From positions 3,300,001-3,332,000 of the forward strand of contig CP060262.1 of assembly GCA_022646745.1 (NCBI GenBank): a DNA stretch of 32,000 nucleotides. Direction: 5' to 3'. Source of the DNA: Planctomycetales bacterium (GTDB taxonomy: Bacteria > 4484-113 > JAFGCY01). Shown piece by piece: positions 1-32,000 of the stretch; position 1 is the stretch's first letter, and every line of letters starts with the position of its first letter. The notes under the pieces were generated by a model. The model was not told the DNA's origin. It did not search any database and saw only the letters and a program-made list of their open reading frames with translations. The translations under genes and the position numbers were made by a program.

Positions 1-266
1 GTGTTCCGATTACCCTTATTGTCATTTTCATCGTAAACAATGGCAGTCCTATCTGGCCAGTAGACGAGCTACTTCTTTCGATCTACTATCCTGCTTACTC
101 AGCAGTAAACTACGTGTTCTTCGATGTGTTGCCAAATGCCAACCCGTACTTTGGAACTTTACTTTTCTTCTTGGCTATCTTCCTATGGACTATTCTGCTG
201 ACGATTATTTTTCAGCAGCTCTTACGACTCGCTAAGCTGGTCGTCATCGAGAAGAAAAAACTGTAA
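1..266 (+). CDS. C-terminal part of a hydrophobic membrane protein (5' end outside window)
   Basis: The frame beginning at nt 3 is open from the window edge to TAA 264-266. It translates as VPITLIVIFIVNNGSPIW...GTLLFFLAIFLWTILLTIIFQQLLRLAKLVVIEKKKL, with two hydrophobic segments and a basic tail. It is absent from the ORF track, presumably because it has no start in the window. Confidence 0.4.
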   Translation, partial: VPITLIVIFIVNNGSPIWPVDELLLSIYYPAYSAVNYVFFDVLPNANPYFGTLLFFLAIFLWTILLTIIFQQLLRLAKLVVIEKKKL

Positions 267-413
267 CCACGGCGGGTCTCCTTGTCTTAGACTCCGCTGC
301 CGTCCCCTCGAACGCCTCATTGGTGATACCCACTATCTTTATCCTTTACTGCCGGATACAATTCCTGTAATTTGTTGGTGAATCGGTATTATCTACAAAA
401 GGAGGCTAAACCG

Positions 414-1391
414 ATGAGGTTCCTTACAATTTTTGTGCTGTGTCTTGGTCTACTGACTAGTACCGCCATGGCCAATGAGATGGTGGCTTATGACGGTCAT
501 TCCAACCGTCATGGAGTTAACCCGATTGACGCCGATGACAACCCCTATCAGGGGCAGTACACCGCAGTCGACCGGTGGGCTTTCGAGCACTACGACGAGA
601 CCATCGGCTGGAACAACTACACCCAGATTCGGGCATCCCTGGTGTTCCCGGAGGTCCTTATCCAGGTAGATGTCAACTTTGACGGCTGGGCAATGCCTGA
701 GCGGGTACGCCTCGATGACCTCTGGAGCAGACGTTCGACCACCCAGTTTCCGAGGGATTACCGTCCTGAGAACTACGCGTTCTTCGCCCGTGGTGAAATC
801 TCACCTGACCTGTGGCTGATGTATCAGGACATTCAGGAAGTCGGTACTGCCGAGCAACTTCCAGGAATCCCCACCTGGCTGGCCGCACTCGCTACAGAGC
901 CGGTGGTCAAGGAAGTTGTATTCCTGCCGAACGGCAACTTCGTAGTTGGCTTCTACAACATCGACGACCAAACATCCGATGCCAACCTCGAAAACATGGA
1001 TACCACTCACTACCTGTATACGGCAGATGGCCAGCGGGTTGTTGACAGCGCTGTTACCGACGGCAACTGGCTTAGCGTGTCATGGAACTTCTCCAGAACC
1101 ATCGACAAACTGGAAGCCCAGTATCCCAAGGTGGACGTATCGTCATCCCCGAAAACTATGTACCTCATAGTTCGGGGGTACATGGGCGCTCTCGACTATG
1201 AGTCACGGGAAATACTTGCCGTATTCGACTGGGACGGCACACAGGTATATGACAAGACCAAGCCTGACCAAGGAATCCTGATTCCTGACACCGGCGGTCA
1301 CCTGACAATCCCTGAGCGCAATTTCAACTACTGTCGCGCTATTGCACCCAGCCTGGTCAAGCAGGCATACGACATCCAGAAGTCCCTGTAG
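414..1391 (+). CDS. secreted hypothetical protein (Sec signal peptide)
   Basis: Track ORF 372-1391. The preferred start is ATG 414, 8 nt after AAGGAGG (399-405). The N-terminus MRFLTIFVLCLGLLTSTAMA/NE looks like a classical signal peptide. A strong terminator follows. No family recognised. Confidence 0.6.
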   Translation: MRFLTIFVLCLGLLTSTAMANEMVAYDGHSNRHGVNPIDADDNPYQGQYTAVDRWAFEHYDETIGWNNYTQIRASLVFPEVLIQVDVNFDGWAMPERVRLDDLWSRRSTTQFPRDYRPENYAFFARGEISPDLWLMYQDIQEVGTAEQLPGIPTWLAALATEPVVKEVVFLPNGNFVVGFYNIDDQTSDANLENMDTTHYLYTADGQRVVDSAVTDGNWLSVSWNFSRTIDKLEAQYPKVDVSSSPKTMYLIVRGYMGALDYESREILAVFDWDGTQVYDKTKPDQGILIPDTGGHLTIPERNFNYCRAIAPSLVKQAYDIQKSL

Positions 1392-1416
1392 CACCTGCAC
1401 CTCGCAGTACAACACC

Positions 1417-1446
1417 GCCCCCGGAAATTTCCGGGGGCTTCTTTTT
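1417..1446 (+). terminator. rho-independent terminator
   Basis: Perfect palindrome GCCCCCGGAAATTTCCGGGGGC (1417-1438) followed by CTTCTTTTT, 26 nt after the stop of the 414-1391 gene. Confidence 0.7.
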
Positions 1447-1592
1447 CGTAGGCGGAACAATTAAGAGGTACCGTCTGTCTATAAGTCTGTGAGCAGTAAC
1501 AAGTACATGACGACCAACAGGAAAAAGCCGAAGCCCTGGCTAATGGCTGATAGCCTGATGTGCGCTCTACTGCTTTCGTCTCACTAAATCGT

Positions 1593-1617
1593 CCCCGGAG
1601 AACCGGGGTATTTTTTT
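1593..1617 (+). terminator. rho-independent terminator (second, orphan)
   Basis: CCCCGG-AGAA-CCGGGG stem-loop (1593-1608) followed by TA and T7 (1611-1617). No annotated CDS ends here. Confidence 0.6.
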
Positions 1618-1782
1618 GACCAAAATTCAGGAGGTGGGTTTGGCACCAATGGACAGTGAAAGACCTGCCCAGGCGCGGGCAGGCCATGATTGTTGCCGGA
1701 ATGGCAACGGTGCAGTTTAGCAACTTCACCATACACCCTCCGGTTCCACTTATCAAGTTAGGGAGTATCACATACCAAATAC

Positions 1783-1796
1783 GTGGCAATTGCCAC
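1783..1796. promoter_or_regulatory. perfect 14-bp palindrome abutting the RBS of the 1809 gene (candidate operator or leader hairpin)
   Basis: GTGGCAATTGCCAC at 1783-1796. The Shine-Dalgarno AGGAGG lies at 1798-1803 and the ATG at 1809. Confidence 0.3.
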
Positions 1797-1808
1797 TAGG
1801 AGGAAAGT

Positions 1809-2231
1809 ATGGAAGTCATTTCCATGAAGGTGTTCGGCCTTCTTGTCTACTCCCTTACCATCGTATCGCTGATCTACGCGATCGGTTCCGCCCAGGTCAT
1901 CGAGCGCATGGCGTGCTTCATCCGCAACCATGCCGGATTCCCCTTCGATGAAGGTGTCAACGATGAGATGGTATTCCAGCGTCAGAGGCTGGATGCCCTC
2001 TTCTTGCTGGTTGCCTTCTGCACGGTAGCTGGCATTGTCGGCTCTGCACCTCTGCCTTTCGTCCAGCACGACCTGCTGAATGTCTGTGTGGCCATGGCCA
2101 CCACCACACTCATCTGCATCGGTCTGTGGGCGCGCATGTACCGTTTCAACGCCACCCTGCAGGAGGACTTCCGCCTCCACTTCCGGAACTGGGACGACCC
2201 CGACGAGGAAGACAAGGGCGTCGGCACCTGA
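1809..2231 (+). CDS. small integral membrane protein, hypothetical
   Basis: ATG 1809 lies 5 nt after AGGAGG. The 140-aa product has about 3 hydrophobic helices (VFGLLVYSLTIVSLIYAIG, ALFLLVAFCTVAGIVGSA, VCVAMATTTLICIGLWA) and an acidic tail. Confidence 0.55.
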   Translation: MEVISMKVFGLLVYSLTIVSLIYAIGSAQVIERMACFIRNHAGFPFDEGVNDEMVFQRQRLDALFLLVAFCTVAGIVGSAPLPFVQHDLLNVCVAMATTTLICIGLWARMYRFNATLQEDFRLHFRNWDDPDEEDKGVGT

Positions 2232-2259
2232 TACTAGTTTCGACACCGGACACGTAATC

Positions 2260-2279
2260 GGAGGTCACGGACGACCTCC
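2260..2279 (+). terminator. possible terminator hairpin
   Basis: GGAGGTC-ACGGAC-GACCTCC sits 29 nt after the 2231 stop. A second hairpin CGGTTT-aaaatg-AAACCG follows. The T-tract is poor, so support is weak. Confidence 0.3.
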
Positions 2280-2340
2280 ACGGTTTAAAATGAAACCGTC
2301 GAGATTGCTAAGTTGATTATGACTCGCAAAGGAGTTAGCT

Positions 2341-2619
2341 ATGACTGTCAGGATTTATCAGGTTCACATGGAAGGCGGCGAAGAACACGAGCATATTGCT
2401 GAGGTGGCCTGGGTAAACGTCGCTGACCCGAACGAGAAGGGCACATCTTCCAGGTCTGGGATGGTGCAATGGCTTGAAGAAGCCCCTAGTCACCGAGCTA
2501 TCGTGTCTGATGGAATGTCCAGCGTTGAAGTAGGAGTTGTCAACGCAACACCGAAGTATCTGAGGACACATGCCGATGGCAAGTGGACAAACAATCTCCT
2601 GGCTCTGCCAAGATACTAG
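2341..2619 (+). CDS. DUF3892-like small protein
   Basis: ATG lies 6 nt after AAGGAG. The product is 92 aa. The C-terminal signature VEVGVV...KYLRTHADGKWTNNLLALP matches my memory of the DUF3892 consensus (..YLRT.ADG...NLLSLP). Confidence 0.6.
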   Translation: MTVRIYQVHMEGGEEHEHIAEVAWVNVADPNEKGTSSRSGMVQWLEEAPSHRAIVSDGMSSVEVGVVNATPKYLRTHADGKWTNNLLALPRY

Positions 2620-2648
2620 TTGATCTGACCTTTGAATCGAGGCGCACC

Positions 2649-2849
2649 ATGAAGATTAAAGCGGAGATCCACTATGTGGATGTTGAGAACGAAAACGGCT
2701 ACGAGGTTGAAGGTGTAATGGCCAGATGTACTAGGTGTGGCCATGAAACAGAGTCCTTTGGCGTTGCTGACAACAGCATCAGGCGCTGTCTCAAGCTTCT
2801 GAATGAAGAATGCCCTAATGGAGAAAACAACTTCTACGAAGAAGATTAG
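2649..2849 (+). CDS. small CxxC-containing hypothetical protein (66 aa)
   Basis: Internal ATG 2649 of track ORF 2583-2849, preceded by GAGG. Choosing it avoids overlap with the DUF3892 gene. Translation: MKIKAEIHYVDVENENGYEVEGVMARCTRCGHETESF...ECPNGE. Confidence 0.45.
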   Translation: MKIKAEIHYVDVENENGYEVEGVMARCTRCGHETESFGVADNSIRRCLKLLNEECPNGENNFYEED

Positions 2850-3418
2850 TTCTCATACTTGGAATAGAAGAGCTGGGTGGCATATGTATCATCCATGTTG
2901 TCTGTGACCTCGAATGGGTAGAAGAAGAGAAAAGGCTTGCCGACATCCTCATCGGGAACTGACAACTCAAGATATTCGTTACGGGTACTTAACAGGAAGA
3001 AACCCTTTTCTTCAGGTCGGAGCGTTACCAAGTTCTCAGTTTCCGTGTAACCCTTTATGGCTTCTGGGTCTATGAGTGTCCAATACGGAACCTGAAGACT
3101 CGTTGCCAATTCGATTGCTTCCTCTTTATCCTGGCACTCGATGACAATGTTGCGATACCTGCTGGTTGCTTCAGGTGCAGAAGTTATATAGAACTTCCCA
3201 TTGGAGCTGAGGCCAGCAGAGTCTTGTTTGGCAACTCTGAACTTCCTTGAATTCAGCTCTAGGATGTTGACACAGTTCGGGTCTGATTGATTTACCTTTG
3301 AAATGTTTGGGTCGTTAATGTCCTCATTCAACACGAAGGAGTTGTAGAACAGCATTGCTGTACCGACGACCAACCCAAAGCCAATAGCAAAAAGAAACCT
3401 ATCTCTTAAGGAAATCAT
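2846..3418 (-). CDS. N-terminally membrane-anchored hypothetical protein
   Basis: Track ORF 2846-3454. I prefer ATG 3418, which has GGAGG 5 nt upstream on the minus strand (acGGAGGcgagtATG). The N-terminus MISLRDRFLFAIGFGLVVGTAMLFY is a single TM anchor. Its stop overlaps the convergent 2649-2849 gene by 4 nt. Confidence 0.5.
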   Translation of the reverse strand: MISLRDRFLFAIGFGLVVGTAMLFYNSFVLNEDINDPNISKVNQSDPNCVNILELNSRKFRVAKQDSAGLSSNGKFYITSAPEATSRYRNIVIECQDKEEAIELATSLQVPYWTLIDPEAIKGYTETENLVTLRPEEKGFFLLSTRNEYLELSVPDEDVGKPFLFFYPFEVTDNMDDTYATQLFYSKYEN

Positions 3419-3657
3419 ACTCGCCTCCGTCAGGCATTCTAGCAGCTTGCCCACATCTCCACGGCACGGCTACCCTGACCAGCTGGCTACGAGCTATTTA
3501 TGGGCTCTGCGCTAGCGCTGGAAAATCTGCCGTGGATATGCCACCCGCCGGCTGACCGGCAGGCTTGGACAAGCTTCTGGTTTGATTGCTAGATATCAGA
3601 TTGTAGCCTTTTCATATCAAGCGAATTTGGTGAGAGAGCATTTAATGCGGCAGTAGC

Positions 3658-3686
3658 TTCCAATCTGCAAACAACTGTACTATCAT
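3658..3686 (+). promoter_or_regulatory. candidate sigma70-type promoter for the 3728 gene
   Basis: TTCCAA (3658-3663), a 17-nt spacer, then TATCAT (3681-3686), about 40 nt upstream of ATG 3728. Hexamer match only. Confidence 0.25.
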
Positions 3687-3727
3687 GTCTTCATCGTTAA
3701 GAAACTACACTTCACTAAGGATTCACG

Positions 3728-4846
3728 ATGGGATACGAGATTGATTATTTACCTGTAGGCAATTCGGAGAGCAAGCAACTTGGTGATGCAATTGCCATGC
3801 GCTTTTGGAATCCTGAGCGCACCGAACAGCTAGTAATAACAATTGATGGTGGAACACTTGAATCAGGTGCTGCGGTCGTCAAGCATGTTAAGGAGTTCTA
3901 TGAAACTGACACAGTTGACATAGCAATCCTAACCCATCCAGAGGCAGACCATGCTTCTGGCCTAAGGGAAATCATCAAAGGACTCAATGTTAAAAGAATT
4001 TTTGCCTTAGTGCCGTGGAATCACGCGGAGGAAATAATTGACCGCGTTAAACAAGCGGATGCACGGTGCACAGTAACCAGTTTGAAAGCGACATTGCGGG
4101 AGGCATATCCATGCTTTGCTGAGGTAGAAGACCTAGCTACAGAACGCGCTATACCGATTTACGAGAAATTTGGAAGCTCGACAAGATATGACCTTGGGGT
4201 GGGAACCAACATATGCTTCTTAGGACCGACGAGAGAGGAATACATTAACAAGTGGCTACCGGAGTTTAGCTCTCTGCCTCAGGCAGGAACTGCCGCAGTA
4301 ATGGCTCCCGTGGTCAAAGCAGTATCCCAAGCTTTCAGATGGATAGTGGAAACCTGGGACAAGGAGCTTCTACTTGATCCAGGACCGAATGAAGTCAGCA
4401 GCGTAAATAACTCTAGCCTTATCTTCACTCTTGAGCATGAAGACCGTAGGTTTCTGTTCTGCGGAGATGCTGGCGTTCCAGCTATTCAAAACGCAATTGA
4501 CCTCGGAATTGGATTGGGGATACCAGCCAATGGATACAACTTCTTCGATGTCCCTCATCATGGTAGTAGACGGAATTTGGGGCCAACAATTCTCAATCAG
4601 CTTATGGGTGTGCCCCGAACCGCAGCCAATCCCCCAAGTGAAGGTTCTGCGTTCATATCCGCTCCACCCAACGATCCTAAACACCCTTCCAAGCGAATAA
4701 CAAATGCTCTCAATCGACGCGCCCGTACCGTGATTTGTACACTTGGTTCTCCAAAGTGTCATCACTCAGACGATTACAATCCAAGAAACGGCTGGAGTCC
4801 TGCAACTCCAACACCGTATTTCGATGAAGTAGAAGAGTTTGATTAG
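3728..4846 (+). CDS. metallo-beta-lactamase-fold hydrolase, ComEC/Rec2-like subgroup
   Basis: 372 aa. Motifs seen: GDAIAM, ILTHPEADHASG (an HxExDH variant of HxHxDH), FCGDAG, and VPHHGSRRN typical of the ComEC C-terminal MBL domain. Confidence 0.8.
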   Translation: MGYEIDYLPVGNSESKQLGDAIAMRFWNPERTEQLVITIDGGTLESGAAVVKHVKEFYETDTVDIAILTHPEADHASGLREIIKGLNVKRIFALVPWNHAEEIIDRVKQADARCTVTSLKATLREAYPCFAEVEDLATERAIPIYEKFGSSTRYDLGVGTNICFLGPTREEYINKWLPEFSSLPQAGTAAVMAPVVKAVSQAFRWIVETWDKELLLDPGPNEVSSVNNSSLIFTLEHEDRRFLFCGDAGVPAIQNAIDLGIGLGIPANGYNFFDVPHHGSRRNLGPTILNQLMGVPRTAANPPSEGSAFISAPPNDPKHPSKRITNALNRRARTVICTLGSPKCHHSDDYNPRNGWSPATPTPYFDEVEEFD

Positions 4847-4876
4847 TATCTGGCTTTTCAGCCTGCCCACATTGTC

Positions 4877-5527
4877 TCATTTGCGTTCAGGAGCTAACTC
4901 TGCTTGGCTCACGGCTTCTATGACTAGGTATTCACCACGTTGCCTGAACCGATTCAATTGGATCAGTGCTAGTGATAGCACGATCACAGGTGCAACTAGG
5001 CTTGGCCATCCACCCCATGTGCGAACTGCTTCTACAATAGCAACGACCAAGCCAAGAATTAGCGCCATTAGTAGTGCTCTATTTAGTGCATACAGTCCGT
5101 TGAAGCGTTCACATTCTCCGAGCTTGCGACTGAGCTTGAAAGCCACCTTGATTGCTTCATCGTCATCGAAAGCCTTAACCTCTCCGTCGCTGGCTGCCAA
5201 TCCTTGTTTGGTGAGTATGCGACTCTTTGCCGACAACCAACGTTCCTTGCTCATGCCTGTGATGCCCTCTCTGATAAGCCTATCTGAAGGCTTGCCCCCA
5301 GCCAAGAAGTACAGCACTTTCTCGACATCGCCGGACGACACCGCTTGAACAAAGTGTCCTGCGATGAAACTTGCGACAATGAATGCCGTTGCGGCAAACG
5401 AACCCTTGCCAACAGTATCTGCGAAAGTGGGATAGGAGTTAGCGACGTAGTAGTAAGTAATTAGCACCACGACCGAGCCCGGCATTAAGTAAGCCAACAA
5501 ATCGTAGGTTGAAAACTTGCTGTCCAT
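4877..5527 (-). CDS. 4-TM membrane protein translationally coupled to hsdR, function unknown
   Basis: ATG 5527-5525 lies 1 nt after the hsdR stop (TAG 5531-5529), with GGAG 5 nt upstream inside the hsdR 3' end. The 216-aa product has two N-terminal and two C-terminal hydrophobic helices flanking a charged domain of about 80 aa. Confidence 0.6.
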   Translation of the reverse strand: MDSKFSTYDLLAYLMPGSVVVLITYYYVANSYPTFADTVGKGSFAATAFIVASFIAGHFVQAVSSGDVEKVLYFLAGGKPSDRLIREGITGMSKERWLSAKSRILTKQGLAASDGEVKAFDDDEAIKVAFKLSRKLGECERFNGLYALNRALLMALILGLVVAIVEAVRTWGGWPSLVAPVIVLSLALIQLNRFRQRGEYLVIEAVSQAELAPERK

Positions 5528-5528
5528 A

Positions 5529-8500
5529 CTAACTCCGGCTTTGATTAATTTCTGGCTGTCGCAGATCCTGGTAAACCCGCTCCATCAGGTACTTTCGAGC
5601 CAGCTTCTTGAACGCCTTGTCATTTAATAGTCGAGCTACGATATCTTGATTCTGCTCCTCGCGGTCAATAACCAGACCATCGAACGCTTTGTTGAATATG
5701 AATTCGAAGTTGTCAATTTCATTAGCTTGCGCCGCCTGCGCGATTGCTTCAACGGCCTTGGCCGATTCCTTGATCTGCTCGAAGAACAGTGCGTCGGCTG
5801 GCTTGAAGTCTGTACCGAAGCGGTCGTTCAGCTTTTCTAATAGGGATGATAGTTCAACCTTGTCTTCCTTGTCTATGGCTGTGCCGACCTCAGTAGGTGC
5901 AGGCAGCTCGCCAATTTCACCAGCGGTAAGCTCAATCTGTCCTGCGCTGATCTTCTGCATTCGCCAGTACTTGAGCGAGACTTCATCTTCAAAGTTGTAG
6001 CGAGGTCCACCGGACTGACGCGGGAGTTTGCTCACAAGTAACCGGATATAAGCGTACAGCTTCTCAAGATCTGAGTCCTCGTAAGGGATGATCTGAGCCA
6101 GGAATGCGTACAGGTTGCGATAGCTCGTCGCTAGGCTGCGGAACTCATCCTGCTTTTCCTCATCGAGCTGTTGGAATCGCCCAACCGCCTTATCAATAAT
6201 GGCATTGAGTTGTTGGTGCTCTTGGTTCGTTTGCTCAGCCTTTGGCTTGAAGAAGACTTTTGCGAACTCCTCGATCTCGCTCTTGTGGTAGACCTGAAAC
6301 GCGTCCAGCTTGTGCTGTAGCTCGTAAAGTTGATGCGGGTCTGCATCCTCAGTGATTGTTGTCGCTTCGTAGTAGGGCTGGAAGGACTGCTGAATCTCTT
6401 CCATCTCGTTCACGAAGTCGAGCACGAATGTGCTGTCCTTGCCCTCACGAACCCGGTTCAGGCGCGAAAGTGTTTGGACTGCCTGAATCCCGGAGAGGCG
6501 CTTGTCTACATACATCGTGTGAAGCAGCGGTTCATCAAAGCCGGTCTGGTACTTGTCCGCCACGATGAGAACTTGGTAATCGTTAGTAGCGAACTTGCGC
6601 GGCAGCTCTGTTTCCTTGATTCCAGCGTTCATCTCAACTTCGGTGTAACTCTTGCTCTCATCCAAGACTGAGCCGGAAAAAGCCACAAGCGCCCGGATGT
6701 CTTTATAGCCCTTGTCGGTGATGTACTTGTCGAATGCTCGCCGGTAACGCACCGCATGTAAACGGGAGCGCGTGACAACCATTGCTTTCGCGCGACCGCC
6801 GATCAGTTTCTTTGTATGATGGCGGAAGTGCTCAATGATGATCTCGGTCTTCTGTGAAATCTCATGCGGATGCAGGCTGACGAAACGCGCGAGCGCCGAA
6901 GCAGCCTTCTTCTTGACCACTTGCGGATCATCCTCGATAGCCTTGATGAGCTTGAAGTAGCGCTTGTAGGTCGTGTAGTTCTTGAGCACATCCAGAATGA
7001 AGCCTTCTTCAATGGCCTGTCTCATACTGTAGAGATGGAACGGGACTTCTTTGCCGTCAATGCCAGGTCTGCCGAAGAGCTTCAAGGTCTTATATTTGGG
7101 AGTAGCCGTGAACGCGAAGAAACTGAGGTTGGCTTGCTTCCCGCGCTCCTTAGCGGACTTCAGCACTTCATCTTCAATGTAGTCTTCTTCAGCTATAGCC
7201 TCTTCTTCCGCTGCCGCCTCTTCCAAATCTCTGGCCGCCAGAACCGCCTTCATCTTCTTTGCTCCCTCACCGGACTGCGAGCTATGGGCTTCATCCACGA
7301 TCAGCGCGTAGCGCCGCTTGGGAAGATCGGCCACTTTGTCCATCACAAACGGGAACTTCTGTAGGGTCGTGATAATGACGGGCACACCGCCCGTCAGAGC
7401 GTTGCTAAGCTGGGTGCTGTCCTTGTCTATCGGTTCGACAACGCCCTGCTTGTGCTCGAACTGGTAGATGGTCTGTTGCAACTGCTTATCCAGCACACGC
7501 CGATCCGTGACCACAATCACCGTGTCGAAGACGCGCTCATTGGCCACATTGTGAAGGCTTGCCAACCGATGCGCAAGCCAGCCAATCGTGTTGCTCTTGC
7601 CGCTTCCAGCGGAGTGCTGCACGAGGTAGTTATGCCCCGCACCCTCACTTGTAGCGGTATGAATAAGCTTGCGCACAGCGTCGAGCTGGTGGTACCGCGG
7701 GAAGATGAGCGTCTGAGTGATGATCTTTTCTTTGCCGCTCTTCCTCTCAGACTCTTGCAGGTGCATGAATTGGCCGAGGATATCGAGCCAGCTATCGCGC
7801 TGCCAAACTTCTTCCCAAAGATAGTGCGTCTTGTAATTGCATTCAATCGCTGGGTTGCCAGCGCCCATTCCGTCGCCCTTGTTGAACGGCAGGAAGTAAG
7901 TGCCTTTGTTCTTGAGCTGCGTGGTCATGAACACTTCATTCGGGTCAGCGGCGAAATGTACCATCGCCCGCACCGGCCCGCGATTGAACGAGAACAGCAG
8001 TTCGTTAGGGTCGCGGTCGTTCATGTACTGGTACTTGGCGTGCGTAGCGTTCTGGCCGGCGAAGTGGTTCTTCAGCTCCGCCGTCGCAACGGGAAGCCCA
8101 TTGAGGCTAATCAGCAGGTCAACGGAATTTTCATTCTTGAGGCTGTAATGAACCTGCCTTGTTACATGCAGCTTATTCTTGCCATACAGCTCTGCCAGCT
8201 CCGGGTTAAGCCCGCTCGCGGGGGCGAAGTAGGCCAGCTTAATCGGCTTGCCATAGACTTTGATTCCGTGCCGCAAAACGTCCAGCATTCCACGCGAAGC
8301 CAGCTCTTTGGTGAGAGCTTCTAAGATCACCTTGCGGAAGTCTGCCTTGACCTGGGATTGCAGTTTGCTCAAGATCGCCGCTTGGGTCGACTCTAGGAAC
8401 TCGAACAGGAAGTCCGGGAACAGCGCCAATTCACGGTCATAATCAGCGTCAGAGCCTTTGATATAGCCGCCCGCAGCCAGCAGGCTGGCCTCGATTGCGT

Positions 8501-8543
8501 CTTCAAAATTGATCTCTTTGTATTCTGCGTTCATCAGCGCCAT
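5529..8543 (-). CDS. hsdR: type I restriction enzyme R subunit
   Basis: 1004 aa. N-terminal PD-(D/E)xK-like motif (VDLLISLNGLPVATAELKN). Helicase motifs: QHSAGSGKS (I), IVDEAHSSQ (II, DEAH), FAFTATP (III), QTLSRLNR (VI). Confidence 0.95.
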   Translation of the reverse strand: MALMNAEYKEINFEDAIEASLLAAGGYIKGSDADYDRELALFPDFLFEFLESTQAAILSKLQSQVKADFRKVILEALTKELASRGMLDVLRHGIKVYGKPIKLAYFAPASGLNPELAELYGKNKLHVTRQVHYSLKNENSVDLLISLNGLPVATAELKNHFAGQNATHAKYQYMNDRDPNELLFSFNRGPVRAMVHFAADPNEVFMTTQLKNKGTYFLPFNKGDGMGAGNPAIECNYKTHYLWEEVWQRDSWLDILGQFMHLQESERKSGKEKIITQTLIFPRYHQLDAVRKLIHTATSEGAGHNYLVQHSAGSGKSNTIGWLAHRLASLHNVANERVFDTVIVVTDRRVLDKQLQQTIYQFEHKQGVVEPIDKDSTQLSNALTGGVPVIITTLQKFPFVMDKVADLPKRRYALIVDEAHSSQSGEGAKKMKAVLAARDLEEAAAEEEAIAEEDYIEDEVLKSAKERGKQANLSFFAFTATPKYKTLKLFGRPGIDGKEVPFHLYSMRQAIEEGFILDVLKNYTTYKRYFKLIKAIEDDPQVVKKKAASALARFVSLHPHEISQKTEIIIEHFRHHTKKLIGGRAKAMVVTRSRLHAVRYRRAFDKYITDKGYKDIRALVAFSGSVLDESKSYTEVEMNAGIKETELPRKFATNDYQVLIVADKYQTGFDEPLLHTMYVDKRLSGIQAVQTLSRLNRVREGKDSTFVLDFVNEMEEIQQSFQPYYEATTITEDADPHQLYELQHKLDAFQVYHKSEIEEFAKVFFKPKAEQTNQEHQQLNAIIDKAVGRFQQLDEEKQDEFRSLATSYRNLYAFLAQIIPYEDSDLEKLYAYIRLLVSKLPRQSGGPRYNFEDEVSLKYWRMQKISAGQIELTAGEIGELPAPTEVGTAIDKEDKVELSSLLEKLNDRFGTDFKPADALFFEQIKESAKAVEAIAQAAQANEIDNFEFIFNKAFDGLVIDREEQNQDIVARLLNDKAFKKLARKYLMERVYQDLRQPEINQSRS

Positions 8544-8565
8544 GCTTTCTCCAAGTGACGGCGCG

Positions 8566-9270
8566 CTATGCGCTTCCGTTCGTCTCGGCTGTTACATCTA
8601 TCTTGCCTGTTACGGCAGCCGTTATCAAGGCACGGCGATATTCATACAATCTGTTGAGCTGCTGCCCGACGAACCCTTCTAGCTTGTCGCTTCTCTTTGA
8701 TTGCCCAATGAGTACATCTATCACAGCTACGCGTTCATCTAGATAGTTAACAATGTCCAACTGTACTGATTCCGAGATGCTGGGTATCAGCAGTTCTGCT
8801 AGTTTCTCAGCAGTCAGGTGCCTAATTGTGGCTTTGTTGCAGACCACGTCGAACCATCCAGAAGCGCTAATTGCCTCTAAACAATAATATAAAAATCGTA
8901 TCGAGTGTCCGGACTTTGGCCTTACACGATGCAGCGAGTTTTGAATTATGCAGTCTTCAGGAGCTTCCTCGATAAATCCTGCGCGACCTACATCACCTCC
9001 CTCACACACCAAGAGATCACCTGGCCGCAGATTCCACTCATCAACGTCACGCCTTGAAGCCCACATCTCAGGCAAGTCACGTGTCCGTACCTTCCCCCAC
9101 GCCACGTGAAGGGCTTTAAGATAGGGCACTTGCTTGTCTATAGCCGTGCTAGGCTCCGGCTGTAGCATCTTTCCAAGTCTTACAACGTAAGCCGTCTTCA
9201 CACGACGAGTTTCCCAGCCAGTTGGCAGTTCTCCACCCCAAGGTAAGGACTTTGATGATTCACTTACCAT
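8566..9270 (-). CDS. hsdS: type I R-M specificity subunit, half-size (single TRD)
   Basis: 234 aa. It overlaps the hsdM stop by 7 nt and ends 22 nt before hsdR. It has one variable region plus one conserved C-terminal helix (LDIVNYLDERVAVIDVLIG...LYEYRRALITAAVTGKIDV), typical of HsdS conserved regions. Confidence 0.8.
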   Translation of the reverse strand: MVSESSKSLPWGGELPTGWETRRVKTAYVVRLGKMLQPEPSTAIDKQVPYLKALHVAWGKVRTRDLPEMWASRRDVDEWNLRPGDLLVCEGGDVGRAGFIEEAPEDCIIQNSLHRVRPKSGHSIRFLYYCLEAISASGWFDVVCNKATIRHLTAEKLAELLIPSISESVQLDIVNYLDERVAVIDVLIGQSKRSDKLEGFVGQQLNRLYEYRRALITAAVTGKIDVTAETNGSA

Positions 9271-11294
9271 CGCAACCCCCCGCCGACAGTTGAATGTACT
9301 CTCTCTTCAAGCGCTAATATCTCCGCTTTGATCTCCTCTAGCGGTCGCATAGGCTTGTACTCATAGAAGTGCTTTGCAAACGGAATCTCATAACCAACCT
9401 TGGTCTTTTCGTGATCAATCCACGCGTCTGGAACGTGAGGCAGGACTTCGCGTGCGAAGTACGCATCCACATCTTCCTTCAGCGGTATATTTTCAAAGTC
9501 GCGCAGTTCACTATCCGGCTCAGGTTTGCCCTTGCTGTCAGCACAGACAGCAGCTGTTTCATCGCGCTCGCAGAGGGCTGCAATTAGTCCCTTGCGAAGT
9601 GGGGTGGTGAGCTTTAGTTTCGCAGCCTTGAATGCCGCGTCAAAGTCCTTGGTGAACTCAGCCCGGTCTAACCAGAGCTTGTCACTCTGTATACCTCTAA
9701 GCACTGTGAGAATAGACTGTTGCATACGCTGGCCGGATTCGATCTCGGCCTGCGCCAGCGCGCCTTTTTTGCGCGACTTCGCCAGCCCTAAAAATGCAGT
9801 GCTGGCTTTAAGCACTTCGATCCGCTCAGCCTCTACTCTGAAGTTCAAGCGCAAAGGTCGCTCCACCGTTACGCGCCAATAACCGAAGTCATTGTTGTCG
9901 AAGACCTTACAGAACTTATCTTCTTTGATGTCCCCAAGCAGGATGTCCTCGAATGACCCGTAGATTTGGCCGATTTCCTGAATCTGGCTATCACTGATGT
10001 AGTTGCGCTTATTGCCAAGCGACTTCTTCATCTTCTTGAAGAGGCTAACTGCATTGACCAGTTGCACCTTGCCACGCCGTTCAGGACTCTTGCGGTTCGT
10101 GAGTACCCAGAAGTAAGTGTATATTCCAGTGTTGTAGAAGAGCTGGTCTGGCAGGGCAACGACGGCCTCAAGCCAATCGTTCTCAATAATCCACTTGCGA
10201 ATTTCACTTTCGCCAGAGCCAGCACTGCCGGTGAACAGCGGGCTACCGTTGAAAACAATCGCCAGCCGCGATCCGCCCTTCTCCGGCGACTTCATTTTGG
10301 ACAGCATATGCTGGAGGAATAGAAGCGAGCCATCATTGATGCGTGGTAGGCCAGCTCCAAAGCGTCCGTTCCACCCCTCATCCTCATACTCACCCTTAAC
10401 CTCTTTCTTGATCTTCTTCCACTCCACGCCGAAAGGTGGGTTGGACAGCATGTAGTCGAACTGCGAGTCAGGCAAGCCGTCCTGCGTGAAGCTATTGCCC
10501 CTCTTGATGTTCTCAGATTCGTGTCCCTTAATAATCATGTCCGAGACGCAGACAGCCCAGGACTCATCATTCAGCTCTTGGCCGAACACTTTCAGCGTTG
10601 CGCCGGGGTTCATCCTTCGAACATGTTCTTCAGCGATGGAGAGCATTCCGCCTGTGCCACAAGCAGGGTCGTAAAGTGTGCGCACCGTGCCTGGCTTAAC
10701 AAGCTGGTCGCCGTCGCCGTTGAAGAGCAAGTCCACCATGAGGCGGATAACTTCGCGCGGCGTGAAGTGCTCTCCCGCTGTCTCGTTCGATAGCTCGGAG
10801 AACTTGCGGATCAACTCTTCATAGATGTAGCCCATCTCTTCATTACTGACCTTATCGGGATGAAGGTCAGTCTCAGCGAAGCGCCGCACCACTTGGAATA
10901 GAAGGTTGTGCTCGTCAAGCTGCTGAATCTGCTCATCGAACTTGAAGCGCTCGATAATCTCTCGCGCCCGCTCAGAGAAGCCGTTGATGTAGAGGCGCAG
11001 ATTGGCGGCTAGATTGTTTGGATCGGCGAGCAATTTATCGAAGTCGAACGGGCTGATGTTGTAGAACTCGAATTTCCACTTGCTTCTAACGAACGGAAGG
11101 AAGTCAGAGTACTTGCCCTTGCGCTTATCGTACTCTTCCAACATCGCCGGTTTGTATGGCGCGAGCACGCCATCCAACCGCCGGAGCACGGTCAGCGGCA
11201 AGACTACCTTGCCGTAGTCCGCGCGCTTGTATTCACCCCGGAGAAGCTCCGCGATATCCCATATAAGCTGTACCTTTTCCCTGAAATGAATCAT
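9264..11294 (-). CDS. hsdM: type I R-M N6-adenine DNA methyltransferase subunit
   Basis: 676 aa. AdoMet motif YDPACGTGGML, catalytic LSNPPFGVEW (NPPF), an HsdM-N-like N-terminus, and a long C-terminal extension ending VGYEIPFAKHFYEYKPMRPLEEI. Confidence 0.95.
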   Translation of the reverse strand: MIHFREKVQLIWDIAELLRGEYKRADYGKVVLPLTVLRRLDGVLAPYKPAMLEEYDKRKGKYSDFLPFVRSKWKFEFYNISPFDFDKLLADPNNLAANLRLYINGFSERAREIIERFKFDEQIQQLDEHNLLFQVVRRFAETDLHPDKVSNEEMGYIYEELIRKFSELSNETAGEHFTPREVIRLMVDLLFNGDGDQLVKPGTVRTLYDPACGTGGMLSIAEEHVRRMNPGATLKVFGQELNDESWAVCVSDMIIKGHESENIKRGNSFTQDGLPDSQFDYMLSNPPFGVEWKKIKKEVKGEYEDEGWNGRFGAGLPRINDGSLLFLQHMLSKMKSPEKGGSRLAIVFNGSPLFTGSAGSGESEIRKWIIENDWLEAVVALPDQLFYNTGIYTYFWVLTNRKSPERRGKVQLVNAVSLFKKMKKSLGNKRNYISDSQIQEIGQIYGSFEDILLGDIKEDKFCKVFDNNDFGYWRVTVERPLRLNFRVEAERIEVLKASTAFLGLAKSRKKGALAQAEIESGQRMQQSILTVLRGIQSDKLWLDRAEFTKDFDAAFKAAKLKLTTPLRKGLIAALCERDETAAVCADSKGKPEPDSELRDFENIPLKEDVDAYFAREVLPHVPDAWIDHEKTKVGYEIPFAKHFYEYKPMRPLEEIKAEILALEERVHSTVGGGLRW

Positions 11295-11338
11295 GACCCT
11301 AGTATGCGTGAACCGCTTGAAAATTTGAAGGGAATACT

Positions 11339-11692
11339 CTACCTAACGTCCATGGTAAAAGTACAGCTTGGACAGTCAATATGCTTGGGATGCTTCAGGC
11401 AGTTGGGACAGCGCCCGTAGTAGTTACCAGGTCGGTTCACACCGCAATCGCATCTCCAAGCCCCCAACAACTCTATTGTATGCCCACAGAAGCGACACAC
11501 CAAGTGGTCATAGGAGAGCTGCCGGTAGCGCCGAGTGGCGGGGATCTTCATGGAGAGGTAGTCCCGCAGGTACAGGAAGAAGCGAGACCACATGATAAGG
11601 CTGACCACACCAGCCAGGAATCCGAACCACCCTGCCCCGGCCTTGGCCATATCCTGCCCGTTTTGATTATCTGTCTTGATTGCTTCAGCCAC
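11339..11692 (-). CDS. membrane-anchored zinc-ribbon protein, hypothetical
   Basis: 117 aa. One TM helix (WFGFLAGVVSLIMWSRFFLYL), then CRFCGH..CDCG...CPNC...CPSC (four CxxC-like pairs). The GTG start lies 5 nt after a GAGGTG that overlaps the upstream gene's TGA. An alternative ATG lies 14 codons in. Confidence 0.55.
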   Translation of the reverse strand: MAEAIKTDNQNGQDMAKAGAGWFGFLAGVVSLIMWSRFFLYLRDYLSMKIPATRRYRQLSYDHLVCRFCGHTIELLGAWRCDCGVNRPGNYYGRCPNCLKHPKHIDCPSCTFTMDVR

Positions 11693-11696
11693 TTGT

Positions 11697-12653
11697 TCAC
11701 CTCAGCGCTTCGAGAAGATCAGTCCGCTCGGCATTCGCATATGAACTGACAGGGCTAGTCTCTTCATTGCGCAGGTGAAACAGATCAATTCCGCGAGTCC
11801 AGATGGACTCCAGCACCGTGCCGGGAGCGATGGAATCAGCGGTTGTGAACCAGAATCCGCGCTTGCCTCCAGCTGCCACTGTCTTTTGCGCAATGGACAT
11901 AAGCCTCTTCTCGCTTGGAGTAACTGCTAGCAGTATAGCCCATTGAGAGCGCCAGTCAGCTAGGAGCTTATTGCTCTGGATGTAGTCCCGGTAGACTGCT
12001 ACTTTTTCTGTCCACTGCTTTGTGGACATGGTTCCTCTGTCTACTTCCACGAAGAAAACCCCGTGCTGACTTTCCGCTGGCTGTAGCAAGACAATGGCAT
12101 CGGGGATGACAGACACATCCTGCCGGTGCCCGCGCTTGTCCATTACTTGCACAGTTAGCCGGTGCTTCTTGGGATCACCTCGCAGAACTCTGTAGTCCGC
12201 CAGCTTGCCGGAGTCCTTGGCGGCTTCAAAATCATTGCGGAAGGTGATAAGGATGTCATTAACCGCCAGCAAGTGCTGGACGTGGGTTGGTTGGACATCG
12301 TTGATGTAACGTTTCCATTTAACATCTGACCTTTCGATGTTGTCAGTTTCAGCGATGAGCTTAGCCCCCTTCTCCGTCATTGCGTAAATCATGGAGTCCC
12401 GCGAGGAGGAGACAGGGAGCTTCAACCGCTTCAGGTAGCCATGCTGAAACAACAGCCGGAGCCGGTTGGTCAGGTTCTTCTCACTGGCATCGGGAAACAA
12501 CCACCAGAACTGGTGGGTGCTCAGGAAACGGTAAACGAGGACTACTCTGACTAGTTCCACGTCCCTGGCGGTAAGGTCAAAGCGGGGCGGGCTCTTTGTC
12601 CGCGTAGTTCTAGGTGTCCTCTTTTGGTCAGTCTTTGGTTTACTAGGAGACAT
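11697..12653 (-). CDS. replication-relaxation (Replic_Relax, PF13814-like) family protein
   Basis: 318 aa. N-terminal wHTH-like pattern LTARDVELVRVVLVYRFLSTHQ...RLRLLFQHGYLKR, then HLLAVNDILITF and IPDAIVLL...FFVEVDRGT, as I remember for this family. Confidence 0.6.
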   Translation of the reverse strand: MSPSKPKTDQKRTPRTTRTKSPPRFDLTARDVELVRVVLVYRFLSTHQFWWLFPDASEKNLTNRLRLLFQHGYLKRLKLPVSSSRDSMIYAMTEKGAKLIAETDNIERSDVKWKRYINDVQPTHVQHLLAVNDILITFRNDFEAAKDSGKLADYRVLRGDPKKHRLTVQVMDKRGHRQDVSVIPDAIVLLQPAESQHGVFFVEVDRGTMSTKQWTEKVAVYRDYIQSNKLLADWRSQWAILLAVTPSEKRLMSIAQKTVAAGGKRGFWFTTADSIAPGTVLESIWTRGIDLFHLRNEETSPVSSYANAERTDLLEALR

Positions 12654-12790
12654 ATGACTCTATTCTACAAGCCCAAGACATTCGCTCTCAAATGATTCCT
12701 GTAAATGCGACGCTTATTTCAATGCCTTCGGTTTAAATTTCATTATATTCAAGTTATACTCCACCACTAGTGTTTTACTTGGAGGTCTTC

Positions 12791-12934
12791 ATGAATGAAC
12801 ATGACCTATTAGTTAGGCCATTCGGTATCAACTTTGCGATTCCGCAGGACGTTGACCAGATCAACTTCAGCACCTCAATGAGGAATGATGATACTGGCAC
12901 CTATCGCCGGGACACGGACGACCACGATACATAA
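12791..12934 (+). CDS. candidate graspetide (omega-ester peptide) precursor, 47 aa
   Basis: Not in the track (under 60 aa). GGAGG (12781-12785) lies 5 nt before ATG 12791, and TAA 12932-12934 lies 13 nt before the ATP-grasp ATG. Translation: MNEHDLLVRPFGINFAIPQDVDQINFSTSMRNDDTGTYRRDTDDHDT, a leader-like N-half and a Thr/Ser + Asp-rich C-terminus. Confidence 0.5.
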   Translation: MNEHDLLVRPFGINFAIPQDVDQINFSTSMRNDDTGTYRRDTDDHDT

Positions 12935-12947
12935 GCGATAACTAGCG

Positions 12948-13943
12948 ATGTCGATCCCAAGGACGGACATAGACCTACTAGTACTGGGAACTGATGTTGA
13001 TCCTCATGTTCAATCGGTACTAGCCCAGTTGCCGGATACCATCAATGTCATGCGATTTGATATTGATAAGTATCCGGTATCTTTTTCTTCAACATACAGT
13101 GTCAATCAGGATGCAGAGAGCTTAATTTTCCAGAATAAGCATCTGTATCAATGTGTAAATAATCACTCTATTGTTTGGTTTAGACGAATCGGAGCGCCTG
13201 GAGTGAGCAAAGAAATTAGAGATCGCTCCTATAGAAAATTTGCTAATGCTGAAACTGAGGCATTCATACTTGGATTGACATCCTTGTTATCAAGTTCTGT
13301 TTGGATAAATCCCTATCTTTCAACAAAATATGCGAATAGTAAATTATTCCAATTACGTAACGCTAGAAATATTGGCCTAAGAATTCCCGCAACATTAGTA
13401 ACTAACTCGCCTGATGAAGTTCGCACTTTTGCCAGTGTCTATCCCAAAATAATATACAAAACATTAAGCTCCCCATCTTTAGAGCAAAACTCTGGTAGAT
13501 CGTTAATATTTTCACACTTGATTTCAGATTCAGATCACGTATTGTTTGATCAAGTTAAATATGCACCTTGCATGTTCCAACAGTACATTGAGAAGGATTA
13601 TGAACTTCGGATTACTTTCGTGGGTGGAAATTTTTACAGTGTGAAAATCTTTTCTCAGGATAGCTCAGATACTAAAATTGACTGGCGAGCAGGTGACTGG
13701 AATCATCATCGATATGAGACAACAAACTTGCCAGAGGCAGTATGCCAACAGCTTTCTTCTTTCATGCAAGTGTTGAATTTGCAATTTGGTGCAATTGACA
13801 TGATAGTAACTCCTAATGGGGAATATGTCTTTCTAGAAGTAAATCCACATGGAGCTTGGCTTTGGCTTGAGCAAGCTACCGACCTTTGTATTTCACTAGC
13901 AATCAGCAATTATATTCAGAGGCTCTGCTCGTTCCGTACATAA
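12948..13943 (+). CDS. microviridin-type (MdnC/MvdD-like) ATP-grasp macrocyclase
   Basis: 331 aa. Motifs matching my memory of MdnC: VWFRR, ANSKLFQLRNARNIGLRIPATLVTNSPDEVRTFA, ELRITFVGG, DWRAG, FGAIDMIVTPNGEYVFLEVNPHGAWLWLE. Confidence 0.8.
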   Translation: MSIPRTDIDLLVLGTDVDPHVQSVLAQLPDTINVMRFDIDKYPVSFSSTYSVNQDAESLIFQNKHLYQCVNNHSIVWFRRIGAPGVSKEIRDRSYRKFANAETEAFILGLTSLLSSSVWINPYLSTKYANSKLFQLRNARNIGLRIPATLVTNSPDEVRTFASVYPKIIYKTLSSPSLEQNSGRSLIFSHLISDSDHVLFDQVKYAPCMFQQYIEKDYELRITFVGGNFYSVKIFSQDSSDTKIDWRAGDWNHHRYETTNLPEAVCQQLSSFMQVLNLQFGAIDMIVTPNGEYVFLEVNPHGAWLWLEQATDLCISLAISNYIQRLCSFRT

Positions 13944-14008
13944 ATATCTAAATTGATGTCTTCGTTATTGTCAGTTAGTCTTAAGACAATAGCAATTAAG
14001 ACATTTAT

Positions 14009-14548
14009 GTGAATTCTAACTCTCACAGCCAATCTGAAGTATCTCGGATTAGCATCACTATTATTGAGCTGGCAAACAAAGATCAAGCAATGCGCACCAA
14101 AGCAGTCCAAGATGCGAATCAGTGGGATTCTCGACTTGACATTGTTAACACACACAAATTCAAAAAGCTGCTAAACCAATATGGTTGGCCAAAATTATCA
14201 CTTTTTAGTGTGGAAGTTTGTCGCTCTGCATGGCTGTTGGCTCAGCATGCAGACGAAGATATAAAATTTCAAAAGCAATGTCTTTCAATGATGAAGTCAT
14301 TACCCCAGAAGGAAGTCTTACTCTGGACAACTGCCATGCTAGAAGATCGAATATTAGTATCTGAGGGCAAGGAACAAATTTTTGGAAGCCAGTTTCATAA
14401 AGATTCTAAAACAGGAATGCTTGTTCCTTGGCCAATAGCAAATCCTGAAGAATTGGATTTACGGAGAGCCAAAGTAGGATTGAATGCTTTTGCTGACGAA
14501 TTGCAAATTATACAGAAATTTGCAAAAGCTAAGCCAGCCCGTCCGTAG
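14009..14548 (+). CDS. hypothetical protein, DUF6624-like
   Basis: 179 aa from GTG 14009 (alternative ATG 14090). It resembles the pattern ..GWP......G...AWLL.QHAD.D..FQ..CL..M (here YGWPKLSLFSVEVCRSAWLLAQHADEDIKFQKQCLSMM). Low GC, like the graspetide pair. The family call is from memory only. Confidence 0.45.
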   Translation: MNSNSHSQSEVSRISITIIELANKDQAMRTKAVQDANQWDSRLDIVNTHKFKKLLNQYGWPKLSLFSVEVCRSAWLLAQHADEDIKFQKQCLSMMKSLPQKEVLLWTTAMLEDRILVSEGKEQIFGSQFHKDSKTGMLVPWPIANPEELDLRRAKVGLNAFADELQIIQKFAKAKPARP

Positions 14549-14610
14549 ACCGGCTGACCTGCTTGCAGTAATCCTATGGGAACGGATAGGCGTGGAAAGT
14601 GTGCCTGTCC

Positions 14611-15105
14611 TCATCCCTCATTGATTTTCGCTTCCAGCTCCTTGATTCGCATCGTAGCTTGCTTCTGTGACATCTTGGAGATTACGGAGTAATCCGGTTC
14701 TTCTCCCAGTTGCCGGTGGAGATAGCCCATGTAGCGGAGCTGTTTGTGTGTCAGCTCACGGCCTGGGCTTCCTTTGACTTCATCCTCGCCGGCAGTTTCC
14801 CGCCGGCCAGGCTTTGGCTTGGAGTCCGGTTCAACCACTTCGAACTTCTTCTTGCTCATGTATGGCCGACCGTTGATGTTGGTAACATCAACGGCATCGA
14901 GGAAGCTCTGAACCCTGCGGTTCAGGTTGGCTTCCACTTCATTGAAGCACTCCATCGGAGTATCCTCCGTGACCTCAAAGTCATCTGAAACGACTTTGGC
15001 CAGGTAGAGCAGCATCGGATTTACATCCTCAGCTGCCATCCCGAACATGTCTGGTCTGTGAAGGATGCCGAAGCGGATAGCATGCTTGAGTTCTTCATGC
15101 TGCAC
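14611..15105 (-). CDS. hypothetical protein (last gene of the DUF2958 operon)
   Basis: 164 aa. GTG 15105 lies 9 nt after GGAGG and overlaps the DUF2958 gene by 11 nt. The C-terminal helix-hairpin-like segment LTHKQLRYMGYLHRQLGEEPDYSVISKMSQKQATMRIKELE resembles DUF3072-type tails (weak). Confidence 0.5.
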   Translation of the reverse strand: MQHEELKHAIRFGILHRPDMFGMAAEDVNPMLLYLAKVVSDDFEVTEDTPMECFNEVEANLNRRVQSFLDAVDVTNINGRPYMSKKKFEVVEPDSKPKPGRRETAGEDEVKGSPGRELTHKQLRYMGYLHRQLGEEPDYSVISKMSQKQATMRIKELEAKINEG

Positions 15106-15442
15106 GTTCTTTTTCCTCCATCAGCTTGTCCAGAGTGATCGGTTCCCAGTACAGGTCACGCTCGACTGGCAGGCCGAGCTTGCCCCGCACCTTCTCCAGC
15201 TCAGAGAGCCAGAAGTAACCGAGTTCGACTTCGAGACCATCCACCAGTCCGAAGAACTGCACGTCACCGGACTCTTTGTCCTGGCTGGCAGACACCGCAT
15301 ACCAAGTCCAGTTGGCATCTGGTGTAAACCACTTGGCCAGAACAAGTTCCTCGTCCTTACGCAGTTCGCGACCGGGGCCGGTCGGATGATACGGGTCCTG
15401 CGCCAGTAGTTTGCGCAGGAGATCTTTAGGCAGCAGCTTCAT
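15095..15442 (-). CDS. DUF2958 family protein
   Basis: 115 aa. AAGGAGG lies 9 nt upstream. KWFTPDANWTWYAVS...FFGLVDGLEVELGYFWLSELEKVRGKLGLPVERDLYWEP matches the DUF2958 signature common on conjugative elements. Confidence 0.7.
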   Translation of the reverse strand: MKLLPKDLLRKLLAQDPYHPTGPGRELRKDEELVLAKWFTPDANWTWYAVSASQDKESGDVQFFGLVDGLEVELGYFWLSELEKVRGKLGLPVERDLYWEPITLDKLMEEKERAA

Positions 15443-15764
15443 TCTGCTTTACCTCCTTAGAGTATTGGGATTCGAGTAGCTCAGCCGCCAGCTGGTCATC
15501 CGAGAACAGTTGAAGCTGTTCGCCGGACATCAGGTCTGGGGCTGAGATGGAAACAAGCTCCAGGCCACTAGGGGCGGGAGCTATCTGAAGAGTGAATCCG
15601 CAAAGCGTCAGCTCTGCAGGTTGGGTTGGGACTCCACCGAGATCATCGAGGATCAGGTTTGTGAGATTGCCAAGATGCTCATCGTGGAGTTGCTGGAGCC
15701 TGGCTCTGCGACCGTTGTACCAACGACATAGCCAGATCAGGCTCTTGACGTCCTTGATAAGCAA
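15426..15764 (-). CDS. hypothetical protein (first gene of the DUF2958 operon)
   Basis: 112 aa. TTG start at 15764 lies 5 nt after AGGAGG (taGGAGGactaaTTG). It overlaps the DUF2958 gene by 17 nt. Confidence 0.5.
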   Translation of the reverse strand: MLIKDVKSLIWLCRWYNGRRARLQQLHDEHLGNLTNLILDDLGGVPTQPAELTLCGFTLQIAPAPSGLELVSISAPDLMSGEQLQLFSDDQLAAELLESQYSKEVKQNEAAA

Positions 15765-15952
15765 TTAGTCCTCCTAACTGCGTATCAGGGCTGTAGTGAA
15801 GCGAATGGACTATCAATGAGCGAAGTGGATTCTGCATTAACAATTTATCACGTAACATATGTCTAGTTGTAGTGTTTTTGGATTTTAGCAATGATTATGT
15901 TGTTAACAGCGAACTAGGCAAATGTTCCACCGTATATGAGGGAGATATCACT

Positions 15953-16747
15953 ATGATCATTCCTGATATTTACTTGCTGATCATCTCTGCATCCTTTGTT
16001 GCAGCAATATTAGTTTCATTCCACTTCTTTCGGCTGTCAAAACGCGAGGAAGTGAATCATGCCCAGTTAGTACAGAAAATACTCGGAGAAAAACACATCC
16101 ATAGCTTAGATCCATCTAAAGAACAAGATCGATGGCATATGGAAGCAATGCTCGACCTTGAGAGAAATAGGTGGACAAAATGGAGTGCGCTAGCTAGTTC
16201 CATTATAGCAACTCTACTTGCTTTCTGGAGTTGTGGTTCCTTTGCATACACTGAGCGAGTGCATAAACTTGAAATTAAAGAGAATAATACTAGAGCATTT
16301 TATCAACGGTGGAATGATACAATCACACCTAATAGCCGTAAGCACCTTGATTCTCTTATTCAAAAGTGTAAGCAGTACGAGAATCAACCAAGCAATTCTA
16401 CATTGATTGACTATGTAATAACTAATCAAACATCAAGCGATAGTTCAACCTATGAAGAATACGCAACTGTGATATCAATATTAAATCTGTTTGAACAGAT
16501 TGCAGAGTCTTACAATGATAATGATTGTATTCGTAGTGACATTGAAGAACAGTATTCCTCAAGTATTCTGCTCTACTATAATTCTCTGGAGCCTTTTGTA
16601 AATGCATATAAGGTGGTCGACAAGAAAAAGAAGGATATCACTGGAGAATATCCAAAACATTTCGCTCCTTGGGATGAAATAGAAAATGCTGCATTGTCTT
16701 GGGAGTCCATACAAGCAAATGCACGTAGAAATCAGCATCAAAATTAG
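15953..16747 (+). CDS. N-terminally membrane-anchored hypothetical protein (low-GC islet)
   Basis: Track ORF 15872-16747. I prefer ATG 15953, preceded by GAGGGAG. MIIPDIYLLIISASFVAAILVSFHFF is a TM anchor. The segment ISILNLFEQIAESYNDNDCIRSDIEEQY resembles DUF4760-type proteins (weak, from memory). Confidence 0.5.
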   Translation: MIIPDIYLLIISASFVAAILVSFHFFRLSKREEVNHAQLVQKILGEKHIHSLDPSKEQDRWHMEAMLDLERNRWTKWSALASSIIATLLAFWSCGSFAYTERVHKLEIKENNTRAFYQRWNDTITPNSRKHLDSLIQKCKQYENQPSNSTLIDYVITNQTSSDSSTYEEYATVISILNLFEQIAESYNDNDCIRSDIEEQYSSSILLYYNSLEPFVNAYKVVDKKKKDITGEYPKHFAPWDEIENAALSWESIQANARRNQHQN

Positions 16748-17018
16748 ACTGGTCGATACATGTGCCTACTACTATAATGGTCTTACGCTCTGCCGGGCGC
16801 GGGGAGCTAGGGATTAAGTTCACCCGCCCAGAGTATCCTGCGTGTATCTGTCTCAGGTAGGCTGGCAGCCAAACCATAAGACAGACGCAGTACGGCGTTT
16901 CATTTCTCTACGCAGATGCCCTTTGGACTGGGCGGAAGCGTCTTCTCGGACCTTTGTTACTTGTACTCTTTGTCTACATGCGGTGGGGAGGCTGTAGTTC
17001 TGGCAGAGCGCCTTACAT

Positions 17019-17345
17019 TTACATGTAGTCCAAGTGCAAATCCAGCAAACAGCCAAACTGTTCCCGGTTCAGATATGACCGCTGCGGAAACAATCCCCCA
17101 TCAAAGGCGATGCGGAGAACCTGGTACGCTTCTTGCCTTTCCTCTATTGTTGCTCCACGATACTTGCCAACGAACAGTTGGTAGCAATTTGCGATCTGTG
17201 CTAACTTTTTAAGCTCTTCTGCAGGATTGGTTGGATTGAGTGAGCTTAGGACAATATCATCCCAGCATCTTAGCTCAACACCTTTGAGGATCTTGAGAAC
17301 TCGATTGACAGCTTGTTCAAACGATCTGTTCATCAGTTTTGACAA
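17019..17345 (-). CDS. hypothetical 108-aa protein downstream of the cysteine desulfurase
   Basis: The ORF is on the same strand, 16 nt after the desulfurase stop. It has a TTG start (alternative ATG 17333) and no clear SD. No family recognised. Confidence 0.4.
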   Translation of the reverse strand: MSKLMNRSFEQAVNRVLKILKGVELRCWDDIVLSSLNPTNPAEELKKLAQIANCYQLFVGKYRGATIEERQEAYQVLRIAFDGGLFPQRSYLNREQFGCLLDLHLDYM

Positions 17346-17361
17346 CGGTATATTGCCAACA

Positions 17362-18504
17362 TTATATCAATCGAGATTGCGGGACCGATAATCCCAAGTT
17401 CTCCTCGAACATGAACACATCATCAATCAATGTTGACCAACCAAAACTAATCCGCAGAGTCTCTTCCGAAGTCTTGCTATCTATCCCCATTGCTTCCAAC
17501 ACATGACTGACCTTGTTGTTGCAACCCGTACAAGCGCTTCCTAGTCCAACCGAGAATCCACTGCGATCCAGCTCCTTCTGCTTCCTGCGTGCTTTGATGC
17601 CAGGTATTGCAAAGCTGCAAATGTGAGGTGCACGATTTGCATCTATGCCGTGAATGACAATTTGCTGGTCTGATGAGAGGAGGGATGATTCGAATCCTGA
17701 TCGGATGGAATGTAAAAAGTCTGATTTCTCCAAATTCTCTTCTGCTAGCTCGAGAGCTGCAATCATGCCGGCGATTCCGGCAAGATTTTCCGTGCCTGCT
17801 CGGCAACCATGTTCCTGTGGTCCACCACAGATGAGGGATGGCAGGTTATGACCGCGCTGGATGAGCAGGCCGATTCCACGCGGTCCACCGAACTTATGCG
17901 CAGTGCAGGTCAGGAAGTCAATGTCAGGATTGCGTAATGTTTCACTGAAGCCGTTGCCAACGGACTGGACGGCATCACAGTGAACCAGGACTCCATGCTC
18001 ACGGCAGATTTGGGATATCTCCCCTACCGGCTGAACAACTCCGGTCTCATTGTTGACAGCCATCACGGAGACCAGATCAGGTCTATCAGATGTAATTAGC
18101 TTTTCCAGGAATTCCAGCTGAACCACACCGTTGCCATCCACCGGAATGATGGTCTGTCTGCCACCAAGTTGGGTCAGCCGCTCCGCTGCGAGCAACCCAG
18201 CCTTATGCTCCACGGCAGAAATGGCAACATGCACCGGCTTCTTCAGCAACAGAAGGCTACCGATGATCACATGGGAGTTGCCTTCACTGGCTCCACTATT
18301 GAACACAACGTCATTGCCCTTGCAGGCAAAGAATGTCGCAGCCCGGTCATGGAACTGTTCCAGTAGTCTGGCAGCCTTGAAGCCTTCAGCATGCTGGCTG
18401 GAGGGATTGCCCATCAGTGCGGAATCCTCCAGGAATGGCAACATCGCTTCCCTGGCTTCCTGACGCAGGGGCGTGGTGGCAGCGTGATCGAGGTAGATGC
18501 GCAT
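17362..18504 (-). CDS. class V aminotransferase, NifS/IscS-type cysteine desulfurase
   Basis: 380 aa. Starts MRIYLDHAATTP. PLP-lysine context TAHKFGGPRGIG. Catalytic Cys loop GLGSACTG followed by SHVLEAMG, and ETLRISFG near the C-terminus. Confidence 0.9.
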   Translation of the reverse strand: MRIYLDHAATTPLRQEAREAMLPFLEDSALMGNPSSQHAEGFKAARLLEQFHDRAATFFACKGNDVVFNSGASEGNSHVIIGSLLLLKKPVHVAISAVEHKAGLLAAERLTQLGGRQTIIPVDGNGVVQLEFLEKLITSDRPDLVSVMAVNNETGVVQPVGEISQICREHGVLVHCDAVQSVGNGFSETLRNPDIDFLTCTAHKFGGPRGIGLLIQRGHNLPSLICGGPQEHGCRAGTENLAGIAGMIAALELAEENLEKSDFLHSIRSGFESSLLSSDQQIVIHGIDANRAPHICSFAIPGIKARRKQKELDRSGFSVGLGSACTGCNNKVSHVLEAMGIDSKTSEETLRISFGWSTLIDDVFMFEENLGLSVPQSRLI

Positions 18505-18506
18505 AT

Positions 18507-19073
18507 TTACTCACTCGAACCAAACGGATCTGCGGGCTGTGGTACTCCCTGCCCCATGGATGGTCCAATATCCGGTGGGCCAGCTGGTCCCTGCATCCTG
18601 GGTGCGCCGTGATATGGCAGTCTAGGTTGCAGATCCATCAGTGGGTCGCGGTCCTGCTGCTTGCTGGGGTCCATGGCATCCGCTACCCTCATCGGATCAA
18701 CTACGTAACTCACCGAGAACTCTAGCATCTCGCCATATGCCGGACGCGGCCACTTGTCCTCATCTCCATCCAGTCCAGGTGGGATCAGGGGCTGGTCGAT
18801 GTCTTCCAGCTGCTTGAAGACCTGCCTGAGTCCAGCACTCCACAGTTCGTTGAATGCCTTACCCGTCACCTGCCGGTAGTGCGCTGCCAGCACGCGCTTG
18901 AGCGGAGCTTTTCCCTTGCGAAAGCCTGGCACGTCCTTGTCCTTGCGCACGTCGGTTGCCGCCTTATTGAGGGCAAAGTCCACGTCATACGCCCCGACCC
19001 GCAGGTGCAGAATCCGGCTGGACACCCCAAGCCGCTCCAATCTGAACTGCAGTTCGTTGATCTGCATAGCCAC
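18507..19073 (-). CDS. stand-alone trigger-factor N-terminal-domain-like protein with Pro/Gly-rich tail
   Basis: 188 aa. It contains the TF ribosome-binding signature GFRKGKAP in a context alignable to the E. coli Tig N-domain (..VPGFRKGKAPLKRVLAAHYRQV..; ..MLEFSVSYVVDP). The C-terminal ~60 aa are low-complexity P/G/Q. The stop is 2 nt before the desulfurase ATG. The start is GTG 19073 or ATG 19067. Confidence 0.55.
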   Translation of the reverse strand: MAMQINELQFRLERLGVSSRILHLRVGAYDVDFALNKAATDVRKDKDVPGFRKGKAPLKRVLAAHYRQVTGKAFNELWSAGLRQVFKQLEDIDQPLIPPGLDGDEDKWPRPAYGEMLEFSVSYVVDPMRVADAMDPSKQQDRDPLMDLQPRLPYHGAPRMQGPAGPPDIGPSMGQGVPQPADPFGSSE

Positions 19074-19302
19074 CTCTGACTAACTTATATAGAGCAGTAT
19101 AACGGGAATGTTACAAAGATTTGGGGATTTTTTAGGAAATCCATTGACACTGAGATTTACTTCGGGTAAAAACTTTCTGCTGAGCAGGTTGCCAAGAAGA
19201 GGCACTGGTTAAGCAGGGGCTTTTTGTTGACAACGGAGTCTGTGGAGAAGACACAGCTTCGGCGGGTTTTCTTGATATGCGCACGAGGCGCTTTAGGCAG
19301 AG

Positions 19303-22300
19303 ATGGCTAATTCGGGGATTGGAATCAAGTCATGGAGGAACTACCACTCCAGCTCACTTTTTTCGGGACAGCGTGCTGACAGGAATACACGGATCTCGAT
19401 TGACACCTATTCCGGCAACCTCAATGTCACTGCCATCGACTGGAACGTTGCTGCCCGCCTGCCTATCTCCATCTCCCGTTCATACAACCATCAGGACAAC
19501 ACCGCCAACCTCGACCGGCCCTTCGGACCTGGCTGGAGCTGGTCATATGACCAGAACCTGTATGGCAGCCTTTCCGGTGGCAGTGGGACTGTCACTTGGA
19601 AAGACGGCTCAGGCAATGAGTGGGAGTTTTCATATGCTTCCACATCCGGTGGCAAGGATCACTACACCTCTCCGGCTGGCATGCACAAGTACGTACTGTC
19701 CCGCGATACTACCAGCGGCGACTTCACGATCAAGATGCTGACCATGGAATGGTCCTTCGTCGTGAACAGCACAGACAGCCTCGCCCGCCTGATGTACATC
19801 CGTGACGCCTTTGGCAATGGCCAGGAGATAGACCGCTCCCTGGATGGCAACTCCGAACCGGAGATGACCATCAACAACATCCAGATCCGTTACCACAACG
19901 GCTCCAGCTGGACCACGCAGGATACCATCACGCCGACTTATGGCAGTGGCCTGATCACCAGGCTGGATGTCAAGTACTGGAACGAGTCCGGATCGACCAC
20001 CAGCACTGCATACAAGATCTACTACTCATACACGAGCATTGATTCCGCAGACCGATTGACCAAGGTAGAGCCCAAGGATTCGTCCGATACGGCCCTCAAC
20101 ATGGAAGTGGAGTACGACTACAACTCCTCCGACGGGCTGGAGATGACGAAGATCTACGACACGGAAGGCAGCAAAGCGGGAACGCCATACTACTGGAGTG
20201 TCAGCTACACCAGTGACAAGGTGACCAGCCTGGTGTTCCCGATTGAAAGTGGAACCACAGGCACCATAGGATTCGACTACTCCCCGACTGCCCCTACCGG
20301 CTGGCCTGGTAGTGGCGCGCTGACCGAAGTGACGGACGCCCGCAGCAACTCCTGGTGGTATGACCATGACACCAGTGGTAGGGTGACATATCAGGCGGAC
20401 CCACTGTGGACTGACACCACACATGAAAGTGAGATCATCACTACCTGGAATTCTGACAATCAGGTAACTGAAGTTGACACCCCCAAGCCCAACAACCTGT
20501 CCGGCCGAATCTCATCCAAGAATTTCTACAACTCGGACAAAAATCTAGAAGTAACACAGGACCAGTACGGCTTCTTGAGATTCTACAAATACGGCAGCCG
20601 CGCCAGTTACGCCACATCCGGCACCGATGCCACCGTTGACGACATCATCGGGATCTTCACCACGATGCCCAACCAGAAAGCATATGCCGACGGGGATTAC
20701 ACATCCAGTGAGACCACCGCACCGTCCAGCCCAGATATTGGTGATGTGAGCTGGGACAACACCAATGGCTACTGGTACTACACGGATGCGGCTGGTTCTC
20801 CCAACACCATCAAGCTGGTTCGGACTGTCAAAGACCCGACCTTTGCCACAGGTACCGGCCAGCTGACTGAGATGTTGTCCTGTTCGCCGGAGAATTTCGG
20901 CGACGGCGGAAACCCGCCAACCTATTCGTTGACCTCATCCTCCGCCTGCAGCAAGCAGGAGTACAATTCCACAACTGGTGACCTGTCCAAGAGCTACACT
21001 CCCCGCCAGTTCCAGGATTCCAGCCTCAAATGGACTGCATTTACGTTTGACCAGCGGTACGGCGTAATGACGGAACAGGAGAATGCGGACAGTCTGGCTG
21101 CTACCGCCAACAAGAAAACCAAGTACACATACAACGACACCCGGACAAAGCAGACAAAGGTGGAGTTGCCGGAAGACAACACGAATCAATGGACTGTGAC
21201 TGTCTATGATGACCGTGAGTTCATTGTCGGAACTCAGAAGCCGGACATCCAGAGCTGGAGTGTCAACCCGCAGGTAGATGTACTGGAGTACGACTACAAT
21301 GGCAACCTGGAGAAGGTCTACCAGGCGGACCCAGTTGCAACCGGCACCAGATGGGATGGAAATACAGCCAATGGCTACTACCACCTGAACACCTTCTACT
21401 ATGACCGCATTAACCGGCAGATCCAGAGCGATGTCCGTGTGGACTGGACTCAGACGGCTTCCGTGGATACTCTGTCAACGTACTACCTCTTTGACGCCAA
21501 CGGCAACCTTGAGCGCGTCAAGGGACCGCAGTACGATGACGGCGGAACTGATTACTACAGCTATACCTTCAGGACATACGACGAGTTGAACCGTGCCGAC
21601 AAGAGCTACCTGACGGAAGCCAGCACCAACTCCAACCTGACCTCACCAAGCGGTGCATATTCCGTGAACACTTACAGTGTCGGCGGTAACGTGGTGAATG
21701 TGACAGATCCCCGCGGTAATGCAACAATTCTGCTGAGTGACTTCCGCGGAGCTGGAGTACAGACCAGCAGGAACTACACGGGTCCCAGCGGCAGTGCCAC
21801 ACAGACCACAAAGCAGCATTTCGGAGCCAATGGCCAGCTGTACTGGAGCCAGAATGGTGAGGGATACAAGATGTACCCCCAGTATGATGATGACAGCCGC
21901 CGGGTATATAACCGGCGCGGTTCTGACACAGGAGACACAGACGAAATTGCATACGATGCCAACAGCAACCAGCTGTACTACTACACCTACCAGGATGTCG
22001 ATGACAGCAAGATCTACCGGGCAAGAAATAAGTACGACTTGATGGATCGGATGGTCAACTCGGGTCGGGAGCAATACACGGGTGGAAGCTGGCAGAACTG
22101 GAACGAGAACACTGCGGATACCACCTTCAACTACAACGGCTGGGTGATCAGGACATACGACAAGGTCAACTCCAGCAAGTATACGGAATCCGTCTATGAC
22201 AACTGGGGCCAGACCACCAAGGTCAAGGCCCCGGAAGTCGCCAACCCGTCCGGGATGGGCACCATCGTATATGAGACTGAAAACACATATGACGTGCTGG

Positions 22301-25300
22301 GTCGCCGCACAAGCATGGATGACCACATGGACAACACGACCAGTTACACCTTTGATGTGCTGGGCCGTGTGATCGAAGTCACGGATGCGGAAAGCTATGA
22401 TGTAAGCACAAAGTATGATGAGCGCGGTATGAAGGCCCAGGTCACCGTGCCTGCCGGTGCCGTGTACAAGTACACATATGATGCACAGGCACGCCTTTCC
22501 CGCCAGCGGGTAACGGCGGACTCCACTGACCGTGACACTGACTACACATATGACAACAACAGCAATGTCACCCAGGTGGATTATCCTGGAGGAGGAATCC
22601 AGAAGAAGTCCTATGATGAACTAAACAGGGCAGTGAAGGAACAGCAACTGCTTTCCGGCACTGACTATCTCGACAAAGACATTGAATACGACGACAACAA
22701 CCGGATGACGAAGCTGACGAATCCGGGGGGATATGAGACGGATTACACATATGACAACCTTGGCAACCTTACACAGATCACCGATCCCAACAGTGACGAC
22801 ACCGATTTCACGTATGACCTTGACAACCGCCGGCTGACCACCACCGGGATGACCGGGCTTGTGATCACCAACACCTACGACTGGAAGATAAGGTCAGCGG
22901 ACAGCATCACATACAAGCTCTCGGCATCCTCCGGTGACGACATCGCCGTCAACTACACGTTCGACGACAATGGACGGATCACGGGGACAGAGGATGGCCG
23001 GGGCAATGACTGGACCAAGGCCTTTGACGCGATGGGTCGCTGCACCAGCCTGACAACACCGAATCCCGGCAGTGGGACATACACATGGACCAAGACCTAT
23101 GACGGGAACAGCAGCATCACGAAGACCGAAGACTTCGCCGGAAACATCCTCTATTACCAGTATGACGGCCTCAGCCGCATGACGGGCTACGGCGAGGACA
23201 GCAATGCCGATGATGTCACATACACATACGCATGCTGCGGCAACGTCACAGCTTATACGGATGCCCAGGGTACTGCCAGCATCAGTCATGACGATCTCGG
23301 CAGGGTTACGAGCTACACGAACAGCCAGGGCAACCAGGTTCAGTACGCATACGATACGGCTGGCCGGATCTCGAGGGTGACCGGTCCGCGGGGTTCAACG
23401 TACCGGACGGATTACACATACAACAAGAACGGCTCGGTTGCGCAGGTTGATGTGTATGCCGGGGGCTCGGCGGAGTCGACGACATACACCTATGACACGA
23501 GCTCAGGTGAACTGACGCAGCGCAACTTCCCGACGGTATCCTCAGCCAACATCAGATCGACATACAGCTACGACAGTGCAGGCAAGCTGCAGTATGAGAC
23601 GCTGACCAAGGAGACGGGATCGACGACCAACATGTACCGGACGGTCTACTCCTCATCCGCGCTGACCTATGGGAACCAGGTTGTCCGTACGGAGCAGCAG
23701 TACCAGCTCGGAACATGGCTGGACCAATCGCGTGTCACATACAAGTGGGACACCATGAAGCGCCAGACTTATGAGGAGCGCGAGGATTACCACCTGGGAT
23801 CGTGGTCGAACCGCTATGACATCAGCCAGGAGTATGACAAGAACGGCAACCGCACGCGGATGCACCGCAATGTGGCCAGCGGGTTCACTTCCAGCTACGG
23901 CCAGGCGATGGACCTGAGCTACACCATGAACGCGGTGAATGCGATGACCCAGATCACGGATGCGGATGATGCGAACTACAATGCGGACGTGACCTGTGAT
24001 GCGAACAACAACATCACGGAGATTGACGAGTCAATTGACAACAACGGTTATGTGAACCACCTGTACAGCTACTTCGACGTGAACAAGTACAACCAGCTCA
24101 CCGCGCAGAGGGACAAGAAATACGTCGCGTCCTCCGGCAAGTGGCAGTGGACCAAGCGCAGCCACAGCTACAACGGGCCCGGCTCGCTCGTGGCAAGCAA
24201 CTACAAGCAGTGGTATGATGGCGACAGCGAACCGGCCGGCAGTGACCTGGAACATGTGTACGAGAGAGGTAAAATGCTGCAGAACTTCGATGGCAGCAGC
24301 ACATATGGAACGGAATGGCGCTGGGCAGGCAGCCTCAATGCTTGGCAGGCAGCTCTGCGCAGCCCGAACGCCGACTCTTCCTCACAGAACGGATACAACC
24401 TGAGCAACAATGCCACGCCGCAGCGGCGAAGCTTCCTCAGTCCCACGTCCGAGGGAGACCAGCGCCACCTATATGGGCAGGGCAAACCCCAGGCCAAGGA
24501 CAGCACCGGCGGAGGTGCAAACTGGTATTTGGGAGTATCCAGTGAACCGACAACGGCCAATCATGCAACCGTGGAATCCAGGCTGTTCTTCCAGGGAACT
24601 GTGACCGCCACGGACATGAGCCGTGCCACAGATGCCCGCGAAGATGGCAGGATCGGAATCACCGGGTCCTCCCAGGCATATGCCGGCAGCTACGGCAGAG
24701 TAACTAGCGAGCCCCTAGGCCGGGATATAAATCCGATGGGCCGTGGTGATGGCAAGGCCTATGTCGGCGGAGCGTTGTCTATGGGTTGGCTGTATCCGGC
24801 AATGCCCATGAATCATGCTCAGTCAGGCAGCGGCTTCAGCTCCAACAACAGCGGTGGCATTGGACTCGGTGGCGGAGGGGGCGGTGGTTGCATGGAGCCA
24901 CCGGAAGGCTATAACAATCAAGGTTGTCAGTTATGTGACCATTACACTAATGAGTGTCACTACATGCCCAATATCTGGCCGCCAAAGGAACCTTGCCCAG
25001 GTTGCACTGCAGAGGAGTGGAACACAGATCCATGTGGATGCAAACGCAAAGTTTGCAGCTGTACTTGCAAAGGTTGCAACGGGGCAAACTGCAAGGTTCC
25101 GGACAATTGTGGTTTGTATGTGCGCTTAGGATGTGGGGAATCAGCAGGAAATTGCATTCCTTCATATTGGGCAGGCAATGGCTGGGAATGCATCTCTAAT
25201 CCGAATCCTTGCGATACTGGCAACGGCACGCCACAGTGTCCTGGTTGTGGAACGGCAAACTGGGGGCCGAATGGACCTGGCGCGGGGAACAAGGGTAATT

Positions 25301-25863
25301 GCGAACATCCAGAATTCTCTTGCTGGGACGACCCTCCATGTAATTGCAAGGCCTATGAGATTCCATCGGGGAAACTGTCTTCTACAAGAGACTACTGCCT
25401 CTGGGCTGCCATGATTACATTTTGCCCGCAAACAGCGAATAGGGTAGGAATTGGCTATTTAGCCCGAGTATTGCGTTGTATCATCTGGGGCGAAACACAA
25501 GATAATCCACGACCTAACGACAAGGGCGACAGTAGCTCGAGAGGGCTATTTCAGGTTATTAAAAAGTGGTGCGATAATGGGGAGTGTACATATGCCTGGT
25601 CAAAGGTGAAACGATTGCTTCCAAGTAATGTCCTTTCAGATCCGAATTGTAAATATGACGACACTTCCAAATGTCACGATATGCACAACGATTGTGATTG
25701 CTTTAACATAGCATGTGGTGTTCATTTGTTTTGTAATTTTGGATTTGACGGAAACCTTAATACAAATCCGAACAACGATGTTTGTACTGCTAAGGGTACA
25801 TATACGTCTATGAATGCAAGAAACTATAATTGCTGCGTGTGTAACATGAGCAAATGGACTTAA
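19303..25863 (+). CDS. RHS/YD-repeat polymorphic toxin with Cys-rich, SLT-like C-terminal module
   Basis: 2186 aa. RHS-type N-terminal region (..GNLNVTAIDWNVAARLPISISRSYN). Dozens of YD repeats (e.g. YTYDNLGNLTQITDPNSDDTDFTYDLDNRRLT). Poly-Gly at 24868-24888, then a 324-aa tail with about 39 Cys. That tail carries GETQDNP...SSRGLFQV...NIACGVHLF, resembling the SLT/VirB1 ES..GLMQ..NI.G motifs. Confidence 0.9.
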   Translation: MANSGIGIKSWRNYHSSSLFSGQRADRNTRISIDTYSGNLNVTAIDWNVAARLPISISRSYNHQDNTANLDRPFGPGWSWSYDQNLYGSLSGGSGTVTWKDGSGNEWEFSYASTSGGKDHYTSPAGMHKYVLSRDTTSGDFTIKMLTMEWSFVVNSTDSLARLMYIRDAFGNGQEIDRSLDGNSEPEMTINNIQIRYHNGSSWTTQDTITPTYGSGLITRLDVKYWNESGSTTSTAYKIYYSYTSIDSADRLTKVEPKDSSDTALNMEVEYDYNSSDGLEMTKIYDTEGSKAGTPYYWSVSYTSDKVTSLVFPIESGTTGTIGFDYSPTAPTGWPGSGALTEVTDARSNSWWYDHDTSGRVTYQADPLWTDTTHESEIITTWNSDNQVTEVDTPKPNNLSGRISSKNFYNSDKNLEVTQDQYGFLRFYKYGSRASYATSGTDATVDDIIGIFTTMPNQKAYADGDYTSSETTAPSSPDIGDVSWDNTNGYWYYTDAAGSPNTIKLVRTVKDPTFATGTGQLTEMLSCSPENFGDGGNPPTYSLTSSSACSKQEYNSTTGDLSKSYTPRQFQDSSLKWTAFTFDQRYGVMTEQENADSLAATANKKTKYTYNDTRTKQTKVELPEDNTNQWTVTVYDDREFIVGTQKPDIQSWSVNPQVDVLEYDYNGNLEKVYQADPVATGTRWDGNTANGYYHLNTFYYDRINRQIQSDVRVDWTQTASVDTLSTYYLFDANGNLERVKGPQYDDGGTDYYSYTFRTYDELNRADKSYLTEASTNSNLTSPSGAYSVNTYSVGGNVVNVTDPRGNATILLSDFRGAGVQTSRNYTGPSGSATQTTKQHFGANGQLYWSQNGEGYKMYPQYDDDSRRVYNRRGSDTGDTDEIAYDANSNQLYYYTYQDVDDSKIYRARNKYDLMDRMVNSGREQYTGGSWQNWNENTADTTFNYNGWVIRTYDKVNSSKYTESVYDNWGQTTKVKAPEVANPSGMGTIVYETENTYDVLGRRTSMDDHMDNTTSYTFDVLGRVIEVTDAESYDVSTKYDERGMKAQVTVPAGAVYKYTYDAQARLSRQRVTADSTDRDTDYTYDNNSNVTQVDYPGGGIQKKSYDELNRAVKEQQLLSGTDYLDKDIEYDDNNRMTKLTNPGGYETDYTYDNLGNLTQITDPNSDDTDFTYDLDNRRLTTTGMTGLVITNTYDWKIRSADSITYKLSASSGDDIAVNYTFDDNGRITGTEDGRGNDWTKAFDAMGRCTSLTTPNPGSGTYTWTKTYDGNSSITKTEDFAGNILYYQYDGLSRMTGYGEDSNADDVTYTYACCGNVTAYTDAQGTASISHDDLGRVTSYTNSQGNQVQYAYDTAGRISRVTGPRGSTYRTDYTYNKNGSVAQVDVYAGGSAESTTYTYDTSSGELTQRNFPTVSSANIRSTYSYDSAGKLQYETLTKETGSTTNMYRTVYSSSALTYGNQVVRTEQQYQLGTWLDQSRVTYKWDTMKRQTYEEREDYHLGSWSNRYDISQEYDKNGNRTRMHRNVASGFTSSYGQAMDLSYTMNAVNAMTQITDADDANYNADVTCDANNNITEIDESIDNNGYVNHLYSYFDVNKYNQLTAQRDKKYVASSGKWQWTKRSHSYNGPGSLVASNYKQWYDGDSEPAGSDLEHVYERGKMLQNFDGSSTYGTEWRWAGSLNAWQAALRSPNADSSSQNGYNLSNNATPQRRSFLSPTSEGDQRHLYGQGKPQAKDSTGGGANWYLGVSSEPTTANHATVESRLFFQGTVTATDMSRATDAREDGRIGITGSSQAYAGSYGRVTSEPLGRDINPMGRGDGKAYVGGALSMGWLYPAMPMNHAQSGSGFSSNNSGGIGLGGGGGGGCMEPPEGYNNQGCQLCDHYTNECHYMPNIWPPKEPCPGCTAEEWNTDPCGCKRKVCSCTCKGCNGANCKVPDNCGLYVRLGCGESAGNCIPSYWAGNGWECISNPNPCDTGNGTPQCPGCGTANWGPNGPGAGNKGNCEHPEFSCWDDPPCNCKAYEIPSGKLSSTRDYCLWAAMITFCPQTANRVGIGYLARVLRCIIWGETQDNPRPNDKGDSSSRGLFQVIKKWCDNGECTYAWSKVKRLLPSNVLSDPNCKYDDTSKCHDMHNDCDCFNIACGVHLFCNFGFDGNLNTNPNNDVCTAKGTYTSMNARNYNCCVCNMSKWT

Positions 25864-25901
25864 ACGTGATTATCATTGTTCAAATCAGTCCATCATGTTT
25901 C

Positions 25902-26639
25902 ATGAAGGTAAGTGCATTGCGGTCATTGATTATAGCTTTAGCAGTGCTGTCTATTTATCCTGAGTTTAGCATTGCAGCAGAAAATTTTGACACAATTATT
26001 TCAACTACTAATTTGAGATGTGATGGAAGTGAGAATTACTGGAATGTGGAGCTTCGACAAGATGACATGGATAGATTTGGTCATCCTAGGAATGTCGAGT
26101 CATCAATTATCTTGTGGGATACATATTTGGTGATCTTTAAAAGTAGTCAACCTAGTGCGATCTTTGGAACTAAACCATTGTCGGAAGCCCCTGTCGAATA
26201 CCAAGACAATGATGTGATCACTCGAATATCCAGCATCCGCAGACTACCTAACATGATTAAAGGAAGCAAGCGCGATTTACTGGCAGTGTTTTTTGATAGA
26301 TTTCATTACAAAGTACTAGACATTACAACGGACGGCATATTAAATACAATTCTTGATGTATCAGTAGAGAACTATGACGAATTATTGCTCTTTGATTGCG
26401 ACGATGACAATATTCTAGATTTAGTTATAAGTTATGGAAATTTAGCCACTTACGATTCTGAAGTTGACGATAAGATTCCATTACCCATCATTATACAAGA
26501 CAAGACTATAAATGTTAGACAATTACCGCCTAGTGTTAACTTGTCTTCTACATATGTAGTATTCAGAATGATGCAACAAGACGATAATGATAGTATTGGT
26601 GTTAGCTTTGATTGCATAGAATTGGAAGACGTAGTCTGA
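25902..26639 (+). CDS. secreted or periplasmic protein, candidate cognate immunity for the RHS tail
   Basis: Track ORF 25854-26639. I prefer ATG 25902, giving MKVSALRSLIIALAVLSIYPEFSIA/AENF (signal-peptide-like). It starts 39 nt after the RHS stop and shares the low GC of the RHS 3' end. No family recognised. Confidence 0.5.
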   Translation: MKVSALRSLIIALAVLSIYPEFSIAAENFDTIISTTNLRCDGSENYWNVELRQDDMDRFGHPRNVESSIILWDTYLVIFKSSQPSAIFGTKPLSEAPVEYQDNDVITRISSIRRLPNMIKGSKRDLLAVFFDRFHYKVLDITTDGILNTILDVSVENYDELLLFDCDDDNILDLVISYGNLATYDSEVDDKIPLPIIIQDKTINVRQLPPSVNLSSTYVVFRMMQQDDNDSIGVSFDCIELEDVV

Positions 26640-26675
26640 TCCAACACCAACACTTTATGCTGCATACTATTGTGG

Positions 26676-26948
26676 TTATGTAGTTGTTCTTGACCTCCCT
26701 CCTTCCATCAGACTAATCACAATGTGGGGAAACCAGCACATCAAACAGCCAGTAATTCCTCCTTCCCTGGTCTGTTTCTTACACCACCTACGTCTGAATT
26801 CCGCGGGACTCAGGTATCCCAATGAGCAGTGCGGACTCTCCATGTTGCAGTTAGGACTCAAATGGTAGATCCTACCGGGTCTCATCCAGGTTGGCAAACA
26901 GCCATTCATTATATTACTGCTCGTGGAAGGTTCCATATAGATTCTCAA
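26676..26948 (-). pseudogene. remnant of an rve-type (IS3/IS481-like) transposase C-terminus
   Basis: The translation contains ...SPHCSLGYLSPAEFRRRW, the conserved (R)PH.SLGY.(S/T)P.EF end of DDE integrase-core transposases. No catalytic core, no credible start and no inverted repeats were seen. Confidence 0.45.
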
Positions 26949-27013
26949 CTAAGCCGTTTTAGTCACTGAATATTCACTAATTTTAGTCTCTGATCCTCCA
27001 GTGCAATTCTCAG

Positions 27014-28654
27014 TCAGTCCCTATCAATAAACCCCAAGCCCTCTACTTCGGGTGGTAACTTGCTAGGATTATTCCTCCTTTCCTTTACTCCTTCAAGATA
27101 GTGGTCAATTGAATCCATCAGGTTCTTCTTTCGCTTTTCTTGTTGATCCTTCAGCTCCTCATGCGGACGGTACTCTACGTTGTAGGGGAAGCTCCGCTTC
27201 GGTGCTATCGGGTTGTCATGCGTCTTGATTAGTTCAGGATGCTCCATTGCTCCCTTGACCATCAGATACGCCTTGCGTTGCTCCAGACGAGAGAGACTAT
27301 GGAACGCTACTTCCCACATCTCAGGTAGCGAGAACTTGTTCATCGGTTCCTGGAGCAAGCCAGCTTCGCGCTGCTCCAGTTGCTTTACGATGTTTGTACT
27401 TTCCTTGGCCAGCCGTTCGGCATCTTGCCTTGCGACCCGGTAGTAAATCTGGGTCTGGCAGTTGCCAAGAATGAGAGCCAGCAGTTTGTCATCCAACTGC
27501 TTGAGAGACTGGTGCGCCATTGTCAGGCAGAGGCCGAACTTCCGGGCTTCTGTAAGAACGGTTGCAAAGCTTTCAGTGGCAATGTTTTGGAACTCGTCGG
27601 CATAGAGGGCAAAGGGACGGCGAGAATCCATGCCACGCGTCAGGAAGCTGGACTCAATGTCTGCCATAAGCATGGCTCCGAATAGGTCAGCACTTAGTCC
27701 TAAACGACCTTTAGCCAGATTGACCAGCAAGATTCCACCACTGTCCATAATCTCTCGGATGTTGAATCCACTCTCGACCTGCCCTAGCCTTGCCCCGATG
27801 CGAGGGTCAGCCAGGAAGGCCGATACCTTGTTCAGGCTACTTTCGATGAACATCGTTCGCTCTTTGCTGTTCCAGACATTGTACCGGCCATAGAAGAAGT
27901 CCTTGGTCGTGTCAGTGCTGGTCTCGGCTAACAGCATTTCGCGGAAGTCAGCATCCACCAGGACTTGCTCGAACTGGTGCAAGGTTAGATTGTGCTCGAT
28001 GAGGAGCGCCAAGGTGTGCCGAAGGATGTCTTCCATCCTTGCGCCCCAGCTGTCTTCCCAAACACGCTTGAAGGCCAACAGTAGTCTTGCAACCTGCTCT
28101 GCAATTGGAACGCCTTCTCGGCGCTGCAGTGGATTGTATGGAAGCATGTGCTCCATATCCGCCAGGTCGAGGAGCACGGCCTGCTCCCGGCGCTCGTTAA
28201 GGTGCGGAATACTGTCCGTGATCAGATCCCCGTGCGGGTCAATTACACAAAAGCCCATTCCGCTGGCAATGTCCTGTACGATGAAATTCATCAGCAAGGA
28301 AGACTTGCCAGCCCCTGAGGCACCGACCACATACATGTGAGTGGAGCGGAAATCGCCTGGGAGCATAAGGGTATTGGCAAACCCAGAACTCTTGGTATCG
28401 CCAATTGCCAACGAATACTCACCATACAGTTCATCTGGAGTATGGTTTTGCAGAATCCATAGCGCCTCGGCATTGGCAGCATTGGCAAGGTCTCGCACCT
28501 TGAGAAAGCCGGTCGTGTAATCCTCCATGTGATACATGAAGCCGGTCAGTGAGGCGCGAATTCCCCAGATGATTCCAACGGCTACTGCAATCTCCAGCAT
28601 CCATACCAGAAGACTAAGCACTATGTTCAGAACGATATTTAATTCTGGAAACAT
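27014..28654 (-). CDS. membrane-anchored FtsK/HerA-superfamily P-loop ATPase, TraD/VirD4 (type IV coupling protein)-like
   Basis: 546 aa. N-terminal TM segments. Walker A VVGASGAGKSS followed by FCVIDPHGDL. Walker B FALYADEFQN. ARKFGLCLTMAHQSLKQL is typical of the TraG/TraD C-terminal module. Confidence 0.65.
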   Translation of the reverse strand: MFPELNIVLNIVLSLLVWMLEIAVAVGIIWGIRASLTGFMYHMEDYTTGFLKVRDLANAANAEALWILQNHTPDELYGEYSLAIGDTKSSGFANTLMLPGDFRSTHMYVVGASGAGKSSLLMNFIVQDIASGMGFCVIDPHGDLITDSIPHLNERREQAVLLDLADMEHMLPYNPLQRREGVPIAEQVARLLLAFKRVWEDSWGARMEDILRHTLALLIEHNLTLHQFEQVLVDADFREMLLAETSTDTTKDFFYGRYNVWNSKERTMFIESSLNKVSAFLADPRIGARLGQVESGFNIREIMDSGGILLVNLAKGRLGLSADLFGAMLMADIESSFLTRGMDSRRPFALYADEFQNIATESFATVLTEARKFGLCLTMAHQSLKQLDDKLLALILGNCQTQIYYRVARQDAERLAKESTNIVKQLEQREAGLLQEPMNKFSLPEMWEVAFHSLSRLEQRKAYLMVKGAMEHPELIKTHDNPIAPKRSFPYNVEYRPHEELKDQQEKRKKNLMDSIDHYLEGVKERRNNPSKLPPEVEGLGFIDRD

Positions 28655-28714
28655 GAATGCAGTCTAGAAGAAACTGCGAAATCCACATAATTAAATCTAA
28701 GTAAAACAGGCTGG

Positions 28715-28936
28715 CTACTTGTCCAGCTTCACGCCAGCGACGATATCGGCAAGTTCACATCCCAAGGCAGAACACAGGCGTGCCATGGTTTGAAGAGAGA
28801 TGTTGACCTTACCCAGCTCAATGTCGCTCAGGTGGTGGCGCTCGATGCCACTGGCCTCAGACAGCGCCGCCTGGGACATCTTCTTGCGCGTCCTCACCAC
28901 CCGGATATTCATCCCCACCTGTTCAGCCACACTCAT
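28715..28936 (-). CDS. XRE/Cro-CI family helix-turn-helix regulator
   Basis: 73 aa. NIRVVRTRKKMSQAALSEASGIERHHLSDIELGKVNISLQTMARLCSALG is a canonical HTH_3 pattern. It lies 60 nt upstream of, and co-oriented with, the ATPase. Confidence 0.8.
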   Translation of the reverse strand: MSVAEQVGMNIRVVRTRKKMSQAALSEASGIERHHLSDIELGKVNISLQTMARLCSALGCELADIVAGVKLDK

Positions 28937-29152
28937 GGGGCAATGGTCTCAGGTTGCGCCTTTTATCGTAAGTCCGACATCATACCTGTTTTGTGTGGTA
29001 TAACCTAACATCAAGAAAAAGGCGTCCATTGGTACTGGTCGCCTTTGGATGCCAAGCGAGGAACAAATGGGTGCTCGGCCATTTGAGGTTACGCCTCAAG
29101 ACTGGCCTGCGCAAGACTTTTTGCGCCGGTACATCTGTACTAGGAGCAAGGC

Positions 29153-29854
29153 ATGGATATCTTCGACCTGGCTACGAAGTTCGGTAGCCTCCACAATGCC
29201 ATCCAGATACTACTTTCCGCAGTCCCGTTCTCGCTGGTGGCGCTCGGCTATCTGCGCGTGCGTGTCCACCACCAGCGTCTCTACAGCAAGGCCGTCAGAA
29301 GCCTGCCCCGATACCTGAACTACCTACGCTCCCGGAGCTTGGTACTCAAGGTGGCTGACACCCCGATGCAATTCCGCCTGGAACAGATCGAAGGCCGGAT
29401 TGCCAAGGAGCTGAACCTCAACCTGCGCCCTGATATGACAGGTTGGATCAGCTACATTAACCCCGGCCACCGGGACTATCTCCGGCAGGCTATTCGTCAG
29501 CTGGGCAGCGAAGTGTTTCGCGACTTCGCCGACGACCTGCTTCTGCGCCTCATCCTGATGCTGGACTGCATGGCAGACTTCGAGAACCTGCGCAAGCGCT
29601 CCCGCTGGACGCTGGATGCCATTGCCCATTCCCGCAAACGAGACGAACTCCGCCAGCGTCTTGAGGAGGACTTCAAGGAACTGGACTACCACATCCGCAT
29701 CATGAAGCTCTACCTCGCCGGTGAGCTTGACCCCGACATCTGCTCTCCTGAAGAGTCCACGATGTTCCGGAGTCTGCTGGAAGAGAAGTACAAGGCATAC
29801 ACAGAGCTGTGCAAAGAGGATGCAGAGTTGGCAACGAGTAAAGTTGCCAACTAG
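29153..29854 (+). CDS. hypothetical protein (233 aa)
   Basis: ATG is preceded by AGGAGCAAGG. One N-terminal hydrophobic helix, then a charged helical protein. No family recognised. The antisense ORF 29324-29956 was judged spurious. Confidence 0.5.
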   Translation: MDIFDLATKFGSLHNAIQILLSAVPFSLVALGYLRVRVHHQRLYSKAVRSLPRYLNYLRSRSLVLKVADTPMQFRLEQIEGRIAKELNLNLRPDMTGWISYINPGHRDYLRQAIRQLGSEVFRDFADDLLLRLILMLDCMADFENLRKRSRWTLDAIAHSRKRDELRQRLEEDFKELDYHIRIMKLYLAGELDPDICSPEESTMFRSLLEEKYKAYTELCKEDAELATSKVAN

Positions 29855-30275
29855 GACTTTAGGTTTAGTCGGTATGTTTAGTTTTAGTTTCCCGCGTACA
29901 GTCGAATTGAATGCGCCGACCCGGCGTACGGAACGCCATGGCAGGAGGAATAGCACTCGTATCGAGTGTATGGATACAGCCTGTTTGCACAGTCAGGAAG
30001 CGGGTTATCGTAATGGCTTACCCCTTCCTACCGGAATAAGGGTCGTAAGAAGGGGCATTTACACGTTCGTCGGAAGGGGTAGACGACCTCTTTCCAGAGG
30101 ACTGAGCAGACTCAAAGTAGGTTCGAAGGTCAGCCAGGAGGGGCTGCCAACCGGAACTTTCACCGCGCTCCGCGAGGAGCGCGTAAGGCAGAATCCAATC
30201 CCAGAGCGCATTTCGGGAATTAACTCGCAGGGTTGGGTTGTGCCTTCCTACAGTCAGGCAGATAATGTAGGGGTT
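29855..30275 (+). other. hairpin-dense non-coding leader upstream of the MBL/serine-recombinase pair (candidate structured RNA or recombination-site region)
   Basis: No convincing CDS here. Hairpins seen: 29913-29927; 29954-29968 (CACTCG-tat-CGAGTG); 30087-30100; 30131-30146; 30165-30182 (GCGCTCC-GCGA-GGAGCGC). Competing pairings: GGAAGCGGG (29996-30004) / CCCCTTCC (30021-30028) / GAAGGGG (30049-30055) / GGAAGGGG (30072-30079). ACAGTCAGG is repeated at 29989 and 30250. Confidence 0.2.
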
Positions 30276-31145
30276 ATGGACATTCGAATCTTTGACGTTG
30301 AACACGGCGATTGCATCTTGATTCTGAGTTCCAAGAATGAGGCCGTACTTGTAGATTGTGGTTGGAACCACACAACCGGCTGGAGAGTGTCCGATGGGTT
30401 GGCAAAGCAAGGCTTTGGTAGTCGCCGGAAGCTCCATCATGTAATCATCACTCATCCAGACCAGGATCATGTTGCCGACCTACCAAACGTGCTTGAGACA
30501 CTCAAGCCAATTCATGTCTGGCAACATCCTCAGTTGTATCTCAAGAACATCGCAGACTTAAAGGCCACGCTCAGTCTGGCGCAGAGTGCCTACCTTGCCA
30601 GCCGGAAGTCTACTACGGAGCTTCAACCACTTGAGGCATCCAGACAGTTTCGGACAATGGAACTACACCAGTTCTACCTGCCGGTCGGCTCGGTGCGGGA
30701 CGTTAACGACCTGTCGCTGGTAACGTTCCTCAAGGAAGATGGATTCACCGTCTGCCTGCCTGGTGACCTGAATGCTCGTGGCTGGCGTCTGCACTTGCAG
30801 AACAAGGCGTTCCAGTACTGGCTTCGAGAGACAAACCTGTTCATTGCCTCACATCATGGCCGGATGTCCGGCTATCTCGACAAGGTGTTTGAATACCTCT
30901 CTCCCAAACTGATTGCCATTTCCGACAAAGAGCAGACCAAAGGCAGGACAGTCACTCAGCGCGCGCCATACACTGACCATACCAGAGGCGTGAAAATGAA
31001 GGATGGCAGCTTCCGGCGCGTCCTGACAACCCGTGGCGATGGCAGAATCAGAATTGTCGTCAAAGATGGAAAGTGGGAAGTGGAAACCTCTCGCTCTCAA
31101 ACCAGTTATTCAAAACCATATTCCAACTCTAAGGAAAAACCATGA
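30276..31145 (+). CDS. metallo-beta-lactamase-fold hydrolase, ComEC/Rec2-like subgroup (second copy)
   Basis: In-frame ATG 30276 of track ORF 29721-31145, preceded by AGGGG. Starts MDIRIFDVEHGDCILI. Motifs: IITHPDQDHVADL (an HxDxDH variant), CLPGDL, FIASHHGRMSG. The stop overlaps the recombinase start (ATGA). Confidence 0.75.
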   Translation: MDIRIFDVEHGDCILILSSKNEAVLVDCGWNHTTGWRVSDGLAKQGFGSRRKLHHVIITHPDQDHVADLPNVLETLKPIHVWQHPQLYLKNIADLKATLSLAQSAYLASRKSTTELQPLEASRQFRTMELHQFYLPVGSVRDVNDLSLVTFLKEDGFTVCLPGDLNARGWRLHLQNKAFQYWLRETNLFIASHHGRMSGYLDKVFEYLSPKLIAISDKEQTKGRTVTQRAPYTDHTRGVKMKDGSFRRVLTTRGDGRIRIVVKDGKWEVETSRSQTSYSKPYSNSKEKP

Positions 31146-32000
31146 GCACTCCATCAGAGAACAAATTGAGATATCTGGCCTACTTCCGCAAATCCACCGA
31201 AAGTGATGAACGGCAGGTTCAGAGCATCCCTGACCAGAAGGATTGGGCTAACAAGGTTACTAACGAGCATCGGCTTACCATCATCAAGAGTAGGGAAGAA
31301 AGCAAGAGCGCTAAGAAGCCCGGCAGAAGTCAGTTCAATCTCCTGATTAAGGACATAGATGATGGCAAAGGCAACGCCGTTGTCGCATACGATGCTTCTA
31401 GACTGGCCAGAAACGCTCTTGATGGAGCCCGTATCATCGACTTGATGGACTCAGGAAAGCTTCAAGCAATCGTTACTGCTACGAACACGTTTCGCAATAA
31501 CAGCTCTGATAAGTTCATGCTGTCCTTCTTCTTTGCACAGAGCAAGCACTACGTTGACAACCTCAGCGAAGTGACATTGCGTGGAATGCGCAGCAAGGCA
31601 AAGAAGGGAGTATTCCCCGGTAGAGCCAAGTTTGGATATCTCAATCACCCTCGTACAAAGGAAATCGTCCCTGATCCAGAAGTATTCCCATACATCAAGG
31701 AACTGTATGAGATCTATGCCACCGGCTACTACGGCTTGCGGGAGATGTCAGAAGTTTCTTATGACATGGGACTCCGCAACTTCTCAGGTGGCATGTTGTC
31801 AAAGTCCCAGATAATGCGAATCCTGTCCGATCCCTTCTACTACGGAGCCTTCCGCTGGGCAGACGAAGACTATGAAGGCGTCCACGAGCCAGCCGTCTCC
31901 CATGAGCTGTGGGAGGCTGTTGAACGTGTCAGAAGCCACAGAGGACATTCAATCTCCAAGTGGCGCAAGCAGTATCCGTTCCTGGGTATGTTCCGCTGTG
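31142..32000 (+). CDS. large serine recombinase (N-terminal ~286 aa; 3' end outside window)
   Basis: Open frame from ATG 31142 to the window edge; not in the track. YLAYFRKSTESDERQVQSIPDQ (catalytic Ser context), AYDASRLARN, then recombinase-domain features (FPGRAKFGYL, ILSDPFYYGAFRW). Confidence 0.9.
   Translation, partial: MSTPSENKLRYLAYFRKSTESDERQVQSIPDQKDWANKVTNEHRLTIIKSREESKSAKKPGRSQFNLLIKDIDDGKGNAVVAYDASRLARNALDGARIIDLMDSGKLQAIVTATNTFRNNSSDKFMLSFFFAQSKHYVDNLSEVTLRGMRSKAKKGVFPGRAKFGYLNHPRTKEIVPDPEVFPYIKELYEIYATGYYGLREMSEVSYDMGLRNFSGGMLSKSQIMRILSDPFYYGAFRWADEDYEGVHEPAVSHELWEAVERVRSHRGHSISKWRKQYPFLGMFRC

Follow-up and report, generated by a model that had tools for sequence, protein, structure and literature searches.

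Gene content of the locus

The window analyzed here, a 32,000-nt stretch from a Planctomycetales MAG, contains a low-GC cassette of three genes encoding a putative graspetide precursor, a single ATP-grasp ligase and a DUF6624 protein (Table 1). An earlier note on this DNA had called it a minimal two-gene locus with no protease, GNAT or transporter gene adjacent. The two-gene description does not hold, since a DUF6624 gene starts 65 nt 3' of the ligase, within the low-GC cassette, and 14/17 loci of the family have a DUF6624-like gene next to the ligase. No exporter, leader peptidase, GNAT or ABC transporter gene is adjacent.

Table 1. Features of the cassette and its flanks (positions in the window).
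Feature	Position	Strand	Basis or remark
Replic_Relax (replication-relaxation) gene, left backbone flank	11697-12653	-	PF13814 at 2.9e-22
Three-gene cassette (precursor, ligase, DUF6624)	12654-14610	+	Low GC, between two backbone genes
Shine-Dalgarno GGAGG	12781-12785	+	5 nt ahead of precursor ATG, read directly
Predicted graspetide precursor gene	12791-12934	+	47 aa plus stop, ORF call; peptide MNEHDLLVRPFGINFAIPQDVDQINFSTSMRNDDTGTYRRDTDDHDT
Putative leader recognition motif PFGINF, residues 10-15	12818-12835	+	Kept across the family
Core region STSMRNDDTGTYRRDTDDHDT, residues 27-47	12869-12931	+	Gap-free C-terminal conservation
14-residue C-terminal motif D-T-x-T-Y-R-x-D-T-[DE]-D-x-D-T	12890-12931	+	Conserved in family alignment
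Predicted graspetide synthetase (ATP-grasp ligase), 331 aa	12948-13943	+	Profile, PDB and homologue comparison
DUF6624 protein, 179 aa, conserved third cassette gene	14009-14548	+	PF20329 at 9.3e-15
Right backbone flank: 164-aa gene (14611-15105) and DUF2958 gene (15095-15442)	14611-15442	-	PF11171 at 6.1e-13

The ATP-grasp ligase

The motifs previously read in the ligase (VWFRR, ELRITFVGG, DWR and FGAIDMIVTPNGEYVFLEVNP) are all present. Profile searches matched it to the MvdD pre-ATP-grasp domain (PF21068, 6.3e-10; 39.6 bits vs. a cut-off of 27) and to the maturase models MvdC (TIGR04185, 3.6e-71), MvdD (TIGR04184, 2.8e-62) and SAV_5884 (TIGR04187, 5.8e-62). All NCBIfam maturase models scored under their curated cut-offs (e.g., 239.9 bits vs. 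425 for MvdC and 210.8 vs. 475 for MvdD, short of the microviridin equivalog level), and the ligase is a divergent member. The comparison with RimK/GshB-type enzymes, which the earlier note had named as a possible source of refutation, came out in its favor: against maturase scores of 1e-62 to 1e-71, RimK matched at 4.7e-6 (rimK_fam, 26.2 bits vs. a cut-off of 143.4) and GshB at 6.5e-7 (glutathione synthase, 28.4 bits vs. 272). The best PDB matches were 5ig8 (1.1e-47), then 7m4s, 5ig9 (2.8e-39) and 7mgv, and the closest solved relatives are 5ig8 and 5ig9 (whose chains bear the deposited name "ATP grasp ligase"), AMdnB and CdnC. Among the ATP-grasp residues that do not vary across 22 homologues are E297-x-N299 and D245-W-R247. 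Since the N-terminal 34 aa are also kept in these 22 homologues, the start giving 331 aa is the correct one, and the NCBI model, at 297 aa, is cut short. PHROGs returned only generic ATP-grasp and nicking-replication matches. Taken at the level of sequence, these results identify the protein as a graspetide synthetase rather than a RimK/GshB enzyme.

The precursor and its family

The 47-aa ORF follows a strong Shine-Dalgarno sequence and its stop lies 13 nt before the ligase ATG at 12948, as described before. It is indeed unannotated in the source record, the Planctomycetales MAG at NCBI, where the neighboring genes are UNM07819.1 and UNM07820.1; the identical peptide was called from ENA/Logan assemblies. 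The reported lack of Lys and Cys extends, by composition count, to the whole 47-aa peptide. The last 21 residues contain the 7 Ser/Thr that had been claimed, and 6 rather than 7 Asp, a small miscount. No precursor model in Pfam or NCBIfam matched the peptide, and searches for its core and leader strings in the searchable supplementary texts of PMC13097080 and PMC8939145 returned nothing relevant, which is weak evidence of absence. Within the scope of these models and texts, the core is as unfamiliar as had been stated.

A homologue search showed that the small ORF is conserved beside orthologous ligases. We found 20 distinct homologous peptides, all encoded immediately ahead of ligases that belong to a single clade, and on the strand of those ligases, which have 56%, 50%, 47%, 43%, 40% and lower identity to that of the window. 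In a neighbor-joining tree these ligases form a clade of 19 leaves (bootstrap 99/100) in which every ligase has a precursor peptide beside it, and an exhaustive phmmer search yielded four more peptides. Family members come from Planctomycetales, from a cyanobacterium and from a Thermoanaerobaculia MAG. One apparent orthologue with 91% identity (L001) was rejected, because at 99.9% identity it represents this very DNA, differing by two assembly indels, and adds no independent evidence.

When right-aligned, the core aligns without gaps in 17 sequences, from which all column statistics given here derive (positions are numbered from the C-terminus). Conserved columns are an acid at -14, T/S at -13 and -11, an aromatic residue at -10, T at -6, an acid at -4 and D at -2. 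An acid is also kept at -5 in 16/17 sequences, the exception being Gln in L092. Position -8 is variable (K/R/S/A/G), and no Lys is conserved in the family. Arg at -9 covaries perfectly with the acid at -7 (17/17); Arg is missing in 4/17 sequences, and also in L102 and L104/L106, and D-7 is lost together with it while T-13 is retained. In the leader half, the resemblance to the PFFARFL helix of microviridins that had been pointed out is consistent with the family, in which PFGINF aligns with PFAVQF, PLLARW, PFVARW and LFAARF of relatives (overall variants PFG[IV]xF, PFAVQF, PLLARW, PFVARW and LFAARF). PMC8939145 describes a Phhx(1,2)h or PFFARFL-type leader motif, which PFGINF fits, and we infer that the segment has a role in ligase binding. 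Overall, these patterns of conservation mark the 47-aa ORF as a genuine graspetide precursor, as far as sequence comparison can tell.

The DUF6624 protein

The third protein scored 55 bits against PF20329 (cut-off 27) and carries the conserved GWP, QH, DR and Q-x-YGTQ motifs. Its invariant residues are G59, Q79, H80, D113, Q123 and R153, and the conserved patch consists of Gln-His, Asp-Arg and Gln-x-x-Gly-Thr-Gln. AF2, using database proteins, produced a confident and mostly helical model (pLDDT 94.9). A fold search with this model gave no PDB or BFVD match at E < 0.1; designed helical repeats came closest, with TM-scores of ~0.4, and a search of the DUF6624 profile against PDB sequences found only a designed repeat protein (E = 0.005). 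No signal peptides were read in the sequences of the family's DUF6624 proteins. The model and sequences accordingly describe what is predicted to be a cytoplasmic, mostly helical protein whose fold has no solved relative.

DUF6624 is missing near the ligase in 3/17 family loci (L007, L087 and L102, with ~2-6 kb of flank examined), and its orientation relative to the ligase may be co-directional, convergent or upstream. At one locus (L161), three DUF6624 paralogues surround a single ligase. In each of three unrelated genomes sampled, DUF6624 occurred with no ATP-grasp gene within 4 kb. Since DUF6624 is missing at some ligases and stands alone elsewhere, it is not obligatory for the ligase and is not restricted to graspetides. 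Ligase and DUF6624 distances are nonetheless correlated (r = 0.49, Mantel p = 2e-4, 29 loci).

By its motifs, DUF6624 matches the "cluster 23 family" of PMC8939145, whose alignment carries GWP, QH, DR and YGTQF; that study noted the conserved His and Arg, proposed an enzyme, and found a cluster 23 protein encoded in all branch 2 and many branch 1 loci. More recently, DUF6624 was flagged as graspetide-associated, with a co-occurrence of 82-103% in groups 42 and 23 (PMC13097080; Carter 2026). As the association between graspetides and DUF6624 is already published in these two studies, the architecture of the locus is not new.

Composition and genomic setting of the cassette

The low-GC islet that had been described is real, yet it is larger and less extreme than the claimed ~30% and includes the previously unreported third gene. 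GC content is 39.8% in the cassette vs. 52.9% and 54.4% in the flanks, and GC3 is 0.33-0.34 vs. 0.63-0.65; the lowest 60-nt line of the cassette has 25% GC. The left flanking protein (Replic_Relax) also matches phrog_9381, "replication initiation by nicking". Both flanks are syntenic with a second locus, L003, on a related element (left flank gene with 8513-9460, right flank with 3742-4645), in which the same three genes occupy the same backbone site in inverted orientation and are bracketed exactly by 268-nt direct repeats. No flanking repeat was found around the cassette in the window. Type I R-M genes and genes for RHS toxins adjoin the cassette, and a TIR protein, a STAND NTPase, serine recombinases and an ISL3 transposase are also encoded among the neighbors.

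Scans for promoter-like and terminator-like sites at the cassette gave chance-level results only, and Rfam and tRNA gene scans of the window returned no matches. PADLOC gave no match at E <= 0.1 for the peptide, the ligase, the DUF6624 protein or the Replic_Relax protein. The best plasmid relative is 36% identical, and viral contigs gave a single, partial and weak match. The composition and synteny indicate that the cassette was horizontally acquired and travels as cargo of an ICE-like (conjugative-type) element.

Proposed chemistry and maturation

The chemistry of graspetide synthetases is established, and the mechanism proposed here is drawn from it. The ligase would bind the leader through the PFGINF segment, convert Asp/Glu side chains in the C-terminal core into activated acyl phosphates, and join these to the hydroxyl groups of Thr/Ser. 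The product would be a lactam-free peptide with multiple omega-ester bridges. A peptide without Lys can form no lactam, and ester-only crosslinking, as the earlier note predicted, is plausible given the single ligase and the lack of a conserved Lys. Positions conserved throughout the family are likely to participate in the crosslinks, which would make T-13, T-11 and T-6 the candidate donors and D-14, D-4 and D-2, as well as the acid at -5, the candidate acceptors. These residues would allow two or three rings, and perhaps as many as four. Our preferred guess is a hairpin ladder with T-13/D-2 and T-11/D-4 bridges and a third ring that involves T-6, and D-7 is more likely to pair non-covalently with R-9 than to act as an acceptor. 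We down-weighted a strict microviridin-like register joining T-13 to D-7, because D-7 is lost with R-9 while T-13 stays conserved. However, the ladder is one option, since a microviridin-like register (T-x-[K/T]-Y-x-x-D-x-E-D) fits most sequences too, and several acid positions of the core, such as -7 and -5, are not invariant.

DUF6624 may act as a functional partner, whether in tailoring the peptide as an enzyme, as a helper or in self-protection. Since the locus encodes no leader peptidase or exporter, either host functions would serve maturation and release or the product would act inside the cell.

Comparison with known systems

Group 42 of PMC13097080, found mostly in candidate phyla radiation (CPR) bacteria, consists of a synthetase plus DUF6624 only. 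The cassette has the gene content of that group (a precursor, a single synthetase and DUF6624, the last with 82% co-occurrence), in which transporter and protease genes are absent, and it shares with it a short precursor, a hydrophobic leader motif and a Thr/Asp-rich C-terminal core with a D-x-D-like ending. CPR ligases with an adjacent DUF6624 gene (e.g., L012, L105, L108 and L110) are among the next-nearest relatives. The ligase is, however, only ~32-37% identical to the CPR loci (tblastn E ~1e-51 to 1e-58), and the window's family forms a separate clade from the CPR ligases (bootstrap 99/100). The group 42 precursor, compared here through its representative, also differs, with the leader PLILDRL and the core FTTHGTPNDPDSGGTD. 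Branches 1 and 2 of PMC8939145 resemble the cassette in combining a Phhx(1,2)h leader, a Thr/Asp core and a cluster 23 protein. Even so, the 14-residue core described here is more tightly defined than the branch 1 core, TxxxTx(6-10)Dx(1-4)D, and many cluster 23 proteins have lipoprotein signal peptides and were called extracellular, whereas the DUF6624 proteins of the family have none.

Among characterized graspetides, microviridin (MdnA with MdnB/MdnC, group 1) has the closest solved ligases and a PFFARFL-type leader. Microviridins have the core motif T-x-K-x-P-S-D-x-[DE]-[DE], in which Lys forms the lactam, and are made by two ligases. In our own comparison, part of the core can be aligned with the microviridin T-x-K-Y-P-S-D-x-[DE]-[DE] as T-x-T-Y-R-x-D-T-[DE]-D. 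Unlike the microviridin system, the cassette has one ligase, ~35% identical and under the MvdC/MvdD cut-offs; its peptide has no Lys, predicted lactam or P-S-D; the locus includes DUF6624 and lacks GNAT and ABC transporter genes, and an additional C-terminal x-D-T is conserved.

Graspetide clusters have been described as cargo of ICE hot spots in Porphyromonas gingivalis (bioRxiv 10.64898/2026.08.04.741601). Those clusters resemble the cassette in occupying a variable hot spot and in having a precursor missed by standard gene callers. They are grasp-with-SPASM clusters with type I secretion, whereas the cassette has neither a SPASM enzyme nor an exporter, and they belong to another phylum and another ligase branch.

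Nature of the cassette

Taken together, we consider it probable that the locus is a horizontally acquired, three-gene graspetide cassette of precursor, one ATP-grasp synthetase and DUF6624, a reading based on sequence comparisons. It belongs to an uncharacterized, conserved branch of a known peptide class. The least credible alternative, to which we give almost no weight, is that the 47-aa ORF arose by chance and that the ATP-grasp protein is a RimK/GshB-like ligase with another substrate. The ORF has no NCBI annotation, and the ligase does match GSH-S_ATP (3.3e-5), RimK and glutathione synthase weakly and phrog_2599, a "ribosomal protein S6 glutaminyl transferase", at 1.4e-14, but the maturase models match ~60 orders of magnitude better; moreover, a gap-free core and a leader motif are common to the 20 distinct peptides, whose genes always directly precede a clade ligase on the same strand, and the strong Shine-Dalgarno sequence is correctly spaced. 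The conservation data have effectively refuted a chance ORF. It is also distinctly improbable that precursor and ligase alone form the functional unit, with DUF6624 an unrelated neighbor travelling by linkage. Such an arrangement would account for the three family ligases with no DUF6624 beside them, for its solitary occurrence in other genomes and for its unfixed orientation, and most characterized graspetide ligases work without a partner (background in PMC13097080). Linkage sits poorly, however, with the presence of a DUF6624-like gene at 14/17 ligases despite divergence to ~35% identity and rearranged orientation, with the correlated distances of the two proteins, with the co-occurrence published in PMC13097080 and PMC8939145, and with the direct repeats of L003, which enclose all three genes.

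A further reading, unlikely although somewhat less so, is that the cassette serves the mobile element as a conflict module within the cell (e.g., defense, addiction or counter-defense) rather than as the source of a secreted product. On this view, the crosslinked peptide would have an intracellular role, e.g., as a protease inhibitor, with DUF6624 serving as its antidote or as an enzyme under its control. The lack of an exporter or leader peptidase in family loci and of signal peptides in their DUF6624 proteins is consistent with this, although RiPP exporters and peptidases are often encoded elsewhere (PMC8939145). The location of the cassette at a variable cargo site in an ICE-like backbone, amid the R-M, RHS, TIR, STAND NTPase, recombinase and ISL3 transposase genes, points in the same direction, as do the three DUF6624 paralogues at the single ligase of L161; nearby conflict genes alone are, however, weak evidence. 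Against it, none of the three proteins has a PADLOC match, no close relative occurs on phage contigs or plasmids, and two family loci have other surroundings, L007 lying near hetR and L087 beside a long ORF that, by reading of its sequence, is a putative succinyl-CoA synthetase. The most specific version, which we consider a long shot, has a transporter-less trio exchanged at cargo hot spots as an intracellular conflict system, in which the ester-knotted peptide would be the effector or inhibitor and DUF6624 a new graspetide-acting enzyme or immunity protein, e.g., a ring-opening esterase or a maturation factor.

Implications

On the preferred reading of a three-gene graspetide cassette, its 14-residue gap-free core has three conserved T/S donors, three D/E acceptors and a covarying Arg/acid pair, and, if crosslinked as proposed, would provide a small all-ester scaffold that is easy to express and map. 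With only three genes and a DUF6624 protein free of a signal peptide, the cassette is also a minimal test bed for DUF6624, which two surveys (PMC8939145, 2022; PMC13097080, 2026) flagged and which is among the commonest unexplained companions of graspetide synthetases. Its confident model, matching nothing solved, may represent a new fold, and a structure or an activity would fill this gap. The picture of graspetides is unchanged unless a function of DUF6624 or an intracellular role is demonstrated; the modest addition made here concerns mobility, in that such peptide cassettes are exchanged between phyla. If the conflict module reading were true, the trio would be a self-contained cassette passed among mobile elements.

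Results

Precursor and gene models

The reading of the locus as a graspetide pair began with a 47-aa ORF that has an SD sequence and a 13-nt gap to the ligase gene, and both were present as described, as was every motif quoted for the 331-aa ORF. The NCBI record, which derives from a Planctomycetales MAG, has no annotation for the 47-aa ORF. A residue count bore out the lack of Lys and Cys in the peptide, and its last 21 residues contain the 7 Ser/Thr claimed but 6 rather than 7 Asp. The low-GC islet is likewise real (39.8% GC vs. 52.9% and 54.4% in the flanks; GC3 0.33-0.34 vs. 0.63-0.65), but it extends over three genes, so that the locus is not the minimal two-gene one of the earlier note: the third encodes a DUF6624 protein. 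NCBI models the ligase at 297 aa (UNM07819.1) and the next gene at 152 aa (UNM07820.1). Since ligase residues 8-34 are conserved among 22 homologues, as are D25 and R29 of the DUF6624 protein, and these lie 5' of the NCBI starts, the longer starts (331 and 179 aa) are favored and the public models appear to be 5'-truncated.

Features of the window around the graspetide cassette
Feature	Position	Strand	Remarks
Type I R-M operon	5529-11294	-	complete (R, S, M subunits); adjoins Replic_Relax gene
Replic_Relax	11697-12653	-	
Cassette	12654-14610	+	low-GC islet
Precursor ORF, 47 aa	12791-12934	+	GGAGG 5 nt ahead of ATG
Precursor positions -9 to -7	12905-12913	+	
Ligase ORF, 331 aa	12948-13943	+	starts 13 nt past precursor end
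DUF6624 protein	14009-14548	+	PF20329, 9.3e-15
164-aa gene	14611-15105	-	
DUF2958	15095-15442	-	
Second low-GC gene, 291 aa	15872-16747	+	37% GC; sole match weak, sub-threshold DUF4760
Class V aminotransferase, then Trigger_N protein	17362-19073	-	
RHS protein, 2186 aa	19303-25863	+	low-GC end
RHS gene and following 261-aa ORF	19303-26639	+	
Type IV coupling protein	27014-28654	-	

Orthologous ligase genes have a peptide of the same design encoded immediately before them and co-oriented, at ligase identities of 56% (L002), 50% (L003-6), 47% (L007, from the cyanobacterium Floridaenema), 43% (L087), 40% (L008, from Thermoanaerobaculia) and on down to ~35%, which answers the question of whether the small ORF is kept. 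The L001 locus was rejected as an independent orthologue because its DNA is the same as that of the window. Searching 1.8 billion representatives exhaustively with phmmer yielded three more distinct peptides, the remaining match being the L003 precursor, and Pfam and NCBIfam precursor models gave no match to the peptide. By this conservation, the peptide is a real precursor. When 17 distinct precursors were right-aligned, gap-free across the last 14 or more residues, all had an acid at -14 (counting the last residue as -1), T/S at -13 and -11, T at -6, an acid at -4 and D at -2; Y/W at -10 and an acid at -5 were each present in 16 (Gln replacing the latter in one), and T at -1 in 15. R-9 and the acid at -7 occur together in 13 and are both missing from four, and the later-found L102, L104 and L106 precursors also lack both. 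The leader segment takes the forms PFG[IV]xF, PFAVQF, PLLARW, PFVARW and LFAARF, and its suspected kinship to PFFARFL holds, as it matches the 'Phhx(1,2)h' or PFFARFL-type motif linked to ligase activation (Makarova et al., 2022, PMC8939145).

Ligase

The ligase has an MvdD pre-ATP-grasp domain above the Pfam cut-off and matches the NCBIfam models MvdC (3.6e-71), MvdD (2.8e-62) and the SAV_5884 maturase subfamily (5.8e-62), all under their curated cut-offs. RimK (4.7e-6) and glutathione synthase (6.5e-7) are weak matches in NCBIfam; the maturase models score far better, and the clustering with RimK/GshB enzymes that would have spoken against a graspetide ligase was not seen. The closest solved structures are 5ig8 (1.1e-47), AMdnB, 5ig9 and CdnC, with PsnB much weaker (3.2e-9), and identity to microviridin enzymes is ~35%. 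These comparisons indicate a divergent graspetide synthetase. In a neighbor-joining tree of 151 ligases, all those having this kind of precursor form a 19-leaf clade (bootstrap 99/100), and each of the 19 has such a precursor beside it.

DUF6624 protein

A single-sequence search placed a DUF6624 homologue beside the ligase at about half of the family loci, and a 75-sequence profile raised this to 14/17, the divergent members retaining the QH, DR and Q-x-YGTQ motifs. The gene may lie downstream and co-directional, convergent, or upstream, and pairwise ligase and DUF6624 distances are correlated (r = 0.49, Mantel p = 2e-4, 29 loci). At L161, a metagenomic contig, three DUF6624 paralogues (79-651, 2220-2834 and 3322-3900) surround one ATP-grasp ligase. 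A very confident AlphaFold2 model from the 75-sequence alignment (pLDDT 94.9, pTM 0.89) predicts seven helices and a small hairpin, and no similar fold was found in the PDB or in BFVD, a library of predicted viral structures. G59, Q79, H80, D113, Q123 and R153 are invariant and W60, P61 and R114 nearly so; of these conserved residues, Q79-H80, D113-R114 and Q123 resemble a site for binding or catalysis.

The graspetide-DUF6624 linkage is already published. DUF6624 was reported in 24%, 64%, 103% and 82% of groups 18, 20, 23, and 42, respectively (Carter et al., 2026, PMC13097080), and its motifs equal those of the 'cluster 23 family', one of the three commonest graspetide-associated families, encoded in all branch 2 loci and often in those of branch 1 (PMC8939145). 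A full-text search found no further papers naming DUF6624. Many 'cluster 23' proteins carry a signal peptide (PMC8939145), whereas those of the window family begin straight at the helical domain and have none. Since 3/3 unrelated genomes sampled, Luteimonas abyssi among them, had DUF6624 but lacked an ATP-grasp gene within 4 kb of it, and some database members carry extra domains (PF06689 in P0123; PF00293, NUDIX, in P0185), it is not exclusively a graspetide protein. Candidate roles are helper, tailoring enzyme or immunity.

Mobile-element setting

The window belongs to an element of conjugative or mobilisable type. Its backbone (RHS, Trigger_N, DUF2958, Replic_Relax) is shared with the L003 locus, where the cassette (4740-6648) is found at the same site, with Replic_Relax on one side and the DUF2958-side genes on the other, next to a TIR-domain gene and turned the other way relative to the backbone. 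There, direct repeats of 268 nt (97% identical; 4472-4739 and 6649-6916), each containing the 3' end of the backbone gene, mark precursor, ligase and DUF6624 exactly as one unit. The second repeat supplies a borrowed C-terminal tail to the L003 DUF6624. In both loci a Trigger_N-domain protein (2183-2860 in L003) adjoins the RHS gene, and the window adds the aminotransferase. The RHS C-terminal end falls to ~38% GC and the 261-aa ORF, equally low in GC, has no family match; together they resemble a swapped toxin tip plus immunity gene. The second low-GC gene may be another cargo gene. Neighbors at other family loci include large serine recombinases, an ISL3 transposase, an RHS protein and a STAND NTPase; close relatives were not found on sequenced plasmids or viral contigs. 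Graspetide clusters were noted earlier as ICE cargo in Porphyromonas gingivalis (bioRxiv 10.64898/2026.08.04.741601).

Discussion

The locus belongs to the graspetide class and would work likewise, and the chemistry proposed here builds on the established activity of graspetide synthetases. The ligase would bind the leader through PFGINF and form ATP-dependent esters from conserved core Thr/Ser to Asp/Glu. Candidate donors are at -13, -11 and -6, and the three or four candidate acceptors at -14, -4, -2 and mostly -5. With K, R, S, A or G at -8 in different family members, Lys cannot be counted as a conserved donor, and no lactam would be expected. Donors (T-x-T) and acceptors (D-x-D) have the same i/i+2 spacing, which hints at a nested hairpin ladder in which -13 is joined to -2 and -11 to -4, with a third ring through T-6. 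The core could also be read in a microviridin-like register, T-x-[K>T]-Y-x-x-D-x-[DE]-[DE]; this reading is weakened because D-7 is lost along with R-9 while T-13 is retained. That R-9 and the acid at -7 come and go together makes a salt bridge between them, or a need for both, likelier than a role of -7 as ester acceptor. We infer both the ladder topology and ester formation from sequence. Since the locus has neither peptidase nor exporter, the product may or may not be secreted; the neighborhoods of other family loci likewise yielded no exporter.

Assignment to a microviridin cluster was rejected, as equivalog scores, core motif and two-ligase architecture were all tested and did not fit. 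The gene architecture equals that of group 42 (PMC13097080) and resembles that of branches 1-2 (PMC8939145). The locus is set apart by its ligase clade, its leader and its core, none of which was found in the searchable literature. The locus is uncharacterised, its class and architecture are already known, and its value lies mostly in the very regular core, in the chance to study DUF6624 in a compact system of three genes, and in the mobility of the cassette.

Follow-up and report, generated by a model that had tools for sequence, protein, structure and literature searches.

RHS gene and core boundary

The window, i.e. the whole stretch of 32,000 nucleotides that was analysed, contains a gene for a large RHS/YD-repeat polymorphic toxin (Table 1), whose product is identical to a protein (UNM07828.1) of the MAG Planctomycetales bacterium. 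Pfam recognises RHS_repeat in eight stretches (3.9e-26) and DUF6531 at aa 33-109 (1.5e-11), and TIGR01643 matches with 1.4e-21. The YD-repeat shell terminates at a clade-specific GRDINPxGRG ... GxGNSVNN. In a BLAST comparison with 37 relatives, query coverage stops at position 449-458, equal to aa 1849-1858, and past the clade boundary motif G-x-G-N-S-[VI]-N-N the relatives diverge completely. As the initial annotation had proposed, the tail is the variable C-terminal cargo of the RHS protein. In this cargo of 337 aa, a Gly linker is followed by a Cys-rich adaptor and a CPGC/Gly-rich junction, which lead to the terminal domain, again rich in Cys. A regular expression search did not find DPxGL, the autoproteolysis motif of canonical Rhs proteins, and release of the cargo is for that reason only assumed. 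Neither a secretion signal nor a PAAR/VgrG domain nor any T6SS gene was detected for the RHS protein or its neighbourhood.

Table 1 Features of the RHS toxin locus, with positions in the window
Feature	Position	Strand	Basis
RHS/YD-repeat polymorphic toxin gene, 2186 aa, UNM07828.1	19303..25863	+	ORF listing, Pfam, TIGR01643
RHS core end, GRDINPMGRGDG (aa 1806-1817) ... GFSSNN (aa 1844-1849)	24718..24849	+	Core-end alignment, BLAST coverage
GLGGGGGGG linker (aa 1854-1862), opens variable tail	24862..24888	+	Gly runs at same place in relatives
Cys-rich module I (aa 1891-1976), reusable 'pre-toxin' adaptor	24973..25230	+	BLASTP, MAFFT
Terminal Cys-rich domain (aa 1970-2186)	25210..25860	+	phmmer, BLASTP vs P0038/L001
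Second CPGC (aa 1979-1982) and Gly/Asn/Pro-rich linker GTANWGPNGPGAGNKGN	25237..25299	+	Recurs in family
Putative lysozyme-superfamily catalytic-core segment GYLARVLRCIIWGETQDNPRPNDKGDSSSRGLFQVIKKW (aa 2051-2089)	25453..25569	+	hhalign, PDB profile, Pfam, shuffles
FNIACGV (aa 2134-2140)	25702..25722	+	N, I, C, G, V columns invariant
Candidate immunity gene, UNM07829.1	25854..26639	+	Translation, co-occurrence, GC profile
T4SS coupling-protein-like ATPase gene, right edge of swapped cassette, outside toxin	27014..28654	-	Pfam

Cysteine-rich tail

The pure G run of the linker begins at 24868, and Gly runs occur at the equivalent position in P0010, P0014, P0016, P0021, P0032 and P0036. Beyond the linker, the 324 remaining residues include 39 Cys, 12.0% (12.04%), exactly the count given initially, compared to 6 Cys (0.3%) in the first 1853 aa and a pooled Cys content of 0.89% in 12 other ORFs of the window. 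This density had been considered peculiar to the window protein, which proved wrong: Cys-rich hypervariable tails are present in 37/37 relatives of the RHS core, with 3-12.5% Cys in their tips, making Cys richness a clade-wide trait.

Based on a MAFFT alignment of nine modules, module I has the conserved core C-[TS]-x-E-E-[WCF]-x-x-D-P-x-x-C-x4-C-x-C-x3-G-C (aa 1901-1925, nt 25003-25077). When the tail was compared to the relatives' tails by BLASTP, the module was recovered in P0023 (E 1e-8), P0005 (1.6e-5) and P0035 (4e-4), all of which end in HExxH domains; it matches nothing in Pfam or PDB. Judging from these alignments, module I is an adaptor reused across the clade ahead of unrelated toxin tips.

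The tail carries CPGC twice, first at 24994-25005 within PCPGCTAEEW (24991-25020) and then within QCPGCGTANW (25234-25263), with CGCKRKVCSCTCKGCNGANC at 25033-25092. Of the internal duplication with a CPGC..W motif proposed earlier, the recurrence of CPGC itself exceeds chance (P about 0.001 given the composition). Likewise, 38 family tails hold 6 copies versus 0.55 expected, a number reached by 0/2000 shuffles. The longer alignment found no support: when the two halves of the Cys module are aligned locally, the best score is 46, a value also attained by 20% of the shuffles, and no meaningful DNA repeat was found. In the family, CPGC recurs as a junction motif directly ahead of the last domain and lies inside Gly-rich linkers in P0004, P0013 and P0032.

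Cassette exchange and downstream gene

The identical tail with its downstream ORF is found in seven other independent assemblies (L004-L010) and is therefore no assembly artefact; the UNM07829.1 gene accompanies the tail every time. Across the tip and the downstream ORF, the GC content drops from 0.57-0.66 to 0.33-0.40. The gene at the right edge, with Pfam matches to TrwB_AAD_bind and TraG-D_C, is 93% (aa) and 88% (nt) identical to its counterpart in locus L003, where the RHS core has about 70% nt identity but neither the tip nor the ORF behind it is related to its equivalent in the window. This contrast between a conserved flank and an unrelated tip with its downstream ORF shows an exchange of the cassette at a single locus. 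In relatives, 'orphan' C-terminal copies that are truncated adjoin IS elements.

The annotated start of UNM07829.1 overlaps the RHS stop codon. A start at 25902 is likely, with which the protein opens with the Sec-type signal peptide MKVSALRSLIIALAVLSIYPEFSIA|AE. The gene has a low GC content (0.32-0.43), and its product belongs to no family in Pfam, NCBIfam or PHROG. The downstream ORFs of other loci start with a lipobox (L001) or a TM anchor (L002 and L003). Because the downstream ORFs in all four loci thus begin with export or membrane-anchor signals, the toxins would act outside the cytoplasm, and a signal peptide on the product of the next gene is what an immunity protein to a toxin acting in the periplasm would be expected to have. 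UNM07829.1 is probably an exported immunity protein paired with the toxin. Between the candidate immunity proteins of the two loci that share the terminal domain (the window and L001), homology was not detectable.

Terminal domain

Among 1.84 billion representative proteins, phmmer retrieved only one homologue of the last ~155-217 aa (protein P0038, locus L001; E 1.6e-10). BLASTP aligns the two domains with E 2e-20 and 30-36% identity, 32% overall; the comparison rests on alignments A1 and A2, and the L001 reading frame is open up to the contig start. As 18 of the 22 Cys are invariant between both homologues, a structural role of these residues is suggested. The lysozyme-like part (about aa 2032-2186, ~155 aa) has 15 Cys in the window protein. 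Invariant in the pair are a Glu, GLFQ and NIxCGV, together forming the signature Glu-(Ser/Thr) ... GLFQ(I/V) ... NIxCGV. The motifs listed in the initial annotation were all located correctly: WGETQ at 25486-25500 with the codon of the candidate catalytic Glu2064 at 25492-25494, GLFQV at 25543-25557 and CFNIACGVHLF at 25699-25731. FNIACGV, which reads YNIVCGV in the homologue, may correspond to the SLT 'NIxxGxxYL' or to the C-type lysozyme 'CNIPC'; its placement differs between the extended and the global hhalign runs, and in the L001 ORF the GH23 HMM aligns with its counterpart.

All profile evidence lies below threshold and comes from about 40 residues, the register being ambiguous further on. 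P0038 matches only two Pfam families, both of one clan, namely SLT (E 1.1e-3, 19.0 bits vs gathering 21.3, over 30 residues) and C-type lysozyme, Lys (E 4.9e-3, 17.5 vs gathering 27, over 61 residues); the L001 ORF matches SLT with E 2.6e-3, also below 21.3 and over 30 residues. The best PDB match of profile A1 is horse milk lysozyme (2eql, E 1.4e-3), in an alignment pairing C30, E35-S, D52-x-GLFQ and W-C64. With hhalign, a C-type lysozyme profile made from four sequences, and checked as valid against PDB, aligns over 39 columns equal to HEWL 22-62 with a probability of 59% (P 9e-5; 59-62%, P about 8e-5, over all runs), compared to 2.5% for a GH23 profile. The L001 ORF scores above all 5000 shuffles for both HMMs. 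The initial SLT-like strings are present and above chance, but weak for the window sequence, whose score is reached by 12/5000 shuffles for the C-type lysozyme HMM and by 109/5000 for the GH23 HMM (0.3 bits). As a pair, the homologues fit a lysozyme-superfamily catalytic core (helix-Cys-x4-Glu-Ser/Thr ... GLFQ-I/V) above chance.

A coincidental motif might explain these matches, the tail then being a non-enzymatic Cys-rich module (receptor-binding, adhesive or pore-forming), either disulfide-knotted or zinc-binding, or a toxin of unrelated activity. The window's own domain matches no curated family or solved structure in Pfam, NCBIfam, PHROG or PDB at permissive thresholds, the similarity is short, and Cys-rich sequences are prone to spurious matches with other Cys-rich families. 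Structure prediction, proposed earlier as a check, yielded two AlphaFold models of low confidence (pLDDT 58 and 39) and no lysozyme or SLT match in Foldseek; in the better, still low-confidence model, Glu2064 is placed two residues past a helix end, as in lysozymes. However, the signal is still present with Cys masked, the two Pfam families matched by the homologue are independent yet of the same clan, and the matching residues (Glu, GLFQ) are the invariant ones in a pair at 32% identity. Coincidence is considered unlikely.

Alternatively, the domain could be genuinely related to animal C-type lysozymes/alpha-lactalbumin (GH22, PF00062), as a bacterial hydrolase with Cys30, Cys64 and other disulfide positions in common. 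Like these proteins, the domain is small and would be disulfide-rich and extracellular, and C-x4-E-S-x-F-N ... D-x-G-L-F-Q-I ... W-C is near-literal in P0038 (ESNFNER...ND-L-GLFQI vs ESNFNTR...SD-Y-GLFQL in lysozyme), with Cys at the C30 and C64 positions kept in both homologues. In the profile comparison, C-type lysozyme is preferred to SLT, but largely through cysteine matches: the L001 score falls from 14.0 to 5.4 bits with Cys masked. Moreover, the Pfam threshold is missed, the window protein has E-T and a Ser for Asp52, the C-terminal half aligns nowhere unambiguously, and 15 Cys stand against 8. GH22 lysozymes are listed only among animal lineages in PMC12855814, whereas this domain is bacterial. 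Direct kinship with GH22 is rather improbable.

Strict family-1 lytic transglycosylase identity (Pfam SLT, PF01464/GH23; Slt70, MltE, VirB1 and goose-type lysozyme), with a single catalytic Glu and 1,6-anhydro-MurNAc ends, as originally claimed, is improbable to the same degree. Its resemblance lies in Glu plus Ser/Thr, G-L-(M/F)-Q-(I/V) 15-17 residues on and then N-I-x-x-G; the GH23 HMM aligns ES, GLFQ and NIxxG..Y in L001, which with Cys masked scores higher for GH23 (7.8 bits) than for C-type lysozyme, and the Ser of the window protein at the C-type Asp52 position is compatible with a one-acid mechanism (PMC7511926). However, both Pfam matches are short and below gathering, SLT is absent from the window sequence at E<=10, AYNxG is missing, P0038 keeps an Asp at the C-type second-acid position, and SLT domains are not Cys-rich. 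The E-S motif is described as 'invariable' (PMC7511926), and the window protein has E-T. Membership of this family is not established by these comparisons. Overall, the initial interpretation finds partial support, in the conserved signature that resembles the lysozyme superfamily above chance and in the signal peptide of the next gene's product.

Proposed mode of action and relation to known systems

With moderate confidence, the locus is read as a polymorphic RHS toxin whose lysozyme-like cargo, an orphan and probably rich in disulfides, would be a peptidoglycan glycosidase paired with a probable exported immunity protein. Its catalytic core would be of the GH22/GH23-like lysozyme superfamily, Glu2064 serving as general acid, and the enzyme could act as a lysozyme-type hydrolase or instead as a lytic transglycosylase; the Ser at the second-acid position would be consistent with a transglycosylase working with one acid, but also with a second acid that is displaced, for instance Asp2073. 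Several points weigh against this reading: the window's own domain goes unmatched, the profile scores are below threshold, both models are poor, the motif is E-T, the C-type position lacks a second acid, the two candidate immunity proteins show no detectable homology, and for the RHS protein neither a secretion signal nor the autoproteolysis motif was found. The cargo might be held inside the RHS shell in a reduced or metal-bound form, be freed outside the producer's cytoplasm and then fold oxidatively. Once folded, it would cut glycan strands in the peptidoglycan of a competitor, while the signal-peptide protein encoded directly downstream would guard the producer's own periplasm. T6SS effectors of the Tge/Tse3 type are peptidoglycan glycoside hydrolases with periplasmic immunity. 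Precedents are available for lysozyme-like T6SS effectors (PMC9796082) and for effectors requiring DsbA in the target cell (PMC5792426).

The Tge/Tse3 type and the Pantoea lysozyme-like effector (PMC9796082) resemble the probable lysozyme-superfamily inter-bacterial toxin proposed here, with its exported neighbour protein. However, a sequence relationship to the window domain is undetectable, and these effectors are stand-alone and Hcp/VgrG-loaded, whereas the window domain is fused to an RHS shell, has 15 Cys in about 155 aa and has one known homologue. In a term search of the Zhang et al. 2012 catalogue (PMC3482391), Tox-Glucosaminidase was the sole lysozyme-fold toxin domain found.

With Rhs/YD-repeat polymorphic toxins (T6SS Rhs effectors, TcB-TcC, WapA; PMC3482391), the locus shares the long YD-repeat shell, the sharp conserved/variable boundary, a hypervariable toxin at the C-terminus followed immediately by a small gene, tip-plus-downstream-gene cassettes exchanged at one locus and 'orphan' truncated copies by IS elements. 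It differs in its core end, GRDINPxGRG ... GNSVNN instead of DPxGL, in that PAAR, VgrG, a signal peptide and a T6SS neighbourhood were not detected here, in the Cys richness of all tips of its clade and in the common Cys-rich adaptor ahead of different toxins. The swappable Cys-rich RHS tip is a rare form of a known bacterial weapon rather than a novel type of system.

RHS protein and core end

The 2186-aa gene product matches UNM07828.1 exactly ('MAG: RHS repeat protein [Planctomycetales bacterium]', encoded on a contig of 4.1 Mb). The Pfam family RHS_repeat covers eight stretches of the protein (3.9e-26), ten YDxxG motifs are present, and NCBIfam detects the YD repeats (TIGR01643, 1.4e-21) together with a partial match to RHS_core. 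Multiple repeats are thus found, as in the shell of RHS/YD-repeat polymorphic toxins. DUF6531 (aa 33-109, 1.5e-11 in Pfam) is the only N-terminal domain detected, and no signal-peptide-like stretch is seen in the N-terminal sequence. Among the window ORFs scanned, there is no match to the T6SS, PAAR, VgrG or Tc families.

Features of the window and their positions
Feature	Position (nt)	Strand	Basis or remark
Type I R-M system (HsdR, HsdS, HsdM)	5529-11294	-	
Replic_Relax relaxase-like gene	11697-12653	-	
ATP-grasp protein with MvdD-type pre-ATP-grasp domain	12948-13943	+	Pfam, 6.3e-10
DUF6624 protein	14009-14548	+	
Class-V aminotransferase and short trigger-factor-N-domain genes	17362-19073	-	divergent, upstream of the RHS gene
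RHS/YD-repeat protein gene, 2186 aa	19303-25863	+	ORF listing, Pfam, NCBIfam
Core end	24718-24849		
Exchanged tip-plus-partner cassette	24752-27014		comparison with L003
GLGGGGGGG linker (aa 1854-1862)	24862-24888		
Glu2064 codon	25492-25494		
GLFQV	25543-25557		
CFNIACGVHLF	25699-25731		
Candidate immunity ORF	25854-26639, internal Met 25902	+	overlaps RHS stop codon
T4SS coupling-protein-like (T4CP-like) gene	27014-28654	-	
Cro/C1 HTH gene	28715-28936	-	

Using aa 1401-2186 as query, 37 relatives were retrieved. In all of them, core homology runs to a conserved end, G-x-G-N-S-V-N-N, and then stops; beyond this boundary, their tails are either unrelated to the window tail or share only one segment with it (module I). 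The window protein thus has a conserved core with a hypervariable C-terminal tip, as RHS polymorphic toxins do. The core end of the clade reads SRATDxREKGRIGIFGSxxSYAGSxGRVTSExxGRD[ILV]NP[LMF]GRGxG...GxGNS[VI]NN, with GFSSNN (aa 1844-1849) as the window version of its last part. Whereas canonical Rhs proteins carry a DPxGL autoproteolysis motif, this clade has GRD[ILV]NP[LMF]GRG ... G-x-G-N-S-[VI]-N-N instead. A regular-expression search of the RHS protein for the aspartyl autoprotease motif PxxxxDPxGL gave no DPxG[LWMI]. In the window and the relatives P0001-P0036, the GNS[VI]NN sequence is often followed by a Cys or a Gly run 0-2 residues later.

A clade of cysteine-rich tips

Translation confirmed the figures of the initial annotation for the Gly linker, the Glu codon, GLFQV and CFNIACGVHLF, as well as the 39 Cys in the 324 aa following the linker (12.0%). 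The first 1853 aa contain 6 Cys, and the pooled Cys content of twelve other window ORFs is 0.89%. The tail Cys are divided between aa 1863-2015 (24) and aa 2032-2180 (15). Seven further assemblies from different samples (L004-L010) contain the identical tail, each time with the same downstream ORF, indicating that the tail sequence is real.

This Cys density had been considered unusual. The window tail (11.6-12%) is indeed at the top of the clade range, but it is not unique, with P0023 and P0005 reaching 12.5% and 12.3%, respectively. As a group, the related tails are hypervariable yet all Cys-rich, with 9-41 Cys per last 330 aa (3-12.5%). At least nine contain HExxH, often followed by C-D-C, and others have long hydrophobic stretches. 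Tips with HE[LVWM]xH are encoded by P0004, P0005, P0006, P0009, P0017, P0020, P0022, P0023, P0035 and P0036, at L002 10001-12394 and at about 4700-5650 of L003 (MAG AC1.30); C-D-C often comes after the motif, CC-x-C stands at the end, and a Pfam domain is recorded for none of these tails. These sister tips appear to be a Cys-rich, zincin-like toxin family. The relatives also include several truncated C-terminal copies per genome adjoining IS elements, a pattern typical of rhs 'orphan' cassettes.

Module I (~aa 1891-1976) is homologous to segments of P0023 (E 1e-8), P0005 (1.6e-5) and P0035 (4e-4); P0004, P0007 and P0014 match it more weakly. Its core is C-[TS]-x-E-E-[WCF]-x-x-D-P-x-x-C-x4-C-x-C-x3-G-C, and the window reads CTAEEWNTDPCGCKRKVCSCTCKGC. 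All three significant matches, as well as the weaker P0004, end in an HExxH domain and not in a lysozyme-like domain; therefore, module I is independent of toxin type. Its behaviour resembles that of the 'pre-toxin domains' described for polymorphic toxins (PMC3482391). Searches of Pfam, PHROG and the PDB gave no match for module I.

The tetrapeptide CPGC occurs twice in the window tail (P about 0.001 by composition). Across the 38 family tails it is seen six times against 0.55 expected, a count reached by 0 of 2000 shuffles. The first copy opens module I. The second, like the copies of P0004, P0013 and P0032, is set in a linker rich in Gly, Asn and Pro, and looks like a recurrent junction ahead of the last domain. 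An internal duplication of the CPGC..W segment, as proposed initially, can be discarded: both quoted strings are present, but the best local alignment of the two halves of the Cys region scores 46, a value reached by 20% of shuffles, and no DNA repeat of note was found.

The last domain and its single homologue

A phmmer search of the tail against 1.84 billion representative proteins yielded one match, P0038 (E 1.6e-10), encoded on a metagenomic contig of 1272 bp (L001). Upstream, a Cys-rich reading frame continues without a stop as far as the contig edge, so P0038, too, forms the tip of a longer protein. Over 217 aligned aa, the window and the longer L001 ORF are 32% identical and share 18 invariant Cys; non-Cys invariants of the window/P0038 pair include VLRC, GE, GLFQ, YxWSKV, NIxCGV and YxCCxC.

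Further searches were made in several collections. A word-indexed search of 5.8 billion proteins returned no homologue of the tail, and the two-sequence profile again found P0038 alone. In the JGI metagenomes, back-translated peptides and the degenerate pattern VLRC[IV][IM][WF]GE[ST] gave only five chance matches, with stop codons. Viral contigs, phages and plasmids (tblastn) and plasmids (blastn) contained no relative of the tail or the last domain, and the lysozyme-like domain is present in none of the 37 related tails.

Probable relationship to lysozymes

The Pfam matches of P0038 are confined to two families of the lysozyme clan: SLT (E 1.1e-3, 19.0 bits over 30 residues, below the gathering score of 21.3) and C-type lysozyme (PF00062; E 4.9e-3, 17.5 bits, below the gathering score of 27). 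The L001 ORF reaches 17.8 bits against SLT, also over 30 residues and below 21.3. The window sequence does not match SLT (PF01464) at E<=10, nor does it match PF00062. Against the PDB, the best match of the two-sequence profile is horse milk lysozyme (E 1.4e-3), spanning C30, E35-S-N-F-N, D52-x-G-L-F-Q and W-C64.

Two small custom profiles were also used, one for C-type lysozymes (A3) and one for the GH23 enzymes Slt70, MltE, VirB1 and goose lysozyme (A4); each was checked and retrieved its own family from the PDB. In hhalign, the alignment of the window with the L001 ORF matches A3 with 59-62% probability (P ~8e-5 to 9e-5) over 39 columns, aa 2051-2089 corresponding to hen lysozyme 22-62. Against A4 the probability is 2.5% (P 0.019).

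Scores in bits against profiles A3 and A4, with the number of shuffles reaching each score in brackets
Sequence	A3	A4
Window domain	6.5 (12/5000)	0.3 (109/5000)
L001 ORF	14.0 (0/5000)	8.8 (0/5000)
Window domain, Cys masked	4.1 (10/3000)	0.2 (95/3000)
L001 ORF, Cys masked	5.4 (0/3000)	7.8 (0/3000)

For the catalytic core, the homologue thus scores above all shuffles and the window at the 0.2-0.3% level, both below conventional cut-offs. Based on the hhalign, shuffle and Cys-masking results, a relationship of the last domain to the lysozyme superfamily is likely, with profile evidence that stays below conventional cut-offs. A merely coincidental motif appears unlikely in view of these scores; the register is ambiguous outside a core of ~40 residues.

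Structure models were also made. AlphaFold2 with the window and P0038 gave a pLDDT of 58 and a pTM of 0.64, and with P0038 as the first sequence a pLDDT of 38.6. Foldseek with these models found 0 PDB matches, and nothing below E 2.8 in BFVD (viral); given the low quality of the models, these results do not argue against a lysozyme fold. In the better model (pLDDT 58), Glu2064 is placed two residues past a helix end, which may weakly point to the arrangement expected for lysozymes.

The initial annotation had noted an SLT/VirB1-like lytic transglycosylase motif set in the domain. Part of this set holds: Glu2064 is conserved, and Glu-Thr followed by GLFQV in the window corresponds to E-S followed by GLFQI in the homologue. 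However, Thr replaces Ser in the window, and the AYNxG motif and C-terminal Tyr of SLT are missing, the corresponding stretch being ARNYNCCVC / TKKYACCIC, which the GH23 HMM leaves unaligned. A Ser at the position of C-type Asp52 in the window (SS-R-GLFQ; Asp in P0038, ND-L-GLFQ) would fit a one-acid transglycosylase. Given the Pfam and hhalign results, membership in the SLT family proper is quite improbable.

Strict membership in GH22, the C-type lysozymes, is given the same low probability. The horse milk lysozyme match and the hhalign result speak for it, and the equivalents of C30 and C64 are aligned and conserved; the other positions of the four disulfides typical of C-type lysozymes (C6-C127, C30-C115, C64-C80 and C76-C94) depend on the ambiguous register. 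On the other side, of the catalytic pair Glu35/Asp52 the window has the Glu but no Asp52 equivalent, and the preference for GH22 over GH23 owes much to Cys matches and is therefore not robust. Aligning the domain by eye with hen lysozyme over its full length (CFNIAC = CNIPC, ARNYNCC = WRNRC) was rejected, as hhalign picks another register for the second half. At 7-9 positions past Glu2064, the window (Asp2073) and P0038 (Glu) both have an acidic residue, which could be a displaced second acid of the kind present in goose-type lysozyme and DslA (PMC7511926); alternatively, the enzyme could be a one-acid transglycosylase.

Downstream ORF and cassette exchange

From the internal Met, the candidate immunity ORF begins with MKVSALRSLIIALAVLSIYPEFSIA followed by AE, a typical signal peptide, and the partner protein is accordingly predicted from its sequence to be exported. 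No known family matched this ORF in Pfam, NCBIfam or PHROG. ORFs located 3' of related tips also carry export or anchor signals, namely a lipobox (LLNGC) in L001 and TM anchors in L002 and L003. Homology between the candidate immunity proteins of L001 (571-1257) and the window was not retained (BLASTP E 0.57). The two proteins share an export signal, a similar length and, by eye, D-x-D-x-D...L-[DE]-[LV]-V at a similar relative position, and a weak FG-GAP_3 match (E 3.5e-3) is seen in the L001 protein. Homology with very strong divergence is conceivable.

The T4CP-like gene has 93% protein (88% nt) identity to L003 6536-7618, where it is truncated, while the RHS cores of the window and L003 are only about 70% identical. 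The adjacent L003 tip (HEVMH type) and its downstream ORF are unrelated to those of the window. Therefore, the segment between core end and T4CP-like gene can be considered an exchanged tip-plus-partner cassette, and such an exchange is a hallmark of polymorphic toxins. The T4CP-like gene forms the right edge of this cassette. The core has a GC content of 0.57-0.66, which drops to about 0.49 over 24880-25540 and to 0.33-0.40 over 25540-26680. The CPGC linker as a clean site of recombination was rejected, since one step is near 24880 and the other near 25540, the latter within the lysozyme-like domain and close to GLFQV; the compositional boundary therefore differs from the protein-domain boundary.

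With relaxase, T4CP-like, HTH and type I R-M genes around it, the RHS locus appears to be in or beside an integrated mobile element. The ATP-grasp and DUF6624 genes, which lie next to each other, may be a graspetide/microviridin-type peptide-maturation locus. A class-V aminotransferase gene also lies beside RHS fragments in L002 (6829-8788, on an unrelated 2.4-Mb contig); this proximity may be coincidence or conserved synteny.

Proposed function and significance

The gene encodes an RHS shell protein with swappable cargo, ordered as Gly linker, clade-wide Cys adaptor, CPGC junction and a Cys-rich domain with a candidate lysozyme-type catalytic core. At the superfamily level, a lysozyme-like, peptidoglycan-cleaving RHS cargo with a protective exported partner is on balance probable. 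The cargo would be enclosed within the RHS shell, remain in a reduced or metal-bound state in the cytoplasm and then be released outside, where it would fold oxidatively and cut the glycan strands of peptidoglycan; the partner would shield the producer's periplasm. Enclosure of cargo by the shell is known from solved Rhs/TcC structures. Known Rhs effector cargoes are mostly cytoplasm-acting enzymes, thought to be carried unfolded in the shell. For oxidative folding, a precedent exists in T6SS effectors that depend on target-cell DsbA (PMC5792426).

RHS polymorphic toxins are well known (PMC3482391), and so are peptidoglycan glycosidase effectors with periplasmic immunity (e.g. PMC9796082). A Cys-dense orphan domain of lysozyme-like type, known from two sequences, appears to be new, and so does its fusion to an RHS shell. 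The Cys-rich tips, shared Cys adaptor, CPGC junction and non-canonical core end likewise appear to be new as clade-wide traits; a limited literature check found no description of Cys-rich Rhs tips. A more far-reaching reading, in which the planctomycete-type RHS clade is a distinct delivery class (cargoes that are all disulfide-rich and extracytoplasm-acting, Cys adaptor, CPGC junction) and the tip is truly a bacterial GH22-type enzyme and candidate source type of animal C-type lysozymes, is quite improbable as well; the origin of animal lysozymes has been called elusive (PMC12855814).

If the motif were coincidental, the tip would still belong to an undescribed Cys-rich RHS cargo family, of modest general interest. 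With tips of up to 12.5% Cys, exported partners and a differing core-end motif, the clade raises the question of how a Cys-dense cargo is stored in a cage made in the cytoplasm and activated outside. Among about 1.8 billion representatives, the last domain is an orphan of two sequences. It bears the catalytic signature of lysozymes, lies between SLT and C-type lysozyme in sequence space, and could represent a new muramidase family and perhaps link animal lysozymes to bacteria.
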